64,000 nt of DNA, from IMG/VR virus record IMGVR_UViG_3300042868_003731, positions 89,967-153,966 of that record, one strand, 5' to 3'. This stretch comes from a virus. Taxonomy: Duplodnaviria; Heunggongvirae; Uroviricota; Caudoviricetes. The position numbers and the translations under genes were made by a program. Below are positions 1 to 64,000 of this stretch, piece by piece. Within the stretch, counting starts at the first letter, position 1; every line of letters begins with the position of its first letter. The notes beneath the pieces were generated by a model. That model did no database searches, was not told the origin of the DNA, and was given only the letters and a program-made list of their open reading frames with translations.

Positions 1-1
1 G

Positions 2-217
2 TACAAGATGAAGGATGTTGATCTAAACTTTGTTCGATCCTTTGTGAATGGATATAGGAAGGTAATTGCTCTCGGTGGTTTTGCCTCGCAGGCACTTAAG
101 CGAGCAGGAGTGGAACACTATACCCTTCCGCACCCGTCTCCATTGAACCGAAAGCTAAACGATAGAGAATATGAAAACAATTGTCTAAAGGAATGTAAAG
201 AGTGGCTAAGAACTTAA
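2..217 (+). CDS. Uracil-DNA-glycosylase-superfamily-like protein, 5' end outside the window
   Basis: Frame is open to the left edge. VIALGGFASQAL and LPHPSPLN resemble the C-terminal UDG-fold motifs (ALG...A and HPS). Confidence 0.55.
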   Translation, partial: YKMKDVDLNFVRSFVNGYRKVIALGGFASQALKRAGVEHYTLPHPSPLNRKLNDREYENNCLKECKEWLRT

Positions 218-870
218 CTGATATATACGTTGGTGTAAAGAAGGACGACCCAGATCGTAAAGAAAACGACTTCTATCCAACACCGCCACTCGCAACTTAC
301 ATTCTGTGTAAGTATGTTCGTCCACCAAAGAATGTGGTTGAACCCTGCGCGGGCCGAGGTAATATTTCGATCGAACTCCAAAGAAACGGTCATAATGTAA
401 AATCGTTCGATCTTAACGAATATGATAATAGTCTCGTAGACATCGAAACTAGCATTGATGTTCTTGAGCTCGAACGACCAACCGGATACGAAGGTTTGAT
501 TACGAACCCTCCGTATCATAAGGATCTTCCTCGAAAGATTACAGAGAAAGCTCTATCGGAATATCCATACGTAGCAATGTTTGTTCGTCTTACGTTTCTT
601 GAAGGAAAGAAGCGAAAAAACTTGTTTACAAAATACCCTCCAAGTGATATTATATTTCTAAGTGATAGAATTAATTTTGGTTCGGGCTTAGTAGAGCCCA
701 TAAATAAGACACATCAGCTTGGCGGCATGATCGCATATATGTGGATCGTCTGGGACAGAAGGTCGAGCAACTTCGATCGTTCAACAAAGCTGCACTGGGC
801 TTTATTAGAAGATGAATATGACGAATGGAGAACACATTATGATCAACGTAGTAATTCCAGCGGCGGGTGA
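202..870 (+). CDS. DNA amino-methyltransferase (N6-adenine type)
   Basis: RKENDFYPTP N-terminus, SAM-binding VVEPCAGRG (motif I) and catalytic ITNPPY (motif IV). Confidence 0.85.
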   Translation: MAKNLTDIYVGVKKDDPDRKENDFYPTPPLATYILCKYVRPPKNVVEPCAGRGNISIELQRNGHNVKSFDLNEYDNSLVDIETSIDVLELERPTGYEGLITNPPYHKDLPRKITEKALSEYPYVAMFVRLTFLEGKKRKNLFTKYPPSDIIFLSDRINFGSGLVEPINKTHQLGGMIAYMWIVWDRRSSNFDRSTKLHWALLEDEYDEWRTHYDQRSNSSGG

Positions 871-2347
871 GGCTACTCGTCTTCGGCCGCTAACATCGAA
901 CTGTTCCAAAGCAATGGTTCGCGTACATGGTAAACCAACAATCGAGTACATCATCGAGTCGATCTATAAGAATACTCCAGATATCGGAGAGATCGTAATC
1001 GTTGACGGCAAGCATGATGATATTCGTGAATGGGCTACAAAGAGTGCCTATAGCGATGATATTCGTTGCGTAAAGCAGGGATCGTTGAACGGTCCCCGTG
1101 ATGCTATTCGTGTTGGTATTGCAGAGCTGTCGAATAAAGATATGCCGCTCGTCGTATGGCTTGGAGACGCAATCATTCTTGATAATGATCTTCCACTAGG
1201 CACCGACTTTCTTCTTACGAAAGAAGTTGAAGACCACTTTGCGTGGTGTATGTGGGATGGTAAGGAATTCTTCAATAAACCAACGGAGACGGTTCCAAAT
1301 GCTGCTGCACTCGTTGGCCTGTATAGTTTCGCAGATGGTGTAGGCGCTGACTATGCGTTCTCCTCAGCGACTGAGTACGACATCTCGTTTGCCCTTGAGA
1401 AGTATGCGCGTTCAACTTCAAGATCTTTTAACCGTATTAATACGAGCAACTGGTACGACATTGGTGACATTGCTTCGTATCATCGTACATGCGCAGAGTT
1501 CCTTACTTTTAAAGCTCGTGCATTCAATTCGTTTCAGTACGACCCAGAACTCAACGTAGTTACGAAGGTACCAAACTATACGAATGAGTTCGCTGTTCGT
1601 ACTGTCATGAACGAAAAGTCTTGGTACAAAGCTCTCAATTCAAAGCAGCGAATGTTCGTTCCAAAGGTGCTAGATGATGACTACGGCCTATCTCTGTCTT
1701 ATGAGTCCGGTACTCTGCTCTCGGATCTATTCATCCACGAGGACATTTCTAAGAGTACTATCGACTATCTAATTGAAAAGGTTGTACTTTCTGTTCGAAA
1801 CAACTTTCATCAGAGACCTAGTCTTGAGTTTCTAAAAGACTTTAGCAGTAACGCAAATGCCATGTGGATCCAAAAGACAACTGAAAGACTCAATAAGTCT
1901 GGCCTAAGTTCTTCTGAGCAAGGATATTACGGGCGGATCGCTGAAAGATGTATGAACCGAGCTGAGCCTGTTCTGGCTATGCATGGCGATTTACATTTTG
2001 GAAATATATTGTATAATCCATATAACGATAGCATTACTCTCTTGGATCCTCGTGGAGAATACGGCAATCATGTTGGTTGCGGCGGCGATCATCTATACGA
2101 CCTGTGTAAACTCTCTCACGATCTCTATCATGGATACAACTCGCTGTTTCAGAGCAAGGCGTATCCTAAGTATGTTCGTGAAAGTTTCTCAAAGATTATT
2201 CGAAAGTATTATTCAAAAGAGTATCGTGAGATCATCGATGGTGGCGCATTGCTTATCGCGACAGCCATTCCTCTTCACTATGACAGCTCTATTCGACAGG
2301 AACAAATGAAGGAATATGTAATTGAGTACGCAAACTCTAGTCATTGA
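839..2347 (+). CDS. Sugar-phosphate nucleotidyltransferase fused to an APH/choline-kinase-like domain
   Basis: Start moved to ATG 839 (GGAG at 827-830). N-terminal VIPAAGEATRLRPLT..SKAMV.VHGKP and WLGD are NTP-transferase motifs. C-terminal HGDLHFGNIL and LLDPRG are the phosphotransferase Brenner and DxR-type motifs. Confidence 0.8.
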   Translation: MINVVIPAAGEATRLRPLTSNCSKAMVRVHGKPTIEYIIESIYKNTPDIGEIVIVDGKHDDIREWATKSAYSDDIRCVKQGSLNGPRDAIRVGIAELSNKDMPLVVWLGDAIILDNDLPLGTDFLLTKEVEDHFAWCMWDGKEFFNKPTETVPNAAALVGLYSFADGVGADYAFSSATEYDISFALEKYARSTSRSFNRINTSNWYDIGDIASYHRTCAEFLTFKARAFNSFQYDPELNVVTKVPNYTNEFAVRTVMNEKSWYKALNSKQRMFVPKVLDDDYGLSLSYESGTLLSDLFIHEDISKSTIDYLIEKVVLSVRNNFHQRPSLEFLKDFSSNANAMWIQKTTERLNKSGLSSSEQGYYGRIAERCMNRAEPVLAMHGDLHFGNILYNPYNDSITLLDPRGEYGNHVGCGGDHLYDLCKLSHDLYHGYNSLFQSKAYPKYVRESFSKIIRKYYSKEYREIIDGGALLIATAIPLHYDSSIRQEQMKEYVIEYANSSH

Positions 2348-2687
2348 TATTGATCATACGATCTGTACGCCTAACGATGGCGAGAAGGATACGTTCGAAA
2401 AGTATGGCAAGGCGACACCAAAACTCGAAATGATCGAAAGCATTCGTAAAGCAAAAGAAAAGGGCTTTCGTATCGTTCTGTTTACTGCGAGGCGAATGGC
2501 CACTCATAATGGTGATATAAATAAAGTCATAGAGGATGTTGGCGATCTTACGGTTAATTGGCTTAAAGAAAACAACGTTCCATACGATGAACTAATGTTT
2601 GGTAAACCGAATGCGGTCTACTACGTTGATGATAAGGCTCTAAGGCCAGATGAATTTGTGAAATTTATAGAATGGGATACACTATGA
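2322..2687 (+). CDS. Short HAD-superfamily phosphatase (capsule-locus BcbF-like)
   Basis: TTG start with AAGGA upstream. HAD motifs VIDIDHTI (DxDxT), LFTAR, FGKP and YYVDDKA. Confidence 0.8.
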   Translation: MSTQTLVIDIDHTICTPNDGEKDTFEKYGKATPKLEMIESIRKAKEKGFRIVLFTARRMATHNGDINKVIEDVGDLTVNWLKENNVPYDELMFGKPNAVYYVDDKALRPDEFVKFIEWDTL

Positions 2688-3928
2688 AGAACATTGGTTT
2701 TTGCAAGATTGGTAAATCTGTAAAGTTTAAGACGAATAAGTACTCGCCTATCGGCGGAGACAACGAAGCTTCTTGCACACTACGAGCAGTTGCGAACAAC
2801 AATCCTGATAAGAAGTTCTATATCGTTGGTCGCTCTGACTTCGGTACTCTTACAGAATCTGAGAAAGCAGATCTCTTTCCATACGATAACGTGATTGATG
2901 TATGGGAAGGTGTTGGTCTTGAGATTTCTCAGAAGTACTTTGATCACGTCGTCAATTACTTTAAAGAAAAGAAAGTTACTCTCGACTTTACCATTATGAT
3001 GGTTGGTCAGCTCAGCAACGTTACGATTCCGGATCGCATTCAGAAGGTTCGTGAAGGTAACGATGGAAAGCCTGCTGCGACTCTCGATATGACCAAGTGG
3101 TATACGACTCCAATCGTTACTTGGCTGAACCAAGAGCAGGTTCCGTATATTGAAATCGTTAATGATCCTCGCTATACGATTAAGCAACCTCGCGATCTGT
3201 TTCACATGCCAATGCGTTCTCTTGGTCAGTATGATTATGATTATGAAACGTTTGCGATTCGCGACTATGTTGATCAGGAACGCATCACTCGCGTAGTTCA
3301 TTCGGAATATGCAGGTATGGAGACGGCCTTCTGCGGAGACTACGAATACACTGAAGAAGTCAACGTAAATCGTAACACAAACTTTATGGTCGTTCTTAAC
3401 GAAGGCAAGCCGTCTCGCTACGACCTTCTGAAGGAATGGGTTCTCAACAAGTTCGATAACGTTGAAGTCTATGGCAAGTGGGAACATGGTGCAGCAACTG
3501 TTGACTCTCGGTTTAAAGGATCGTTGCACATCAACGAGCTGCAGAAGAAACTTCAGGACGTAAAGTTTACTTTCATCATTCCGATTAAGGAAGGCTGGGT
3601 TACATCTAAGTATATTGAGATGATCCATGCTGGTGTTATTCCATTCCTGCATCCGACCTATGATATGCAAGGTCATCTACCAATTCCAGAGTTTCTACGT
3701 CCAAAGACTCCAGAAGAGTTCTTTCGCCGTATGGAGATGGTAGATACACATGAAGCGCATCAGAACCTTCTTAAGGAACTACGCAAGGCAGTGCTTAAGC
3801 CTGAGTACTACGATGGTACTTTTATTAATGATAAGATTATGAATGCTTTCGACACGAACTACACTCGTCCTGATGTTCAAGCATTTGAAAAAAAGACTAT
3901 AACAACACTTGCAGATTTTTTCGTATAA
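2684..3928 (+). CDS. GT-B fold glycosyltransferase, T4 beta-glucosyltransferase-like (putative DNA glycosyltransferase)
   Basis: ATGA overlap with the HAD gene. C-terminal half SRYDLLKEW..VEVYGKW..FKGSL..FTFIIP..WVTSKYIEMIHAGVIPFL follows the GT-B donor-binding pattern. It lies in a DNA-modification cluster. BGT similarity is remote. Confidence 0.6.
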   Translation: MKNIGFCKIGKSVKFKTNKYSPIGGDNEASCTLRAVANNNPDKKFYIVGRSDFGTLTESEKADLFPYDNVIDVWEGVGLEISQKYFDHVVNYFKEKKVTLDFTIMMVGQLSNVTIPDRIQKVREGNDGKPAATLDMTKWYTTPIVTWLNQEQVPYIEIVNDPRYTIKQPRDLFHMPMRSLGQYDYDYETFAIRDYVDQERITRVVHSEYAGMETAFCGDYEYTEEVNVNRNTNFMVVLNEGKPSRYDLLKEWVLNKFDNVEVYGKWEHGAATVDSRFKGSLHINELQKKLQDVKFTFIIPIKEGWVTSKYIEMIHAGVIPFLHPTYDMQGHLPIPEFLRPKTPEEFFRRMEMVDTHEAHQNLLKELRKAVLKPEYYDGTFINDKIMNAFDTNYTRPDVQAFEKKTITTLADFFV

Positions 3929-3941
3929 AGGATAAAGAATA

Positions 3942-5159
3942 ATGAGTGATATTACTTGGGTACCTCATATCCCACTTATCGGTGGACAGATGCTAGGAGC
4001 CGAAAAAGCTTTTGGCGTTCCACCTCTTGCTATCTATTCATACGATGGATTTCAAGCAAACGATAGTCACTACGTAAACTATCAGAATAACGTAAAGGGC
4101 AGAGGACTCGAGTATCGACTCTTGGATAACGGCCCACCTATTCATAAGGTAGATGTTGTCTCTGGTACTCCTCCTTGTGCAGCTCTATCGCAGCTAAACA
4201 CAGGTCAGACAGTTGAATCAAAAGGTGCTGCTTGTGCAAAGAACGAATGGATGTATAAAGTCTTCGAGGACGCGATTGATCTGTTTGAAGCAAAGGCTGT
4301 AGTAGTCGAGAACGCGCCTGCTCTCTATACGAATAAAGGTCGTGCAGTCGCAAACAATTTGTTTGACATTTGTAATAAAAGAGGGTATAGTTTAACTCTG
4401 TACAAAACATCAACGATGTATCACGGCATTCCGCAAGCTCGCGATCGAACCTTTGCTATCGGCTGGAAATCAGAGAAGGCTCCGATCATGTCTTGGTTTA
4501 AACGCGATCGTAAAAACTTTAAAGAGTACTTGTCCGAGTTGCAACAGAACACGCTTCAGCAAGACTTGGTTATCAATTCCAAGTTGGATGATGAACCGTA
4601 TTACGCGTTTATTAAATCAAGAACGAACGACAATCCGAGGGATGTTATTATTAAGAGCGGTAACATTACAGCTTTCAACTATATCAATCGTGCTGGTCTG
4701 CTTGAAGAAGCAAATAAGTGGATGCATCAGGTTGGCCACGAACGCGGAATTAAAGTATCGGAACACGCTATTAAAAAGTTTGCGGACAACAAGGGTATCT
4801 GGGATAGCTCAACACACGTCTTTGACGAATGCATGAACGCTGTGATTGGTCGTAACCTTGCTGATACGATCCATCCTATTCACGATCGTTCGCTTACGAT
4901 TCGTGAAGCTCTGCATATGATGGGTTTCCCTCACGATTTTGAATTGGTCGGTGGACTCGCAAAGATGAACCACATCGCTCAGAACGTTCCGGTTCCTACG
5001 TCGCGCGATATTCATTCTGAAATCGCCAAGTTCATTCGCGGAGAGCTTCCTCTATCCGGAACAAACTATCTTCGTCAGAACAATCACTACGAAAAGAACG
5101 AGTACGACCCGCTAGGTTCGGGAAGTCAAAACGCAACACTTGAAGGATTCTTTGTATGA
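3942..5159 (+). CDS. C5-cytosine DNA methyltransferase-like protein with divergent cofactor motifs
   Basis: Motif IV SGTPPC, motif VI VVVENAP, motif VIII PQARDRTF and motif IX LTIREALHMMGFP.DF are present. Motif I reads PHIPLIGG instead of xFxGxGG. Confidence 0.8.
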   Translation: MSDITWVPHIPLIGGQMLGAEKAFGVPPLAIYSYDGFQANDSHYVNYQNNVKGRGLEYRLLDNGPPIHKVDVVSGTPPCAALSQLNTGQTVESKGAACAKNEWMYKVFEDAIDLFEAKAVVVENAPALYTNKGRAVANNLFDICNKRGYSLTLYKTSTMYHGIPQARDRTFAIGWKSEKAPIMSWFKRDRKNFKEYLSELQQNTLQQDLVINSKLDDEPYYAFIKSRTNDNPRDVIIKSGNITAFNYINRAGLLEEANKWMHQVGHERGIKVSEHAIKKFADNKGIWDSSTHVFDECMNAVIGRNLADTIHPIHDRSLTIREALHMMGFPHDFELVGGLAKMNHIAQNVPVPTSRDIHSEIAKFIRGELPLSGTNYLRQNNHYEKNEYDPLGSGSQNATLEGFFV

Positions 5160-5779
5160 CTCACCTAATTATTGACTTTGAGACAATGGGTAAGGACGCA
5201 GGAAAGTGCGCCGTTATCGACTGTTCAGTCATGGTCTTTGACTTCGATCGTTTTCTAACAAATCCTTATACGATCGAGAGTATCTCCTACGCGAAACGTT
5301 TTAAACTATCCGTGACGGATCAGGTAAAGAACTATGGTTTCGAGATTGATAAGAGTACTCTTCAGTTCTGGGAAGAACAGAGTCCTGAAGTTCGTGCAAA
5401 CATTGCTCCAAAGAAATCTGACCTGACTGTGAAGGAATTTGTAAAGCAGTTTCACGAATTCCTTATTGAGTCTCCAAAGGTAGATTACTGGTGGAGTCGT
5501 TCGAATACTTTCGATCCAATCATCCTATCACGACTCTTTGCAGCCGAAGGAAAGCTTCTGCATCTTGATGAGTATCTTAAGTATTGGCGTGTTCGTGATA
5601 CGCGTACGTTTATTGATGCTAAACTTAACTTTCCAAAAGAAAACTCGTTTTCTCCGCTCGTTGATTCTGACAAGTGGAATAAAGTATTTAAGAAACACGA
5701 TAGTTCCTGGGATATTCTCGCTGACGTTCTTCGTCTTCAGCAGATCTATCGCGCAGAGAACGATCTTGAACTATCATAA
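5156..5779 (+). CDS. dexA: Exonuclease A (DEDDh 3'-5' exonuclease)
   Basis: LIIDFETMG, AVID, STLQFWEEQSPEVRANIAP, WRVRDTRT and HDSSWDILADV match T4 DexA as recalled. Confidence 0.85.
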   Translation: MTHLIIDFETMGKDAGKCAVIDCSVMVFDFDRFLTNPYTIESISYAKRFKLSVTDQVKNYGFEIDKSTLQFWEEQSPEVRANIAPKKSDLTVKEFVKQFHEFLIESPKVDYWWSRSNTFDPIILSRLFAAEGKLLHLDEYLKYWRVRDTRTFIDAKLNFPKENSFSPLVDSDKWNKVFKKHDSSWDILADVLRLQQIYRAENDLELS

Positions 5780-5788
5780 GGAGTAAAA

Positions 5789-6667
5789 ATGATGCAACTA
5801 CAGATTACAGCAGAACACCTACGAAAATATTCTATCTTTGTTGGAACGCCGATGTATGGTGGGCAGTGCGCAGGAATGTTCTGTAAATCTACGAACGACC
5901 TAGCATCTCTCTGTGCCAAATACAACATCGATCTTAAGTTCTATTATCTATTTAATGAAAGCTTAGTTCAAAGGGCAAGGAACTATGTAGTAGATGAATT
6001 CATGAGGTCAGACTGCACACATCTTATGTTTATCGATGCTGATATTGGTTTCAGACCTAATGATGTACTGTCGATGCTCGGTATTCAGACCATGCACCCG
6101 GATCAGTATGATATCATGACTGGTCCGTATCCAAAGAAAACGATTGCTTGGGAAAAGGTAAAGAAGGCGGTAGAGATGGGAAAGGCGGAGAATCCTTTCG
6201 ACTTGGACTTCTATACAGCCGACTACGTGTTCAACCCAGCAAAGGGAACCACGTCTTTCCGTATTGACCAACCTATCGAAGTGAGCGAGGCTGGTACCGG
6301 ATTTATGCTTATACCTCGAGCCGTGTTGGAAAAATACAGAGACGCATACCCAGAACTCAAGTATATTCCTGACCACGCTCGCACGAAGAACTTCGATGGT
6401 TCGCGTGAGATCACCGCTTTCTTTGATTGCATTATCGATCCTATTTCAAAGCGGTACCTGTCTGAAGATTACTTCTTCTGTCGCAAAGCAAGAGAAGTGG
6501 GAATTAAGTTGCACCTGTGTCCTTGGATGGAACTGCAGCACGTCGGTTCGTATATCTTTAAGGGATCGATGGGCGCGATCGCTTCTATCGGTGAAACGCC
6601 AACCGCAGGAAAGAGATCAAACGAAAAGACATATAAAGAAAAGAAGAAACAAGCATTTAGACCGTGA
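5789..6667 (+). CDS. GT-A fold glycosyltransferase (GT2-like)
   Basis: IFVGTPMYGG, NESLVQRARN, HLMFIDADI (DxD), GTGFMLI and LSEDYFFC. Confidence 0.75.
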   Translation: MMQLQITAEHLRKYSIFVGTPMYGGQCAGMFCKSTNDLASLCAKYNIDLKFYYLFNESLVQRARNYVVDEFMRSDCTHLMFIDADIGFRPNDVLSMLGIQTMHPDQYDIMTGPYPKKTIAWEKVKKAVEMGKAENPFDLDFYTADYVFNPAKGTTSFRIDQPIEVSEAGTGFMLIPRAVLEKYRDAYPELKYIPDHARTKNFDGSREITAFFDCIIDPISKRYLSEDYFFCRKAREVGIKLHLCPWMELQHVGSYIFKGSMGAIASIGETPTAGKRSNEKTYKEKKKQAFRP

Positions 6668-6672
6668 AACAG

Positions 6673-6701
6673 TTGACATATCATAAAAAATGTGATATAG
6701 A
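6673..6701 (+). promoter_or_regulatory. Sigma70-like (early-type) promoter upstream of gene 45
   Basis: TTGACA (6673-6678), 17-nt spacer ending in an extended TGn, then TATAGA (6696-6701). It is intergenic, 34 nt before the gp45 ATG. Confidence 0.7.
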
Positions 6702-6734
6702 TAAACTACTTAATAATGAATAGGAGACTATACT

Positions 6735-7400
6735 ATGAAATTTTCTGACCGCACTCTTACAATTCTCAAGAGTTTTGCTACAATCAACAAATCAATCGTA
6801 CTGAAGCCTGGCCAGGTCTTGCGTACGATTACTCCGGAAAAAAACTTCATCGCCATCGCAAACATTGAAGATCAGTTCCCAACCACTGCTGTTATCTATG
6901 ATCTCTCACGTTTTCTTTCGATGCTGAGCCTTTATCAAGACCCAGATGTGGAATTCCTTGAAAATCATTTCATCATCTCTGAAGGCAAGCTTAAGATGAA
7001 ATATGTCTATGCAGACATCTCGATGGTCCATGCAGCTCCAGAAAAAGAAATCGCCATTCCTTCTTCCGACGTTTCGGTTAGCGTGAAATGGTCCGATCTT
7101 CAGTCTGTGATCAAGGCTGCTGGTGTTTTGCAGTTTAGCGAAATCGCATTCGTCGGCGAAGATGGCAAGTGCTTCCTTCGAGCAATCGACAGTAATAACA
7201 AATCGTCAGACGCATTTGGTGTAGAGATTGGTACCACCAACGACACGTTTACTCTCATCCTTAAGACTGACAACTTTAAGTTGCTTCCTCAGGATTACGA
7301 AGTGACTCTCTGCGCAAAGGGTGTATCGCTCTTCAAGGGTGCTGATGTATCCTATTACGTTGGTGTTGACTCTAAGTCAACGTACAAGAAAGGAGAGTAA
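6735..7400 (+). CDS. 45: Sliding clamp gp45
   Basis: MKFSDRTLTILKSFATINKSI..G..LRTI, IYDLSRFLSMLS; followed by gp44 and gp62 as in T4. Confidence 0.93.
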   Translation: MKFSDRTLTILKSFATINKSIVLKPGQVLRTITPEKNFIAIANIEDQFPTTAVIYDLSRFLSMLSLYQDPDVEFLENHFIISEGKLKMKYVYADISMVHAAPEKEIAIPSSDVSVSVKWSDLQSVIKAAGVLQFSEIAFVGEDGKCFLRAIDSNNKSSDAFGVEIGTTNDTFTLILKTDNFKLLPQDYEVTLCAKGVSLFKGADVSYYVGVDSKSTYKKGE

Positions 7401-7401
7401 T

Positions 7402-7593
7402 ATGTCTGAACAAGTTAACATCTCTCTTCAAGATATCTACACAGTCCTTTCTATTATCGATATCTGTGTTAAGCGCGGAGCTATCGAAGGTTCTGAGCTT
7501 ACTACTGTTGGTACTATCCGTGATAAGTTTGCTCTATTCATTGAGCAGAATAAGCCAAAGGAAACAAAGGAACCGGTAAAAACTGAAAACTGA
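7402..7593 (+). CDS. Small conserved hypothetical phage protein
   Basis: Start moved to ATG 7402 (AGGAG upstream). ISLQDI..ICVKRGAIEGSEL..VG.I.DK pattern. Confidence 0.6.
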   Translation: MSEQVNISLQDIYTVLSIIDICVKRGAIEGSELTTVGTIRDKFALFIEQNKPKETKEPVKTEN

Positions 7594-7628
7594 GCTCCAA
7601 CCTTACACACCACACCGGAGATTATATT

Positions 7629-8582
7629 ATGGCACTTGATACAAATACTGAAGAAGTACTCTGGGTTGAACGTTATCGACCCAGAGTCATTGAGGATACA
7701 ATTCTTCCTCAGAAGACTAAAGATGTCTTCAAAAGATTCGTTGCAGATAAATCCATTCCTAACCTGCTACTGACTGGTGGCCCAGGTATGGGTAAGACCA
7801 CAATTGCGAAAGCAATGCTGAACGAGCTCGGTTGCGATTACATCGTAAAGAACGGTTCGTTGAATGTTAACCTCGATACTCTTCGTTACGAGATCTCGAC
7901 CTTTGCATCTTCCGTTTCATTCAGTGGTGGTCGTAAATACGTTATCCTTGATGAAGCCGACTATCTCAATGCAGCTAACGTTCAGCCTGCTCTTCGTAAC
8001 TTTATCGAAGAATATTCAAAGAACTGTGGCTTTATCTTTACGTGTAACTTTAAGAACCGTGTTATCGAGCCACTTCGTTCTCGTCTTTCTGAAGTTGACT
8101 TTACGATTGAGAAGTCAGATCGTCCAAAGATGGCTGCTCAGTTCTATAAACGTGTTCTCGCAATTCTAAACGCAGAAAACGTAGAACACGATAAGGATGT
8201 CGTCGCAAAGATTATCGAAAGGCATTTCCCAGATTTTCGGCGTGTACTTACCGAACTTCAATCTTATGCAGCATCAGGTAGGATCGATGAGGGTATCTTC
8301 ACAAACATCAAGCAGGAGTCGATCGAACAACTCTTTTTGATGTTGAAAGAAAAGAACTTCGTTGAGATGCGCAAGTGGTGTTCGAATAACAGTGACCAAG
8401 ACGCGAATGAAATGTTTCGTACCATCTATGACGCCGCAACAGACCGTGTAGAACTTAAGAGTCTTCCAGGGTTTATCGTTACTCTTGCTGATTATATGTA
8501 TAAGTCTAGCTTCGTTGCCGACCACGAAGTCAATATGGTTGCCTTCTTGACGGAGGTAATGTTCGAGGCCAGCTATAAATGA
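7629..8582 (+). CDS. 44: Clamp loader large subunit gp44 (AAA+)
   Basis: LWVERYRP, Walker A GGPGMGKT, Walker B VILDEAD, PLRSR and PDFRR. Confidence 0.95.
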   Translation: MALDTNTEEVLWVERYRPRVIEDTILPQKTKDVFKRFVADKSIPNLLLTGGPGMGKTTIAKAMLNELGCDYIVKNGSLNVNLDTLRYEISTFASSVSFSGGRKYVILDEADYLNAANVQPALRNFIEEYSKNCGFIFTCNFKNRVIEPLRSRLSEVDFTIEKSDRPKMAAQFYKRVLAILNAENVEHDKDVVAKIIERHFPDFRRVLTELQSYAASGRIDEGIFTNIKQESIEQLFLMLKEKNFVEMRKWCSNNSDQDANEMFRTIYDAATDRVELKSLPGFIVTLADYMYKSSFVADHEVNMVAFLTEVMFEASYK

Positions 8583-8785
8583 GTTGGCTTTCTTTCTTTT
8601 CTAAAAAACCAAAAGTCTGTTTCTTTTGTAAAACAGATCTGAAAGAAAGCAGCGCGTTCACTCTGCAGTACTCATCTACAGAAGGACTTCACAGTGCAAA
8701 GATGTGCAGTGAATGCGCAAAAACTTTTGACGATTTTGCAGATATAAAGGATGAAGCGCATGCCTCAAGATTTGACTCCTTTTGA
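8579..8785 (+). CDS. Small protein with two CxxC motifs (putative zinc ribbon)
   Basis: CFFC and CSEC. ATGA overlap with the gene 44 stop. Confidence 0.5.
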   Translation: MSWLSFFSKKPKVCFFCKTDLKESSAFTLQYSSTEGLHSAKMCSECAKTFDDFADIKDEAHASRFDSF

Positions 8786-9167
8786 TTTTGTAAAGTCTGC
8801 ATCTCATAATAAGAAGGATCTTATCCGTGAGGCAGACTATCCAGAACAAGCTGAGAAGCAGTATGTTCCGTTTATTGTAAACCGAGCATTCGCTGCCTTT
8901 GAAGATAGTATACTACATGCTAACACGATGAATATCAATCATCATCTATTCAAAGACGCGCAGTACCGGTATTATCTCGGTGCCCTGCGTCCACGCAATC
9001 GTTTTTCAAAATGGCTCAAGGAAGAGAAGAACCCAGACCTTGATGCAATTCAGGAACACTACTCGGTGAACAGAACCGTCGCAAAGATGTATCTGAAAGT
9101 TATGTCTAAGGAAGACCTGGTTAAGCTTCATAAGAGATTCAACAAAGGTGGAGAAGCTAAATTATAA
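8760..9167 (+). CDS. 62: Clamp loader small subunit gp62
   Basis: PFDFVKS, YVPFIVNRAF, QYRYYL..LRPRNRFSKWLK; AAGGA RBS before ATG 8760. Confidence 0.88.
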   Translation: MPQDLTPFDFVKSASHNKKDLIREADYPEQAEKQYVPFIVNRAFAAFEDSILHANTMNINHHLFKDAQYRYYLGALRPRNRFSKWLKEEKNPDLDAIQEHYSVNRTVAKMYLKVMSKEDLVKLHKRFNKGGEAKL

Positions 9168-9170
9168 ATA
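9163..9170 (+). promoter_or_regulatory. T4-type late promoter upstream of regA
   Basis: Exact TATAAATA, 59 nt before the regA start. Confidence 0.7.
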
Positions 9171-9228
9171 CTCGGATGGTCTTTATGAGCATCATCGCAA
9201 TAATAATAACTATAAAGGTGAACTCATC

Positions 9229-9633
9229 ATGGAGAAAGACTTATTCCGAGGGGTTGGCGTAGAGATAACACTTCCGAATCCTGATAACTTTCTTAAGATA
9301 AAAGAAACGTTAACTCGTATTGGTATATCCTCGAAAAAAGAAAAGAAACTATATCAGTCCTGCCATATTCTACACAAGCAAGGGCGCTATGCGATTCTTC
9401 ACTTTAAAGAACTGTTTATACTTGACGGTAAAGAGAATACTTTTGCTGACGAAGATAGATCTAGAAGAAACACTGTAATAAACCTCCTAGAAGAATGGGA
9501 TCTACTTAAGATAGTCGACCCATCCAAGTCTGAAGATCCGGTTGCTCCACTTAGCCAGATAAAGATACTATCGCATAAAGAAAAAGATGAATGGATATTA
9601 GAACCAAAGTATAATATCGGAAAAAAGAAGTAA
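9229..9633 (+). CDS. regA: Translational repressor RegA
   Basis: FLKIKETLTRIGISS..KKLYQSCHILHKQGRYAILHFKELF.LDG signature. Start moved to ATG 9229. Confidence 0.95.
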   Translation: MEKDLFRGVGVEITLPNPDNFLKIKETLTRIGISSKKEKKLYQSCHILHKQGRYAILHFKELFILDGKENTFADEDRSRRNTVINLLEEWDLLKIVDPSKSEDPVAPLSQIKILSHKEKDEWILEPKYNIGKKK

Positions 9634-9649
9634 TTTAAGGAATTATATT

Positions 9650-10159
9650 ATGAAGGCGTTTCGTTTAAATAAAAAAGCAGAACTACCAAAGTTTTCTACG
9701 ACCGGTTCTGCTTGCTTTGATATTAAAGCATGTTTTGATAATAACAGCAAGATCACGTACTACAATGCTCTAAATAAAGAATCTGTATCACATGCGCGTG
9801 TTATCAATAATAAAGTATGCGTGCAGTTGTATCCAATGCAGAAAATGTTAATACCAACTGGTCTTATCTTTGATATTCCAGAAGGTCACGTCCTAAAGAT
9901 ATATCCGAGATCCGGTTCGTCGCTAAAAAAGAGTCTAGTTCTTGCGAATGGAACCGGTATTATAGATTCCGATTATGTAGAAGAAACATATGTGATTCTA
10001 CAGAATACATCGGATGCAGTAGTCATCATCGAGGATGGCGAACGCATTGCGCAGGCAATGCTTGAGAAGACTTTGGTGTATACCATCGAAGAAGTAGAAG
10101 AGAGACCGTCTCAGAAGACGGAAAGAAACGGAGGTTTCGGAAGCACCGGGATCTCTTAA
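9650..10159 (+). CDS. dut: Trimeric dUTPase
   Basis: Motifs GSACFDI, IYPRSGS, GIIDSDY, ERIAQ and RNGGFGSTG. Confidence 0.95.
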   Translation: MKAFRLNKKAELPKFSTTGSACFDIKACFDNNSKITYYNALNKESVSHARVINNKVCVQLYPMQKMLIPTGLIFDIPEGHVLKIYPRSGSSLKKSLVLANGTGIIDSDYVEETYVILQNTSDAVVIIEDGERIAQAMLEKTLVYTIEEVEERPSQKTERNGGFGSTGIS

Positions 10160-10182
10160 CACGCAACACACAGGAGAACAAG

Positions 10183-10404
10183 ATGACCACTAAGAACCCA
10201 TTCGAGATCCGCGCAGAGATCCTTCAGCTTGCCAAGGATTATATGGATCAAAGCTATCATATGAATTTGAATTTCATGCAAAAGTCCATGGAAGAAGGTA
10301 GAAAGACCTTCGAAGAATATCAAGAAGCCGCAAAAATGTATTCTACTGACGACCTTATGAAGAAGGCTCAGGAAATGTACACCTTTGTTTCTAAGAAGGA
10401 CTAA
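10183..10404 (+). CDS. Small conserved hypothetical phage protein
   Basis: AGGAG RBS; KNPFEIR.EIL.LAKDY...KAQEMYTFVSKK. Confidence 0.6.
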   Translation: MTTKNPFEIRAEILQLAKDYMDQSYHMNLNFMQKSMEEGRKTFEEYQEAAKMYSTDDLMKKAQEMYTFVSKKD

Positions 10405-10407
10405 TAT

Positions 10408-11013
10408 ATGACAGAGAAACATCACGCACCAAAGGATGTTTCTGATAGGATCGCGTTGGGCTTTACAAAGGCCCTTCGCTTTATTGCGGATACCTTCTTT
10501 AAAAAGAGATACGGTCATCGAGCTGTGGTTCTAGAGACCGTGGCGGCAGTACCAGGAATGGTCGCGGGCGCAGGATTGCATCTTAAATCTTTGCGCACAA
10601 TGAAAGACGATCGAGGTTGGATTAAAGAACTTTTAGATGAAGCAGATAACGAACGTATGCATCTTATGACATTCGTTGAACTCGCAAAACCAAATATGTT
10701 TGAGCGTATCATCATCTTAATCGCACAGGCAATCTTTGTTGGTTTCTATGCAATCGTATATTTCTTTTTTCCAAAGACTGCACATCGCATCATTGGTTAC
10801 TTTGAAGAAGAAGCCGTTCGATCCTATACAGAGTTTCTTTCTGAGATAGACAGCGGAAAGATACAGAACGTTCCGGCTCCAAGGATCGCAATTGATTATT
10901 GGAAGCTGCCAGAAGACGCAACTCTACGTGACGTTGTTCTCGTAGTAAGAGAAGATGAAGCAGGTCACAGGGATAGAAATCATGAAATGGCTGATGAACT
11001 TAATCACAAGTAA
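10408..11013 (+). CDS. aox: Alternative oxidase (AOX, di-iron ubiquinol oxidase)
   Basis: RYGHRAVVLETVAAVPGM, LLDEADNERMHLMTF, GYFEEEAVRSY, PAPRIAIDYWKLP and VREDEAGHRDRNH. All iron-ligand motifs are present. Confidence 0.95.
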   Translation: MTEKHHAPKDVSDRIALGFTKALRFIADTFFKKRYGHRAVVLETVAAVPGMVAGAGLHLKSLRTMKDDRGWIKELLDEADNERMHLMTFVELAKPNMFERIIILIAQAIFVGFYAIVYFFFPKTAHRIIGYFEEEAVRSYTEFLSEIDSGKIQNVPAPRIAIDYWKLPEDATLRDVVLVVREDEAGHRDRNHEMADELNHK

Positions 11014-11077
11014 TATTCATAAAGATATGAGCACGCACAGAATTCATACAACAAAGTATGAAGACCTATGCATGTGA

Positions 11078-11085
11078 TATAAATA
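11078..11085 (+). promoter_or_regulatory. T4-type late promoter upstream of hsp20
   Basis: Exact intergenic TATAAATA. Confidence 0.75.
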
Positions 11086-11088
11086 AAT

Positions 11089-11170
11089 GCGGAGATGCCA
11101 ATCGGGTCTCCGCTTTTATAAACCGGTCAGATGACGGTTAAACACAACTCGCTTTAATAAGGAGAAAGAT
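11089..11170 (+). promoter_or_regulatory. Structured 5' leader of hsp20 (two hairpins before the RBS)
   Basis: GCGGAGA/TCTCCGC stem at 11089-11113, AACC-GTC/GAC-GGTT stem at 11121-11139, then ACAACTCGCTTTAATAAGGAGA. Confidence 0.5.
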
Positions 11171-11617
11171 ATGAATACTCGTAGAATAAACCTAGATCTA
11201 TTAAATGATCCATTCTTCATTGGTTTTGACTCGTTCTTAGATAAGTTCGATCAAATTAATAAATCCAATGCATCAAACTATCCACCATACAATTTAATTA
11301 AAACGGGCGAAGATACATTTCTAATTGAACTTGCTGTCGCAGGTTTTAACGAGAAAGACTTTGACGTAGAACTGCATAACAGTATTCTTACTATTCGTGC
11401 TGAAGTCGCCGAAAACGAAACAGTCACGAACTACCTTCATAAAGGGATCGCAGCAAGAAGCTTTATTCGTAAGTTTACTCTAGCGGACACGATTGAAGTA
11501 AGCAGTGTATCTCTTGAGAACGGTATGCTCAGAGTTCAATTGCTCAACGTGATACCTGAGGAAAAGAAACCAAAGAAAATTCCAATTGCAAGTAATAAAG
11601 AACTTCTTTTAGAGTGA
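11171..11617 (+). CDS. hsp20: Small heat-shock protein Hsp20 (IbpA-like)
   Basis: NYPPYNLIK, IELAVAGF, YLHKGIAARSF.R.FTLAD and LENGML. Confidence 0.95.
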   Translation: MNTRRINLDLLNDPFFIGFDSFLDKFDQINKSNASNYPPYNLIKTGEDTFLIELAVAGFNEKDFDVELHNSILTIRAEVAENETVTNYLHKGIAARSFIRKFTLADTIEVSSVSLENGMLRVQLLNVIPEEKKPKKIPIASNKELLLE

Positions 11618-11620
11618 ATG

Positions 11621-11647
11621 AAAAAGGGAGCGAAAGCTCCCTTTTTT
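11621..11647. terminator. Bidirectional rho-independent terminator
   Basis: AAAAAGGGAGC-GAAA-GCTCCCTTTTTT between the convergent hsp20 and tape-measure-like genes. Confidence 0.9.
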
Positions 11648-13514
11648 ATTGCGCGCCGGATGGGCGTGATAGAAAGTCTAGATCGGATCTGCTAGACCCA
11701 ATCACATTCACGGTTGTTGCAGGGCTTCCACCGTTAATGCTTGAACTGGTTACACTGTTATCGCTATTGTCTACATTGACATTAACTTGCTGAGCACCGC
11801 CGCCTGCTCCAGCGCCATTCACAGTTGCTATACCACTTACGGTATCTTCTGAGACAACACCCGAGAGAGCTTGTCTTAACATTACGATATTCTTAATAGC
11901 AGTATCGTAATCAACATCCGGAGAAGCTAGCCCTTTGATCGCGGCGCCAAAGATATATCCGCCTTCTTCTCCCATGATCGCGGCTTCTATAATAGGAACT
12001 GCTTCCTTAAGATCTTCAGCAAACTCTCTTATTCTAAGTTTTTTCCCATCAAACTGAAGTTGGCCGATCTTATCTAGAGATACGGTCAATCTATCTAATG
12101 CGTCTGCTCCTTGAGTAAGCTCATCGGCATTATCCGCCAATTTCATGAGCTGTTCAAATGGGCTATCAACACCGAAGAATGAAAGGACAGCCGTGACCGC
12201 GTTGGCCATCGTTCCTACAAAGTTACCTGCGGCAAATGCTGTAAGACCAGCGCCAATACCAACCATCGATAAGAAAAACTTGCTGCTTTCTCCAATAAAA
12301 GTATCATCTCCAGGAAGTGAGTCGCCAATAGAAAGAAGCGCAAGCACGTCACTCTTGATCTTAAGTGCCCAATCTTCATCATTCATTAAGGCAGACAGGC
12401 CTGAAATCGCACTACCTGCACTAAAGACTGCAAGACCTGTTCCTATGCCAGTCATGGCTGCTAGGAACGTACCAGTTTCACCGAATGCTTCAGTTGTGCC
12501 GCCAAGAGAATCTTCTATCGACATTAATATTCCAACGTCGTCTTTGATCTTTTGCGCCCAGTCTGTGTTGTTTATTAATTCTGCTATACCTACGCCAGCC
12601 GAACCTGCCCCAAACAATGCAAGACCTGCTGCGATACCACTCATGACTGCCAGGAAAGTACCGGTTTCACCGAATGATTCTAGTTTACCACCAAGAGAAT
12701 CAGAAATAGATAGTAATGTTAGGACGTTATTCTTGGTATTTTGCGCCCACTCTTCTCCACCGCCGAACCGCGCAAGCACTTCGCCAATGCCAGCAATTCC
12801 ACTGCCAATGCCGAATGCTGCAAGACCGAGAGCCAGCCCAGTCATCGCCAAACCAAACGTTCCGCCTGTAAGAAGAAAATCTATATTGCCTCCAGCGGCG
12901 TCAGAAATTGATAGTAGAGTTAATACATTATCTTTTACACTCTGAGCCCAGTTATCTACACCTAAGTAATTATTTAAGGCGTCAGCCAATCCGGCCGCTG
13001 CACTACCAACTCCGAACGATGCTAAACCTATACCGATACCTGTCATTGCAGCTGCAAATAAGCCACCTTCTGCAAAGAACTGTAACATTCCAGCCGAGAA
13101 GGATTCAGAAATAGAGAAAAGCTCTAATACGTTTTCTTTTACTTTTGCACCATCAAAATCTTCAAGCGCTTGTAAAAAATAACCCCCACCAGCTAGCAAT
13201 GCACCGATACCAAGACCAGCTGCCCCAACACCCATGCCGATGCCAGACGCAGCGCTTCCTATTCCGCTTCCAATCCCCGATGCTACATTACCAACACTAG
13301 ATACTGCGCTGCCTATACCAGTTCCTATACTGCCAATCCCAGATAAAGCTCCACCTAAAGAGCTTCTATTTGCGCTCCCAAGCTGTGATGCCCTTTGTTG
13401 CGATGCAGACATACCTTGCTGTAAAACAAGTATGTTTGACAACACGGAGCTCTGACCAGAGATGTTCGTGTTAATAGATTCTAGGACTATTTTTAGGTCG
13501 TCTAATGTTGCCAT
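11646..13514 (-). CDS. Tape-measure-like / gp29-like baseplate hub protein
   Basis: 622 aa, Ala/Gly-rich amphipathic helical protein with five repeats of about 65 aa. It lies directly after gp26 and gp51; length is similar to T4 gp29. Confidence 0.6.
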   Translation of the reverse strand: MATLDDLKIVLESINTNISGQSSVLSNILVLQQGMSASQQRASQLGSANRSSLGGALSGIGSIGTGIGSAVSSVGNVASGIGSGIGSAASGIGMGVGAAGLGIGALLAGGGYFLQALEDFDGAKVKENVLELFSISESFSAGMLQFFAEGGLFAAAMTGIGIGLASFGVGSAAAGLADALNNYLGVDNWAQSVKDNVLTLLSISDAAGGNIDFLLTGGTFGLAMTGLALGLAAFGIGSGIAGIGEVLARFGGGEEWAQNTKNNVLTLLSISDSLGGKLESFGETGTFLAVMSGIAAGLALFGAGSAGVGIAELINNTDWAQKIKDDVGILMSIEDSLGGTTEAFGETGTFLAAMTGIGTGLAVFSAGSAISGLSALMNDEDWALKIKSDVLALLSIGDSLPGDDTFIGESSKFFLSMVGIGAGLTAFAAGNFVGTMANAVTAVLSFFGVDSPFEQLMKLADNADELTQGADALDRLTVSLDKIGQLQFDGKKLRIREFAEDLKEAVPIIEAAIMGEEGGYIFGAAIKGLASPDVDYDTAIKNIVMLRQALSGVVSEDTVSGIATVNGAGAGGGAQQVNVNVDNSDNSVTSSSINGGSPATTVNVIGSSRSDLDFLSRPSGAQ

Positions 13515-13522
13515 GTCTTGGC

Positions 13523-13690
13523 CTACTTTCTCTTTTCTTCTTCTTTCTTAATGTAGTCCACTAAAAGATCGTAGTATAGATCTCTTTCAAAAGGCATAGA
13601 ACTTTCAATATCAAACATACTGTATTTGTGGTGTTGAACCATACCAAACATCTTATTATAATATATGGACAGGTTTGTATGACTCAACAT
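13523..13690 (-). CDS. 51: Baseplate hub assembly protein gp51 (55 aa, absent from the ORF track)
   Basis: Hand translation MLSHTNLSIYYNKMFGMVQHHKYSMFDIESSMPFERDLYYDLLVDYIKKEEEKRK; TAATG overlap with the gp26 stop. Confidence 0.8.
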   Translation of the reverse strand: MLSHTNLSIYYNKMFGMVQHHKYSMFDIESSMPFERDLYYDLLVDYIKKEEEKRK

Positions 13691-14391
13691 TAGATAAAAA
13701 AAGTTTGGGTTCCTTGTATTACGAAAGTCTTATCTTCGCCTGCTCTATTTCTATACGGTATCTCGTGTCTTATCTTAGGAATTGTATCAAAGAATTCTTT
13801 AAGCTTCTTAACGGAATCTGCGTGAAGACTCTCAACAAAAGTGTCTACTTCTTTTTTCGTAAAGTCTTTAAAGTTATACACTTCTTCTTCTGATACTAAT
13901 CTATCCATGCAAGATAGCATTATTTCTAAGTTCTTTTCAGCGCTTGGTTTCTCTTGCGTTAAGAAGTCAAAGAATACATCTATGCTAGGATACTTTAAGA
14001 ATAGAGTATATGTGTCATTAAGTTTTATTCTATTCGTATGTTTATCGTCTCTTTCTACCTTAACGTTATTTAGATCCAATTCGAGCTGCACCTCGTCTTT
14101 TGTATCCGGATCTTCGATCTTAAACTTTACGATGTTATCGATCGACTTCGCTCTTATATTAATAAGAAGATACTCTAGATCAAACAACGCAAGATCTTCG
14201 ATGTCGTAATCAATTAAACAGTTATTCACGACTTGTTTCACTGAGTTTATAATCTGTGCCGGATCTTGAGTCTCTTGAGCGATGAGAAGTATCTTTTCTT
14301 CCTTTACAGTGAAGGGTCTAAACTTAACTTTCTTATCGTTCGACGGAAGTTTAAGTTCGTATATAGGTAGGGTAATCTTAGGTAGCGCCAT
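13690..14391 (-). CDS. 26: Baseplate hub subunit gp26
   Basis: MALPKITLPIYELKLPS..VKFRPFTVKEEKILL, DLEYL.INIRAKS and G.QTFF ending. Confidence 0.9.
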   Translation of the reverse strand: MALPKITLPIYELKLPSNDKKVKFRPFTVKEEKILLIAQETQDPAQIINSVKQVVNNCLIDYDIEDLALFDLEYLLINIRAKSIDNIVKFKIEDPDTKDEVQLELDLNNVKVERDDKHTNRIKLNDTYTLFLKYPSIDVFFDFLTQEKPSAEKNLEIMLSCMDRLVSEEEVYNFKDFTKKEVDTFVESLHADSVKKLKEFFDTIPKIRHEIPYRNRAGEDKTFVIQGTQTFFI

Positions 14392-14406
14392 ATCATAGTC
14401 TCCTTA

Positions 14407-15204
14407 TTATCTAAAAATATTTCCAATATTGCTCAGACCGGTTTTTATCTGAGACAATGAATTGTTCACATTTATGAGCTTTGTGTTAAAATTAGTGAAT
14501 GAGTTAATTGCATCTTGAACAGAAGTCGGCAGGTTACCTTGGTTTATAAGTTGACCTGTTGTGCCAATTCTGTTGATTAGTTCTAAGAAGCCGTTTCCTC
14601 TATTATTTCTTTCAGAGTAAGTACCTGGTTTAAAACCAGATACACTTAGATGCGAGTATGCAAAGTTGACTGTAGCTGTTGCGTATGAATCGGTGTCTGA
14701 CCAAGATAGAGTTTCTCCAGATATCTCTGTTGGAAACGCGTCCTCGAGAACATACTCATAGTAACCGTTTGAGTCTGTGCTATAGCTTCGTATTACAATA
14801 CGAGTCGATATGTCCTTTACGTACCCAACTTCATACGGAAGCTGATCGTTAACTGAATTATACCCACCTCTAGTATAGTCAAAGTTTATAACACTTTGTA
14901 ACCATTGGTGAAAAAAGCGCAATACTTGATGATCCGAGTCCAACATAAAGACTGCATTAAATGGCGAGTGCGTCATCTGTGTTGGGATGGATTGTCTTAC
15001 GCCGAACCCGTTTGGAAAGTTATCAGTGACCGCAACGTTTACTCCAGGCGCCTGCGCAGTTTGACAAAAGAATCTTAAATCACGCAGAGACATTCCGTTA
15101 TTAAATGGCGGCACGTTCATAATCTCAACAACAAACAAATTCTTACGGGCTGGTCCACCGTACTTATTCATTGTGCTCTTAAACTCGTTTATATTGAATG
15201 GCAT
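14407..15204 (-). CDS. Tail-tube-fold baseplate protein (gp54/gp19-like tube initiator)
   Basis: GGPARKNLFVVEI, LRFFCQTAQAPG, F..W...I and AFPTEI....LSW; position between gp2 and gp26. Confidence 0.7.
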   Translation of the reverse strand: MPFNINEFKSTMNKYGGPARKNLFVVEIMNVPPFNNGMSLRDLRFFCQTAQAPGVNVAVTDNFPNGFGVRQSIPTQMTHSPFNAVFMLDSDHQVLRFFHQWLQSVINFDYTRGGYNSVNDQLPYEVGYVKDISTRIVIRSYSTDSNGYYEYVLEDAFPTEISGETLSWSDTDSYATATVNFAYSHLSVSGFKPGTYSERNNRGNGFLELINRIGTTGQLINQGNLPTSVQDAINSFTNFNTKLINVNNSLSQIKTGLSNIGNIFR

Positions 15205-15822
15205 TTATCTTCCGCCTCTTATGATCTTTCTTGAGTCTTCCCAGACTTTAGTCTTACTTGCTCCAACGAAGTTTTCTGTCGGCAAGAAAAGTGCCATGTC
15301 CCACTCAGCTGGATTGATGTACACAAGTCTCGTTCTTACTTGTGACGCTAGGTAGTGTTTCACGGTCGGCCTGAACTCTTTGTATTGAGAAGCACCATTC
15401 AATAAACTATATGAAGCCCTTAGTTTAGTTGTTTCGTCAAAGTTATCATTTGATGTGACATTATATAACGCATCCATTAATTTAGCTCTTTGTGGCAGCG
15501 GCAAGTAGTGAAAGTTAATGCCAAGGAACCCGCCCTTTGCTTTATTTATCGGGAATATAAGAGGAAACCTATCGTAATAAGGAAGTGTTTCTTTGTGCTT
15601 TGGATCATACACAAACATGTACATATGACCGATGCGAAATCTGTTTTCGTATCGGTCAGTTCCCATTTCACGTACGAATTTTAATTCTTTATCTCTAAAC
15701 TCAGATCTTGCAATGCCGTTTGCTTGGTCGCGATACCAATCACGAGCAGCCTTTGTTCTCGCAGGAACTTGGCCGGAACGAATTCCCTTTAGGAGAAGAT
15801 CGTCAAAAACCTTTGCTGCCAT
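15205..15822 (-). CDS. 2: DNA end protector gp2
   Basis: GHMYMFVYDPKHKETLPYYDRFPLIF, GFLGINFHYLP and EWDMALFLP. Confidence 0.92.
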   Translation of the reverse strand: MAAKVFDDLLLKGIRSGQVPARTKAARDWYRDQANGIARSEFRDKELKFVREMGTDRYENRFRIGHMYMFVYDPKHKETLPYYDRFPLIFPINKAKGGFLGINFHYLPLPQRAKLMDALYNVTSNDNFDETTKLRASYSLLNGASQYKEFRPTVKHYLASQVRTRLVYINPAEWDMALFLPTENFVGASKTKVWEDSRKIIRGGR

Positions 15823-15823
15823 C

Positions 15824-16282
15824 TTACTTAATTCCTAAATGATCTTCGGTTATGATTTGAAACTGCCAACCCTTTTCGGCGCAGAACTTTCTTGCTGCTA
15901 TCCATTTTGCTTCGTTTACACCGTAGGTCTTCACTTCGTTGATGTACCTTCTTGAAACTCTGCCGGATGGCGTCGCATTCTTTTTCCTTATATCCGGTGG
16001 CTTTGTTTGAGCCTTGGGTTTTATCTCTATCATTAATGTCTCGGTAGTTCCGCTTGCGTTCTTTTTCCTTAAAACGACGTCTGGAAAATAACGATGCATT
16101 CTTCCATCTACCGGCGACACGTATGGAACAATGTATTCTTCAGAAGCCCACCATAATACGTCAGGATGTTCATCAAGGTGACGAAAGAATTTAAATTCCC
16201 ATAACGAACGATATGTAATTTTAGTCGGATCGCCGTTGTACTTCTCTGGGTGTTTTGGTCTAAATCGGCCTTTGTAGGACAT
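15824..16282 (-). CDS. 4: Head completion nuclease gp4
   Basis: YKGRFRPKHPEKY.GDP..ITYRS.WE, RYFPD, IEIKP and NEAKW.AA. Confidence 0.92.
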   Translation of the reverse strand: MSYKGRFRPKHPEKYNGDPTKITYRSLWEFKFFRHLDEHPDVLWWASEEYIVPYVSPVDGRMHRYFPDVVLRKKNASGTTETLMIEIKPKAQTKPPDIRKKNATPSGRVSRRYINEVKTYGVNEAKWIAARKFCAEKGWQFQIITEDHLGIK

Positions 16283-16298
16283 GTCTTTCCGTTTTCAA

Positions 16299-16306
16299 TA
16301 TAAATA
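16299..16306 (+). promoter_or_regulatory. Late promoter for the baseplate operon
   Basis: Exact TATAAATA in the gp4/gp48 intergenic region. Confidence 0.75.
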
Positions 16307-16323
16307 GAATCAATCTCATATCC

Positions 16324-16331
16324 TATTTATA
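16324..16331 (-). promoter_or_regulatory. Late promoter for the gp4-gp2-gp26 operon
   Basis: TATTTATA on the + strand equals TATAAATA on the - strand. Confidence 0.75.
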
Positions 16332-16341
16332 AAGGAAACGC

Positions 16342-17301
16342 GTGTTGGGAAATATAAACGACTTTCCGCAGCCAGCCATCAGAACAAGTAAAGCTTCTGC
16401 AACAATACAGAGCTTAAGGTTCCCTATTCATAATCAGGGTGCTCATAGAATGCTGATGGTTTTCAATCAGTATAAGTATGTAGCTCCGGGTCAAAGAGGA
16501 TTGAACAAACTAGGAAGTACCGGAAGAGGTAACGTCACCGGTCCAACTCCTGCTGGAAAGACCACAATAGAACTACCGCTGCCGGTAAATCTTCAAGATT
16601 CATACAACGTTCGTGTTCAAGGATACGACGCAGAACTCAGTGGTGCTCTAGTTGCCGGAGCAGCATCTCAATTTGCAGGCGCTGGAGACTTGAGCTCAGG
16701 AAACATCGCTACTGCGCTCGGCGGTGTGCTTAGTGGTTCTGGATTGGATGCAAACTCTATACTATCTCCTAACATGGGTGATATATCTAGAAACGTTGCG
16801 TTTCTCGGAAGAAGAAGCCTTCCTTCTAATCTAGGAAGAGCTGTTGACACTGGACTAGGAAACACTATTAACCCAAAGACATCACTCTACTTTGATGGTG
16901 TTAACTTAAAGCAACTAACGTTTGATTGGAACCTAGCTCCACAAGACGCTCGGGAATCCGATGTAATACGTGATATAACGAATACGATTAAGCGAAACAT
17001 GCTACCGACATACGGCACCGCCGTTGGATTTTCACAAGCTCTCTTAAACTATCCAAGCACCGTAGATATATTCCTACTGGGCGTAGACCAGCAGTACTAT
17101 ATGTACTTTAAGACATCCATGATACAGGGATTTAACGTGAGCTATACTCCACACGGCCTAGCTATCGTAAAGGGTGGAAAGCCAGCAATGGTTAGTTTGA
17201 GCATGAATCTCGTTGAAGCTGACATCCATACCGCAGAAGATTATGGTGGTGCTTCAACATTTTCACCGTCTGTTGTACAAACTAGCATAGATGAAAGATA
17301 A
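16342..17301 (+). CDS. 48: Baseplate tail-tube cap gp48
   Basis: LRFP, IELPLP..LQD, NPK..L.F.GV..K...F.W.L.P...ES..I..I and L.YP; GTG start. Confidence 0.8.
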   Translation: MLGNINDFPQPAIRTSKASATIQSLRFPIHNQGAHRMLMVFNQYKYVAPGQRGLNKLGSTGRGNVTGPTPAGKTTIELPLPVNLQDSYNVRVQGYDAELSGALVAGAASQFAGAGDLSSGNIATALGGVLSGSGLDANSILSPNMGDISRNVAFLGRRSLPSNLGRAVDTGLGNTINPKTSLYFDGVNLKQLTFDWNLAPQDARESDVIRDITNTIKRNMLPTYGTAVGFSQALLNYPSTVDIFLLGVDQQYYMYFKTSMIQGFNVSYTPHGLAIVKGGKPAMVSLSMNLVEADIHTAEDYGGASTFSPSVVQTSIDER

Positions 17302-17303
17302 AA

Positions 17304-17690
17304 ATGAGCGGCGAATATTTTCAAAAACTACCAGAGGTAAGATATAACAACGTTCTTGTGAGAGATATCACAAGACGAGTTAACTTTCTTAAACAGTCGA
17401 TAGAAAACCCGTACGCGTTTCTTCCCTATACGATAGAAGAAGGCGATCGCGCAGAAGACATCGCCTATCATTACTACGGCGATCCGAACTATGCATGGCT
17501 CGTGTATCTATCAAATAATATCATTGACCCGTATCACGATTGGCCTATGGATGAAGATACGTTCCATAATTATCTAATCGATAAGTATGCTGAGAAATCA
17601 GGAAAAACAGGATACGAAGTGATAGACTGGGCGCGTGATACTACGGATGCATTTGGCGACAATATAGTCTATTACTATAAAGAGGTATAA
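17304..17690 (+). CDS. 53: Baseplate wedge gp53, N-terminal part (LysM-like)
   Basis: YF.KLP.V.Y, YTIEEGDRAEDIAYHYYGDP.Y.W....NNIIDPY.DWP. Confidence 0.85.
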   Translation: MSGEYFQKLPEVRYNNVLVRDITRRVNFLKQSIENPYAFLPYTIEEGDRAEDIAYHYYGDPNYAWLVYLSNNIIDPYHDWPMDEDTFHNYLIDKYAEKSGKTGYEVIDWARDTTDAFGDNIVYYYKEV

Positions 17691-17692
17691 AC

Positions 17693-17944
17693 ATGGCAGT
17701 TGATTTTATTAGACTTGCACCAGATAGTTTTCGAACTATCTTTCTTCGTAAAGAAGATCGTGTAATCCTAAGAACAGAAGCTGGAAGACGTATCGTAATT
17801 AAGCGTATCATTCCTGCTGAATGGGTTCCTTATCGCGTTTACGAATACGAACAGGCATTAAACGATAATAAGAGAAATATACAACTCGTTGATCGTGTAT
17901 ACCTATCGCAGATCGAAAAAGAGATTGAAGACAAGATAAGATGA
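17693..17944 (+). CDS. Separate gene carrying the gp53 C-terminal motif
   Basis: YEYEQALNDNKRNIQL...YL.QI matches the gp53 C-terminus; own GAGGT RBS. Confidence 0.65.
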   Translation: MAVDFIRLAPDSFRTIFLRKEDRVILRTEAGRRIVIKRIIPAEWVPYRVYEYEQALNDNKRNIQLVDRVYLSQIEKEIEDKIR

Positions 17945-19227
17945 GTGGATTTGTTTTACCTGGTTACTATAAGCTTATCTCAGCGGTAGTCACGCCGCTG
18001 AACGGCGACGGCATAGAGATACTTAGCTTAATTCCAGAGTTTACGATAGAAGAGTCTCTTGATAAGGATAGCATACGTGGAACTGCATCTGTGTATGACA
18101 ATATCGGTCTGTTAGAAGATCTTCCTTTAAGAGGAGAAGAACTCCTTACGATTCAAATCGAAGACTCGCTAAAGAATAAAGTAACGCATGAGTTTGCGAT
18201 ATACAAAATCACAGATGTGAATATTAAAAAGACGAACGATGGTCTTACTTATAAAATACACTTTATGTCTAAGTATTCGTTTGAAGCAATGTTTCGAAGA
18301 ATTATCGAACCGTTTAACGATACGATTTCTAATATAGTAGAAAACGTGTTTCAAAACTACTATGTAGGACCTAAACAGCTCATTCTCGAAGATACGATTG
18401 GATTATTCCGTTGCATCGTTCCAAACTATACTCCTATGCAAACTATGAACTTTCTTGCAAACAGAGCATACAGTCGAAAGAGTCCGTCGTGCTCTTTCCG
18501 TTTTTTTGAAACATCTGATAACTACTACTTCGTATCTGACGAGTATCTTATCAATCGCTTCCTTGAGAATAAAGAAGAGATTAAAGAGTTTACATTTAGT
18601 GATGCAGTAGACAAGTCTGGTACAGCGTTTCTCGCTCAGATGAAGAACCTCGTTGAGATAAGAAACTCAGATAGAGTCAACACCGCGATGGATCTCGCGT
18701 CCGGTTCCTATCGTAGCAACGTAATTGAGATCGACCTCATAAAGAGACAAGTTACACTCCCTGGCAAGTCAAATAAGTATGAGTATAACTATCAGGATGC
18801 CAAGAAGAAGTACATGTCCGTGTCAGGAAAGGGAGAGGGTGAAGACTCTCATACGGACGAATTCATAAACGGATACTTTACTCCTGAGAATGAAAGAAGA
18901 TATATCGTCATACGGGACTATGACGACTCGGGCACTCAGCAACTGAGAGGTGATCAGTTCATTCCTGAGATAGTATCTAACCGTCTTGCATATCGCCATC
19001 ACTTAAATCACACTATCGTGTACGCGAAGGCGCATGGCCGCCTTGATTTCAGTGTTGGTGATATCGTTAACATTAAGATTCCTGAGTTTAAGATGTCGCC
19101 TAACCCGCAGCAGAATAGACAGCTATCCGGCTACTATATGATAAATGATCTAACGCATGTCTTTAATAAAGACATACATCAGACTGATATGAAACTTGTT
19201 AAGTATGATTGGAGTACAACAGAATGA
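17941..19227 (+). CDS. Baseplate hub protein (gp27-like)
   Basis: LPLRGEE, F.FFE, and G......VGD.V.I.IP....SGYY.I..L.H.F at the C-terminus; between gp53 and gp5. Confidence 0.7.
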   Translation: MSGFVLPGYYKLISAVVTPLNGDGIEILSLIPEFTIEESLDKDSIRGTASVYDNIGLLEDLPLRGEELLTIQIEDSLKNKVTHEFAIYKITDVNIKKTNDGLTYKIHFMSKYSFEAMFRRIIEPFNDTISNIVENVFQNYYVGPKQLILEDTIGLFRCIVPNYTPMQTMNFLANRAYSRKSPSCSFRFFETSDNYYFVSDEYLINRFLENKEEIKEFTFSDAVDKSGTAFLAQMKNLVEIRNSDRVNTAMDLASGSYRSNVIEIDLIKRQVTLPGKSNKYEYNYQDAKKKYMSVSGKGEGEDSHTDEFINGYFTPENERRYIVIRDYDDSGTQQLRGDQFIPEIVSNRLAYRHHLNHTIVYAKAHGRLDFSVGDIVNIKIPEFKMSPNPQQNRQLSGYYMINDLTHVFNKDIHQTDMKLVKYDWSTTE

Positions 19228-21071
19228 GAGAGACTGGTGTTGGGTTATACGAGCCGCTCTTCTTTATCGGAGTTGTAGAAAACAACGTTGATGAGAGACT
19301 TGAAAAGAGAGTACAGGTCCGTGCCTTCGGAGTGCATGGAACTGTGGATCAGGTACCAACCGAGAGTCTGCCGTGGGCTACTCTTATATACGGTAGCTAC
19401 GATCCAAACTCCCCTCTACCTCCTATAAACTCATTTGTATTCGGCTTCTTTGTTGATGGCCGTGATGCACAGCAACCTATGATCCTTGGTCTTATACCTA
19501 CACAGTTAACCGAAGTGATTAATCCTTCGGTCACCGGGTGGGGCGCAGTTCCTGGTCGTGACTCAAGTATAATCGCAAAAGGATCTACTCCTGACGATTA
19601 CGGCCAGCCGTCAAACTCGAGACTCGAAAGAGGAGAGAACCTAGATCAGACATATGTTCTTCTGCAAGAATTGAACCGTGTAAAGGACGTGCCTACCGCA
19701 AAGATGAACAGCGATGATCCGTCGCCTGCATTCGAAGAACCAGCTCCAGCATACAACGCACAGTATCCATACAATAGAGTTATTGAAACGGCAAGCCACT
19801 CGATAGAACTTGATGACACTCCAGGTGCAGAGAGAATTACGATATTCCATAGATCAGGTTCATACGTATCTATTGACTCGAACGGCACATCGGTTCATAA
19901 GTCAATCTCTGATAAGTACGAGGTCAACGATACACATCAACACGTATATGTTGGTGGTAAGAGTCAAGTGACTATCATGGGAGATAGCCGAGTTCTCGTA
20001 AAAGGAAATAAGGTAGAAGAAGTTGAAGGCGACTTTATGCAGATCGTTCACGGTAACCATCTGTTATCTGTTGCCGGTCAGATGAACTTAAACGGAAGCG
20101 AAGAAGTTCAGATGCGAGCCGCCAAGCTTCGTTTTGAAGCTAACGTTGAGAACATCAATTTAAAATCGAGCAGAGCAATCAACATTGAGAGCGGAAAGTC
20201 AATCAGTGTCAAGTCTGGTGAGGCTATAGCTATACAATCAACAGACCGACTTGATATTAAGTCTGGAACAAATCTATTCTTAAATGCAGAAGACATAGGA
20301 CATCTTCGAGCTCAGACTGTTAGAATAGGCGGACAGTCTCGGGTTGACATTAATGCTTCTAATGTTTATATAGACGACAACGTTAGTATGGCTAACGGAT
20401 CTGCAGTAAGCCCGTCAGTAGCAACAACTGCGGTAGCTGCAGAGGGTACAGAGCTTCCAGAACCTGCATCAAAGAGTGCAAGCACGACTCAATATAGAAA
20501 CAGTTCATCGCTTGGATCCGCTGGATACGCATCCCAGGATGAAGGTGGTGGAGGTTCTTCTTCTAGCGCTAGCGGTGCAGATCCTGCGGTAGAGTATACC
20601 GGATCGGCAAACGCAAGTATGGATCTTCTTACGCTTGTAAAATCTTTCGAAGGATTTAGTGAGTACCCGTACGAGGATTACGGACAATGGTCGATTGGTT
20701 ACGGCAGTGGTGTTGGTCCTTCAAGTCAACCGCCTAAGATACCCGGACCTATATCCGAGCAAGAGGCGACACGCCTTCTAAGCGAGAACCTGCAGAAGTT
20801 TATTGTTAACGTTGAGACGATAAATCAGAAGGGTAACTATAATTGGACGCAAGAGTCGAAAGACGCTCTTACTTGCTTTGCTTATAACATTGGCAGTATA
20901 AATGAACTTACGGCCAATGGTACAAGAGATAATGCCACGATCGCGGCCAAGATGTTAGAGTATTCAAAAGCTGGCGGCGTTACTTTGAGCGCTCTTGTTC
21001 AGAGAAGAACTATTGAAAGACAAAAGTTTTTAAACGGTCTCGCTGGTACTAGCAGCGGTACACTTGTTTAA
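19224..21071 (+). CDS. 5: Central spike gp5 with C-terminal GH24 lysozyme domain
   Basis: OB-fold FIGVVEN..D.....RVQVRAFG.H, YPYNRV.ET.SH..E.DDTPGAERI, beta-helix repeats, a Ser/Gly linker, then SFEG.......D....SIGYG..DAL..FAYN.G..RR..E. Start moved to ATG 19224. Confidence 0.88.
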   Translation: MRETGVGLYEPLFFIGVVENNVDERLEKRVQVRAFGVHGTVDQVPTESLPWATLIYGSYDPNSPLPPINSFVFGFFVDGRDAQQPMILGLIPTQLTEVINPSVTGWGAVPGRDSSIIAKGSTPDDYGQPSNSRLERGENLDQTYVLLQELNRVKDVPTAKMNSDDPSPAFEEPAPAYNAQYPYNRVIETASHSIELDDTPGAERITIFHRSGSYVSIDSNGTSVHKSISDKYEVNDTHQHVYVGGKSQVTIMGDSRVLVKGNKVEEVEGDFMQIVHGNHLLSVAGQMNLNGSEEVQMRAAKLRFEANVENINLKSSRAINIESGKSISVKSGEAIAIQSTDRLDIKSGTNLFLNAEDIGHLRAQTVRIGGQSRVDINASNVYIDDNVSMANGSAVSPSVATTAVAAEGTELPEPASKSASTTQYRNSSSLGSAGYASQDEGGGGSSSSASGADPAVEYTGSANASMDLLTLVKSFEGFSEYPYEDYGQWSIGYGSGVGPSSQPPKIPGPISEQEATRLLSENLQKFIVNVETINQKGNYNWTQESKDALTCFAYNIGSINELTANGTRDNATIAAKMLEYSKAGGVTLSALVQRRTIERQKFLNGLAGTSSGTLV

Positions 21072-21089
21072 GTATTCGGAGGATAACCT

Positions 21090-22604
21090 ATGACCACGAG
21101 TGGTCTGTGCAGTAGAAGAAATTGCGTAACTAGAGTTGGTGATTCTGGCGAGATCATAGAGCTTGAGATTCCTCAGGCTCTTGATATCGGAGAGTTTAGT
21201 GCCGCATCACTCAACGACTTATACCAGAGCGGTGTTGTCTCTTCTCCTGGAGATAACGATCCTATCACCGTGATTACAAGACAGTATGGAACGGATCCTT
21301 TCTATTCTTCCGTTGCGGCGGTTAACCAATACTTTACGAGACCCGACGTTAGAAACCTCATTAATCCGGATAGACACCCCCTGTTAGATGAGAGAGTAAA
21401 CACCGGTGTTGTCTTCACTCCTGTAGAGATAGCAGATTTTATACGTGAGTATGGCTATACCCCGATTACTCTATCTGTATCTAGCTCCATCGTATCTATC
21501 AAGTTAATTAATGAATTCGAAGCGTTCTACACAAAGAACTTTACTCAGAGTACTATCGGCAGTTTCTGCGCTCTCGTTCCTAGCATATTTGGTGCTATAG
21601 GAGCATTCTTTACGGCCCTTGACGGAATTGCAGATTTAGTCAATAAGCTAAAGAACTTCGCACTTAACTTTTCTCTAGCAGGTCTGTTGAATCAGCTTAA
21701 AGATAATATAACAAAAGTATTGGATAAAGTAATTGATAAAGTGAAGAACATTATCGAAAACTTTTCAATCGCAGATGTTATTTCTGAAGTAAAGACATTT
21801 ATAGTAGAAAAGATAGGTGGTCAGTTTCAAAAGATAAAAGAAGCTGCGATGAAGTTCTTTGATCCTGAAAACTTAAAGAACTTTAAGAATAAGATACAAG
21901 CAATCATAGACTATGCGGTCGGCGTGTTTAAAAACCCGACTCTTGAAGATATCCAGTTTCTTCTATATAGATTCTGCCAATTCGTTTCACAAGTAGAGAA
22001 CGGCATCAATGCAATTAAAAACCCCCTCGACACCTTTGTGAATTCATATAAAGATACGATAAGCATTCTAACATCAAACTCAGCCGCAAATAGCGCGCGA
22101 TCCGTCACTGCTGGTGGAATTCGTTACGATCTTCCTGCTCGTGGTACTGGAATAAATACAAGTAGAGAAATTTATACAGCAGCTGGAGATATTCCGCCAA
22201 TGGGCCCGGAAGATTTTCAAGCAGTAACTCCTTGGAACGAAGGCAAGGGTGACTCTAGAGTAACGTTTAACGGTAGGTGGGTTGCTGCTTTAGGCAGAGA
22301 TGGTTGGGAGAAAGTTGACATTGGAGTAAGAGCAATGTTAATGAAGGTTCAGAAAGACTTTGGCCGACCTCTGTTTGTAAATAGTGGATACAGATCGCCT
22401 GAATATAATGCAAAATTAGACGGGGCCGCTAAGAACTCGTATCATATGCAAGGAAAGGCTTTAGATATATCTTGGTCTGGTCTAAACAATGAAACTAAAG
22501 AAGAGTTTATAAGATTGGCGAGAACGCGTGGATTCAGAGGAATAGGAAGATACAACAGCTTCATTCATATAGACGTAGGACCAGAAAGATCGTGGTCCGG
22601 CTAG
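21090..22604 (+). CDS. Helical protein with C-terminal M15A zinc peptidase domain
   Basis: VNSGYRSPEYN..GAAKNSYHM.GKALDI..GIGRY.SFIHIDVG (H-x6-D and H zinc ligands). Confidence 0.8.
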   Translation: MTTSGLCSRRNCVTRVGDSGEIIELEIPQALDIGEFSAASLNDLYQSGVVSSPGDNDPITVITRQYGTDPFYSSVAAVNQYFTRPDVRNLINPDRHPLLDERVNTGVVFTPVEIADFIREYGYTPITLSVSSSIVSIKLINEFEAFYTKNFTQSTIGSFCALVPSIFGAIGAFFTALDGIADLVNKLKNFALNFSLAGLLNQLKDNITKVLDKVIDKVKNIIENFSIADVISEVKTFIVEKIGGQFQKIKEAAMKFFDPENLKNFKNKIQAIIDYAVGVFKNPTLEDIQFLLYRFCQFVSQVENGINAIKNPLDTFVNSYKDTISILTSNSAANSARSVTAGGIRYDLPARGTGINTSREIYTAAGDIPPMGPEDFQAVTPWNEGKGDSRVTFNGRWVAALGRDGWEKVDIGVRAMLMKVQKDFGRPLFVNSGYRSPEYNAKLDGAAKNSYHMQGKALDISWSGLNNETKEEFIRLARTRGFRGIGRYNSFIHIDVGPERSWSG

Positions 22605-22639
22605 TAAGAACACAATCCTTGCCTAGGGAGGCATAATAA

Positions 22640-23056
22640 GTGGTAGTACAGATCGTAACACCAGTTCGTAAGAGAGTTAGTCTGTTCTCAGACTTTCACA
22701 AGGATCTCACGCAGAATCCTATTACCGAAGACTTGGCAGTGAAGAGAGACGAAGAAGCTGTAAAGGAAGCCATTAAGAACCTCATTCTTACGGATCGTGG
22801 CGAGAGACTAATGCAACCACTCGTCGGCGGAAACATTCGCGCCATGCTTTTCGAGAATAACACGCCATCGACCATAAAGATCATTCAAGAATCAATCAAA
22901 GAAACGATTAACTTTTACGAACCGAGAGCAACACTCTTGGATGTTATAGTTCAATCTTCATTAGATGAATCTACTGTAGAAGTCGCGATCTATTTCTACA
23001 TAAATAACATTGAACAGCCGATCACCTTAACGGTGTTCCTAGAGAGGACAAGATAA
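22640..23056 (+). CDS. 25: Baseplate wedge gp25
   Basis: AVKEAIKNLILT.RGER..P..G..I..LFE and YEPR; GGGAGG RBS with GTG start. Confidence 0.92.
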   Translation: MVVQIVTPVRKRVSLFSDFHKDLTQNPITEDLAVKRDEEAVKEAIKNLILTDRGERLMQPLVGGNIRAMLFENNTPSTIKIIQESIKETINFYEPRATLLDVIVQSSLDESTVEVAIYFYINNIEQPITLTVFLERTR

Positions 23057-24841
23057 ATGGCTACGAAACCAATTAACGAACTAGATTTCGCAGCATTAAA
23101 AGATCAGTTCATTACATTCCTTAAGGGCCAGACTCAGTTTAAGGATTACAATTTTGCTGGTTCAAATATGAACGTTCTTTTGGATGTTCTATCATACAAC
23201 ACGTATATGAATAACTTTTATACGAACATGGCAATTGGCGAGATGTTTCTTGACTCTGCGGTTCTTAAGAACTCGGTCGTATCGCACGCAAAGGAATTAA
23301 ACTATCTTCCAAGATCTAGAACTTCTGCGAAGGCTATAGTTAACCTGTCCATCTCTGCACCGACAGAGACTTCACAGACGATTACTATACCTCGTTTCAC
23401 CGAATTCACATCTACTTACCAAGGATCTACTTTTACATTCATAACGAATGAAGTGTATGCTGCGCGTAGAACATCAGGAAGCACGTTCGTTGCGGCCAAC
23501 GTAGAAATATTTGAAGGAGAGATACTTACGAACTTTGAGAAAGACGGCTTCTTCCTGGATGACCAGAATTTCTTGAGATGTAATCTTACGAACGATAACA
23601 TAGACACTAGTACAATCGAAGTGTATGTAGATGAAGTCGCTACTGAAAATCAAAATCAATTCCTATACACGCCAGATATCTTCGGTGTCACACCAACGAG
23701 TAAGGTGTTTTATTTAGATCCATACTTTGATGATAGATACTCGATCTACTTCGGAAGAAACATCTACGGTGAGCAACCAGGCGTAGACATTGATGTTAAG
23801 GTACAGTATAGAATTTGTAGCGGTTCAGAACCAAACGGCGCAGCTCGCTTTGGTACTAGTTTTATTCCAAACGCAACGGTCACGACAGTAGAAGCTGCGA
23901 GTGGTGGAGCTGAGCGTGAGACGATTGATAGCATAAAGTACTTTGCTCCAAAGTCACTGCAGATCCAAGAAAGAGCTATAACCGCAAGAGACTACGAAGT
24001 TCTTCTTCGTCAAAGATTTCCAGACATTCAGTCAGTGTCAGTCTATGGTGGAGACGAGTTGGATCCTCCGCAGTATGGAAGAGTCGCGATATCGGTAAAT
24101 CTACAGGGAGAAAGAATTCTTTCAAACACGAATAAGAATTCCTATGTTGCTTTTCTTTCAGACAAGAGTCCTCTTTCTATAGAACCGATATTCGTTGATC
24201 CAGAATTCCTATACATAGAAGCTATCGTGGACATATCATTTTCTCGTAAGCTTACGACCAAGTCAACAGCTCAGCTCGAAACTCTTATAAGATCGGCCAT
24301 ACTTAACTTTAATCAAACGAACCTAGATGATTTCGGTGAAATTCTTAGATCATCGAGACTATCTTCAATCATAGATGACTTGGACGATGGAATTCTGAGT
24401 AACTCGCTCTGCGTGAACCCTATTATTGAATATAAGCCGGTTCTAAACCTTGCGCTCAATCCTAAGTTTAAGTTTGAAAGTCAACTCGTAAAACCTTATC
24501 CTTACAAATCAGTAAATGGTTTCGCTGACTTTAAACCAGCCATCGTAAGTACACCATTTACTTATCGCGGAATTCTATCAAAGATACAGGATGATGGCGC
24601 TGGAAATATGCAAATTATCAGTGCTGGCGCAGTTAATACTGAAATACTTAAACCAAATGCTGGCACCGTGGATTACACAACAGGCGAAGTAAGGCTCATA
24701 AACTTTATAGTAGAGTCTTTCACAGGAAATGGTATTAAGATCTATGCGGCAACAACATCTGTTGATATAACAGCGCCAAAAAGCAGAATTCTTACAGTTC
24801 GCGACGAAGATGTATTAGTCAACTTCATAGAGACAAACTGA
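23057..24841 (+). CDS. 6: Baseplate wedge gp6
   Basis: ELDF..LK.....FL, FKDYNF.GS....LLD.L.YNT, FLDSA..SVVSHAK.LNY.P.S and RA.T..DY. Confidence 0.93.
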   Translation: MATKPINELDFAALKDQFITFLKGQTQFKDYNFAGSNMNVLLDVLSYNTYMNNFYTNMAIGEMFLDSAVLKNSVVSHAKELNYLPRSRTSAKAIVNLSISAPTETSQTITIPRFTEFTSTYQGSTFTFITNEVYAARRTSGSTFVAANVEIFEGEILTNFEKDGFFLDDQNFLRCNLTNDNIDTSTIEVYVDEVATENQNQFLYTPDIFGVTPTSKVFYLDPYFDDRYSIYFGRNIYGEQPGVDIDVKVQYRICSGSEPNGAARFGTSFIPNATVTTVEAASGGAERETIDSIKYFAPKSLQIQERAITARDYEVLLRQRFPDIQSVSVYGGDELDPPQYGRVAISVNLQGERILSNTNKNSYVAFLSDKSPLSIEPIFVDPEFLYIEAIVDISFSRKLTTKSTAQLETLIRSAILNFNQTNLDDFGEILRSSRLSSIIDDLDDGILSNSLCVNPIIEYKPVLNLALNPKFKFESQLVKPYPYKSVNGFADFKPAIVSTPFTYRGILSKIQDDGAGNMQIISAGAVNTEILKPNAGTVDYTTGEVRLINFIVESFTGNGIKIYAATTSVDITAPKSRILTVRDEDVLVNFIETN

Positions 24842-26973
24842 TGCCAGTAGAAAAGCTAATATCGTTTCATATAGAACGACAGTTCCCGGCCATCTATCGT
24901 GAAGATGGTCAAGAACTTATTCAATTGGTAAAAGAATACTATAAGTTTTTAGAAACAAACACCGAACAGAGTTTATATAACGGAAGAAGACTCTTTGAGT
25001 ATAAAGATATAGATACTACTCTTGAAAGTATGCTGATATTCTTTAAGAAAAAGTATCTCGCAGATCTTCCGTTCGATGGTGACACCGTAAGAATTGTTGT
25101 AAAGAACATATTAGGTCTGTATCGTAGAAAAGGAACTCAAGGCGGGCTCGAGCTCTTCTTCAATATTTTTTATAACGAAAGCATCAAAGTATACTACCCA
25201 GCCAAAGATATGTTTAGACCTTCCGATTCTGAGTGGAAGAAAGGCACCTATCTTCAGATGATGCCTAACAATGGGCTATTCACTTCAACAAAAACAACTC
25301 AGACATATACATATAAAGACCTAATCGGTAAACAAATCATTGGTGCATCTTCAAGAGTAAAGGCTACAGTTGATAAGATAAACTTCGTCATCGTCGGTAA
25401 TACTATTACTCCAATACTTTTCATTAATGATGAGACTGGAAGTTTTATTGGTAAAGAAAACATAATAAGTGAATTCAGTGGTATACCTATAAGCTTTGGT
25501 GTTATCAATGGATCTCTAACATCAATAGCAGTGGATGATAATTTTGGTGGATCGATAGGAAACGAAATAGGTGACATAGTAACATTTAGAACCGACAATG
25601 GGTTTGGCGCAAAAGGGCTCGTCACCGCAGTTACTGAGAATTTTTCGGGTTTCGTTAGATACGATATTGAGGACGGGGGCTGGGGTTACTCTGTAGATAC
25701 AACAAAGCTTCTTGTTTCTAACCAAACGATATTCCTTGATAACGAGGGCGGAAAGTTTCAACTGCTAGAAGCTTTAGAAGATGATTCTGGAAATAGAGGC
25801 ATCGTGATCGGGCAGAGTAATACTGCAATTGGTTTAAAGATGGATGTTGGAGATGAATTTACGAACACGTCTATCATTACGACAATGGATAGAGACATAA
25901 ATGTTAATATTACAACACTATCGCCATTGACTCCAATACGAATTTTGGAGAAGAATGATAGCTCACCAGGTCCTCTCTATCCAGAAACGTTAGATACTGA
26001 CGACGTTATTCTCGCAGAGATTGATAACGAGGAGAGCGTGTCTCTTATCTTTGATCTAATTGGTGATTACGCAAACGTTGCTCTTAATGCTGCAAACTAC
26101 AACGACCCGCCGGCAGAACAGCCTATGAGTGGTTTTCCTGACACCGATCCAATTACAATCAGTACACCTCTTAACGAGGCGTTCGATTTAACGCCTATCG
26201 ATATAGGAAGAATTGTTAGGTTTGATAATATAAACCCAGGTACTGATTATGAAAACGATGTATTTGCTATAGCATATGATACACGAATATCACTTTTCAA
26301 AAAGAGAAATCAGCTAGTTACTCTTTCTAATATGCCAGCAACGATAAGTGTTGGAAGTTTGGTAACACAGGAAAGTACGAATGGAAAAGTAGTCTCTATA
26401 AATAATAATACTCTTACGATTACGCCATACACTTACGCCGGATTTAATAATACATCAGGTCTTATATTCAAAGGTGTTAACTATGGCATTGTTGGTGTGT
26501 CGACAGACTTTAATTCGCCAATTGCCGGATTTAATGCTACTATAAATGCAGTAACATCTTTCGGAGTAGGAAAGATAACCAACGTATCTGTAATCGATTC
26601 TGGTTACGGTTATACTCATAATACGATTGCCGATATCATAGACGCGGATGGAGAATTGGCATCAAAAGGAACGATCTCAGCTTTAGGCCCAGGATCTACA
26701 GAAGGATATTGGGCTTCATTGGACTCGCATATAAACGGATATGTTTTAGACGGTGCGAGTCTAACATACTATGACTCCGGTAAGAGAGTTCAGGATAGTA
26801 ATTACTATCAAGAATTTTCATATGAGATTCTTTCTACAGTAAATCTTCCGGAATACGAAGAGTCTTTAAGAGAAATCGTGCACGTTGCTGGAACAAAAGT
26901 CTTTGGTAGATTTAACCTAGAAGACGTTATGTCAACACCGATATCTTCTAGAATTATTATTGACGCGGAATAA
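24841..26973 (+). CDS. 7: Baseplate wedge gp7
   Basis: QFP..YRE, LYRRKGT..G..LFF...Y and C-terminal QDS.YYQEFSY.I.S......Y......VH.AG.K.FG. Confidence 0.85.
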   Translation: MPVEKLISFHIERQFPAIYREDGQELIQLVKEYYKFLETNTEQSLYNGRRLFEYKDIDTTLESMLIFFKKKYLADLPFDGDTVRIVVKNILGLYRRKGTQGGLELFFNIFYNESIKVYYPAKDMFRPSDSEWKKGTYLQMMPNNGLFTSTKTTQTYTYKDLIGKQIIGASSRVKATVDKINFVIVGNTITPILFINDETGSFIGKENIISEFSGIPISFGVINGSLTSIAVDDNFGGSIGNEIGDIVTFRTDNGFGAKGLVTAVTENFSGFVRYDIEDGGWGYSVDTTKLLVSNQTIFLDNEGGKFQLLEALEDDSGNRGIVIGQSNTAIGLKMDVGDEFTNTSIITTMDRDINVNITTLSPLTPIRILEKNDSSPGPLYPETLDTDDVILAEIDNEESVSLIFDLIGDYANVALNAANYNDPPAEQPMSGFPDTDPITISTPLNEAFDLTPIDIGRIVRFDNINPGTDYENDVFAIAYDTRISLFKKRNQLVTLSNMPATISVGSLVTQESTNGKVVSINNNTLTITPYTYAGFNNTSGLIFKGVNYGIVGVSTDFNSPIAGFNATINAVTSFGVGKITNVSVIDSGYGYTHNTIADIIDADGELASKGTISALGPGSTEGYWASLDSHINGYVLDGASLTYYDSGKRVQDSNYYQEFSYEILSTVNLPEYEESLREIVHVAGTKVFGRFNLEDVMSTPISSRIIIDAE

Positions 26974-26997
26974 ATAGAGCAAAATAGGTTTAGGAAA

Positions 26998-28650
26998 ATG
27001 TCTGTCATCACAAGTAAATATAGATCTGATACTGCACGACGCTTCGTTGATGATGTAACATTCAACGATTACTATATGTTTGTGTCAAGCACAGCAAACA
27101 CAACCGTGATTAATTCAGAAAAATCAAAAACGGAATTTCTTGAAAAAACTATCTTTGGAAAGAAGATAGGTGCACAAGAAGTTTTCTATATGATTAAGAA
27201 TTATCCTTGGGAAATAGATGCAGTATACGACCAGTACGACGATAATTTAGATATGTCAAACAAGAAGTTCTACACAGTTGTCTATCCAGTGAATAACGAG
27301 GTTGGTGACTATAGAGTCTATAAGTGTCTATTCAATAACGGCGGAGCAAAATCTTTAACACCGCCTAATTACAGTGTATCTCAACAGGATCAGATTTATG
27401 CTTTGGCAGATGGGTATGTTTGGAAGTATCTGTTTAATATTAGTGAGTTAGAATTTGATGATTACAATACTCGCGGATACATACCTATTATGTCGACTGA
27501 GAGTGGTAACACGGCAGTTCAAACAAGTTCTATAAGTCAGATTGTCATAACAAATTCAACAAATAGAGGATATGAAAAGTCTGAAGGATTTGTTTTTCAA
27601 ACAGCAACTGGAACTGGCGAGATAGTTATAACGGCAAGTAGTGGAACTCTTAATGCGATTGAAAACTATTACTCAGGATATACATTCTACGTAACAAGCG
27701 TATTTGGTAATGACTCGAGGTCTTACGTAGTAGATACTTATACTTACGATCCTGCTTCAAAAAGAGCAGTCATTACGTTAACCGAAGCACCGGATTATAC
27801 CGTTCTTACTGACTCCGCTTCTTACAAACTATTACCTCGCATTGAAATAAAGGGCGATGGAACTGGAGCAGTTGGGCTAGCCGATGTGTCGGCAAATGGT
27901 TCTATAATAGGTGTCACAATGCTGTCCAAAGGTTCTGGTTATAAGAATGCAACCGCGTTTGTTCCAGACCCGTTTTCTTTCGACCCAAATTCGCTAAACT
28001 CTCTTAATGAAAGAGCTATACTAAGACCAATTCTTTCTTCGGCTGGTGATCATGCTTCGAACTTAATCGATGAACTTATGTGCAGGCACATTCTTGCGTA
28101 CACGACTCTTACGGAGACAGACAACTTTACAGTTCCAGCTACAAACGACTTCACGAGCATTGGTATTGTTAAGAACCCTGAGTTTAAAAATGCAGGAAAC
28201 AATGACATATTTGATAACCGTATAGAACTAGCTCTTGACAGTCACTCTCTTTCTGTAAATGAAATAGTTACACAGATAGAAACGGATGTTAATAGTTCAT
28301 TCTATAACGAGGTAATATTTAGCGGTAAAGTTCATCAAGTTTCAAATAACTTTGTGTATATATGTGAGTACATGGGGCCGTATCCAAATTCCTCTTCATT
28401 TGCAAACACTGATTTTAGCGACATCTCGCTTAACATAAATCTGCCGATAAGATCTGCAGACAATCAAATACTTAATATAAATACAGATAACGATCCAGAG
28501 TATCCACTAGAATATGACATAGATTACCCAGGGTTTTCAATATCACCATATGTTCAGAGAACTGGAGAAGTTTACTATATGAATAGCTTCTTTCCAATTA
28601 CGAGAACTGAAGAGTCAAGGGAACGATTTAAGATACTTCTTGAATTTTAA
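26998..28650 (+). CDS. 8: Baseplate wedge gp8
   Basis: W.....YD.YDD, FY.V....YRVYKCL.NN.G..S..P and DGYVWKYL. Confidence 0.88.
   Translation: MSVITSKYRSDTARRFVDDVTFNDYYMFVSSTANTTVINSEKSKTEFLEKTIFGKKIGAQEVFYMIKNYPWEIDAVYDQYDDNLDMSNKKFYTVVYPVNNEVGDYRVYKCLFNNGGAKSLTPPNYSVSQQDQIYALADGYVWKYLFNISELEFDDYNTRGYIPIMSTESGNTAVQTSSISQIVITNSTNRGYEKSEGFVFQTATGTGEIVITASSGTLNAIENYYSGYTFYVTSVFGNDSRSYVVDTYTYDPASKRAVITLTEAPDYTVLTDSASYKLLPRIEIKGDGTGAVGLADVSANGSIIGVTMLSKGSGYKNATAFVPDPFSFDPNSLNSLNERAILRPILSSAGDHASNLIDELMCRHILAYTTLTETDNFTVPATNDFTSIGIVKNPEFKNAGNNDIFDNRIELALDSHSLSVNEIVTQIETDVNSSFYNEVIFSGKVHQVSNNFVYICEYMGPYPNSSSFANTDFSDISLNINLPIRSADNQILNINTDNDPEYPLEYDIDYPGFSISPYVQRTGEVYYMNSFFPITRTEESRERFKILLEF
28476..28483 (+). 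promoter_or_regulatory. Possible internal late promoter for the 1759-aa gene
   Basis: Exact TATAAATA inside gp8, about 180 nt before ATG 28661. Confidence 0.4.
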
Positions 28651-28660
28651 GGAAAAATAA

Positions 28661-31600
28661 ATGCCAATTAATAAAGACCTGAATGTTGCGCCGTACTTTG
28701 ATGATTTTGATATAACGAATCAGTTCCATCGCGTGCTTTTTAAACCGTCTTACGCGGTTCAAGCTAGAGAATTGACTCAGATGCAAACGATTCTTCAGAA
28801 TCAGATCGAGCAGTTTGGTGATAATATATTTAAAGAAGGATCTATCATAAAGGGATGCAACTTTACAGAGTTATCAGACTTAAACTACGTTAAGCTTACG
28901 GATGTTACTGGATTTGACCCAACTCAATATGTTGGATTTACAGATACGGTCACTATAAGCGGTGTTGATTACGTAAGAGATAACACATACGAACTCGAAG
29001 GAGTTGTGACAGGAGTCCGAGCGACCGTCTTAGCTGCGACGCGTGGTTTTGAAACAAGAAACCCAGATCTTAACACGTTCTTTATTAACTACAAAACAAC
29101 ATCTTCTGGAAATAAAGTCTTTCAGGCTGGCGAAAGACTTAGAATATACAAAGTAAGTGTGTACGAACAAGGAACGAGCATCAATAGAGACGAAACAGAA
29201 GTTCTGACTGATAAGACTATCAACGTTACTACGTTCGCTGGGGCAGTTGGCAACTCTTTCGGACTTAAATCTGCGCCAGGTATCATATTCCAAAAGGGTC
29301 ACTTCCTATACGCTGAAGAGCAGCTTGTAATTGTTTCAAAGTATACGAATGTACCGAACAGTGTGTCGATAGGTTACACAGTTCAGGAAAGAGTAATTAA
29401 TGCGTTCCAAGACTCGTCTCTATATGACAATGCAAACGGATCTTTTAACCAAAATGCTCCTGGCGCAGATAGACTAAAACTTATTCCAATACTTACAGCT
29501 CTTCCAACTTCTGAAGCTGATGCTGACACTACATTCTTTACTCTTACACGCTATGTAAACGGTAATGCAGTTCTTCTTAGAGACGTATCACAGTATAACA
29601 TTTTAGGCGAAGAGATGGCTCGTCGCACGTATGAAGAATCTGGTGACTACATTGTCAATGACTTTCAAACTACAGTCGTAAGAAGAGATGGTAATCTAAA
29701 AGCTTCTATCGGAAGTGGAGTCGCGTATGTTAAGGGTCATAGAGTAGAAAATCTTAGAGAGATTTTCCTCGATATAGATGACATATCGGAAGCTTCGGTT
29801 GATGATAGAGCAAATCAGGGCGTATCTTTTAACTATGGCGGGTACCTTGACATACTCGATACTAGCGTAGGAGGCGTAGTCCCATTAGGAACATTTGCAA
29901 CCGTTTCTCTCAGAGACGGTGGAAACTCTGTCCTAGGAACTGCGAGAGTTCGTAACATCACTGATACCAAAATCTTCCTGTTTGATGTTAGATTGTCGGG
30001 TGCTAATCAGATATCGCAAGTGGAAAGAGTTGTTGGAACTTCCGGGTACATACCAGTTGCAAACAATTCTGTTATAAAAGAAACAAGTTCTTCATCAATG
30101 GTATTTGACACGGGAATGCTGAGTCTTAAATCTACTAGCAACCTGTCAATTCCAGTAAGAGCAAGAAAAACTATTACTGGAACTGCTACTACTTTTAACA
30201 TCACGCCTGACGCTGGCGAAGATTTTAATCTAGAGAATGATGATATACTCTTTGTAGATAACACAAGTACTAGAAGAGATGTGACTAGTGCTGTTCTATC
30301 TGGTGCTGACCTCCAAGTCACCCTTGGTTCTACACCATCGACTCCTTCTACGATCTATTACAATAAGAGAATTACTAGTGCAAGCCCGTTTACGAAAGTT
30401 AGCGCTGAACTATATGTTAAGTGCACCTTCGCAAATAACGACATCGTATCATCCACAACTAGATATAATCTAGGTTTTCCAGATGTGTATGAGATCGTCT
30501 CTATTACAGACTCAGAAAGCAAAACTGTTACTTCTAGCTTTAAGCTTAAAACCAACCAAAGAGATAACTTCTACGATCATTCTTATATAGAATATATTCC
30601 TGGAAGACCAGTACCCGCGGCCGGTTTAATGACAGTTCGTTTTAAAGCATTTAAACTAAACGACACAACAGGAAGCTACTTCTTTACTGTAGATAGTTAC
30701 CCTGGTGCTGTCGCCAAGAATAAGATACAGCCGTTCGTTTCATCTTCAGGAAAGGTCTATAATCTCAGAGACTGTCTTGACTTTAGACCATACGTACAAC
30801 CGCTATCGCCGGCCACATATATAAATGCGGCTGTTCTTGGTACAGCGCCAACTGTAAGCAATGGATCAACAGGTGTTAACGTTGCGCCGAGCTTCTCCGG
30901 TTCATATACGATACTTACACCATCTCACGATCAGTTTGGAGAGATAGACTACGAGTTCTACCTAAACAGAACCGATGCGGTAATTCTTGACTCTTATGGC
31001 AGAATATCATTGTTAAGAGGAACGGAAGTAGAGAATTCTATTCCGCCAATCATATCTGGCGATCAGGTTAAGATCGCGGAAATATTCGTACCAGGAGCGC
31101 CAGCACTTACACCAGAAGAAGCTGACGAACAGGATAGACCTCAGTATGCTGTGCAGATCGTTCCTAAAGGTACAAAATCTTATCGTATGAAAGATATCGA
31201 AAACTTAGAAAAGAAGATCGACAGCTTAGAGTATTATGTTCTGCTGAACACCCTAGAAGCCGATACAAAAAATCTAAACATTGTTGATGAAAACGGTCTA
31301 GATCGTTTTAAGAACGGCATCATAGTTGATCCCTTTAACGATCTTAGTATAGCCAACCTAGAGAATGTGGAATTTAATGCTGCGCTGGACTTTACAGAAC
31401 AATCGCTTATGCCATCTGTAAAAACATTCCCGTTAAACCTTAAGTATAAGTCTGCATCTTCTGCGACGCTGTTCCCAACCACGTCAAATGCAAAGGTCGG
31501 AACACTTCAGAGAAACACCGACGTATCCATCATATCGCAACCCTACGCCACAGAATTTAGAAACTGCGTAAGTAACTTCTATTCATATCGTGGCATTGGC

Positions 31601-33940
31601 GAAATAGAACCGGAATACGACGCAGTCTATGATACTGTCACTAACCCAGTTAATATAGGTTTGAATAGAAGACGCTTAACTGTGTCGACTGCCGCTACAC
31701 AAGAGCTTAATCCGTTAACGTCAACCGCTATTCAAGCCAACACAAATAACACGAACCAACGCCGCGTTGGCGATTTTGTTACGAACTTTACATTTAATCC
31801 ATTCATGAGAGGCCGTGACATTAATATATACATGTCTGGTCTTCGCCCTAACACTCGCCACTATTTCTTCTTTGATGAAGAAGATGTGAACCAATTTGTG
31901 TTCCCAGGAAGCAATGTTAACTCCCCGAGTGAAATAAGAAGACGCGGTGTTGCTAACGCGGCGGTCGAAACAGATGCGAACGGCGTCTTGAGGGCGGTGT
32001 TTAGTCTACCATCATCAAGGTTCTATGTTGGAGACAGAAAACTAGAAGTAGTTGACGTTGACACGCACGCTGCGATTGATAGCGCCAGCACATCGTATGG
32101 TTTTGTAACCTATAGAGCATATAACTTCTCTGTAGAAAAAGCATCTTTAACAGTCTCAACTCGCCGTGCAGCTTCTACTGCAACAACAACCACGGATAGA
32201 AATGTTACAAGAAGACCAACTGAAGGTGATCGCGGGCGAGACCCGTCGCCAGATCCAATTGCTCAGACCTTCTTCATAAAATCTGGCATGGGTCTTGGAT
32301 CTGACACTGTATTTGTCTCTAAAATAGATCTGTTCTTCAAGAGAAGAAGTAATATAAACGGCGTAAATGTTGAATTAAGAGAAGTTATAAATGGTTATCC
32401 TTCATATGACGTGATACCGTTCTCTAAAGTACACCTAACTCCATCAGAAGTACTTACTTCAGATGATGCTTCTGTCGAAACAACGGTAACTTTTAATGCC
32501 CCAGTTCGTCTTGATGTTGAAAAAGAATATGCAGTAGTCGTAATACCAGATGCAGCCGATCCTGACTATCTAATCTTTACATCAAAGGTTGGTGGAGTTG
32601 ATCTAACACCAGGCGCGAATCAAGGACTTCCAATCGTCCAAGACTGGGGTGATGGTGTTCTATTCACATCTACAAACAATCGCGCGTGGAAGTCATATCA
32701 AGACGAGGACATTAAGTTTGTACTGTATCGCCATAACTTCAATGCAAGTGCTGGCACTATCACACTTACAAATGATGACCACGAGTTTATCTCAACAGAG
32801 AACAACATCGGAACATTTAAAGTTGGAGAGACCGTATACAAGCTTGAGTCTAAAGACGGGACTACTGGAGCTAACTTAAGCACCGTTTCCGGAAATAATC
32901 AGATCAGCGGAACGAATCTTTCAGCCACATATTCTGCCGGCGACTTTGTTCTGATAAGCAACGGTACTACAAACAGACAGATCTTTAAAGTTGTTAGCGC
33001 AAACTCTACAGTGATAGTTGCGGATAGACCATCATATTTCACGGATAGTACAAGTGGTTTACCGATTACAATGGGTATACTTCGTCACTATGACTTTAGA
33101 TATCCGGATTTTATCATTCTCGAAGAATCTTCTGCAACTTCTACACGAAAGTTTGCTGCCGGTAACACAGTGTACGGATTTGATAGCGCTGCAGCTGCGA
33201 CGATAACCACGGTTGATAACGTTGAGTTCAGCTACATTCAGCCAATGATTCATAGAACGAACGATAGCGTAACCGCAACGACTCTATCTGGAACACTCGT
33301 CGATCCAGCCAACCCGTCAAACACATATAGCTTGCCGATGCAATTCAATGACAAGGCGTTGTTTAGTAAGACCGGCATGGTTGTGTATAGTAAGTCTAAT
33401 GACATCGCAAGAGAAAAGACTCTAGACCTTACGGTGTCTATGTCTAACAACTCGAATGTCACTTCGTCTCCTTTCATTGACATCGAGACTGCGTCCATTC
33501 TTGCTTATCAGTGGAAGATCACCAACGATTCGACAACTACTTCTAAGTACATATCTAAAACCGTAGAATTGGCTGAAAACCTAGATGCAGAAGATTTCCG
33601 TATCTATGTAACAGGATACAGACCACGTGGTACAGATATCGCAGTATACATCAAAGTGCAATCAGCAGATGACCCAACTGTGTTCGAAACGAACGATTGG
33701 ATAGAGTTAGAACTTACTGGTGGAGTTAATCTATATTCATCTGTAAGCAATGTTAATGACTTTAAAGAGTATGTGTATCAAGTATCTAACACCAATAAAA
33801 ACTTAGGTGTGATTACATATACGAATGGTATTGGAACCTTTGAAGGTTATCGCAGATTTGCAATAAAGATAGAGTTACTCTCCGAAGATATCTTTAAAGC
33901 GCCAAGACTTCTAGACTACAGAGGAATATCACTAACATGA
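28661..33940 (+). CDS. Large baseplate/virion structural protein (DUF4815, VrlC-like)
   Basis: LNVAPYFDDF....FHRVLFKP..VQARELTQMQTILQNQIEQFG..IFK.GS, APGADRLK, DRFKNG..VDPF and DPIAQTF. Confidence 0.85.
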   Translation: MPINKDLNVAPYFDDFDITNQFHRVLFKPSYAVQARELTQMQTILQNQIEQFGDNIFKEGSIIKGCNFTELSDLNYVKLTDVTGFDPTQYVGFTDTVTISGVDYVRDNTYELEGVVTGVRATVLAATRGFETRNPDLNTFFINYKTTSSGNKVFQAGERLRIYKVSVYEQGTSINRDETEVLTDKTINVTTFAGAVGNSFGLKSAPGIIFQKGHFLYAEEQLVIVSKYTNVPNSVSIGYTVQERVINAFQDSSLYDNANGSFNQNAPGADRLKLIPILTALPTSEADADTTFFTLTRYVNGNAVLLRDVSQYNILGEEMARRTYEESGDYIVNDFQTTVVRRDGNLKASIGSGVAYVKGHRVENLREIFLDIDDISEASVDDRANQGVSFNYGGYLDILDTSVGGVVPLGTFATVSLRDGGNSVLGTARVRNITDTKIFLFDVRLSGANQISQVERVVGTSGYIPVANNSVIKETSSSSMVFDTGMLSLKSTSNLSIPVRARKTITGTATTFNITPDAGEDFNLENDDILFVDNTSTRRDVTSAVLSGADLQVTLGSTPSTPSTIYYNKRITSASPFTKVSAELYVKCTFANNDIVSSTTRYNLGFPDVYEIVSITDSESKTVTSSFKLKTNQRDNFYDHSYIEYIPGRPVPAAGLMTVRFKAFKLNDTTGSYFFTVDSYPGAVAKNKIQPFVSSSGKVYNLRDCLDFRPYVQPLSPATYINAAVLGTAPTVSNGSTGVNVAPSFSGSYTILTPSHDQFGEIDYEFYLNRTDAVILDSYGRISLLRGTEVENSIPPIISGDQVKIAEIFVPGAPALTPEEADEQDRPQYAVQIVPKGTKSYRMKDIENLEKKIDSLEYYVLLNTLEADTKNLNIVDENGLDRFKNGIIVDPFNDLSIANLENVEFNAALDFTEQSLMPSVKTFPLNLKYKSASSATLFPTTSNAKVGTLQRNTDVSIISQPYATEFRNCVSNFYSYRGIGEIEPEYDAVYDTVTNPVNIGLNRRRLTVSTAATQELNPLTSTAIQANTNNTNQRRVGDFVTNFTFNPFMRGRDINIYMSGLRPNTRHYFFFDEEDVNQFVFPGSNVNSPSEIRRRGVANAAVETDANGVLRAVFSLPSSRFYVGDRKLEVVDVDTHAAIDSASTSYGFVTYRAYNFSVEKASLTVSTRRAASTATTTTDRNVTRRPTEGDRGRDPSPDPIAQTFFIKSGMGLGSDTVFVSKIDLFFKRRSNINGVNVELREVINGYPSYDVIPFSKVHLTPSEVLTSDDASVETTVTFNAPVRLDVEKEYAVVVIPDAADPDYLIFTSKVGGVDLTPGANQGLPIVQDWGDGVLFTSTNNRAWKSYQDEDIKFVLYRHNFNASAGTITLTNDDHEFISTENNIGTFKVGETVYKLESKDGTTGANLSTVSGNNQISGTNLSATYSAGDFVLISNGTTNRQIFKVVSANSTVIVADRPSYFTDSTSGLPITMGILRHYDFRYPDFIILEESSATSTRKFAAGNTVYGFDSAAAATITTVDNVEFSYIQPMIHRTNDSVTATTLSGTLVDPANPSNTYSLPMQFNDKALFSKTGMVVYSKSNDIAREKTLDLTVSMSNNSNVTSSPFIDIETASILAYQWKITNDSTTTSKYISKTVELAENLDAEDFRIYVTGYRPRGTDIAVYIKVQSADDPTVFETNDWIELELTGGVNLYSSVSNVNDFKEYVYQVSNTNKNLGVITYTNGIGTFEGYRRFAIKIELLSEDIFKAPRLLDYRGISLT

Positions 33941-34113
33941 TAAGAGACGAAAGATCGAGAGCACTTATCAACGATGACCTGGCTGCTCTAAATAAATACA
34001 AAGTAGACAGGGATCGAGTGAGAAAGATAGAACAAATCTATAAAGAGTTACCAGAGATAAGAAGAGTTCTTTCTTCCTTATGTGAAAGATTAGACAAGAT
34101 AGAGAGCACATAA
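33937..34113 (+). CDS. Small coiled-coil virion-associated protein (58 aa, absent from the ORF track)
   Basis: Hand translation MIRDERSRALINDDLAALNKYKVDRDRVRKIEQIYKELPEIRRVLSSLCERLDKIEST; ATGA overlap; fills the gap exactly. Confidence 0.7.
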   Translation: MIRDERSRALINDDLAALNKYKVDRDRVRKIEQIYKELPEIRRVLSSLCERLDKIEST

Positions 34114-34115
34114 AC

Positions 34116-35138
34116 ATGGCAAAAACCGGTATAAGTCAGGTCACTACTTCGGACACGTTTCAACAATGGTTGGATAGGACCAACGACTTAGTAGATATAG
34201 TGAGTTCCGATGCTATGACGGCCTCAGCATTAGGCGATACCACAACTGGTAATTCGACTCTGATTGGATCGTTCACTGCAAATACTGTGATTGCATTTAA
34301 TACTTTGCGCGCTAATACCTTATCTCCTAAAGTAGGATCGTCAGCAATAGAAGTTACGTCACCTGTAACAATTAATACACCAACACAAACGATTCAAACT
34401 CTTATAAGCACGAACGCACCTAGAGTGAATTATTCAAATGCTTCCGTGATATGGCAAGTTGGCTTTGAGTCAAACGCAAACACCAGTTTTATAGTTGACA
34501 CTGGATCGGGAACTAGAAAACTTTCTGTATCTCCATCTGGCGATCTTACTATTGCAGGAAATATGAATGTTGGAAACAATCTTGTTGTTGATAATAACCT
34601 TACTGTAACTGGAACGATAACTGGAAATATTTCTGGTGCAGTGACTGGAAATATAACTGGAAACGCAGCCACAGTCACAAACGGTGTATACACGATTGGC
34701 AACCAATCAATTGCTGGCATTAAGACATTTACTAATAACACACCGAGTACTAGTAGGACGACTGGTTCTGTCGTCATCACGGGCGGTCTAGGTGTAAGCG
34801 GAGCTATTAACGCAGGTGGCGAGATCACGGCTTTTGCTACTTCTGATAGAGAATTGAAAACAAATGTAGAAAATATTACAGACGCTCTATCAAAGATTGA
34901 AAAACTGAATGGTGTTACTTTTAATTGGAATGACTTAGCTAAAGAAGTTGAGAGTAAAGATACTAGTGTTAAAGAAGTTGGTGTCATCGCTCAAGAAGTA
35001 AACCAAGTATTACCGGAAGTCGTAACAACTCGAGAAAACGGATACATGGCTGTTCGTTATGAAAAATTAGTACCGCTATTAATCGAAGCGATTAAAGAAC
35101 TTCACGAAGAAATAAAAACTTTGAAGAATGGTAGTTAA
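34116..35138 (+). CDS. Tail fibre protein with C-terminal S74 intramolecular chaperone
   Basis: N-terminal TSDTFQQWLDRTN (gp9/fibritin-like anchor). C-terminal SDRELKTNV..I..AL.KI..LNGV.F.W..GVIAQEV..VLPE.V..V.Y.KL.PLLIEAIKEL. Confidence 0.85.
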   Translation: MAKTGISQVTTSDTFQQWLDRTNDLVDIVSSDAMTASALGDTTTGNSTLIGSFTANTVIAFNTLRANTLSPKVGSSAIEVTSPVTINTPTQTIQTLISTNAPRVNYSNASVIWQVGFESNANTSFIVDTGSGTRKLSVSPSGDLTIAGNMNVGNNLVVDNNLTVTGTITGNISGAVTGNITGNAATVTNGVYTIGNQSIAGIKTFTNNTPSTSRTTGSVVITGGLGVSGAINAGGEITAFATSDRELKTNVENITDALSKIEKLNGVTFNWNDLAKEVESKDTSVKEVGVIAQEVNQVLPEVVTTRENGYMAVRYEKLVPLLIEAIKELHEEIKTLKNGS

Positions 35139-35178
35139 AACTCTTTGTTCTCTAAATATCATGTTGGTATTTCTTCGA

Positions 35179-35186
35179 TATAAATA
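35179..35186 (+). promoter_or_regulatory. Late promoter of fibre cassette 1
   Basis: Exact intergenic TATAAATA, 25 nt before ATG 35211. Confidence 0.8.
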
Positions 35187-35210
35187 AAAGAAAAAGGGAT
35201 CTCGACAACC

Positions 35211-37775
35211 ATGTCTAAAATATCCGAACTTGGTAAAATTACCGGCGGTAATACAAAATCCAGAGACTTGTTTGTAACTGTCAGCCTCGATCAGGGCGAC
35301 GACGGCACGAAGAATATTACTCGTGCCGAACTAGTAAAAGCTATTCAGCAAGAAGTTTTTACTAATATAAAGATTAATGGCGGCGATTATATTCAAAACA
35401 TCCCGCTTACAAACGTAACGATTACGGGCTCGGTCATCAACACTTCTACGATGAACAACTCGACTATCAATACGTCGGTGTTGAATAACTCGGATATTAA
35501 TAACTCTGACATAGACGAATCCGATATCACGAACTCTACGATGGAATCATCCGTCATTAACATTTCAACTATGAATGCGTCGTTTATTAACGCATCGATA
35601 CTAACAGACGTTATCATAGACGATTCAACTATAAACGACGCAATTATAAATGATTCCACTATAAACGACGGGATCATAAATGACTCAACAATAAACGACC
35701 CGAACATTAACGTTGATGAAGCATTTGCTCCTGACATATCAAATACGGATTACTTCTATCTTAAGGACGTTTCTTTAGGCAGAACTGTCGCGATCTCTTA
35801 CGAGGATCTATACAAAGAGATATCTAAAACCGCAAAGAAAGCAAACAAAGTATACGTCGGTGTTGATGGAGATGATACGAACCCAGGAAGTTATCTAAAG
35901 CCAGTTGCAACTCTCGCGCGGGCATTCGAACTTGCACAAGAAGCTGCGGCCGGTGGTATACCTTCTGGTTATCCTGGAGATAACAGCCCAGGCATCCCAA
36001 CGGCGATTACCGTTTTTCCTGGCGACTATTACACAAACGGAAACCTTTCTCTTCCGGATCGTTGCACGATGGTGTCGACAAACGGACAGTATGCAACTCG
36101 TATCATTCAGAACCCTGGATACGAAAGAGAAAACGTCATACTCATAGGATCTGGCTGCTATGTTCAAGGTTTTTCTTTCTTTAATAATATTGTTGATAAC
36201 TTTGACTATCCGTCTAAAGGGTTCGCTTTTTCGTTCCGCCCTGGTGCTAAAATCATTCGTTCGCCATATTTAAGAGACTGCAGTCAGATAGCGAACTACT
36301 TTGGAAGAGAGATCCCTCCTCTATTAAATCCATTCAACAGCCGTGGTACAATTGAGGATCTAGGATACGAGGTAGAAGTTACCGGAGTTACCGGAACTTG
36401 GGAAGTTGACGACCTAGTTACGGCTAACAACGGCGTAACAGGATATGTGTCAAGAGTCACCGAGATTGGATCTGGAACGATATACATCAGAAACAATAGC
36501 GATGATCTTGAAGTTGGGTCACTCATTACATCTTCATCCGGCGGAACGGCTATCATTGATGCAGTTCTAGAAGAAGACTATCCTAACAAAGAAGTAGGAA
36601 GAGGTGGGGGGACTGTACTCGCAGACCGAGCATTAGTCGACCAAGACTCAATCTTCCCATACATACTTTGCTTTGGTGTTACACCTAGAACTCAGAATGG
36701 TTTGGGTTATGTTGCGAAGAATGGCGCAGGTATTAATGGCATCAGCTCTCTTTCCATCTTCTCGCGCTGTGCGTTCTATTCTCTAAACGGCGGTCAGATT
36801 ACTCTAAACAACTCTGGTACTCAGTTCGGCGACATATCTATGCGCGCGAAGGGATCTACTCCGGTCCAAAACCCTAGATTAACGACCGCTACTCTTGTAG
36901 AGAACGACGGTCTTGCAGATGAAATACTCGCAGGCGCAAACACAATCATAGACGACATGTGGGACTATCTAACGATCACTGAAGGGTATTCTGCAAACAC
37001 TGTAAACGAAGAACTTACTCGTAGAGATGCTCTAAACTTTATACGTTCTATCACAAACGATTTTCGTGAAGGTACACAAACAGGAACTCGTATATTTACA
37101 GCTGGCCTCTTTAATTATGAAGGAAGACATGTATTCTCGGTGTTTAATCCAAACACCGATGGCTTAAGATACATAGGAAGCGTAGCTACTGTTGGAGCTC
37201 TACCTAGTGGAGTTACGGTAGAAGTAAATGATGCGTATGTTGTATATACCAGTGTATCAAATATCTATGACGGAGACGTCTACTACTGGGATGGATCTGC
37301 GTGGACTAACGACGGGCCAAATGATATAACTCTTCTTAACGCCTTTACAGATTCGTTTACTCATATGGGTGACTATATTAAGATAAACTTTACACTAACC
37401 GCCACAGAAGAAAATATGGTTGACGGTCTTGTAGATGACGTCCTCATAGCAAGCTTAAGAAATCCTCGCATTCTTCGTTTCGGTAGCCTCGTAGAGAGTC
37501 TCTCACACCAGTTTAACCTCGCAAGTGCAGGCGTTAACGTTAACGCGCTTCCACTTAACTTCAGAAGACTTGGCCAGCCTATATCAGCCGCTGCATCTGT
37601 TCTTCAAGAAGATGGTGGAAGAGTACGTTGGTCTGGAGCCGACGAACTAAATAACCAGTACTTCGCTAGAGGTCTTAAAATTAACGGTCGTACCGGAAGA
37701 ATTGAAGGAAGGCCATTCACATCATCTGTTAGAAAACTAGCTCGTAGAGCTTCGCAAAGTAGGGCATCAATATGA
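35211..37775 (+). CDS. Beta-helix virion protein A1 (paralogue of 55145-56764)
   Basis: YV.VDGDD.NPG...PVATL.RA (pectin-lyase-like start), INDS pentapeptide run, and extended colinear similarity to the 539-aa ORF. Confidence 0.7.
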   Translation: MSKISELGKITGGNTKSRDLFVTVSLDQGDDGTKNITRAELVKAIQQEVFTNIKINGGDYIQNIPLTNVTITGSVINTSTMNNSTINTSVLNNSDINNSDIDESDITNSTMESSVINISTMNASFINASILTDVIIDDSTINDAIINDSTINDGIINDSTINDPNINVDEAFAPDISNTDYFYLKDVSLGRTVAISYEDLYKEISKTAKKANKVYVGVDGDDTNPGSYLKPVATLARAFELAQEAAAGGIPSGYPGDNSPGIPTAITVFPGDYYTNGNLSLPDRCTMVSTNGQYATRIIQNPGYERENVILIGSGCYVQGFSFFNNIVDNFDYPSKGFAFSFRPGAKIIRSPYLRDCSQIANYFGREIPPLLNPFNSRGTIEDLGYEVEVTGVTGTWEVDDLVTANNGVTGYVSRVTEIGSGTIYIRNNSDDLEVGSLITSSSGGTAIIDAVLEEDYPNKEVGRGGGTVLADRALVDQDSIFPYILCFGVTPRTQNGLGYVAKNGAGINGISSLSIFSRCAFYSLNGGQITLNNSGTQFGDISMRAKGSTPVQNPRLTTATLVENDGLADEILAGANTIIDDMWDYLTITEGYSANTVNEELTRRDALNFIRSITNDFREGTQTGTRIFTAGLFNYEGRHVFSVFNPNTDGLRYIGSVATVGALPSGVTVEVNDAYVVYTSVSNIYDGDVYYWDGSAWTNDGPNDITLLNAFTDSFTHMGDYIKINFTLTATEENMVDGLVDDVLIASLRNPRILRFGSLVESLSHQFNLASAGVNVNALPLNFRRLGQPISAAASVLQEDGGRVRWSGADELNNQYFARGLKINGRTGRIEGRPFTSSVRKLARRASQSRASI

Positions 37776-38197
37776 CATATAGCATAGTTACAACAAGCCA
37801 AGCGCCTGACGCAAAGCCAATTGGTCTAAGCGTAACCTTAACTGACGACTGGGAGACTATTATTGAAGTTCCTAGTTTTGAAGTACCCGAATTAGTATTC
37901 GGCGGCGACACCGTCGTCGTTCCCGGGGTGGCAGAAATTATCAGTCCAATGATTATCACTAATATTGATGTTCAGACTGTAGATGTAAGCGTAAGAATAT
38001 ACAGAGCAAGTTCTAACACGTCATTCATAATAGCTAACGAACTACCAGTTCCTGCGTTTGATGTTCTTCCACTTCCATTAAACGGTCAGTTCATATACAC
38101 TGGAGACACGGTTGATGTAAAAGCATCTATAAATGGGTCAGTAAATGTAACAATATCCTACACAATAGGACAAGCGGAGCAGGATGATGTCGCTTAA
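37772..38197 (+). CDS. Small beta-rich adaptor-like protein B1 (paralogue of 56767-57234)
   Basis: P..KP.......WETIIEVPSFEVPE compared with P..GKP......FEVIAEAPDFSVPD; both have P...F.PL/IP..G. Confidence 0.6.
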   Translation: MTYSIVTTSQAPDAKPIGLSVTLTDDWETIIEVPSFEVPELVFGGDTVVVPGVAEIISPMIITNIDVQTVDVSVRIYRASSNTSFIIANELPVPAFDVLPLPLNGQFIYTGDTVDVKASINGSVNVTISYTIGQAEQDDVA

Positions 38198-41156
38198 GAC
38201 AGTAAGAGGAAGAACACCTATAATAGGACCCGGTATTAGGCAGTCCTACCCTATCGCTCTAGATCCTGGTGTATACGAAGGCTCGATTGTTTATGCAAAC
38301 ACAGATTCTTCAAACACTAGTATTATGTACTATTCTGATGGTTCTGATTGGATAGAAATCGGGATATCAGTCCAGGGTCTTCAAGGTCCACAAGGTCCAC
38401 AAGGAGTACAAGGTGTACAAGGTAACTTTGGCCCTGCGATTAAAATCATCGGTGAGGTCGCAGATGTAAATGCTAACACCAACCCAGACGGCCTTCTTTC
38501 AGCTTTCTTTCCATCAGCGCTAGTTGGCGATACGGTTGTTGACCAGGCATTAGATGAACTATGGGCTTATATCGGAAATGACGATTGGTTAAACCTCGGC
38601 CCGTTTAGAGGTACACAGGGTATTCAGGGACCGCAGGGACCGCAAGGAGTTCAGGGTAACCAAGGTAACCAAGGTCGTCAGGGTAACCAAGGTACACAGG
38701 GTACTCAAGGTAGACAAGGCGGGCAAGGTTTACAAGGCGAAACTGGAACTCAGGGTACTCAAGGTAGACAAGGAACCCAAGGTACTCAAGGTCGGCAGGG
38801 TACTCAAGGATCGCAAGGTCTGCAGGGTATTCAGGGTGTAGGTGCAACTGGTGCTGCTGGCTCACAAGGTGTTCAAGGTATTCAGGGTTCTTTAGGCAAT
38901 CAGGGTATTCAAGGACCGCAAGGGACACAAGGCACCCAGGGATCACAGGGTATTCAAGGTCTTCAGGGTACACAGGGTCGTCAAGGAACTCAAGGAACTC
39001 AAGGTCTTCAGGGTACACAAGGAACTCAAGGTCTTCAGGGTATTCAAGGTACTCAGGGTATACAAGGACTGCAGGGAACACAGGGACGTCAAGGTATACA
39101 AGGTCTTATCGGTCCATCCATTAATCTTATCGGTTCTGTTGCAGACGTAAACGTAGCTCCGCCTAACAATCCACAGACTACTCTAAACGCAGCATTTCCA
39201 AGCGCAACTGCCGGAGATGCAGTTATAGACGAGTTGGAAGGAGATGTTTGGGCGTATAACGGAACTACGTGGACAAACGGAGGCCAGATCAAAGGTCCTC
39301 AGGGTACGCAAGGTCGTCAAGGGACACAGGGAACTCAAGGAACTCAAGGTCTTCAGGGTATACAGGGAACACAAGGAAGACAAGGTACTCAAGGTATCCA
39401 AGGTCTTCAAGGTATACAGGGAAGCCAAGGTAGACAAGGTATACAAGGTATACAGGGAATTGGAACCCAAGGTTTACAAGGACAGGCCGGCGCAGCCGCC
39501 AATCAAGGTATTCAAGGTACGCTTGGTATCCAAGGCGCTCAAGGAATTAGCATTCAAGGTGCGACTGGCGCTGCTGCTTCTCAAGGTCTTCAAGGTTTGC
39601 AAGGAACTTTTGGTAATCAAGGTCTTGCCGGACAGGCAGCTGCGCAAGGTATCCAAGGTCGAACTGGAACACAAGGATTCCAGGGCCTTCAAGGTAGACT
39701 TGGAAACCAAGGCATTGAAGGAGCCGCGGCTGCTCAAGGTATTCAAGGCACGCAAGGTCTTCAAGGTAGACTTGGAAACCAAGGCATTGAAGGAGCTGTG
39801 GCTGCTCAAGGTATTCAAGGTAGGCAAGGCGGGCAAGGCATTTCTGGAACCGGCACTCAGGGAAATCAAGGTATTGCAGGTGTAGTCGCCGCTCAAGGTT
39901 TCCAGGGTAGGCAAGGTACAACGGGTGGCCAAGGACTACAGGGTCTTGTAGGAACAGGCGCAACTGGTGCTAGCGGCGATCAAGGTATTCAAGGTACGCA
40001 AGGGTTCCAGGGAAGACAGGGTACGCAAGGGTTCCAGGGTATTGCTGGATCGGGTGCAACTGGTGCAACTGGTTCACAAGGTATTCAAGGTACGTTTGGT
40101 ATCCAAGGTCTTAGCGGCTCAGCTACATTCCAAGGTTTCCAAGGTAACCAGGGTACTCAAGGTATTGCTGGAACCGGTAATCAGGGTATCCAAGGTCTTA
40201 CTGGTGCTGCCGCAGCGCAAGGTTTCCAGGGAAGACAGGGCGTCCAAGGTATACCTGGAGAAGGTAACCAAGGTTTCCAAGGTACTGCCGGTACTGTCCA
40301 AGGTTTCCAAGGTAGACAAGGTACACAAGGCATTAGCGGAGCTGGTAGTCAAGGTATTCAAGGTCTCAATGGTGGTGCAGTTGCTCAAGGCTTCCAAGGA
40401 AGCCAAGGTATTCAAGGTCAAGACGGTGGAGCAGTAGCGCAAGGCTTCCAAGGTCGTCAAGGTACTCAAGGCATTCAAGGTACTCTAGGTACACAGGGTA
40501 CAACAGGGTCTGGCTCTCAAGGATTAACCGGAACAACTGGCGGACAAGGGCTTCAGGGTATTCAAGGGAGACAAGGTACAACAGGATCCGGTTCTCAAGG
40601 ATTGACCGGAACAGCGGGTAGTACTGGTGTACAAGGTACCGCGGGTGTTCTAGGATCGAACGGATTGAACGGTTCGCAAGGCATTCAAGGTAGACAAGGA
40701 ACTACTGGTACACAAGGCTTGGCCGGACCATCTAGCACAATCAATGCAGCAGACTCGACGTCTTCTACGGTTCACTACCCAGTCTTTGTTGCCGGTTCTG
40801 GAAGCGACCAAACAGCAAGAGTAAGAACTACAGCCACAGCGTTCTCATTCCAACCATCAACCGGAAACCTAGCCGTCGGTGGAAACGTAACAGCTTATTC
40901 TGATGAAAGACTTAAGACGAATATTCGCACAATCGATAGCGCTCTTGAAAAAGTTGATCTAATGAGAGGTGTGTATTTCGAAAGAGACGGAAAGCAGAAC
41001 GTAGGTGTGATCGCGCAGGAAGTTGAAAAGATACTCCCAGAAGTAGTTCATGACATAGGTGAATATAAATCAGTAGCGTATGGTAACATAACAGCCGTTC
41101 TTATTGAAGCTGTAAAGGAGCTATCTGCTCGTCTAGACGAAGTTGAGAAAAAGTAG
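38184..41156 (+). CDS. Collagen-like (Gly-X-Gln) fibre protein C1 with S74 chaperone
   Basis: Long G-T/I/L/R-Q runs, two copies of a roughly 60-aa globular knot, and C-terminal SDERLKTNI..GVIAQEVE.ILPEVV. Start is 38184 or 38187. Confidence 0.88.
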   Translation: MMSLKTVRGRTPIIGPGIRQSYPIALDPGVYEGSIVYANTDSSNTSIMYYSDGSDWIEIGISVQGLQGPQGPQGVQGVQGNFGPAIKIIGEVADVNANTNPDGLLSAFFPSALVGDTVVDQALDELWAYIGNDDWLNLGPFRGTQGIQGPQGPQGVQGNQGNQGRQGNQGTQGTQGRQGGQGLQGETGTQGTQGRQGTQGTQGRQGTQGSQGLQGIQGVGATGAAGSQGVQGIQGSLGNQGIQGPQGTQGTQGSQGIQGLQGTQGRQGTQGTQGLQGTQGTQGLQGIQGTQGIQGLQGTQGRQGIQGLIGPSINLIGSVADVNVAPPNNPQTTLNAAFPSATAGDAVIDELEGDVWAYNGTTWTNGGQIKGPQGTQGRQGTQGTQGTQGLQGIQGTQGRQGTQGIQGLQGIQGSQGRQGIQGIQGIGTQGLQGQAGAAANQGIQGTLGIQGAQGISIQGATGAAASQGLQGLQGTFGNQGLAGQAAAQGIQGRTGTQGFQGLQGRLGNQGIEGAAAAQGIQGTQGLQGRLGNQGIEGAVAAQGIQGRQGGQGISGTGTQGNQGIAGVVAAQGFQGRQGTTGGQGLQGLVGTGATGASGDQGIQGTQGFQGRQGTQGFQGIAGSGATGATGSQGIQGTFGIQGLSGSATFQGFQGNQGTQGIAGTGNQGIQGLTGAAAAQGFQGRQGVQGIPGEGNQGFQGTAGTVQGFQGRQGTQGISGAGSQGIQGLNGGAVAQGFQGSQGIQGQDGGAVAQGFQGRQGTQGIQGTLGTQGTTGSGSQGLTGTTGGQGLQGIQGRQGTTGSGSQGLTGTAGSTGVQGTAGVLGSNGLNGSQGIQGRQGTTGTQGLAGPSSTINAADSTSSTVHYPVFVAGSGSDQTARVRTTATAFSFQPSTGNLAVGGNVTAYSDERLKTNIRTIDSALEKVDLMRGVYFERDGKQNVGVIAQEVEKILPEVVHDIGEYKSVAYGNITAVLIEAVKELSARLDEVEKK
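38610..40730 (+). repeat. 9-bp-period collagen-coding repeats of fibre C1
   Basis: CAAGGT/CAGGGT periodicity every 9 bp, interrupted at about 39110-39295. Confidence 0.9.
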
Positions 41157-41168
41157 ACTTATTGAATT

Positions 41169-42341
41169 GTGATAAATTTATTTCGCGATATTCCTTCTTC
41201 AAAACCAAACTTCTACTTTCTCGCGAACGGATCTAAGTTTTATAATAACGTAGAAGCATTTTCAGAAGCAAGTAAGAGAAGAGACTCTAGGATAGAGTTT
41301 GTTCTTGACTATGACGTGTATCGTAATCCGCAGGCATGGAGAGTAGAACCTCTTCTTGAATCTAAAGACTATTTCAGGAAGCACGCAAGAATCCTTGCGG
41401 AAAAGTATGATGACATTACGATTCACTACAGTGGAGGAACTGATAGTCATACAATACTCGATGCATTTATAGATGAAGGTATAAGAAATGTTAAACTTTG
41501 GCATAGAGCCGGGTTTGGTTTCGAAGATTTTAATCCAAAAATAAAACTCTTTGGACAGATTCGTGATACTCTTATGAGTAAATACAGCGAGAAGTTAAAG
41601 CAACTCAACTACACGGTAGAAGGTTTAGACAAACCGAATTATCTTGCACCAAACGACCCGGCAGAATGGAGACTTGCTCTTGAGAATTTCGTAGGTGATT
41701 ATCGTACTATGGTTAAGTTACCGGAATCTATAGGCCAATATCACTCAAGACACAAGAGAGTGAATAAGACTAAACCGCGATCTTGTATGATATGGGGATT
41801 AGAAAAACCTCGTGTAACTTTGGTAAACGGAGATTGGTTTTGGGCTACTAATTCTGGAATGTGGTGGCAATATGATACTCCATCATCTAATGACTACGAT
41901 ACAATCTTCTTTTTCTCTACTGACGACGTCCCAGAAATACAGATAAAGCTCGCGTGGCTTAAGATATCAGCGATTGAAAGTATTGTCAAGGCACGTGGAA
42001 ATATTAGTAAGAGCGAAGCAGAAAAACTTGTGAGTGAAGTTCAACACTTTTCTAGTTCTTACTATACACTTATAAATGAATCAATGGGATATAAAGCCTT
42101 GAGTCATGTATTGAATGGAAATTATTGGAGAGCGAGTCCAGATTATTCCGGATGGTTAAAACATCTTCATTTAAAAAGAGAAAAGATTGGAATTATTCGA
42201 GAAACTCAGCATTTCTTTGAAGAAGAAATATCTAGAAGAGTTGACGCAAGATACATAGATGAAGAAAATAAAACATTAAATTCGATTCCTTCTAGGTCCA
42301 TATACATAAGAAAATCCACTTTAGAGTTAAGAGATAGTTGA
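41169..42341 (+). CDS. PP-loop (adenine nucleotide alpha-hydrolase-like) protein
   Basis: HYSGGTDSHTIL PP-loop motif; GTG start; substrate unknown. Confidence 0.6.
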   Translation: MINLFRDIPSSKPNFYFLANGSKFYNNVEAFSEASKRRDSRIEFVLDYDVYRNPQAWRVEPLLESKDYFRKHARILAEKYDDITIHYSGGTDSHTILDAFIDEGIRNVKLWHRAGFGFEDFNPKIKLFGQIRDTLMSKYSEKLKQLNYTVEGLDKPNYLAPNDPAEWRLALENFVGDYRTMVKLPESIGQYHSRHKRVNKTKPRSCMIWGLEKPRVTLVNGDWFWATNSGMWWQYDTPSSNDYDTIFFFSTDDVPEIQIKLAWLKISAIESIVKARGNISKSEAEKLVSEVQHFSSSYYTLINESMGYKALSHVLNGNYWRASPDYSGWLKHLHLKREKIGIIRETQHFFEEEISRRVDARYIDEENKTLNSIPSRSIYIRKSTLELRDS

Positions 42342-42342
42342 A

Positions 42343-43674
42343 ATGATAGAAATGGTTGTTTCTTTTCTTGTTGCGACCTTCTTTGGCGTCTTGTCCGGAT
42401 TGATACCAGGAGTGTCCGTGTTTGTGACGCTGTCTCTAATGTATCCGTTTCTAATGGGAATTGACCCAGCAAACGCGTTAGCAGTATATGTAGTAGTTGC
42501 AAGCCTGAGCCAATACTTTGGATCTGTGTCAGCAACTATCTTTGCTGTCCCTGGTTCTATGACATCCATTCCTTCGTTAATCGAAGGTCACGAATTGTTT
42601 CGTCGTGGAGATGGTGATAGGGCAATAATGTATGCAGCGATAGGAAGCTTCATAGGATCTCTTCTCTCTATCATGGTGTCGTACATCTTTATTCAGTATA
42701 GTTACTATATGTTCTCTATGTTTGATACGCGCATAAAAATGCTGCTTACTTTTCTGTGTCTAATAGCATTTATAGTAGTGAGTAAGAATAAGTACTGGAT
42801 CAGTTGCGCATTTATAATCTTGGGTTTTATCTTAGCGCACGTCGGGATGGATAAAAATACAAACACCGCATTTCTTACATTTGGTAACAATTATCTGTTA
42901 AGCGGGCTTCCTACAATCAGTGTCGTCTTAGGAATATACGTAATACCGTATATCCTAGATCAACTTGAAGTAGGCTCAAGAAAGATAGTGATGAATAAGT
43001 TGCAACTTTCAGGTTATGTTGTGTCGTTTAAGAATATGTTACAACATTGGGGAGTTGTAGTTCGTGGATTCTTGATAGGTTATGTATCCGGGTTTATACC
43101 AGGAGTTACGTATCATCTTGGAACAACACTTGCGTATCTACTCGAAAAAAGAATAAAAAAGAAACAAAACAAGTATCAGGTTGGTGATATAGACTGTCTT
43201 GTTGCGGCCGAGACTGCAAACAACGCAGGTGTTTTTTCACAAATAATTCCTTTATTTCTCGTAGGTCTTCCAATTACTAGTACACAATCTTTTATATATA
43301 GTATAGTCGAGAGTAAAGGAATACATATAACAACAAACTTCTTCTATCACATGCTTCCTTATATGATGGTTGTCTATATGCTTAGCGCGATTATCGGCGT
43401 ATTCATAGCAGGAAAGTATGTAAATTGGATAAGAGTTTTTTCAAGGATAGACTTTAGATACATATATATCTTTATTATTGCGATGCTCTTTGTCGTCGCG
43501 TATATTACTGGATCTATGTATGGTCAGTCCGTGTACTATGTAGTACTTCTTATAGCTTTGATACCAATTGGTTATCTGCTCAAGAGTTACGATAGAACAC
43601 CAATAGTCTTTGCATTTCTGCTTCACGACATGCTGTACTACAGCATAATGACATTCAACGCTCTATACTTATGA
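42343..43674 (+). CDS. tctA: TctA-like tripartite tricarboxylate transporter membrane subunit
   Basis: About 12 hydrophobic segments; G..SGLIPG, YFGSV..T...VPG, EG..L...G, G.D...TFG...L..G, SGFIPG and AAETANNA...IPL..GLP. Confidence 0.8.
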   Translation: MIEMVVSFLVATFFGVLSGLIPGVSVFVTLSLMYPFLMGIDPANALAVYVVVASLSQYFGSVSATIFAVPGSMTSIPSLIEGHELFRRGDGDRAIMYAAIGSFIGSLLSIMVSYIFIQYSYYMFSMFDTRIKMLLTFLCLIAFIVVSKNKYWISCAFIILGFILAHVGMDKNTNTAFLTFGNNYLLSGLPTISVVLGIYVIPYILDQLEVGSRKIVMNKLQLSGYVVSFKNMLQHWGVVVRGFLIGYVSGFIPGVTYHLGTTLAYLLEKRIKKKQNKYQVGDIDCLVAAETANNAGVFSQIIPLFLVGLPITSTQSFIYSIVESKGIHITTNFFYHMLPYMMVVYMLSAIIGVFIAGKYVNWIRVFSRIDFRYIYIFIIAMLFVVAYITGSMYGQSVYYVVLLIALIPIGYLLKSYDRTPIVFAFLLHDMLYYSIMTFNALYL

Positions 43675-43682
43675 GGTAAAAT

Positions 43683-44510
43683 ATGATTAAATACATCACA
43701 GCGCTCTTTATGATGATTTCTACACCGCTCTACGCAAACGAATTAGTTCGCATCATAAATCCATACAATCCAACCGGAGCTGCCTTTAAACTAGGAAACT
43801 ATCTACACGAGTCAAACCCTTCTCTTTTTGGAAGTGTAGAAAAAGTAGAGTCCTGTGCCACAGCAGCAAGCATTCTTAAAACTGAGACTAACCCAACCAT
43901 AGTAATATGGCAGCCAATTGCAGAACCTTTTTCAGCAAGTGAAGAATGTAAGGAAACACTCACAAAAGATAATTTTATCACTGTTCACATCTCTTCGTAT
44001 AACTATATCTGCACAAAGAAAGATTCCGGTAAAGATCTCGAATACTTTATAAACGGAAACGCAAAGATAGGTTATGCTATTGATTTTCTATACAAGTTAT
44101 CTTTAGAAAATAATGTAAAAGCAGTACAGAGTAATGCTACGATCATTCCGTATAAGAGCGCGAATGAATATATGGCAGCTTTTGAAATAGACGAGATAGA
44201 CTTTGTCTATACGACCAAGCCAAGCGATATTATGAGCTGCGTGCTGACTACAGATCCAAACAGCACTGAAATTACACCGCTAGTTAATTACAGTGATGAC
44301 GTCTTCTCTACAGCCGGTATGAAGTTCGCATTCCTTGGAGTAAATGTTGATCTAGAAGAGATGAAGCAGGTTTTAAACGATTCTACCTCTTCAGATTCTT
44401 GGAAAGAAATGTTTAACACATATAGTCGTGAGCTTTCATTACTCGATAGAGAAGCACAGCTCGAAGCTATACAGAAAGAAGTGTCTGCCTACCAAAGTCA
44501 GGTGCAGTAA
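43683..44510 (+). CDS. TctC/Bug-like periplasmic substrate-binding protein
   Basis: Signal peptide ending LYA; VRIINPYNPTG and IPYKSANEYMAAFEIDEIDFV resemble the TctC motifs IVP..PGG and VPYKG....AL..GEVD; adjacent to tctA. Confidence 0.55.
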   Translation: MIKYITALFMMISTPLYANELVRIINPYNPTGAAFKLGNYLHESNPSLFGSVEKVESCATAASILKTETNPTIVIWQPIAEPFSASEECKETLTKDNFITVHISSYNYICTKKDSGKDLEYFINGNAKIGYAIDFLYKLSLENNVKAVQSNATIIPYKSANEYMAAFEIDEIDFVYTTKPSDIMSCVLTTDPNSTEITPLVNYSDDVFSTAGMKFAFLGVNVDLEEMKQVLNDSTSSDSWKEMFNTYSRELSLLDREAQLEAIQKEVSAYQSQVQ

Positions 44511-44520
44511 TCATATAGAA

Positions 44521-44545
44521 AAGAAGCGGGCATTGCCCGCTTCTT
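44521..44545. terminator. Strong hairpin, probable terminator
   Basis: AAGAAGCGGGC-ATT-GCCCGCTTCTT, a perfect 11-bp stem between the TctC-like gene and rmlB. Confidence 0.7.
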
Positions 44546-44568
44546 CATACAATGAAAAGGAATACATT

Positions 44569-45594
44569 ATGAAAAGAATATTAATCACTGGCGGAGCCGG
44601 TTTTATTGCCCACCACCTCGTATGTAAAGTGCTCAAAGAGACGGATTGGGAGGTAGTTACTCTAGATAGATTGGACTACAGTGGAAACTTGAATCGCCTC
44701 CACGACTCACTACAGGAGTTCGACGCCGAAACTCGTAAGAGAGTAAGCGTGGTATTTCACGACCTGAAGGCCGACATGAACCCACTCGTTCGTTCAGAAG
44801 TAGGATCCGTAGACTACATCGCTCACCTTGCAGCAGGGTCACATGTTGATCGTTCTATCGACTATCCGATGGAGTTCGTTCTTGATAATGTTGTCGGAAC
44901 GTGTAACATTCTCGAATTTGCAAGAGCGCAAAAGAGCAATCTTAAGAGGTTCATCTACTTCAGTACCGATGAAGTCTTTGGTCCTGCGCCGGATGGAATT
45001 AAGTATGGTGAAAACGATCGCTATAACTCTACGAATCCTTATAGCGCATCAAAAGCAGGCGGCGAAGAACTTGCTGTTGCGTATGAGAATACCTACGGCT
45101 TGCCGATCTATATCACTCATACTATGAACGTCTTTGGTCAGAGACAACACCCGGAGAAGTACATACCAATGTGCATCAAGAAAGCTCGTGATGGCGAGAA
45201 GATTACAATCCATAGCGATAGAACAAAGACGATCCCGGGATCACGTCACTACATCCACGCAGAAGATGTAGCAGATGCAGTTTTATTCTTACTAAATGGG
45301 AATTTTGATCTAAAGGAAGAATGGGGTGGAGCTAAGTGCCCCAAGTTTAACATCGTCGGCGCAGAAGAGATCGATAACTACGAACTTGCAAGGATCATCG
45401 CAGACGCGCAAGGTAAGGAACTCAACTACGAGTTTGTCGACTTTCACTCGAGTCGCCCAGGCCACGATCTTCGCTATGCCCTAGACGGAAACAAGATGAA
45501 GAGTCTTGGATGGGAACCAGCCACTTCAGTCCGCGAAAGAATTGCAGAAGTAGTAAAGTGGACTCTAGAGAACGAAAGATGGCTAAAGACATAA
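44569..45594 (+). CDS. rmlB: dTDP-glucose 4,6-dehydratase
   Basis: ILITGGAGFI, HLAAGSHVDRSI, STDEVFG, NPYSASKA and RPGHD.RYALD; start moved to ATG 44569 (AAGGA). Confidence 0.9.
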   Translation: MKRILITGGAGFIAHHLVCKVLKETDWEVVTLDRLDYSGNLNRLHDSLQEFDAETRKRVSVVFHDLKADMNPLVRSEVGSVDYIAHLAAGSHVDRSIDYPMEFVLDNVVGTCNILEFARAQKSNLKRFIYFSTDEVFGPAPDGIKYGENDRYNSTNPYSASKAGGEELAVAYENTYGLPIYITHTMNVFGQRQHPEKYIPMCIKKARDGEKITIHSDRTKTIPGSRHYIHAEDVADAVLFLLNGNFDLKEEWGGAKCPKFNIVGAEEIDNYELARIIADAQGKELNYEFVDFHSSRPGHDLRYALDGNKMKSLGWEPATSVRERIAEVVKWTLENERWLKT

Positions 45595-45599
45595 GTTGT

Positions 45600-45607
45600 G
45601 ATAAATA
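45600..45607 (+). promoter_or_regulatory. Late-promoter variant GATAAATA
   Basis: One mismatch to consensus; intergenic before two virion-type genes. Confidence 0.5.
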
Positions 45608-45639
45608 GATACAGCTAATAGTTCTAAAGGAGAGCGAAG

Positions 45640-45807
45640 ATGGCTGTTAAGATATCTGGAACAACCGTTATTGACGATAGCAGAAATATAACAAACATAC
45701 TCACGGCAACCTCAAACACTGCCGTGATTACTTATTTGCAGGACAGTTCAAATAGAACTCTAAAGATCCTTAATGCGGCAGGAACTGTAGTCTGGGGTTC
45801 TGTATAA
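45640..45807 (+). CDS. Small virion-type protein (55 aa, absent from the ORF track)
   Basis: AAGGAG RBS; hand translation MAVKISGTTVIDDSRNITNILTATSNTAVITYLQDSSNRTLKILNAAGTVVWGSV. The N-terminus resembles phage fibre N-termini. Confidence 0.65.
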   Translation: MAVKISGTTVIDDSRNITNILTATSNTAVITYLQDSSNRTLKILNAAGTVVWGSV

Positions 45808-45808
45808 T

Positions 45809-48433
45809 ATGGCAAGACCAAATGTCCTTACCTATAAGGGCAGTGGCATATTACAGATCATAAACGACTCTGAGTTTGAAGCGATCGCTGAAGTTGTTCT
45901 TGAAAAGTTTGCTTCTGTTGACGGGCCCGGTAACATATACAACGCACAAGGTGCAAACACCGCTTATGTAGCAATAGGTGATTTCACTGATACACGATAT
46001 CAGGGAGCTATTGGAACTGGAGACGTTACACTTCTTTCTACAACATACACTCTTTATCAGGATAGAACGAGTAACTACGGATCTGTCACGAATCCACCAT
46101 TACATTGGAACGGAACTGATATTAAGATCGCGAACAATACAGAGCTCAACGATCTTGCCGATGCTATTATACAATATATGGTTATTGGAGATGGCCCAGG
46201 TGGTTACGTGTTAACAAGCGCCGCGCCGGCTGGAGGTACTTGGGTATCCATCGGAAGCATTAACAACGTTCAAGACACAGCAAATACTACTGTAACCACG
46301 TTATTTAAAAAGATATCGGGTACTACCACTCTTACACACAGTCCTCTTAAACATGTATCTGGCGGAACCATTCAGATCATGACTCAGGCCGAAATAGAAC
46401 AGCTAGTCGAAAAAGTAAGAGAAAGAATTATAACAACACAGATAGGTTACTATGCATTTCAGCTAGCTGCGCCAACGCCAGGGACTTGGGCTGAAATGGG
46501 TACTATCCTTGACACAAGACCTACGATATCTGCGCAAGATTATGTAGGCCCGATATATACTTCTGATGTGAATTATACCGGTATTATTCCTATAAGCTAT
46601 CTTGGCGGTTCGGACGTACCGTATGACACAGATTACATAGGAACATACGACACTGATTACGTTTCTTCTGTTATTGTTGGTTATGACGGTGTTGCACCGG
46701 CGGCATACACTACCACCTTTGAAGGGCCTAGTGGTATAAACTATCTAGGTCCGGGTTTTGCAACATACGATGGAGACTATCTTGGCGGGATTGTATACGA
46801 TGGAGTTGCGCCAACGAACTATGTCGGCGATTACATCGGTCCTATTTCTTATGTCGGCGTTACACCGGCTACTTACGTAGCAGATTATGTAGGACCAGCT
46901 ACGTACGTTGGTATCACTCCTATCACGTATGTGACTGGGTTTATTGGTCCAGTCACATACGTTGGACCTGCAGAGGTTACCTATGATAGTACTCGATTCG
47001 TGACAGTTAACTATCTTGGTCCGTTGGCGGACTCTATTAACTATGCAGGAACGACTCCGGCTTCATATCTAGGACCCTCTGCGCCAGTCACATATATTGG
47101 GCCTTTGGATGGAGTTCTATATGTATCTACGGATACGGACGGTGCTCCTTATGCATCTCAATCCGGAGTCCCAAACGTAAACTATCTTGGTCCTGGCCCG
47201 GCAAACTTTACAAACTATACGTTATTTCCTCTATACTTAGGTCCTAGCGCAGAACCTTTCTATCTAGGAGACATTACAACTGTTAACTACCTTGGCCCAG
47301 GAGGTCCTGCTGCGAACTACACTTCGTTAGTTGCTAACGTCACAAACTATCTTGGCCCGGGCACGGCGAATGCTATAAATTATGTTGGGCCAGGCGCAGC
47401 GAATTCTATAAACTATCTCGGGCCAGGGCCGGGCATCACGTACGTGAGAACCAAAACATTATCATACGTTGGCCCTGGCCCGGCGAATGCTACAAACTAC
47501 CTCGGCCCTGGTGCAGCTACAAGCTACCTCGGCCCTGGCGCGGATACCAACTACTTAGGCCCAGGAAACCAAGATTATCAAGGGTCGCAAAAACTAAACT
47601 TCGTAGATTATACTTCCATACCATCAATTAACTACGTAGGTCCTGCGACTCCGGATGCCATAAACTACGAGTCAGACAACGCAATAAATTATCTTGGATC
47701 TGGTGCACCAGTTAACTATCTCGGTGCCGGGCCTGATGTTAGTTACTTGGGCCCTCTTGACGGCCCTACATATATCGGTCCAGGAACTACTCCAGACGGA
47801 GCCGGATATATTGGTATACCGGAAGTATTATATACTGCGCTCATTGCTGCAGATTATCTCGGAACAAACCCAGATGGAGCGGTTTATGATACGGTTATAG
47901 CCTATCTTGGCAACTACGCTGGATTAACTCCAGATGCTGGCAGTTATATATTATCTGTTACATACGAGAGTGAATACGCCGGTGTGACTCCCGCAAGCTA
48001 CGTTGGAGTGTTAACATACGATATAGATTACTTAGGAGTGACGGCGGCAAACTATGACAACACAGTTGCTTATCTAGGAGACTACGTTGGTATTGGACCG
48101 GTGTCGTATATAAGTGAAACTACATATCTAGGACAATTTGTAGGATTTGCTCCAGTGTTTTATGTTGGGACCCTGTCATATATTACCGATTACATAGGAG
48201 TCACAGGTGGGGTCTTCTCTAGTCCTTTACCATCCAGCTATACTAGCTCTTATGATGGTCCTGCATATACTACAACATACATTGCAGCCGTCCCGGATAC
48301 GGTAAATTATGACTCTACAGTACCAAACGATTATGCTGGAGCTGTAGACTATCAGAGTACATATGCAGGATCGATAATAAATAATAATAGCTCAGTAATC
48401 TCTACGAAAACTCTTTGGAGAAGGATTCTTTAA
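45809..48433 (+). CDS. Tyr-Gly repeat protein, probable virion fibre/appendage
   Basis: Three N-terminal modules, then about 600 aa of Y-x-G-(P/V/D) repeats (NYLGPG core). Confidence 0.65.
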   Translation: MARPNVLTYKGSGILQIINDSEFEAIAEVVLEKFASVDGPGNIYNAQGANTAYVAIGDFTDTRYQGAIGTGDVTLLSTTYTLYQDRTSNYGSVTNPPLHWNGTDIKIANNTELNDLADAIIQYMVIGDGPGGYVLTSAAPAGGTWVSIGSINNVQDTANTTVTTLFKKISGTTTLTHSPLKHVSGGTIQIMTQAEIEQLVEKVRERIITTQIGYYAFQLAAPTPGTWAEMGTILDTRPTISAQDYVGPIYTSDVNYTGIIPISYLGGSDVPYDTDYIGTYDTDYVSSVIVGYDGVAPAAYTTTFEGPSGINYLGPGFATYDGDYLGGIVYDGVAPTNYVGDYIGPISYVGVTPATYVADYVGPATYVGITPITYVTGFIGPVTYVGPAEVTYDSTRFVTVNYLGPLADSINYAGTTPASYLGPSAPVTYIGPLDGVLYVSTDTDGAPYASQSGVPNVNYLGPGPANFTNYTLFPLYLGPSAEPFYLGDITTVNYLGPGGPAANYTSLVANVTNYLGPGTANAINYVGPGAANSINYLGPGPGITYVRTKTLSYVGPGPANATNYLGPGAATSYLGPGADTNYLGPGNQDYQGSQKLNFVDYTSIPSINYVGPATPDAINYESDNAINYLGSGAPVNYLGAGPDVSYLGPLDGPTYIGPGTTPDGAGYIGIPEVLYTALIAADYLGTNPDGAVYDTVIAYLGNYAGLTPDAGSYILSVTYESEYAGVTPASYVGVLTYDIDYLGVTAANYDNTVAYLGDYVGIGPVSYISETTYLGQFVGFAPVFYVGTLSYITDYIGVTGGVFSSPLPSSYTSSYDGPAYTTTYIAAVPDTVNYDSTVPNDYAGAVDYQSTYAGSIINNNSSVISTKTLWRRIL

Positions 48434-48436
48434 ATT

Positions 48437-48928
48437 ATGGTTGAAAAAATACTAAACCCTGAATATGTAGACTTGGAAAAGACGAGAGTAAGATTTAAGA
48501 TAATACGTGAAGATGGAATCGAAAGCGTTGCTGAACTTACTGTTCCGAATAATAAAAGAAAAGGCGTGAATAAGTATTGGGATCGAATCGTTGATGAATT
48601 TGATATCGAAGAAATGCGTCAGAAAAGAAACCGCATCGAAGCGGAACAGAGAAATCATAAAAAGCACGCCGACGAAAAGAGAAGGACTCAAGAGAAAGTC
48701 ATAGAGCTTAAGACTCTTTTCAACGAAAAAACAAAAGTCCTAGAACTTCCATTTATTCGTGACGCAGGAACAGATATAAAATCTGCAATACGAAGAGCGC
48801 CAACGAAAGCTGTATTAGACTTTATTGTTACAGATATCACGAGAAAGTTTATGGAAAATCAGGGTATGGACTACAACGATTATCTAGACTACCTAGATGA
48901 TCTCGAGGAAGAAGCCGAAACAACTTGA
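48437..48928 (+). CDS. Hypothetical protein (possible assembly chaperone)
   Basis: Clean ORF coupled to the repeat protein; central coiled coil. Confidence 0.5.
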   Translation: MVEKILNPEYVDLEKTRVRFKIIREDGIESVAELTVPNNKRKGVNKYWDRIVDEFDIEEMRQKRNRIEAEQRNHKKHADEKRRTQEKVIELKTLFNEKTKVLELPFIRDAGTDIKSAIRRAPTKAVLDFIVTDITRKFMENQGMDYNDYLDYLDDLEEEAETT

Positions 48929-48942
48929 AATGAGATTGATTT

Positions 48943-49770
48943 ATGAATGATGTAGAAAAAAGTGAAAATGGTTTCATATACGTTGCTTCAAAAGAAAAAC
49001 TATTCTATGAACTCGCCATGCTGTCCGGAGAGTCTCTTCGAACAATGCATAGAAACGCTCACATAACTCTCTTTACTCACGAAGCTTGGGTTGACGATAG
49101 AGCAAGAGAGATTTTTAATAACGTGATCACCGGCATTCCGGTTCACGAGCGAGCAAAGATGTGGTGTATGGCAAGGACTCCATACGAGAATACATTCTAC
49201 AACGACGTAGACTCGCAGATCGTAAGCAGTAAGATAAAGAACGTATTCGACGAGATTAAAGACTGCGACATGTTCTTCACAGAGAGTTACTGGTATACAA
49301 CCGGTAACTATAAGTGGTCTTTCTTTGATAAGGAACAAAAGATACCAGTAAAGTATCATGGTGCGGTCTGCGGTTACAGAAAGACAGACCTAACGATAGA
49401 TTTTATGCAGACGTGGTTCGATGAATATCTAAAACAAAGAACCGAACCGTGGACATACGACTTCGCTTGGCCCGATTGGAAAATATTTGATATGTTTACT
49501 CTTTGGAGACTAACTTCCGGCAGATGGAAAGAGTTTGAACGATTTAACAACTTAAATATAAAGATAGGCCCAAAGGTGTACAACGCTACGATACACGATG
49601 GAAAGGATCTATACGATGGAAAACGTCCGATCGTATATCAGATAGATAAGGTATCCATGAGATCTAAGGATATGACACATTTTTATGAAAGACTACAGAA
49701 GGGATTGAATGATGAAAGAAGTTTGCCTAAAAAGTCAAAGACTGACGAAAATTCTATCTGGTATAACTGA
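48943..49770 (+). CDS. GT-A fold glycosyltransferase (GT8/GT64-like)
   Basis: GFIYVAS..A..S.ESLR......TLFT and AKMW.M..TPY..TFYNDVD (DxD). Confidence 0.7.
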   Translation: MNDVEKSENGFIYVASKEKLFYELAMLSGESLRTMHRNAHITLFTHEAWVDDRAREIFNNVITGIPVHERAKMWCMARTPYENTFYNDVDSQIVSSKIKNVFDEIKDCDMFFTESYWYTTGNYKWSFFDKEQKIPVKYHGAVCGYRKTDLTIDFMQTWFDEYLKQRTEPWTYDFAWPDWKIFDMFTLWRLTSGRWKEFERFNNLNIKIGPKVYNATIHDGKDLYDGKRPIVYQIDKVSMRSKDMTHFYERLQKGLNDERSLPKKSKTDENSIWYN

Positions 49771-50428
49771 AGATGTCTTTAAAGAAGAAAATATAAAAAG
49801 ACTATCTGAAGAAGCTAGACGTAAAGAAAAAAAAGATAATCTAATTACAGATTTACATTCTGTAGACGATGCATATTTTAGAAAAGCATTAAAGTACCCA
49901 TTAAAAGATTTTGCGTATCCTAGAGCTGCGTTAGGTATAGGAACCATAAGTACTGACATTGATAAAAGTAGTTTCTTTCACGAATTAGTGGCAAAAAAGT
50001 TAATGCGTCTTCAGAACACCGTTGGGTCTGCACAAAACGCGCTATGTATGTTGTATCCTGACGACGGTTACATCGGGTGGCATCATAACGGTAACGCTCC
50101 AGGATATAATGTATTGTTCTCATATAGCCAGGACGGCGATGGGCACTTTAAGTACTACGATAAAGAAAAAGACGAAGTAGTGTATATGTATGACAAGCCA
50201 GGTTGGAACGTTAAGTGCGGATACTATCCTTCAGAAGTCAAGGAACCGAATAGAGTGTACTGGCATGCAGCTTCAACTAAGAAAGCCAGATTGTCGATCG
50301 CCTTTGTTATACACAATAGAGACATGTGGGTTAATATGGTGGAGTACATTACAGATAGCGATTACGATAAGCATGCTATAGAATCTCAAGGACCACTTAA
50401 AGATCTTAAATCAAATGGATATATTTAA
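49709..50428 (+). CDS. 2OG-Fe(II)-oxygenase/cupin-like protein
   Basis: YP.DGYIGWHHN (HxN in place of HxD), YWHAA (distal His) and RLSIAF (2OG-binding Arg). Confidence 0.65.
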   Translation: MMKEVCLKSQRLTKILSGITEDVFKEENIKRLSEEARRKEKKDNLITDLHSVDDAYFRKALKYPLKDFAYPRAALGIGTISTDIDKSSFFHELVAKKLMRLQNTVGSAQNALCMLYPDDGYIGWHHNGNAPGYNVLFSYSQDGDGHFKYYDKEKDEVVYMYDKPGWNVKCGYYPSEVKEPNRVYWHAASTKKARLSIAFVIHNRDMWVNMVEYITDSDYDKHAIESQGPLKDLKSNGYI

Positions 50429-51068
50429 AAACATATCATGTTTTATGATAGTGATAGAGAACGACGAAAGGTCTGAGTACTATCACGATTATTGCAAGCC
50501 GAGTTGGGAAAGTGTAGGGATCACAGTCAATCGCTTTAACGCGATAACACCAAAGACGTTACACAGACAGAAAGACCTAAAGTTCGCAAAATACTCTACT
50601 TCTCCTAAGTATGTAGTAAGAGGATTGAAGGTTGAGATAACCGAAACAGAACGTGCATGCTTCTACAGTCATTTTCGTCTCTGGCAAGAATCAGTCTTTA
50701 CGAACAAACCTATTCTAATACTCGAACACGACTGCATATTACAAGATCCTTCAAAACTTTGGTGTAACAATCTTTACGGAATTACATTCTACGATCGCGC
50801 TGCAATGGGTAGCTATATCATTCAGCCCTGGTTCGCAAAGGATCTAATAGAGCATATGTATGGAGTAGAGATAAGTAATGGACCGTACTCTCATATAGAA
50901 AAGTTTGCCTTTCAAAATAATAGAATGAAAGAGTTAGTCAATGTTAAACATGATCTCTTTATTCCAGCTTCAGACCAGGTAATGTCAATGAAGTATGGCG
51001 GAACGATAGATCACTATTCAAACGACAAAGACGAATATAAGAAACATAATTTTGTAATGATACCATAA
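50415..51068 (+). CDS. GT25-like glycosyltransferase
   Basis: FMI.I...ERS, RFNAI and E.ACF.SH..LW........ILILEHD. Confidence 0.7.
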   Translation: MDIFKNISCFMIVIENDERSEYYHDYCKPSWESVGITVNRFNAITPKTLHRQKDLKFAKYSTSPKYVVRGLKVEITETERACFYSHFRLWQESVFTNKPILILEHDCILQDPSKLWCNNLYGITFYDRAAMGSYIIQPWFAKDLIEHMYGVEISNGPYSHIEKFAFQNNRMKELVNVKHDLFIPASDQVMSMKYGGTIDHYSNDKDEYKKHNFVMIP

Positions 51069-51078
51069 GGTTGATAGA

Positions 51079-52071
51079 ATGAATGATTATTCAATACCGC
51101 TCAATATAGACAGAGCCGTCATAGAGATCAACGGGGGCTGCAACTATACCTGTCAGATGTGTCCTCAGACGAATGCTGACGGTACGCATGGTGGACGAGG
51201 TAAGGACTGGCTCAAGAAGATGTCTCTCGAAGATTTTGAGAGAGCAGTTGCCGAGTGTGCAGAAGCAGGTCTTAATGTTGTGAACCTTGAAGGATCTGGC
51301 GAGCCGACTCTAAATCGTAATCTTCCGGAATACATTGCTATCGTAAAAAAGTACGGAGCGAAAGCTTTCATATACACAAACGGTTATAACCTTCGAGGCG
51401 ACTTCATGAAGGAATGTGTCGATGCTGGGTTAGATCTTGCCAGGTTCTCGATCATTGGCTACAATCAAGCGATGTATAGAAAGTGGATGAATCGATACGC
51501 TTTTGATACGGTTAAGCAAAACGCAATTGACATGAAGAACTACATCAAGGAAAGGAATTCTAATTGCATCGTAGCATCCTATCACCTTATACTCGATAAC
51601 GATCAGGAAGAATACGAAGTCTCTGAATACAGAAAGAACTTTATTGACGTAGTAGGATCGCACGCAGAGATATGGAAGATGCATAACTGGTCGGGAGTAT
51701 ACGATCCAACATATAAGAGAAAGGGAGAGAAGAGAACCTGTGGGCGTCCATTCTCACCCGATATCACTATACGTGCTGGTGGAAGCAACGGTACCAAGTT
51801 ATCTGTAGCACCGTGCTGTCAAGTGCTTGGAAGAGATGCAGAAGCAGATTTAGGATCGTTAGAGAATAAGTCTGTCGAAGAAGTATGGAATGGTGATAGA
51901 TATAAGTGGTTGCGACAGATGCATACCGAAAAAAGATTCGACGAGGTTTCTTTTTGCAAGGACTGTGATTTCTTGTATGAGGATAACGAAGTACTTGTGT
52001 GGAAGAACAACGACCTAGTAGACATTAATAAGATGAAAGGGACAAAGTTCGACCTTGGAGACTTTAAGTAA
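51079..52071 (+). CDS. Radical SAM enzyme with SPASM/Twitch domain
   Basis: CNYTCQMCP (CxxxCxxC), GEP.LN, TNG and C.RPF..PCC..LG.L....VEEVWNG..C..C. Confidence 0.9.
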   Translation: MNDYSIPLNIDRAVIEINGGCNYTCQMCPQTNADGTHGGRGKDWLKKMSLEDFERAVAECAEAGLNVVNLEGSGEPTLNRNLPEYIAIVKKYGAKAFIYTNGYNLRGDFMKECVDAGLDLARFSIIGYNQAMYRKWMNRYAFDTVKQNAIDMKNYIKERNSNCIVASYHLILDNDQEEYEVSEYRKNFIDVVGSHAEIWKMHNWSGVYDPTYKRKGEKRTCGRPFSPDITIRAGGSNGTKLSVAPCCQVLGRDAEADLGSLENKSVEEVWNGDRYKWLRQMHTEKRFDEVSFCKDCDFLYEDNEVLVWKNNDLVDINKMKGTKFDLGDFK

Positions 52072-52759
52072 GTCTTTCCCATTCAAATGTAATTATCTTT
52101 TTATTTGGATCCGGCTTTTTCATTCTTTGCATTACGACATCGTAGTCTTTTTTACTTGGATTCGTTAAATCATTTTCAGAACGTATCTCTTTATTGTCCA
52201 ATCTTAAGGATGCAGATCTTAAGAGTAATATATTAATGTCGTGTAGAAGTTTCTCATCGCCAAAAAACTTCAGTTGCTCAAAGAATTGACGATCTCCGTT
52301 TCTATAACCTATCCATTCCTCATCGTATCCACCGGCACTAAAGAAGTGAGTCTTACTTATTAAATAATCGTTAACAGACTCGTGCACATTCTTTCCTATG
52401 TTGAAAGAATGCGCCACAAATCTATACAGACGATTCCCTTTTAGTGTTTTTCTTTTTATCTGTTCTATAGAATATGCTGGGTCTTCTAACTTTCGATCAG
52501 AATCCAAGAGTATCACAAACTCGTTTGATGACTCTTTCATTATAAGATTTCTGCACCCGTGAGAATTAAACCCATAGTCCTTTTTGACACGATACAATTT
52601 TAGTTTTTCTGACGGTTGAACATAATTCAATATGTGATAAATATCAGAGGATCCATCGTCTACAATGACTAATTCGTCAACGTGTTCCAGATGGTGATCA
52701 ATAAAATTTACTATGTTTTCGGGATTGTTGTAATAAGTAGTCCCTAGGGAGATCTTCAT
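52064..52759 (-). CDS. GT2 family glycosyltransferase (inverted orientation)
   Basis: TTYYN, LVIVDDGS, RNL, ILLDSD (DxD) and GGYDE..GY..GD. Confidence 0.8.
   Translation of the reverse strand: MKISLGTTYYNNPENIVNFIDHHLEHVDELVIVDDGSSDIYHILNYVQPSEKLKLYRVKKDYGFNSHGCRNLIMKESSNEFVILLDSDRKLEDPAYSIEQIKRKTLKGNRLYRFVAHSFNIGKNVHESVNDYLISKTHFFSAGGYDEEWIGYRNGDRQFFEQLKFFGDEKLLHDINILLLRSASLRLDNKEIRSENDLTNPSKKDYDVVMQRMKKPDPNKKIITFEWERLT
52636..52643 (+). promoter_or_regulatory. Late-promoter variant inside GT2, oriented towards the 2OG oxygenase
   Basis: GATAAATA, 115 nt before ATG 52758. Confidence 0.35.
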
Positions 52760-53357
52760 GGATAACTTTTCTAAATATATTGCAAGCGGTAAACTTACGC
52801 GAAACGAAGTAAGAAAACTGTCAAAGGACGCAAATATTTATAAAGAAGATCGCTTTAATGCACAGCTTTCCAGTTCTGGCAAGGGTAGACTAGATACAAG
52901 TATTCGCAATTCTACGATCTTCTTTCCAAAAGCCGATAAGTATCCTAACACATTTAGCATACTTCAATCCGCGATAATAAGCGAGTACTCTTCGATATGC
53001 TCTTACATAGACTTAACAAATATTGCTGAGATACAGTATGCAAGATACGAAAAAGGTAACTTCTTTAAAAAACACAAAGACACCTTGTATGATACTAACA
53101 TAAAAAGAATTCTCACGTGCTCGATTAATCTATCAGAAGAAAATGATTATGGTGGTGGTGAGTTAGTCGTGTTTGATAACAATAATAACGAAATAGCAAA
53201 GCTTTCAAAAGAAATCGGAAGCTTCATAATATTTCCAGCCGTGTTTTACCATGAAGCTAGGATCGTAGAATCTGGAACACGCGAAGCAATCGTGACTTGG
53301 ATACACGAAAGCGACGCAGTTTTAAATAAGTTCAAAAAAGAAATGAACTTGGAATGA
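52758..53357 (+). CDS. 2OG-Fe(II) oxygenase, prolyl-4-hydroxylase-like
   Basis: Q.ARY..G.FF..HKD (HxD), R.L...INL...DY.GGEL, FP...HE.R.V..G.R....W; AGGGAG RBS. Confidence 0.88.
   Translation: MDNFSKYIASGKLTRNEVRKLSKDANIYKEDRFNAQLSSSGKGRLDTSIRNSTIFFPKADKYPNTFSILQSAIISEYSSICSYIDLTNIAEIQYARYEKGNFFKKHKDTLYDTNIKRILTCSINLSEENDYGGGELVVFDNNNNEIAKLSKEIGSFIIFPAVFYHEARIVESGTREAIVTWIHESDAVLNKFKKEMNLE
52835..52842 (-). promoter_or_regulatory. Late promoter for the inverted GT2, embedded in the oxygenase ORF
   Basis: TATTTATA on + equals exact TATAAATA on -, 76 nt upstream of the GT2 start. Confidence 0.6.
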
Positions 53358-53367
53358 GTAGATAGAA

Positions 53368-54039
53368 TTGATATTTGAAAAGAACGACCAGAGCGTATGC
53401 TTTGTGCATATACCCAGAAATGGTGGGCGACACTTTATCAGTCTACTCAAGAAGAATTCTTACATACAAAACAAAAAGTGTAAAGAAATTTTTTATACTC
53501 ACTTTTATAAAGATAGTGAGTACATGCATATAACATACGAAGAACTCAAAGATATCCACGGAGAATTAAAAAACTCTAAAAAGATCATCATATTTAGAAA
53601 TCCTCTAGATCGTTTCTTATCTACAGTTAATTCTGAGTGGTCAATGAAATTGTTTTTTGGTGGGTATGAAAATTTTCATCTAATGAACGACCCTATATAC
53701 TTTAAGTATGTTATGAAAGAAAAACCGTATTCGTTAAGAACTAAGGGAAAATACTTTATTTTTAAAGGTCTTACCAATATGTTTAACAATTGGTTCAAAC
53801 CGCAAGTAGATTTTTTTAATGAAGACTTTTACGTTTGGAAATTTGAAAACGGGTTCAACGACGAGTTCGTAGAGTTTCTAACAAAAGATGTCGGTTTGGA
53901 TATAAATATAAACGTAAAAGACATATACGATAGAGCTTTTTACGATGATAAGATAAAAGATTTTTCATTATCTGAAGAGCTCAAAGAAAACGTCCTGAAC
54001 TTTTATAAAAAAGACTATGAGTTCTGGAAACAACTTTAA
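53368..54039 (+). CDS. Sulfotransferase-family protein
   Basis: FVHIPRNGG (5'-PSB-like) and IFRNPLDRFLS (3'-PB); TTG start is uncertain. Confidence 0.7.
   Translation: MIFEKNDQSVCFVHIPRNGGRHFISLLKKNSYIQNKKCKEIFYTHFYKDSEYMHITYEELKDIHGELKNSKKIIIFRNPLDRFLSTVNSEWSMKLFFGGYENFHLMNDPIYFKYVMKEKPYSLRTKGKYFIFKGLTNMFNNWFKPQVDFFNEDFYVWKFENGFNDEFVEFLTKDVGLDININVKDIYDRAFYDDKIKDFSLSEELKENVLNFYKKDYEFWKQL
53901..53908 (+). promoter_or_regulatory. Possible late promoter
   Basis: Exact TATAAATA about 150 nt upstream of ATG 54056, but in AT-rich coding sequence. Confidence 0.35.
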
Positions 54040-54055
54040 TATGAGGAGAGTGAAG

Positions 54056-54355
54056 ATGAAAGGTGACTACAAACTTATTTTTTTACAAAATGATAAGACT
54101 TATATAGCAGAAGTAAAATCTGAGACCAGCAAGACGATAGAACTAATCAATCCTATGTCTGTTGAATACAAGTTTAATGCAGAAAGCATGCCAGTTTTTA
54201 GATACGTGCCTTGGCAGATTCTGTCTGCAGAAGCAATCGTTGAACTTAATAAAAGTAGCATTGTTATGATGACAAAGCCAAAGGTAGAAATGCTGGACGT
54301 CTATCAGAGAATATGCATATCATTCATACCAGTCGAGCCAGACGAAGAAGACTAA
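54056..54355 (+). CDS. Small Sm-like-fold hypothetical phage protein
   Basis: GAGGAG RBS before ATG 54056; L.....IAEV......L.NP...PW...S......I.K..I pattern. Confidence 0.55.
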   Translation: MKGDYKLIFLQNDKTYIAEVKSETSKTIELINPMSVEYKFNAESMPVFRYVPWQILSAEAIVELNKSSIVMMTKPKVEMLDVYQRICISFIPVEPDEED

Positions 54356-54390
54356 AGTTTCTTCCACTTCTACATTGTGATTTAGAATTG

Positions 54391-54415
54391 AGAGGGACGA
54401 ATAGTCCCTCTTTTT
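54391..54415 (+). terminator. Rho-independent terminator
   Basis: AGAGGGAC-GAATA-GTCCCTCT followed by TTTT. Confidence 0.8.
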
Positions 54416-54422
54416 ATAAATA
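54415..54422 (+). promoter_or_regulatory. Late promoter of the fibre cassette 2 region
   Basis: Exact TATAAATA sharing its first T with the terminator U-tract. Confidence 0.75.
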
Positions 54423-54446
54423 GAAACAAAAGTGGAGATAGAATAC

Positions 54447-54785
54447 ATGGCAACTCGCGCAAACTTGTATGTAGACCAAGGTGTTGATTATTCAATCGAC
54501 CTATATCTAACGACTAACGAAGGCGCGGATTACAGCGTTTCGAATAAGTCTTTCTACTGTAATATTAAGAAGTTGTACGCTTCATCTGCGGTAGCAAACG
54601 CAGAGATCACGACTCACGTCAACGCAAATACGAGTATGATAGAGTTATACATTCCTCCAGAAACCACAGAAGATCTTGATCCTGGAAAATATACATATGA
54701 TATACTCATGGTGGATCTAAGTGGGTCTAGGACAAAAGTTTTAGAGGGTCTTATGTTTATTCTTCCAACTGTCACGAGGTTATAA
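54447..54785 (+). CDS. Conserved small virion protein (Ig/BppU-like)
   Basis: ANLYVDQG.D...K.Y.SS...L......T..L.PGKY.YD......G..KVLEG.....P.VT; start moved to ATG 54447. Confidence 0.65.
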   Translation: MATRANLYVDQGVDYSIDLYLTTNEGADYSVSNKSFYCNIKKLYASSAVANAEITTHVNANTSMIELYIPPETTEDLDPGKYTYDILMVDLSGSRTKVLEGLMFILPTVTRL

Positions 54786-54788
54786 TAG

Positions 54789-55097
54789 ATGGCAAGAGAA
54801 AGAATTAACGTAACAGTTGGTCAAGCATCTATACCAATTGGCCGCGAGAATGTTAAAGTATTCGCAAGCCAATCTGGGCCTGTGATCGTTGGTCAAGCGA
54901 CAGTTCCAGTTGGAACAGAACGCCCAAAGATATTTACAAACCAATCGAACCTCGTAATAAGAAGACTTGAGGATCTTGCGGACGTAAATCTAAACAATAA
55001 TGTAAACGGCGCAATTCTTGTTTACAACTCCTCATCACAGACGTTTATCGCAACAAATATACTTAACGCGCAAGTCATTGACGGCGGCACATACTAA
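54789..55097 (+). CDS. Small fibre-associated protein
   Basis: L.DLADVN.....GAILVYN...F.AT......IDGG.Y motif typical of fibre accessory genes. Confidence 0.55.
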   Translation: MARERINVTVGQASIPIGRENVKVFASQSGPVIVGQATVPVGTERPKIFTNQSNLVIRRLEDLADVNLNNNVNGAILVYNSSSQTFIATNILNAQVIDGGTY

Positions 55098-55144
55098 GTA
55101 AATAAATAAAGAAAACGACCAAACGAAAAGAGTCGAAGAATAGA

Positions 55145-56764
55145 ATGGCCACTACAATAAAACATAAGAGAAGCTCTGTATCGGATAGAGTACCAACAGT
55201 ATCCGATCTTGAGCTAGGCGAACTTGCGATTAACACCTTTGATGGTAATCTCTTTCTTAAGAGAAAGCAGGGTAATGACGAAGCGATTATAACGTTTCTT
55301 GCTAATAATCCTGTTAGAAATGTTGTATACGTTCAAAAGAATGGTAACGACTCAAATAGCGGAACATCATGGGATAGCGCGTTCGCAACGATAGAACAAG
55401 CTGTAGATGCAGCCTGGGATCGTGTAGGCGAGATTACTCTTATTGAGATAGGGCCGGGTGAGTACACAACGGAAGGTCATATAGATGTACCAGACGATGT
55501 AATCATACGTTCGGCGCATAGAAGTGCTATCATAAGACCGGAAACTGGTTTTGAAGAAAGAAATGTTTTTCGTCTTGGATCAGGATGCTTCGTAGAAGGT
55601 CTAATGTTTGACAATTGGAGACTTGACAGTCTAGATGATCCAACGGAAGGTTTTGCTTTCTGCTTTAGACAAGACGCGGTAATAAGAAGAGCTCCTTATA
55701 TTCATAAGGTTGTTGTGAGAACTACTCCGTTCTGGGACACGGTTGCGCCTCCTCTCGATAGAGAGAATCAGAACCCTCTTATTGGTCGTGGCGCTGGAGT
55801 TATACTCGCAGACGGCGCCGTCTGTTCTAAATATAGCATATATCCAAACATCATGGCGTGGGGTGCAACTCCTGTTTCGCACAATGGTATTGGATACGTC
55901 GCAAAGAACGGTGGTCTTATTAACGCCGTAAATGCGATTAGTATGTGGTCTCATAAACACTTTCTTGCTCTTGACGGCGGTCAAATCATTCTGTCTTCGT
56001 GTTCAACGCAATTTGGCGACTTTACTATGGTCGCAGATGGATCTAGGCAGATTGTGGTTCCAACAGAAGTAGCCGAGGGTTCTCTTTCCGTTCAAACAAC
56101 GGCGTCGACTGCAGTAAACTCCATAAAGGCTTCTATCGTAGAAGACGCATGGGACGATCTTGTTGCAGAAGATTACACAACCGGTTGGAACTCTCAAGAT
56201 GAAATATATTTTAGAAGAGAAGCTACGACTCTAATACAGTCCATAATATGGGTTTTACAAACGGCGAACGAAAAGCCGATGCTAGATTTTGCTAAGGGCT
56301 TATTTAACACTATATCGGAAAAAGTCTACGATCCTTCGAGAGAAGCCGCTCTTATATATATGTTTCAATTTATAAGAGACACTATTATTGCGCTTCCTAA
56401 TGTCAACTCTGCGTCTGACACGATAGTTACAAATCTAATCACTGCATTATTGAATACAATTCAAAATACAGAAACAGTTACGGAACCGTCTACGATCACT
56501 GCCATCAGTCATACTTGGACCGCTCTTATGGCCGGAGTCGCTCTTACTAAAATACCACCAGCAAGAAATTTTTCGACGATCGAAGAAAGTATACTCGAAT
56601 TAAACAACGGAGTGGTTATTGCATCTGGCCAGGATGATCAGGGTTCGGCGCTCTTCATTGGCGGTATGAAGATCGATGCCGATACTGGAGAACTTACTGG
56701 TCCTCCGTTTGAACAATCAGTTAATAGAATTGCTACTAGAGCTGCAATCGCAAGGAGTTTTTAA
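55145..56764 (+). CDS. Beta-helix virion protein A2
   Basis: N-terminal KRS....P....L..GELAIN..DG.LF.K fibre-anchor motif, YV..NGND.NSG...AF.TI..A; colinear with 35211-37775. Confidence 0.7.
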   Translation: MATTIKHKRSSVSDRVPTVSDLELGELAINTFDGNLFLKRKQGNDEAIITFLANNPVRNVVYVQKNGNDSNSGTSWDSAFATIEQAVDAAWDRVGEITLIEIGPGEYTTEGHIDVPDDVIIRSAHRSAIIRPETGFEERNVFRLGSGCFVEGLMFDNWRLDSLDDPTEGFAFCFRQDAVIRRAPYIHKVVVRTTPFWDTVAPPLDRENQNPLIGRGAGVILADGAVCSKYSIYPNIMAWGATPVSHNGIGYVAKNGGLINAVNAISMWSHKHFLALDGGQIILSSCSTQFGDFTMVADGSRQIVVPTEVAEGSLSVQTTASTAVNSIKASIVEDAWDDLVAEDYTTGWNSQDEIYFRREATTLIQSIIWVLQTANEKPMLDFAKGLFNTISEKVYDPSREAALIYMFQFIRDTIIALPNVNSASDTIVTNLITALLNTIQNTETVTEPSTITAISHTWTALMAGVALTKIPPARNFSTIEESILELNNGVVIASGQDDQGSALFIGGMKIDADTGELTGPPFEQSVNRIATRAAIARSF

Positions 56765-56766
56765 TC

Positions 56767-57234
56767 ATGGCACGTATTACATGCAGAACACCGTCAACGG
56801 GTAAGCCATTAAGAATAGCAAAAGAAAGTGTGTCAAACACGTTTGAAGTAATTGCAGAAGCTCCAGACTTTTCTGTTCCAGACGCATCTATTAAGTTTGC
56901 CGAAAGGGATCCTACGGACGAGGCTCGTGCTATAAGACCAGGAGAGATCTTTTTTCTTACGCCGCTAGCTGCAAAAAATAAAGACACATCGAACGATAGA
57001 TGGATAGAAATCATCCTTGTAACCGAAGATAATGATACGATAGAGCTTGGAAAACTTGAGGTTCCTGCTGGTGATACTGCTTTTATTCCTATTCAAGGTA
57101 GAAGTTTGTTTAAAAGAGTTGCTAACAATGCAACTGGAGATACGTTACAAGTTAGAAGCGAAATAAATGGAATATTTGATGTTTGGTCGGCAGCCGAAGA
57201 AAGACTGTCGAGCGAACACAGTGGTGTGGTGTAA
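56767..57234 (+). CDS. Small adaptor-like protein B2
   Basis: Paralogue of 37772-38197 at the same position in its cassette. Confidence 0.6.
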   Translation: MARITCRTPSTGKPLRIAKESVSNTFEVIAEAPDFSVPDASIKFAERDPTDEARAIRPGEIFFLTPLAAKNKDTSNDRWIEIILVTEDNDTIELGKLEVPAGDTAFIPIQGRSLFKRVANNATGDTLQVRSEINGIFDVWSAAEERLSSEHSGVV

Positions 57235-57239
57235 GATAG

Positions 57240-60200
57240 ATGACAGAATTTTTATCAGGTAAAGTAAAAAAGACGCCATCGACTCAAGCGTCTCCAGATA
57301 GATACAGGTATCTGAAACTTTCTGATGCGGAACCAGATCTTGGAGTTCCAGCCGGAAATAACTATGTGCTTGCTTCAGACGAAGAGGGTAATCGTTTTTG
57401 GCTTGATACTAGCGTAGTTCAAGGGATCCAAGGTACACAAGGTCTCCAAGGGCGTCAAGGTCTACAGGGTTTTCAAGGAACACAGGGTTCTCAAGGAACT
57501 CAAGGTCTGCAGGGTTCTCTAGGTTTTCAAGGTATTCAAGGTGCACAGGGTTCTCAAGGTACTCAGGGTTCACAGGGTACTCAGGGTATTGACGGAAACT
57601 TTGGCGGCGCTTCATTTGATTACACCTTTAGCAATTCTGTAGATGCAACCGATCCTGGAGTTGGAAAACTTAAATTTAGCAACACCGATATCACTACCGC
57701 TCTTAGTATGTACATCGATGACGCGGATGATAACAGTACAGACATACAAAGTTTCTTAAGAACGATAGACGACTCTACATCTACTATTAAGGGTCACTTT
57801 AGAGTATCAAACCGCACTAATTCTTCTCGTTTCGTGTTATTCACGATATCTTCAATAACAGAAGAAACTGGTTACTTCACAGTGGACGGATCTTATGTAT
57901 CCGGTTCTGTTTCTTCATTCAATAATAATGAAGATGTTATCATCACGTTTGCTCGTACAGGTGACATCGGTGACACTGGTCTTCAGGGTGTTCAGGGTAC
58001 GCAAGGAACTCAAGGTATTCAGGGAACTCAAGGGACACAGGGTCTTCAGGGAACCCAAGGTACTCAAGGAACGCAAGGAACTCAGGGAACTCAGGGAACG
58101 CAAGGTCTTCAAGGCGAACAAGGGACGCAGGGAACGCAAGGTCTTCAGGGAACTCAAGGGACGCAAGGGACGCAAGGCACCCAAGGTCTTCAAGGCGAGC
58201 AAGGAACTCAAGGGACGCAAGGCACCCAAGGCACCCAAGGAACTCAAGGGACGCAAGGAACTCAGGGAACCCAAGGCACCCAAGGTCTTCAAGGCGAGCA
58301 AGGAACTCAAGGGACGCAGGGTACACAAGGAACTCAGGGAACTCAGGGAACCCAAGGTCTCCAAGGCGAACAAGGTCTTCAGGGTACTCAAGGAACACAA
58401 GGTACTCAAGGTCTTCAGGGTCTACAAGGAGAGCAGGGAACTCAAGGTACACAGAGCCCACAGGGCTTACAAGGTCTTCAGGGTTCTCAGGGTACACAAG
58501 GTACTGCAGCAGTAGATGGGGATGAAGGCGCCCAGGGCATGCAGGGTCTTCAAGGGACGCAGGGTACGGGTACACAAGGAACTCAAGGTATTCAGGGAAC
58601 TCAAGGGACACAGGGTCTTCAGGGTACGCAAGGAACGCAAGGTCTTCAGGGTACGCAAGGAACGCAAGGTCTTCAGGGTACTCAAGGAACGCAAGGTCTT
58701 CAAGGTGAACAAGGAACCCAAGGTACTCAAGGAACCCAAGGCACTCAAGGTCTTCAAGGAACCCAAGGCACTCAAGGTCTTCAAGGCGAGCAGGGTCTTC
58801 AGGGAACCCAAGGTACTCAAGGAACCCAAGGCACTCAAGGTCTTCAAGGAACCCAAGGCACTCAAGGTCTTCAAGGCGAGCAGGGTCTTCAGGGAACTCA
58901 AGGAACTCAAGGGACACAGGGTACACAAGGCACTCAAGGTCTTCAAGGCGAGCAGGGTCTTCAGGGAACTCAAGGAACTCAAGGAACTCAAGGGACACAG
59001 GGTACACAAGGAACCCAAGGTCTTCAGGGAACTCAAGGAACCCAAGGCACTCAAGGTCTTCAAGGCGAGCAGGGTCTTCAGGGAACTCAAGGAACTCAAG
59101 GGACACAGGGTACTCAAGGAACGCAAGGTCTTCAAGGTGAACAAGGAACCCAAGGTACTCAGGGTCTTCAAGGTGAACAAGGAACCCAAGGTACTCAAGG
59201 TCTTCAGGGTGAGCAAGGAACACAGGGTCTACAGGGACTCCAAGGCATAGAGCTCGTATTAAATTACATTGGATTATGGACAGAAGCTAGCTATGTAAAA
59301 GATACTGTTGCTGTAAGCCCAGTTGATGGTAACACTTATGTATCAAAGCAAGTCATCACATCGGTTTACCAGGACCCTGCGGTTAATACTGCTGAATGGG
59401 AACTGTTTGTTCTACAAGGAACTCAGGGTCTTCAAGGAACACAAGGGACCCAGGGTCTTCAAGGAACACAAGGTACACAGGGGACACAAGGTCTACAAGG
59501 AACACAAGGAACACAAGGTACGCAGGGAACCCAGGGTTCACAAGGACTTCAGGGTGTTCAGGGCGAGCAAGGTATCCAAGGTACGCAAGGAACTCAAGGA
59601 ACACAGGGAACTCAAGGGGTACAAGGTGAGCAAGGTCTTCAAGGAACACAAGGTACGCAGGGAACCCAGGGTTCACAAGGACTTCAGGGTGTTCAGGGCG
59701 AGCAAGGTATCCAAGGAACACAAGGCCCACAGGGCATGCAAGGGCTTCAAGGTGATCAAGGCTTGCAAGGTATTCAAGGTTCTACCGCAGGTGATGCTGC
59801 TACTCTCGATGGATTAGACAGTCTACAATTCCTAAGATCGGACGTTAGTACCGCAATGACTAGCGGTTTCTTAACTCTCGCTCAAGATCCAACGGGAAAT
59901 CTACAAGCTGTCACAAAACAGTATGTAGATACTCTTGTATCTGCAGCTATACACTATCACGATCCAGTCAGAGTTGAATCACCGATAAATCTTAATGCTG
60001 CATATGATAATGGTACTTCTGGTGTAGGTGCAACTCTTACGAATGTCGGAACACAAGCAACTCTTATCATAGATGGCATTACTTTAGATATTGATGATCG
60101 TGTCTTATTATATCAACAAGCAAATACTGCACATAACGGCGTATATACAGTTTCAGACACTGGATCTGCGAACACTGCTTGGGTTCTTATTCGTTCAACG

Positions 60201-63200
60201 GATGCGGATTCTTATAGTCCAAGCAGTCCTGGTAACCTAGGAAAAGGTGACGCATTCTATGTTCTTGAAGGTGACACTGGGGCTGGTCAACTTTACGTGA
60301 TGACGACTGAAGGCACTATCGTTTTTGGAAGCACGGGTATAAACTTCTCTCAGATAAGTTCTTCTCAGATTTATAAAGCAGGGGCTGGATTAGAACTTAA
60401 TGGTGTAGAATTCTCTATAGACAACACCGCTAACATCGTAGTAAGCGGAGTCACTATCCAAAGTGTTGGGCCAGTAATTAATTCGAGCGGTGAATGGGTT
60501 GGATCTCCAACAAACCTACAAGGCCCGCAGGGTACTCAGGGTCTTCAGGGTACTCAGGGTCTTCAGGGTACTCAAGGTACTCAGGGTACTCAAGGTACTC
60601 AGGGAACACAGGGTCTTCAGGGAACACAGGGTCTTCAGGGTACTCAAGGTACTCAGGGTACTCAAGGTACTCAGGGAACACAGGGTCTTCAGGGAACACA
60701 GGGTCTTCAGGGTACTCAAGGTACTCAGGGAACACAGGGTCTTCAGGGTACTCAAGGTACTCAGGGTACTCAAGGTACTCAGGGAACACAGGGTCTTCAG
60801 GGAACACAGGGTCTTCAGGGTACTCAGGGAACTCAGGGAACACAGGGTCTTCAGGGTACTCAAGGTACTCAAGGTACTCAAGGTACTCAGGGTCTTCAGG
60901 GTACTCAAGGTACTCAGGGTACTCAGGGTACACAAGGCACTCAAGGTCTTCAAGGCGAGCAGGGTCTTCAGGGTACTCAAGGAACTCAAGGTACTCAAGG
61001 AACTCAAGGTACTCAAGGAACTCAGGGAACTCAGGGAACACAGGGTCTTCAGGGTACTCAAGGAACTCAAGGAACTCAAGGTATACAAGGAACTCAGGGC
61101 ACTCAAGGTCTTCAGGGCACACAAGGTACGCAAGGAACTCAGGGAACTCAAGGTACGCAAGGAACTCAGGGAACCCAAGGGCTTCAGGGTACTCAAGGAA
61201 CTCAAGGAACACAAGGAACCCAAGGTCTTCAGGGTACTCAGGGTACTCAAGGAACACAAGGAACCCAAGGTCTTCAGGGTACTCAGGGTACTCAAGGAAC
61301 CCAAGGTCTTCAAGGAACTCAGGGCACTCAAGGGACACAGGGTCTTCAAGGAACTCAGGGCACTCAAGGGACACAGGGTCTTCAAGGAACTGGTGTTCAA
61401 GGATTACAAGGTCTGGATGGTGGTTTTAATAATTGGTTAGTAAAAACAACTACATACACCGCAGTTTCCGGAGACAGAATTCTAGCAGACACTTCTGGGG
61501 GAACATTCACAATTAATCTTCCGGCTGCTCCTTCTACAGGCGATTTTGTAATTATTGCAGATCCAGCCGACTGGGCGGCCACCAACCTTACGGTTGGAAG
61601 AAACGGAAGCACAATCGAAGGAGTTTCAGACGACGTTGCAATGGATGTGAAAGGTTTCTCTGTAGAATTTGCTTATGATGGCTCTACTTGGGAAATATTT
61701 ACTGCAATTGGTGTTCAAGGTATTCAAGGTGTACAGGGTCCTCAAGGACTCCAAGGTAGACAAGGTACTCAAGGTCTTCAGGGAACTCAAGGCACTCAAG
61801 GTGTACAGGGTCCTCAAGGACTCCAAGGTAGACAAGGTACTCAAGGTCTTCAGGGAACTCAAGGCACTCAAGGTCTTCAGGGAACTCAAGGCACTCAAGG
61901 TCTTCAAGGAACACAAGGAACGCAGGGAACTCAAGGCACTCAAGGTCTTCAGGGAACTCAAGGTACTCAAGGTCTTCAAGGAACACAAGGAACGCAGGGA
62001 ACTCAAGGTACTCAAGGTCTACAGGGTACTCAGGGAACTCAAGGTCTACAGGGTCCTCAGGGAACTCAAGGTCTACAGGGTAGACAGGGTGTACAAGGAT
62101 TTGATGGCGGTTTGCTTACACCCGGTAGTTATGTAGTTCGTGCAGTTAAAGACATAGCACAAACTGTCACCAACGGCGCCGATACAGTTGTTACATTTTC
62201 AGATGATTTTGATCCACAGAATTGGTTCGCTTCAAATAGGTTCCAACCAACTGTTGCCGGTTATTACAATATTACTGCTCAGGTTTGGTGGGATGCTGGC
62301 GCAGTAACTAATAATCAAAACAATATCCAACTTAGAAAAAATGGAACTACGCAGCTAGCAATTAGTCAAGATCAAATCATGACTGGTTCTGGTTATGCAA
62401 TGACATTTTCCACTATTGCATATTTTAACGGTACAACAGATTATGTCGAAGTTACTGCATTTACTGGAAATACAACTTCTCAGAACATTAATAGCAGTGC
62501 AAACGGCACATATTTTACAGCTGCATTGTATGCATATGGCCCGCAGGGTATTCAAGGTATTCAAGGTACAACTGGAACTCAAGGTTTCCAAGGTATTCAA
62601 GGAACTCAGGGAACACAAGGTACACAAGGGACTCAGGGCACGCAGGGTACTCAAGGCCTACAAGGTAGACAAGGTTTCCAAGGTATTCAAGGTACCCAAG
62701 GAACTCAGGGTACAACTGGATCCCAAGGTCTCCAAGGTATTCAAGGTATTCAAGGTACTCAAGGAACCCAAGGTACGACTGGATCTCAAGGCCTACAAGG
62801 TAGACAAGGTTTCCAAGGTATTCAAGGAACTCAGGGAACACAAGGTACAACTGGAACTCAAGGTTTCCAAGGTATTCAAGGTATTCAAGGTACTCAAGGA
62901 ACCCAAGGTACGACTGGATCTCAAGGTCTTCAGGGAACTCAAGGAACTCAAGGAACGCAGGGTCTTCAGGGTACTCAGGGTACACAAGGTCTTCAGGGTA
63001 CTCAGGGTACTCAAGGTCTTCAGGGAACTCAAGGGACACAGGGTCTTCAGGGTACTCGGGGTACACAAGGTCTTCAGGGTACTCAGGGTACTCAGGGTAC
63101 TCAAGGCATTCAAGGTATTCAAGGGGTTGGCTCTCAAGGTATTGGCGGAACAGGTTCACAGGGTGTTCAAGGTATCCAAGGTACATCAGGACCGTCTACT

Positions 63201-63626
63201 ACGATTAACGCGTCTGACGATACCACCACTAATGCGACTCATTACCCAGTATTCGTAGCAGCGGCTGGATCGAATCAAACGGCAGAAGTTTCTACAACTA
63301 AACTGTATTTCAATCCTTCGACCGGTGATCTCTCGGCGACTAACTTCAACTCGCTTTCAGACGAAACGTTTAAAGAAAACTTTATGTCTATTGATAACAG
63401 CTTTGATATTCTAGAAAGAATAAATACATATAGTTTCGATTGGAAAGATAACAAAACTAAGAGTTACGGTGTGATTGCGCAGGAACTTGAAAAGATAATG
63501 CCAGAACTCGTGAAAACAAACGGAAACGGTTGGAAGACGGTTGCATATACTCCACTTATTGCGATCTTAATAGAAGCAGTTAAGAGACTAAAAGCCGATA
63601 TCGAAAACATAAAGAGAGATAACTAA
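57240..63626 (+). CDS. Giant collagen-like (Gly-Thr-Gln) fibre protein C2, 2128 aa, with S74 chaperone
   Basis: Six G-X-Q tracts separated by globular domains; C-terminal SDETFKEN...YGVIAQELE..PELV...VAY..LI.ILIEAVK.L. Confidence 0.88.
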   Translation: MTEFLSGKVKKTPSTQASPDRYRYLKLSDAEPDLGVPAGNNYVLASDEEGNRFWLDTSVVQGIQGTQGLQGRQGLQGFQGTQGSQGTQGLQGSLGFQGIQGAQGSQGTQGSQGTQGIDGNFGGASFDYTFSNSVDATDPGVGKLKFSNTDITTALSMYIDDADDNSTDIQSFLRTIDDSTSTIKGHFRVSNRTNSSRFVLFTISSITEETGYFTVDGSYVSGSVSSFNNNEDVIITFARTGDIGDTGLQGVQGTQGTQGIQGTQGTQGLQGTQGTQGTQGTQGTQGTQGLQGEQGTQGTQGLQGTQGTQGTQGTQGLQGEQGTQGTQGTQGTQGTQGTQGTQGTQGTQGLQGEQGTQGTQGTQGTQGTQGTQGLQGEQGLQGTQGTQGTQGLQGLQGEQGTQGTQSPQGLQGLQGSQGTQGTAAVDGDEGAQGMQGLQGTQGTGTQGTQGIQGTQGTQGLQGTQGTQGLQGTQGTQGLQGTQGTQGLQGEQGTQGTQGTQGTQGLQGTQGTQGLQGEQGLQGTQGTQGTQGTQGLQGTQGTQGLQGEQGLQGTQGTQGTQGTQGTQGLQGEQGLQGTQGTQGTQGTQGTQGTQGLQGTQGTQGTQGLQGEQGLQGTQGTQGTQGTQGTQGLQGEQGTQGTQGLQGEQGTQGTQGLQGEQGTQGLQGLQGIELVLNYIGLWTEASYVKDTVAVSPVDGNTYVSKQVITSVYQDPAVNTAEWELFVLQGTQGLQGTQGTQGLQGTQGTQGTQGLQGTQGTQGTQGTQGSQGLQGVQGEQGIQGTQGTQGTQGTQGVQGEQGLQGTQGTQGTQGSQGLQGVQGEQGIQGTQGPQGMQGLQGDQGLQGIQGSTAGDAATLDGLDSLQFLRSDVSTAMTSGFLTLAQDPTGNLQAVTKQYVDTLVSAAIHYHDPVRVESPINLNAAYDNGTSGVGATLTNVGTQATLIIDGITLDIDDRVLLYQQANTAHNGVYTVSDTGSANTAWVLIRSTDADSYSPSSPGNLGKGDAFYVLEGDTGAGQLYVMTTEGTIVFGSTGINFSQISSSQIYKAGAGLELNGVEFSIDNTANIVVSGVTIQSVGPVINSSGEWVGSPTNLQGPQGTQGLQGTQGLQGTQGTQGTQGTQGTQGLQGTQGLQGTQGTQGTQGTQGTQGLQGTQGLQGTQGTQGTQGLQGTQGTQGTQGTQGTQGLQGTQGLQGTQGTQGTQGLQGTQGTQGTQGTQGLQGTQGTQGTQGTQGTQGLQGEQGLQGTQGTQGTQGTQGTQGTQGTQGTQGLQGTQGTQGTQGIQGTQGTQGLQGTQGTQGTQGTQGTQGTQGTQGLQGTQGTQGTQGTQGLQGTQGTQGTQGTQGLQGTQGTQGTQGLQGTQGTQGTQGLQGTQGTQGTQGLQGTGVQGLQGLDGGFNNWLVKTTTYTAVSGDRILADTSGGTFTINLPAAPSTGDFVIIADPADWAATNLTVGRNGSTIEGVSDDVAMDVKGFSVEFAYDGSTWEIFTAIGVQGIQGVQGPQGLQGRQGTQGLQGTQGTQGVQGPQGLQGRQGTQGLQGTQGTQGLQGTQGTQGLQGTQGTQGTQGTQGLQGTQGTQGLQGTQGTQGTQGTQGLQGTQGTQGLQGPQGTQGLQGRQGVQGFDGGLLTPGSYVVRAVKDIAQTVTNGADTVVTFSDDFDPQNWFASNRFQPTVAGYYNITAQVWWDAGAVTNNQNNIQLRKNGTTQLAISQDQIMTGSGYAMTFSTIAYFNGTTDYVEVTAFTGNTTSQNINSSANGTYFTAALYAYGPQGIQGIQGTTGTQGFQGIQGTQGTQGTQGTQGTQGTQGLQGRQGFQGIQGTQGTQGTTGSQGLQGIQGIQGTQGTQGTTGSQGLQGRQGFQGIQGTQGTQGTTGTQGFQGIQGIQGTQGTQGTTGSQGLQGTQGTQGTQGLQGTQGTQGLQGTQGTQGLQGTQGTQGLQGTRGTQGLQGTQGTQGTQGIQGIQGVGSQGIGGTGSQGVQGIQGTSGPSTTINASDDTTTNATHYPVFVAAAGSNQTAEVSTTKLYFNPSTGDLSATNFNSLSDETFKENFMSIDNSFDILERINTYSFDWKDNKTKSYGVIAQELEKIMPELVKTNGNGWKTVAYTPLIAILIEAVKRLKADIENIKRDN
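57960..63190 (+). repeat. Degenerate 9-bp tandem repeats (GGNACNCAR/GGTCTTCAR) encoding collagen triplets
   Basis: Directly visible. Includes exact 72-bp tandem copies starting at 60557/60629 and 61725/61797. Confidence 0.95.
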
Positions 63627-63895
63627 TGCCAGTATCGTTAAGGACGTTAGTAGGAGTTAATGTTAGTATTGGCGGAATAACCGCTGATGGCGCAGGAAAT
63701 ATAGGCATTGGGACGTTAATCCCATCTCAAAAACTGCACGTGGAAGGCAATGTTAGAATAACTGGAGCCATATATGACAGCACAAATTCACCTGGATCTT
63801 TTGGACAAGTATTACACTCTTCTGCAAACAGTGTCTTTTGGGATACACCTGTAACGACGGCAGACGCAGTTGCATACGCAATCGCATTGGGTTAA
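63626..63895 (+). CDS. Small fibre-type protein
   Basis: GNIGIGT..P.QKLHV.GN.RITG.IYDS....G..GQVL.S motif of phage fibre repeats. Confidence 0.65.
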   Translation: MPVSLRTLVGVNVSIGGITADGAGNIGIGTLIPSQKLHVEGNVRITGAIYDSTNSPGSFGQVLHSSANSVFWDTPVTTADAVAYAIALG

Positions 63896-63916
63896 ATAAT
63901 CAACGCTATCGTGGCA

Positions 63917-63924
63917 GATAAATA
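63917..63924 (+). promoter_or_regulatory. Late-promoter variant
   Basis: Intergenic GATAAATA before the final ORF start. Confidence 0.4.
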
Positions 63925-63967
63925 AATGTAGTTGAGATAACTATATTATGCGGAGACTTATTACACT

Positions 63968-64000
63968 ATGTCATTTTTTGAACACATAAAAGATTCATAT
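63968..64000 (+). CDS. Start of an ORF truncated by the window edge (MSFFEHIKDSY...)
   Basis: ATG 63968 with GGAG upstream; open to the end of the window. Confidence 0.4.
   Translation, partial: MSFFEHIKDSY

What the first reader, a model, noticed from the sequence alone, without database searches (positions are those of the whole stretch)
3942..5159. C5-MTase with intact catalytic motifs but both cofactor-binding motifs rewritten
Seen: motifs IV (PPC), VI (ENA), VIII (QxRxR) and IX are intact. Motif I reads PHIPLIGG (the FxGxG Phe and first Gly are lost), the motif II acidic residue is unclear (YSYDGF), and motif X reads IAQNVP instead of IGNAVP. Known: the Cys/Glu/Arg set alone activates C5, and cofactor-free C5-MTases add aldehydes to C5 in vitro. 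Inference: the enzyme may use a donor other than SAM, giving a hydroxylated handle for the neighbouring GT.
Basis: partly seen in the sequence, partly recalled or inferred. Interest (0 to 1): 0.75.

Follow-up and report, generated by a model that had tools for sequence, protein, structure and literature searches.

The report
Remodelled cytosine methylase, phage to copepod
This lake-phage gene keeps the parts a DNA cytosine methylase uses to attack cytosine but has a consistently rebuilt cofactor pocket; it belongs to a large untested family that occurs in phages making hydroxymethylcytosine and that also moved into copepod genomes, so it may carry out a DNA-base reaction other than ordinary methylation.

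Summary
Observation confirmed. The 405-aa protein has a C5-methyltransferase fold and intact catalytic residues, with motifs I, II and X rewritten. The rewrite is not decay: it is near-invariant across 134 representatives under 50% identity, and dN/dS is about 0.02-0.11.

A T4-type dCMP hydroxymethylase lies about 0.8 kb upstream of the window. Such dCMP-specific synthases accompany the family in 22 of 28 records, and the six without are 11-30% complete. Phage 9183 has the same glycosyltransferase without this gene.

Best reading (0.42): the enzyme acts on hydroxymethylcytosine already in DNA, removing or exchanging its CH2OH group. Main rival (0.33): a SAM methylase with an atypical pocket that fills in residual cytosines. 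No activity has been measured.

Earlier scan notes saw the hydroxymethylcytosine link on other DNA and called the family phage-only. New here: one clade nested among the phage genes sits in animal genomes (Neocalanus transcripts, intronless genes among animal exons, CXXC/zinc-finger fusions) with the same pocket. Cultured carriers (S-TIM5, XG4, phage G) make it testable.

The parts
3942..5159 (+). C5-MTase-fold gene with a rebuilt cofactor pocket (405 aa, P0001)
3963..3986 (+). Rewritten motif I (residues 8-15): Phe to Ile, first Gly to Leu, terminal GG kept
4035..4064 (+). Rewritten motif II (residues 32-41): Glu to Ser33, aromatic Tyr34 kept, new Asn40-Asp41
4125..4127 (+). Asp62, probable motif III (adenine-contact) Asp; register inferred from secondary structure, profile alignments disagree
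   Evidence: ambiguous
4170..4181 (+). Motif IV with catalytic Cys79; canonical Gln after the Cys replaced by Ala80
4308..4319 (+). Motif VI (ENAP), Glu123 invariant
4434..4448 (+). Motif VIII (QxRxR), both Arg invariant
4776..4778 (+). Lys279, family-specific (94%), also in phage G gp301; role unknown
4974..5000 (+). Rewritten motif X (residues 345-353): Gly to Gln347, Asn348 kept, Ala/Ser to Val349
5136..5156 (+). C-terminal tail (TLEGFFV) resembling a gp45 clamp-binding peptide
   Evidence: sequence; similar tails in some relatives; weak model support
2672..3928 (+). GT-B protein resembling T4 beta-glucosyltransferase; usual upstream neighbour
   Evidence: Atlas feature hits 0.95-0.96 to PF09198 clusters, a lead without E-value; linkage
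812..2347 (+). NTP-transferase fused to an APH-like kinase; variable sugar-activation module
2322..2687 (+). HAD phosphatase of the same variable module
6735..7400 (+). gp45 sliding clamp, candidate docking partner

Best explanation
A post-replicative enzyme whose substrate in the phage is 5-hydroxymethylcytosine (hmC) already in DNA, not plain cytosine. Shown here: the genome encodes a T4-type dCMP hydroxymethylase, a dNMP kinase, a MazG-like pyrophosphatase and a BGT-like glycosyltransferase; the enzyme keeps Cys79, Glu123, Arg167 and Arg169. Inferred: hmC replaces much or all cytosine; the enzyme flips an hmC that the GT left bare and attacks C6 with Cys79; the rebuilt cavity at C5 (Ala80 for Gln, Gln347 for Gly, Asn348, Asn40/Asp41) holds the CH2OH group. 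The likeliest product is cytosine plus formaldehyde (about 0.24), next a thio- or aminomethyl derivative from a small nucleophile bound in the old SAM site (about 0.18). Both are known side reactions of ordinary C5-MTases; here one would have become the main job. Tethering to the sliding clamp is a further, weakly supported inference.
For: (1) Co-occurrence: 20 of 28 records with the family have a gp42-like match; S-TIM5 and S-TIM54 have a divergent one found by HMM; the six without are 11-30% complete. The own genome and phage G also have one. All carry Asp at the ThyA N177 position (dCMP-specific) and keep D169, so they are not 5-hydroxycytosine synthases (diagnostics from PMC13326640). It spans T4-like phages, Aurunvirus S-TIM5 and Donellivirus G. 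Background: 970 of 50,697 phage records; 0 of 4 phages with canonical C5-MTases. (2) In loci found through the clamp-loader gene, with at least 7 kb upstream: both genes 10, this gene only 3, synthase only 1, neither 10. (3) Five canonical SAM-site positions are replaced family-wide while all cytosine-attacking residues are invariant, under dN/dS 0.02-0.11. [quoted passage not shown] From memory, that engineered enzyme and engineered M.HhaI carry the same PCQ Gln-to-Ala change.
Against: No activity has been measured for any member. The copepod clade keeps the same pocket with no pre-replicative hmC; it would need TET-made hmC, which I could not check. Part of the adenine side of the site looks kept (GG, Tyr34, Asp62 in 61 of 62 animal-clade sequences, Asn348), and Asp41 could replace the lost Glu, which suits SAM binding. 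Stripping hmC could expose the phage's DNA to its own cytosine-specific nucleases (a weak endonuclease match lies upstream, E 0.01). The co-occurrence records include close kin and fragments, so they are not independent counts, and cassette inheritance could explain part of it. Full replacement of C is inferred: the MazG-like protein is not shown to be a dCTPase, and none was detected in S-TIM5.
Confidence: 0.42

Rival explanations
1. It is still a SAM-dependent C5 methylase with an atypical pocket. In hmC phages it methylates cytosines that escaped replacement (or re-methylates after stripping hmC), and copepods took it up as a DNMT.
For: Kept GG, Tyr34, Asp62 and Asn348; Asp/Glu41 may stand in for the motif II Glu. 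It is the only PF00145 gene in S-TIM5, whose DNA I recall being reported as methylated at all cytosines after purines (Sabehi et al. 2012, PNAS 109:2037; from memory, paper not held). Animal copies are fused to a CXXC finger (E 7e-7) or weak C2H2 fingers, as a DNMT might be.
Against: Leu in place of the first motif I Gly (98%), Ser for Glu, Gln for Gly and Val for Ala/Ser are hard to square with normal SAM binding. A plain methylase has no reason to be confined to phages with dCMP-modifying synthases. Bisulfite cannot tell 5mC from hmC (PMC2811190), so the S-TIM5 report may not show 5mC; I could not read its method. No clear GC/AC depletion in the own genome (0.96, 0.97).
Confidence: 0.33
2. 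One reading: it adds an aldehyde or other one-carbon unit to unmodified C, making the GT's handle after replication (a DNA-level hydroxymethylase, possibly a back-up for the nucleotide route).
For: A GT lies in the same locus in most cases with enough sequence. C5-MTases add aldehydes in vitro (Liutkeviciute 2009, seen only as a reference title). No TET found.
Against: If it made the handle itself, some genomes should have it with a GT and no dCMP-modifying synthase; none did among the near-complete genomes (own, G009, G010, XG4, S-TIM5, S-TIM54, phage G). The same GT family exists without it in phage 9183.
Confidence: 0.12
3. It binds an adenosyl ligand in a shifted pose (SAM as aminocarboxypropyl donor, decarboxy-SAM, CoA, NADPH) and transfers a larger group or a hydride to C5 or its CH2OH.
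For: Adenine-side residues look kept while ribose- and methionine-side residues change; the cavity at C5 looks enlarged (Ala80).
Against: No partner gene for such a cofactor travels with it; not CmoX-like; no docking was possible.
Confidence: 0.11
4. A decaying or catalytically dead methylase.
For: Loss of the textbook SAM motifs.
Against: dN/dS 0.02-0.11 over 13 pairs; motif residues fixed while their codons vary; catalytic residues 100% in 134 representatives.
Confidence: 0.02

Closest known systems
SAM-dependent DNA C5-methyltransferases (PF00145; M.HhaI, M.HaeIII, M.MpeI, DNMT1)
   Same: Fold (Z 22-24), Cys/Glu/Arg-x-Arg catalytic set, motif IX.
   Different: Motifs I, II and X and the Gln after the catalytic Cys are replaced family-wide; found in genomes whose C5 is probably already substituted; 13-19% identity.
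CmoX carboxymethyltransferase of Synechococcus phage S-B43 (PDB 8YF3; PMC12783734)
   Same: Phage C5-MTase fold used for a non-methyl reaction; Z 23.0.
   Different: CmoX keeps Phe25, Glu47, Phe48 and Asp69 for the adenosine and has Arg at HhaI Asn304. Here Asn is kept, Phe and Glu are lost, and no CmoA is encoded.
Phage C5-MT + TET + GT clusters (Burke et al. 2021, PMC8256090)
   Same: C5-MTase-fold gene beside DNA glycosyltransferases.
   Different: There hmC is made on DNA by MT then TET. Here no TET was detected and a dCMP hydroxymethylase is present. Whether their inactive clades III-IV overlap this family was not checked.
T-even hmC/glucosyl-hmC pathway (T4 gp42, BGT, AGT) and phage 9183 cluster
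   Same: gp42-type synthase (E 1e-70 to 1b49), kinase, GT, deaminase.
   Different: T4 and 9183 have no member of this family; it is an added step.
Bacillus phage G gp301
   Same: Sister lineage (E 3e-45): ENAP, the Lys279 segment and Gln at motif X; near an alpha-GT; genome has an N177D synthase.
   Different: Motif I reads AFIFGG, a Glu is kept near motif II, motif X reads AQGVP; also uncharacterised as far as I found.
Horizontally acquired N4CMT of bdelloid rotifers (Rodriguez 2022; title seen, rest from memory)
   Same: A prokaryote-type DNA-modifying enzyme taken into an animal genome and fused to a chromatin-reading domain.
   Different: Different enzyme class, a phage rather than bacterial source, and no activity shown for the copepod genes.

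Membership tests
SAM-dependent DNA C5-methyltransferase | C5-MTase fold | tested here: met
   (3g7u Z 24.1, rmsd 2.9, 280 aligned)
SAM-dependent DNA C5-methyltransferase | Catalytic Cys (IV), Glu (VI), RxR (VIII) | tested here: met
   100% in 134 representatives
SAM-dependent DNA C5-methyltransferase | Motif I FxGxG | tested here: not met
   IPLIGG; L12 98%
SAM-dependent DNA C5-methyltransferase | Motif II acidic residue binding the ribose | tested here: not met
   Ser33 at that position, 83%; D/E41 might compensate
SAM-dependent DNA C5-methyltransferase | Motif III Asp contacting adenine | tested here: inconclusive
   Asp62 fits by secondary-structure register; profile alignments place it elsewhere
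SAM-dependent DNA C5-methyltransferase | Motif X G-N-[AS]-V | tested here: not met
   Q-N-V-P, only Asn kept
SAM-dependent DNA C5-methyltransferase | Binds SAM and forms 5mC | not testable with these tools
   No coordinates or ligand score available; the ligand was not scored
CmoX carboxymethyltransferase | Arg at the HhaI Asn304 position | tested here: not met
   Asn348, 98%
CmoX carboxymethyltransferase | CmoA in the genome | tested here: not met
   0 of 5 records, control rings in E. coli
Phage C5-MT/TET/GT system | TET/JBP dioxygenase in the genome | tested here: inconclusive
   None over cut-off in the own genome or 28 records, but no positive control rang
T4-type pre-replicative hmC pathway (the surrounding locus) | Synthase with N177D, acidic 143, D169 and catalytic Cys | tested here: met
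   G000:88536-89198 (PMC13326640)
T4-type pre-replicative hmC pathway (the surrounding locus) | dNMP kinase and DNA glycosyltransferase | tested here: met
   kinase E 7e-10; GT by Atlas features only, a lead
T4-type pre-replicative hmC pathway (the surrounding locus) | dCTPase that removes dCTP | tested here: inconclusive
   MazG-like pyrophosphatase at G000:85570-85986, substrate unknown
5-hydroxycytosine (RB69/DLP3) pathway | D169N in the synthase | tested here: not met
   D169 kept here and in all partner synthases read

The most novel reading that the evidence does not exclude
The family is a dedicated 5hmC dehydroxymethylase (a direct hmC-to-C eraser) built on the C5-MTase fold, evolved in hmC phages and transferred once into copepods, where it expanded, gained CXXC/zinc-finger domains and could give an animal a direct route to erase 5hmC.
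Probability: 0.17. Interest if true: 0.92.

Novelty: new variant of a known kind. Interest (0 to 1): 0.72.

Why it matters
If it acts on hmC, it would be a natural enzyme whose main job is a reaction so far known as a side activity of methylases, and a possible tool for 5hmC mapping. Whether cells erase 5hmC directly is a long-standing question; this family offers concrete candidates. If it is instead a SAM methylase, it shows a SAM site without FxGxG or the motif II acid, and its 'methylase' labels would finally have a test. Either way, a phage DNA-modifying gene fixed and expanded in copepod genomes is something I found no report of in a limited search. Cultured carriers (S-TIM5, XG4, phage G) allow a direct answer.

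Tried and rejected
Pseudogene or relaxed selection: rejected. Carboxy-SAM/CmoX: rejected. 5-hydroxycytosine pathway: rejected (D169 kept). Cluster-made sugar as the ligand: disfavoured, since the sugar module varies (NTP-transferase/HAD, a UDP-galactopyranose-mutase-like gene, an inositol-phosphate-synthase-like gene, epimerases, alpha-GT; read by eye from ORF starts) while the pocket does not. TET partner: none found, but with no positive control. SAM docking: not possible; SAM rode along unscored. Dinucleotide depletion as a trace of 5mC: uninformative (own GC 0.96, AC 0.97; S-TIM5 AC 0.87, GC 1.06). The S-TIM5 paper and Iyer 2013 are not held, and searches for a citing statement failed. Genome-contig scan with P0001 found nothing; it reaches close relatives only. 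Scans with P0179 and P0269 found no loci, so those subclades have no context. Sequencing runs: lake-water DNA holders that may be the source, no usable RNA. S-TIM5 gp053 is ThyX, not a gp42 homologue, and its alpha-GT shows no sequence match to the window's GT.

Full report
1. Observation. The ORF at 3942-5159 (+) encodes 405 aa in a complete 218-kb T4-like phage record found in lake-water metagenomes. It matches PF00145 at E 3e-22. The AlphaFold2 model (pLDDT 95.8) matches C5-MTases best (Z 22-24). Alignment to canonical enzymes shows Phe to Ile10, first Gly to Leu12, motif II Glu to Ser33, and motif X G-N-A-V to Q-N-V-P. The Gln after the catalytic Cys is also replaced (Ala80), and a new Asn40-Asp41 pair appears.

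2. It is a family trait. There are 740 homologues at 90% clustering and 274 clusters at 50% identity with E up to 1e-30. In 134 full-length representatives the rewritten residues are about as conserved as the catalytic ones. dN/dS is about 0.02-0.11 over 13 pairs, and motif residues stay fixed while their codons vary. Cultured carriers are Pseudoalteromonas phage XG4 (47%), the S-TIM5 group (30%) and, as a sister lineage, Bacillus phage G gp301.

3. About 0.8 kb upstream of the window (G000:88536-89198) lies a T4 gp42-type gene (E 1e-70 to 1b49). It keeps the catalytic Cys, Asp at ThyA 143 and 177, and D169. By the diagnostics in PMC13326640 that is a dCMP hydroxymethylase, not a 5-hydroxy synthase. 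A dNMP kinase, dCMP deaminase and MazG-like pyrophosphatase are nearby. The GT at 2672-3928 resembles T4 beta-glucosyltransferase (a lead). So the GT's handle is most simply made at the nucleotide level. Enterococcus phage 9183 has that module, GT family included, without this gene.

4. Co-occurrence. Of 28 records carrying the family, 20 have a gp42-like match and S-TIM5 and S-TIM54 have a divergent one. The six without are 11-30% complete. All are dCMP-specific and keep D169; S-TIM5's has Cys rather than Asp at 143, so it could be a dCMP methylase. Phage G has one too. The background is 970 of 50,697 phage records, and 0 of 4 phages with canonical C5-MTases. Among loci found through the clamp loader, the two genes go together (10, 3, 1, 10; Fisher p 0.0013), but these loci are kin and were scored only within the fetched DNA. 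The link runs one way: many gp42 phages lack the family. GT type and sugar genes vary while the pocket does not. No TET (no positive control) and no CmoA were found.

5. Animal clade. Long members carry a CXXC finger (E 7e-7) or weak C2H2 fingers. Two clusters come from the Neocalanus flemingeri transcriptome (PMC6105596). On genomic contigs the gene is intronless among exon-like fragments of RhoGEF/SH3 and Ctr or PDI, HSP70 and C1q, with no viral genes called. Seventy sequences form one clade (FastTree support 0.979, midpoint root, no topology test) nested among phage genes; its sister is a phage gene in a replication cluster. All rewritten motifs are kept. Only the Neocalanus sequences are named; that the other contigs are copepod is inferred. 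This contradicts earlier scan notes that called the family phage-only, and means any ligand must exist in both a bacterial cell and an animal nucleus.

6. Mechanism. Shown: fold, catalytic residues, pocket rewrite, selection, gene company. Inferred: the substrate. A normal methylase has little to do where C5 is already substituted, and C5-MTases are known to release the hydroxymethyl group as formaldehyde (PMC11347137) or couple thiols to hmC (PMC7176277). I therefore favour hmC as the substrate (0.42), with removal somewhat ahead of exchange. The SAM-methylase rival (0.33) is close. It fits the kept GG, Tyr34, Asp62 and Asn348, the animal fusions, and my recollection that S-TIM5 DNA was reported methylated at cytosines after purines (Sabehi 2012; not readable here). 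This gene is S-TIM5's only PF00145 match. Bisulfite does not separate 5mC from hmC (PMC2811190), so that pattern could also arise from stripping after pyrimidines.

7. Clamp tether. The protein ends in TLEGFFV and some relatives end in similar tails. A complex prediction with the gp45 clamp gave weak support: score 0.50 against a best control of 0.00; the mark was reached by 58 of 80 solved and 2 of 110 mismatched pairs, but at 0.60 or under by only 7 of the 80 and by both mismatches; runs agreed in at least 63% of contacts, partner pLDDT at least 87. It may reflect likeness to solved clamp-peptide structures.

8. Novelty. It has the fold and C6-attack residues of a C5-MTase but fails three defining SAM-site features, and it is not CmoX or, as far as tested, an MT/TET system. 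I found no paper characterising it in ten searches. The scan has noted the phage part before on other DNA; the animal clade, the cultured carriers with their partner synthases and the 9183 counter-example are added here. Verdict: new variant of a known kind, interest 0.72.

Noticed in passing
L065:371-2185, L067:7065-9386, L358:8566-10893; proteins P0419, P0450, P0210: Intronless family members in animal genomic contigs and Neocalanus flemingeri transcripts, with CXXC or zinc-finger tails: probable phage-to-copepod gene transfer with expansion.
   Followed up: partly
L054:6754-7590 (-) (S-TIM5 gp076): Annotated thymidylate synthase but has Asp at the N177 position and Cys at 143; the phage also has ThyX, an alpha-GT and a weak dNMP kinase match. 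S-TIM5 may make a modified dCMP, which would change the reading of its reported methylation.
   Followed up: partly
L348:7947-9227 and L352 (Bacillus phage G gp301 and second synthase): Sister lineage with a differently rewritten pocket, near an alpha-GT; the genome has an N177D synthase.
   Followed up: partly
L179:6843-9253; L240:1338-3880: Two tandem paralogues of the family in some phages, suggesting different sequence specificities or steps.
   Followed up: no
L030:6866-7999; L056:4238-5344; L046:6898-8004: An unannotated ~370-aa gene inserted between the BGT-like GT and this gene in several phages; possibly a second GT (only a weak GT47 hit, E 0.08).
   Followed up: partly
L222:7325-7684 (G000:89824-90183, runs into window 1-217): Small UDG-superfamily protein (E 4e-5) within the hmC cluster, between the dCMP deaminase and the amino-MTase-like gene.
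   Followed up: no
window 202-870: Amino-methyltransferase-like gene (phrog_799, NPPY motif) in the same operon, present in only some relatives.
   Followed up: no
window 5789-6667: GT-A-like gene (phrog_1574) kept before the clamp gene even in relatives lacking the hmC cluster (L320), so probably not part of it.
   Followed up: partly
window 10408-11013: Alternative oxidase (PF01786, E 5e-83) in a phage.
   Followed up: no
C-termini of phage family members: Tails fall into two types, gp45-like (LxxFF) and ones ending in xLF that resemble the bacterial beta-clamp motif, perhaps tracking the clamp each phage uses.
   Followed up: no

Follow-up and report, generated by a model that had tools for sequence, protein, structure and literature searches.

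The question raised by this locus is whether a group of sugar-related and tailoring genes, lying between two collagen-like tail fibre genes, forms a single system that decorates the virion, and which protein such a system would decorate. The window, that is the whole stretch of 64,000 nt that was analysed (positions 89,967-153,966 of IMGVR_UViG_3300042868_003731), derives from the complete 218-kb genome of an uncultured T4-like marine myovirus, and the island span examined within it is 41169-54039. The first-pass annotation had assigned to this span one virion glycosylation island placed in the late structural region; every gene of its enzyme list is present in the window, and the location was borne out, namely in the late tail-fibre region. 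The coherence of the island was not: the 12.9-kb stretch is a mosaic within the host-recognition (tail-fibre) region and splits into at least three units inherited independently, the PP-loop/TctA/TctC-like trio, the lineage-specific additions, and the cassette 45809-54355. The proposed decoration of a virion protein is retained as the best reading of the island core and not of the whole island, and of the two targets suggested the Tyr-Gly (YG) protein is favoured, while the collagen fibres are unsupported.

The late-promoter motifs reported earlier were found again as ATAAATA at 45601, 52637, 52841 (minus strand), and 53902, the first of them (45601..45607, plus strand) being located in the 214-nt gap 5' of the YG gene. 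In the window this motif occurs 20 times on the plus strand and 3 times on the minus strand against 13.9 expected per strand, and for the full TATAAATA the plus-strand count is 9 against 3.7 expected; the strand bias of ATAAATA is real and its enrichment is modest. A minus-strand TATAAATA at 52842 lies upstream of the inverted GT2 gene.

The first unit is encoded on the plus strand and begins with a PP-loop ATP-pyrophosphatase (41169..42341), an AsnB-like synthetase domain without the glutaminase domain, which has the SGGTDS motif at residue 88 and an AsnB-like fold (Atlas structure matching Asn_synthase, TM 0.53-0.56). It is followed by a TctA-family permease of the tripartite tricarboxylate transporter (42343..43674; Pfam PF01970, 1.5e-69), which is the sole membrane protein in the span, has 10 TM-like windows, and showed no true phage homologue among GenBank phages. 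The third member is a TctC-like secreted protein of 275 aa with an N-terminal signal-like segment (43683..44510), designated by its position after TctA and without a match in the Pfam search; in relatives its gene invariably follows TctA (29-80% identity). Both the permease and the TctC-like protein sit inside the island span and were absent from the earlier finding. Homologues of the PP-loop gene adjoin the TctA and TctC-like genes in three lineages, and the trio also occurs outside structural regions. The trio is a separate mobile uptake cassette outside the glycosylation system, and the previous assignment of the PP-loop enzyme to glycan tailoring is contradicted by these constant partners and by the non-structural context.

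The second unit consists of two additions specific to the lineage of the window, both on the plus strand. The NDP-hexose 4,6-dehydratase (RmlB-like SDR; 44569..45594; Pfam GDP_Man_Dehyd, 4.5e-50) lies in an ORF spanning 44428-45594, in which the ATG at 44569 is probably the true start. It carries TDE and YSASK motifs, its best solved relatives are dTDP-glucose 4,6-dehydratases (1.8e-52), and its score against TIGR01181 is 256 bits, under the 365-bit cut-off. Among the cassette-bearing loci only the close relative L026 also has this gene; the island lacks RmlA, RmlC, and RmlD, and no RmlC is encoded anywhere in the genome. The carbohydrate-type sulfotransferase (Sulfotransfer_2-like; 53368..54039; PHROG 3347, 1.3e-15; Pfam 20.6 bits, just below the 22-bit cut-off) is encoded by a gene inserted behind that of the oxygenase and ahead of that of a 112-aa protein and is absent from all other cassette loci; APS kinase was not found in the phage.

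The conserved core, at 45809-54355, forms a self-contained cassette that moves horizontally and includes the YG protein, a 163-aa protein, a GT8-fold GT-A glycosyltransferase (GT), a DSBH protein, a GT25, a radical SAM enzyme, an inverted GT2, and a P4H-type oxygenase. At least 15 further lineages carry it, two siphovirus-like contigs and the GenBank phage C48C1 among them. The gene order, read in IMG/VR loci L008-L020, L026, and L040-L043, recurs as YG, 163-aa protein, GT-A, DSBH, (GT25), radical SAM, (methyltransferase), inverted GT2, and 2OG oxygenase, always among distal-tail/fibre genes and ahead of neck or terminase genes, and a YG-family gene is immediately 5' of the cassette in 15/15 lineages with upstream DNA. 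The loci L040 and L043 are not T4-like (T5-type small terminase, HK97-type portal and capsid, BppL_N) and bear the entire cassette; in L043 the radical SAM enzyme, GT2, and GT25 are 81%, 65%, and 56% identical to those of the window, and GT25 is positioned as in the window. Two arrangements speak against the decoration of YG: in C48C1 the radical SAM part is 50 kb away from the YG/GT-A/DSBH part, and in the four loci L021-L024 a 418-aa protein, the relation of which to YG is only weakly supported (hhalign 8.9%), is encoded ahead of the 163-aa-like, DSBH, and GT-A genes.

The candidate substrate is the YG (Tyr/Gly/Thr/Pro repeat) protein of 874 aa (45809..48433, plus strand), which opens with a conserved 240-aa N-terminal double domain, continues with degenerate Y-x-G(-P) repeats over approximately 600 aa, and closes with TLWRRI, a C-terminal end that is likewise conserved. 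The repeats contain 53 YxG, no Cys, and almost no Lys, and neither signal peptide nor TM segment was found in the protein, which is probably a fibre. Across lineages the YG proteins vary from 395 to 3348 aa with the N-domain kept (32-57% identity), and the 3348-aa protein of C48C1 shares this domain (hhalign 98.2%). The N-domain model (pLDDT 84) gave no match to any known fold; this, and the fact that the domain is common to myovirus and siphovirus carriers, which is unexpected for a virion anchor, weigh against the decoration of YG. The small charged 163-aa protein (48437..48928, plus strand), always encoded between YG and GT-A, is conserved in all cassette loci (27-54% identity), had no match in family searches, and is possibly a chaperone or adaptor. 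The 112-aa protein (54017..54355, plus strand) has a 45%-identical homologue after the oxygenase gene in siphovirus-like L040, and its gene probably marks the right end of the cassette.

All three distinct GTs named in the first-pass annotation were confirmed, the GT8-like one by fold. This retaining GT-A enzyme with the glycogenin-like GT8 fold (48943..49770, plus strand) had no match in the Pfam search; its D88-x-D90 is invariant and H139 near-invariant, and for the AF2 model (pLDDT 89) the best 39 PDB matches are all glycogenin (Foldseek 6e-11), followed by UGGT, LgtC, and Skp1 alpha-GalT. The solved folds closest to it belong to transferases that act on proteins: glycogenin (Tyr-O-glucosylation), UGGT, and the Skp1 hydroxyproline-glycan alpha-GalT. 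No relative was found in 185,579 prokaryote genomes, and the family is phage-restricted. The GT25 (50415..51068, plus strand; Pfam 3.8e-14, 53.5 bits against a cut-off of 24) is encoded directly 3' of the YG gene in five lineages. The soluble GT2 (52064..52759, minus strand; above Pfam cut-offs, DSD motif) has no TM segment, and its gene is inverted in every lineage.

The two 2OG-Fe(II) oxygenases noted previously fared differently. The P4H/PKHD-type enzyme (52758..53357, plus strand) was established by Pfam (PF13640, 4.9e-16), with the HKD motif at residue 106, a PKHD-type hydroxylase match in PDB (2e-7), and PHROG_61 (1e-22). The second protein (49709..50428, plus strand), whose gene adjoins the GT-A gene in every cassette locus, is a DSBH (2OG-oxygenase-like) protein by fold only (Atlas matches to 2OG oxygenases, TM 0.47-0.49); its conserved motif is H-x-N...H...R-x-S, and since the usual carboxylate ligand is missing it may not be an oxygenase, which also counts against the decoration of YG.

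The radical SAM/SPASM enzyme (51079..52071, plus strand; Pfam) has Cys residues at 21/25/28 and 221/246/247/293/296; it bears a single auxiliary-cluster motif at the C-terminus and lacks an RRE domain, and its best solved relative is BtrN. Because homologues with 45-58% identity are found in SAR11 NDP-sugar clusters, it is best read as a sugar-tailoring, probably nucleotide-sugar, enzyme and not, as the earlier reading of the island would have it, as one tailoring a glycan on the fibres or the Tyr-Gly protein; such a role would explain its 71-81% identity among phages beside the fast-evolving repeats. The enzymes are all soluble, none of those in the cassette having a TM segment, and lipid-carrier machinery is absent: a flippase, polymerase, ligase, and Gtr-type partner are all missing.

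In our leading reading, in which our confidence is about even, the cassette hydroxylates and glycosylates the YG fibre protein in the cytoplasm. It is suggested by the linkage to YG, the mobility as one unit, the fibre-region position with late-type motifs on the plus strand, the solubility of the enzymes, the phage-restricted GT-A with its protein-directed fold relatives, and precedents in related phages, where enzymes that fit a repeat fibre are encoded beside it: downstream of the (GQK)n collagen tail fibre of cyanophage S-8S53 lie two P4H-like oxygenases and a GT25/PLOD-GT/lysyl-hydroxylase fusion, and downstream of a (GNP)n protein in L016 two P4H-like oxygenases. The gene families, synteny, mobility, and enzyme solubility are shown; the acceptor, its place in the virion, and the chemistry involved are inferred. 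The cassette would comprise a substrate and soluble enzymes modifying it late in infection. The P4H-type oxygenase and the atypical DSBH protein would hydroxylate repeat residues, Pro in Y-x-G-P being the likeliest target; the GT8-fold, GT25, and GT2 enzymes would assemble a short O-glycan on the hydroxylated residues, or straight on Tyr/Thr; and the radical SAM enzyme would produce an unusual sugar donor. In the lineage of the window alone the 4,6-dehydratase would give a 6-deoxyhexose intermediate and the sulfotransferase would sulfate the glycan, methyltransferases may tailor it in other lineages, and the decorated YG protein would be assembled into the virion as a fibre.

The scheme has likenesses among known systems. 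In mycobacteriophages the capsid and tail-tube subunits are reportedly the targets of one or two GTs, in contrast to the dedicated repeat protein, three GT families, two DSBH proteins, radical SAM enzyme, and tailoring enzymes found here, the genes of which move between phage families as one cassette. What is shared with that system (Freeman et al. 2023, Cell Host Microbe; cited in PMC12801897) is the presence of soluble GTs among structural genes, with the phage's own virion proteins proposed as targets in the cytoplasm. The glycosylation of collagen hydroxylysine by animal LH3/PLOD3 and COLGALT1 (GT25) and by Mimivirus L230 and R699 (PMC12003778, PMC9546862, PMC12279948) is similar in that a 2OG oxygenase hydroxylates a repeat protein and then GT25 and a second GT-A enzyme build a disaccharide, and S-8S53 has the full fused version beside its fibre; however, the window collagens and YG are essentially without Lys, the match of the window GT25 to solved GT25 proteins is weak (E 0.33), and the oxygenase is not LH-type. 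The protist Skp1 pathway (P4H1, Gnt1, PgtA, AgtA/Gat1) and glycogenin likewise combine a cytoplasmic P4H-type oxygenase with GT2-type and GT8-type transferases, the best fold matches of GT-A include Skp1 alpha-GalT (6mw5) and glycogenin, and Tyr and Gly-Pro abound in the YG repeats, but this likeness to GT-A is at fold level only (TM ~0.5, 11-14% identity) and the candidate substrate here is a long repeat array instead of a single site. Bacterial collagen-like/tail-collar proteins with predicted hydroxylation and sulfation (Iyer et al. 2010; PMC2938197) offer dioxygenases and sulfotransferases co-encoded with a proposed low-complexity repeat substrate, though these operons are bacterial, with beta-hydroxylase/PhyH-type enzymes and PAPS synthetase, no GTs, and no YG-type protein.

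It is also conceivable, if rather unlikely, that the GTs, oxygenases, and radical SAM enzyme remodel the LPS/LOS or other envelope glycan of the infected cell, providing a superinfection block or keeping progeny from sticking to debris, and are co-inherited with the YG fibre since the fibre would recognise that glycan. If a receptor-binding protein is in this way inherited with the enzymes that alter its receptor, the synteny would be accounted for as well, and it counts against the decoration of YG that co-inheritance may be expected under both readings and that GT2, GT25, and GT8 are the classic LOS-extending set of Neisseria/Haemophilus lgt loci (LgtA/D, LgtB/E, and LgtC, respectively), likewise soluble or peripheral. 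The LgtC structure among the GT-A matches, the weak GtrB-like PHROG match of GT2 (4e-5), and the occurrence of the radical SAM family in cellular surface-polysaccharide clusters point in the same direction. In the host-recognition cluster of pelagimyophages and cyanomyoviruses, which shares with the cassette the location after a giant DUF4815/VrlC gene, GT8 transferases and radical SAM cassettes are conspicuous among tail-fibre genes and were treated as host O-chain modifiers unrelated to fibres (PMC7029224); O-chain modification was likewise proposed for cyanophages (PMC12801897). However, a constant association with a YG repeat protein and a transfer to siphovirus-like phages, both seen here, form no part of that description, and the lgt loci have no repeat-protein partner, DSBH proteins, or radical SAM enzyme. 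A GT-A family without a relative in 185,579 prokaryote genomes would be odd for a borrowed LPS gene, no membrane-linked component is present, the genes lie in late structural operons with tight overlaps with the YG and 163-aa genes, and the invariably present 163-aa and DSBH proteins are left without a role.

The main proposal of the first-pass annotation, Thr O-glycosylation of the G-T-Q fibres with subsequent hydroxylation and sulfation of the glycan, similar to BclA and Mimivirus collagen, appears very unlikely. Both fibres, encoded on the plus strand and ending in an S74-type (in fibre 1 intramolecular) chaperone domain, flank the island: fibre 1 with G-x-Q triplets (38184..41156, 990 aa) has 567 aa in GXY runs, 32 GTQ triplets, and Gln at Y in 131/189 triplets, and fibre 2 (57240..63626, 2128 aa) has 1251 aa in such runs, 228 GTQ triplets, and Gln at Y in 393/417 triplets. 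Their Pro-poor, low-charge character was confirmed (17 Pro, 0 Lys, and 31 Asp+Glu in the 1818 residues of the GXY runs), and the 303 Thr in these triple-helix repeats, the 4,6-dehydratase gene in the island, the layout retained in L026, and the related phages that clearly couple collagen fibres with hydroxylase and GT genes favour such a target. As in the Bacillus anthracis BclA/rml operon, a Pro-poor collagen-like fibre lies near a 4,6-dehydratase gene; B. anthracis, however, has the complete rmlACBD set, of which the island holds only the dehydratase. In BclA the Thr occupies the Y position, whereas here it stands at X, and the helices offer no Lys for GT25/LH-type chemistry. The core enzymes track the YG gene in 15/15 lineages, including phages lacking collagen repeats within 10 kb and those whose nearby fibres have no GXY runs; the only other cassette lineages with collagen-like repeats at ≤10 kb are L026 and L016/L018, and in the latter the (GNP)n repeats are served by their own oxygenases. 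The transporter cassette begins with the gene next to fibre 1, and the two fibres are neighbours and not cassette members.

Still less probable is a YG protein outside the virion, i.e., a modified repeat protein or peptide-derived product acting inside or outside the cell (an adhesive/matrix polymer, or a RiPP-like product with the 240-aa N-domain as recognition "leader"), since, although the N-domain and TLWRRI are kept across unrelated virion types as expected if enzymes and not the baseplate recognise them, the Atlas lists a Nif11-like precursor cluster as a structural neighbour of the DSBH protein, and a radical SAM/SPASM enzyme is in the cassette, this enzyme has no RRE domain and its cellular homologues are in sugar clusters, YG has no export signal or TM segment, the cassette has no protease or exporter, and its position is always within tail/fibre modules. 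Should the YG fibre protein indeed be hydroxylated and glycosylated, marine phages would possess a form of self-decoration that is new.

The span at 41169-54039 of the window had been regarded in the first-pass annotation as one coherent island, set between two collagen fibres and forming a candidate system of virion glycosylation. The enzymes named there are all present and real, but the TctA permease and the secreted TctC-like protein of the same DNA had been left out of the inventory, and the unity of the island did not hold. Relatives of the glycogenin-like transferase (GT-A; 48943-49770) were searched and 17 IMG/VR loci were fetched, 13 of which, representing 11 distinct lineages, share a fixed gene order. 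It starts with the gene of a Tyr/Gly repeat protein (YG protein; 874 aa, 45809-48433 in the window), followed by optional GT25 and methyltransferase genes, a 163-aa protein, GT-A, and a DSBH protein (49709-50428), and continues with an unknown 259-aa protein (X1), a radical SAM enzyme, an optional methyltransferase, an inverted GT2, and a 2OG oxygenase. In other phages X1 is located between the DSBH and radical SAM genes, while the window cassette (45809-54355) has GT25 in that slot. In the genome of the window's own phage an X1 homologue (42% identity) is found on the minus strand outside the window (G000:C1:49628-50844), accompanied by another radical SAM gene, a distant one. A YG-family gene is directly upstream in 15 of the 15 lineages with upstream DNA, and the cassette is followed either by fibre genes or by neck genes gp13/14/15 with terminase. 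At these loci the cassette is accompanied neither by the dehydratase and sulfotransferase genes nor by those of the PP-loop, TctA, and TctC-like proteins, and the span therefore comprises more than a single system. The best reading, to which we give about an even chance, is that the YG protein is the substrate of the cassette enzymes.

Four further loci gave the same cassette picture, of which L040 and L043 fall outside the T4-like group: these siphovirus-like loci combine a T5-type small terminase, HK97-type portal and capsid, and BppL_N with the whole YG cassette. In L043 the gene order is exactly that of the window, with identities of 81% for the radical SAM enzyme, 65% for GT2, and 56% for GT25. 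Because the enzymes of both loci are closer to the window than those of most T4-like carriers, the sequences point to recent transfer of the cassette between phage families. Among GenBank phages homologues of GT-A, DSBH, and radical SAM enzyme were found in C48C1 only, where a 3348-aa protein with the YG N-domain (hhalign 98.2%) follows tail fibre and tail assembly chaperone genes and is itself followed by a small ORF, GT-A, and DSBH, the radical SAM part being elsewhere in the genome. A tblastn search of GenBank phages with the YG protein and a near-identity search of them with the island DNA gave no match, and the IMG/VR scan with a narrower YG alignment recovered mostly the same contigs. 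A reduced cassette was observed in L021-L024 (7600-10700), which includes a 418-aa protein, a 163-aa-like gene, DSBH, and GT-A with the order of the last two swapped, without YG repeats, radical SAM enzyme, GT2, or 2OG oxygenase; the alignment of its 418-aa protein with the YG N-domain is co-linear and weak (probability 1.2% as single sequence and 8.9% profile-profile). A description of the cassette or of its linkage to the YG protein was not found in the literature.

The virus record which holds the window is a single one of 217,966 bp, rated 100% complete. T4-type baseplate genes (gp5-, gp6-, gp7-, and gp8-like) were recognized in this phage by PHROG matches, the nearest gp6 belonging to Sinorhizobium phages phiM12 and phiN3 (40% identity). 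The 41169-54039 span is preceded by a giant 1759-aa baseplate-associated protein, whose homologues at related loci contain DUF4815, and is flanked by two paralogous fibre cassettes, in each of which the collagen fibre is joined by a beta-helix protein and an adaptor. This is the same genomic setting as the “host recognition cluster” of pelagimyophages and cyanomyoviruses (PMC7029224). The late-promoter motifs of the first-pass annotation lie where they had been placed; ATAAATA occurs 20 times on the plus strand and 3 times on the minus strand, its enrichment over composition being modest, and the scan for sigma-70 promoters and terminators found no enrichment.

The PP-loop, TctA, and TctC-like genes (41169-44510) form a unit of their own. 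The PP-loop protein combines an SGGTDS motif with an AsnB-like fold and has no glutaminase domain, and in three lineages its homologues adjoin the genes of TctA and a TctC-like protein: in L026/L027, close to the window (80% identity), with the same layout; in L028/L029 (33%), behind an S74 fibre without collagen repeats; and in L030/L031 (37%), where the trio stands alone on the opposite strand amid small early-type ORFs near NAD-salvage genes. With respect to TctABC, TctA is clear, the 275-aa neighbour has no PF03401 match, and no TctB-like ORF was noted. No TctA homologue was found in genuine phage genomes of the GenBank collection, where six weak matches look like bacterial DNA, and tblastn with the PP-loop protein gave no match in GenBank phages. 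Its constant TctA/TctC-like neighbours in three contexts speak against the glycan-tailoring role previously assigned to the PP-loop enzyme, and the trio is, as judged from gene content and neighbourhood, a mobile uptake-plus-adenylation cassette.

The AF2 model of GT-A (pLDDT 89, pTM 0.89) matched glycogenin at ranks 1-39 of the Foldseek comparison with PDB (E from 6e-11 to 1.5e-8), followed by UGGT, LgtC (3e-8), and Skp1 alpha-galactosyltransferase, and in the alignment of 28 sequences D88 and D90 are invariant and H139 is nearly so. Thus the fold and the DxD/His residues of the “GT8-like” call stood, but the family-model match did not: Pfam (including PF01501), NCBIfam, and PHROG gave no match, and the profile search of PDB sequences was also empty, so that GT-A is designated here as GT8-fold and not as a GT8 member. 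The Atlas, taken as a lead only, assigns PF03407 to 30-65% of members and PF01501 to 22%. The GT-A family was not found in 185,579 prokaryote genomes searched by two family-invariant word patterns.

Of the two 2OG-Fe(II) oxygenases previously announced, the 52758-53357 product is clearly of P4H/PKHD type (PF13640 59.9 bits; PKHD hydroxylase match 2e-7) and has the HxD...H triad, with HKD at residue 106 and the later His within FYHEA. The second, the DSBH protein, is such by fold only (TM 0.47-0.49), and the HxD/E...H facial triad is missing; its invariant residues are H125-x-N127, H186, and R194-x-S, with Asn in place of the carboxylate ligand, and by analogy it may work in a two-His AspH-type mode. 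The complex prediction of GT-A with DSBH scored 0.00 in a run without controls, which counts neither for nor against binding. A link of DSBH to the PF16778 tail-assembly chaperone, suggested by an Atlas row, was dropped; the genome has no PF16778 match above the cut-off.

GT25 matches PF01755 with 53.5 bits (cut-off 24), though only across profile positions 5-101 of 199, and GT2 matches PF10111 (33.3 bits; cut-off 27.3) and PF00535 (29.9; cut-off 23.3) and carries DSD at residues 86-88. The NDP-hexose 4,6-dehydratase (44569-45594) reaches 256.6 bits with TIGR01181, below the cut-off of 365, and possesses TDE and YSASK; among solved structures, every one of its best relatives is a dTDP-glucose 4,6-dehydratase. 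Its translation probably starts at ATG 44569, immediately before the Rossmann motif, rather than at GTG 44428, the start of the longest ORF, whose additional region (44428-44568) overlaps the TctC-like gene. The dTDP-L-rhamnose pathway (RmlABCD) is incomplete, as RmlC is nowhere in the genome; the sole NTP_transferase belongs to another operon and two further SDR genes are far off. The sulfotransferase (53368-54039) scores 20.6 bits with the Sulfotransfer_2 Pfam model, just below the cut-off of 22, and has a full-length match to PHROG 3347 (1.3e-15), while HIPRNGG and RNPLDRFLS look by eye like the 5'-PSB and 3'-PB PAPS-binding motifs. Tyr sulfation was discarded, the motifs and PHROG family being of carbohydrate type. 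Glycan tailoring that differs from lineage to lineage is the apparent role of the dehydratase and sulfotransferase in the window and of the methyltransferases elsewhere. DNA glycosylation by the cassette was rejected as well in view of the late structural context and the GT-A folds.

The radical SAM enzyme belongs to the SPASM/Twitch group (PF04055 61 bits; PF13186 36 bits), with CxxxCxxC at 21/25/28, five C-terminal Cys (221/246/247/293/296), and BtrN as its best solved relative. It lacks an RRE/PqqD-like domain, which is excluded because the core begins at residue 21 and leaves no room. Its identity among phages is 71-81%, while the YG repeats diverge. In cells the family occurs mostly in SAR11 single-cell genomes and also in other MAGs (45-58% identity; loci L045-L064), within clusters for nucleotide sugars and polysaccharides and without YG, GT-A, and DSBH genes; for example, in Pelagibacterales SAG-MED47 (L053, 2554-14006) the cluster around the gene encodes two SDRs (one of 4,6-dehydratase type), a GT2-cytidylyltransferase, a separate GT2, a nucleotidyltransferase, and a hexapeptide acyltransferase. 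Owing to the BtrN relationship, the absent RRE, and these sugar-cluster homologues, the enzyme is best read as a putative sugar-tailoring enzyme, a role that would explain its conservation beside fast-evolving repeats, and the phage may produce the same unusual sugar as its host. Two other candidates were rejected: a RiPP-type maturase (triceptide, PqqE-like), in view of the missing RRE, the high identity despite divergent repeats, and the homologues in NDP-sugar clusters, and triceptide-like Tyr cross-linking, against which stand the lacking RRE, the Gly in third place of Y-x-G, and again the sugar clusters around the cellular homologues.

In a serious rival explanation the cassette enzymes remodel host glycans. 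GT2, GT25, and GT8 are LOS families, the literature reads such genes in this way (PMC7029224, PMC12801897), and a fibre could be inherited together with the modifier of its receptor. However, GT-A is phage-restricted, the genes are tightly set within late operons, the constant 163-aa and DSBH partners are left without a role, and a membrane-linked step is absent. The cassette enzymes have no TM segments, TctA being the only membrane protein of the span, and they have neither a flippase, polymerase, or ligase nor a partner of Gtr type beside them, which fits direct cytoplasmic transfer onto a soluble acceptor. We therefore consider host-glycan remodelling unlikely, at perhaps one chance in several.

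The collagen fibres, with Thr as the acceptor, had been proposed as the target, the Tyr-Gly protein being the other candidate. The G-T-Q repeats of the fibres were confirmed. GTQ triplets number 32 in the first fibre and 228 in the second, Gln occupies the Y position of 69% and 94% of their triplets, and the C-terminal domains are of S74 type. Both fibres (38184-41156 and 57240-63626) are an unusual G-x-Q collagen with Gln-rich Y positions, Lys-free and almost Pro-free; their GXY runs comprise 1818 residues with 0 Lys and only 17 Pro. The hydroxylysine-Gal-Glc system (LH, GT25, and PLOD-GT) is missing here, since the GXY runs offer no Lys and the window proteins give no PLOD-GT or LH match. 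PHROG_61 matches GT25 (profile positions 25-106) and the window oxygenase (480-629) at separate positions, which pointed to fusion proteins. Such a protein is encoded by Synechococcus phage S-8S53 (L039, OQ504982.1, 1-5686), where a collagen tail fibre carries (GQK)n repeats, with Lys in the Y position, together with an S74 domain. Behind this fibre come a 128-aa ORF, a pair of P4H-like oxygenases, and the fusion protein itself (621 aa), in which Pfam recognizes GT25, PLOD-GT, and lysyl hydroxylase; its solved relatives are LH3 (1e-34), Mimivirus R699 (5e-34), COLGALT1 (1.5e-20), and the LH domain of Mimivirus L230 (3e-9). Compared with the reference collagen hydroxylysine-Gal-Glc system of animals and Mimivirus (PMC12003778, PMC9546862, PMC12279948), S-8S53 shares Lys at Y, the LH-type oxygenase, and PLOD-GT, and thus appears to carry the complete system beside its likely substrate. 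The fibre and the fused enzyme suggest that animal-type collagen glycosylation exists in phages, and by this precedent the general idea of marine phages decorating repeat fibres gains good comparative support.

Among the GT-A-relative loci only one further lineage (L016/L018) has collagen-like repeats within 10 kb of the cassette. There, at 3612-7023 and just upstream of the YG cassette, the gene of a 621-aa Gly-rich (GNP)n protein with Pro at Y precedes a small ORF and a pair of genes for P4H-like 2OG oxygenases. Thr-glycosylation of the collagen fibres, conceivable for the window's phage alone, lacks a comparative signal and is regarded as improbable. Virion self-decoration, as originally supposed, is still plausible, but neither the collagen target nor the unity of the island is retained, and the enzymes match the YG protein and not the Lys-free G-T-Q collagens.

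The YG protein ranges from 395 to 3348 aa among its relatives. Its N-terminal region of 240 aa contains two similar helix-plus-sheet modules, for which Foldseek found nothing in PDB at E <= 0.001; the hits of the wide VIA-align search, led by MACPF-associated domains at Z 5.6 and including T4 gp11 at Z 4.1 across 45 residues, were too weak to use. The repeats extend over about 600 aa and are degenerate, with a pattern like x-N-Y-L-G-P-G-x in the window and a strict hexapeptide Y-x-G-P-x-T in several relatives; this region is Gly-, Thr-, and Pro-rich with 7-17% Tyr, no Cys, and almost no Lys. The C-terminal TLWRRI is kept across myovirus and siphovirus carriers (window, L040, L042, and L043). 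A conserved end, a variable repeat array, and a distal-tail location are as expected of a fibre, which makes the YG protein a candidate fibre. That the YG system yields a non-virion product, as conservation of the N-domain across unrelated virion types could indicate, is a minor possibility and the least probable of all.

In its fullest form the reading centred on the YG protein is put forward only tentatively, being rather doubtful in all its parts together: a widespread, portable phage cassette would produce a mucin- or extensin-like Tyr/Gly/Pro/Thr fibre, first hydroxylated and then O-glycosylated on Tyr or hydroxyproline by enzymes among which is a phage-only glycogenin-like transferase, with an unusual host-type sugar made by the radical SAM enzyme, and the glycan-coated fibre of these marine phages would mimic or bind glycans of the host surface. 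The acceptor residue, the sugars, and the location of the YG protein in the virion are predicted.

Where glycosyltransferase and radical SAM genes occur in the tail-fibre regions of abundant marine myoviruses, annotations routinely class them with the “LPS” auxiliary metabolic genes. The splitting of the island into independent units already now corrects the annotation of the PP-loop, TctA, and TctC-like genes. If the cassette is indeed a fibre-decorating machine, it would represent a compact, portable toolkit for glycosylated repeat proteins, would bring to light glycogenin-like enzymes of a new branch confined to phages and perhaps a protein glycosylation linked through Tyr or Hyp, and would mean that the host recognition of ocean phages involves glycoprotein fibres.
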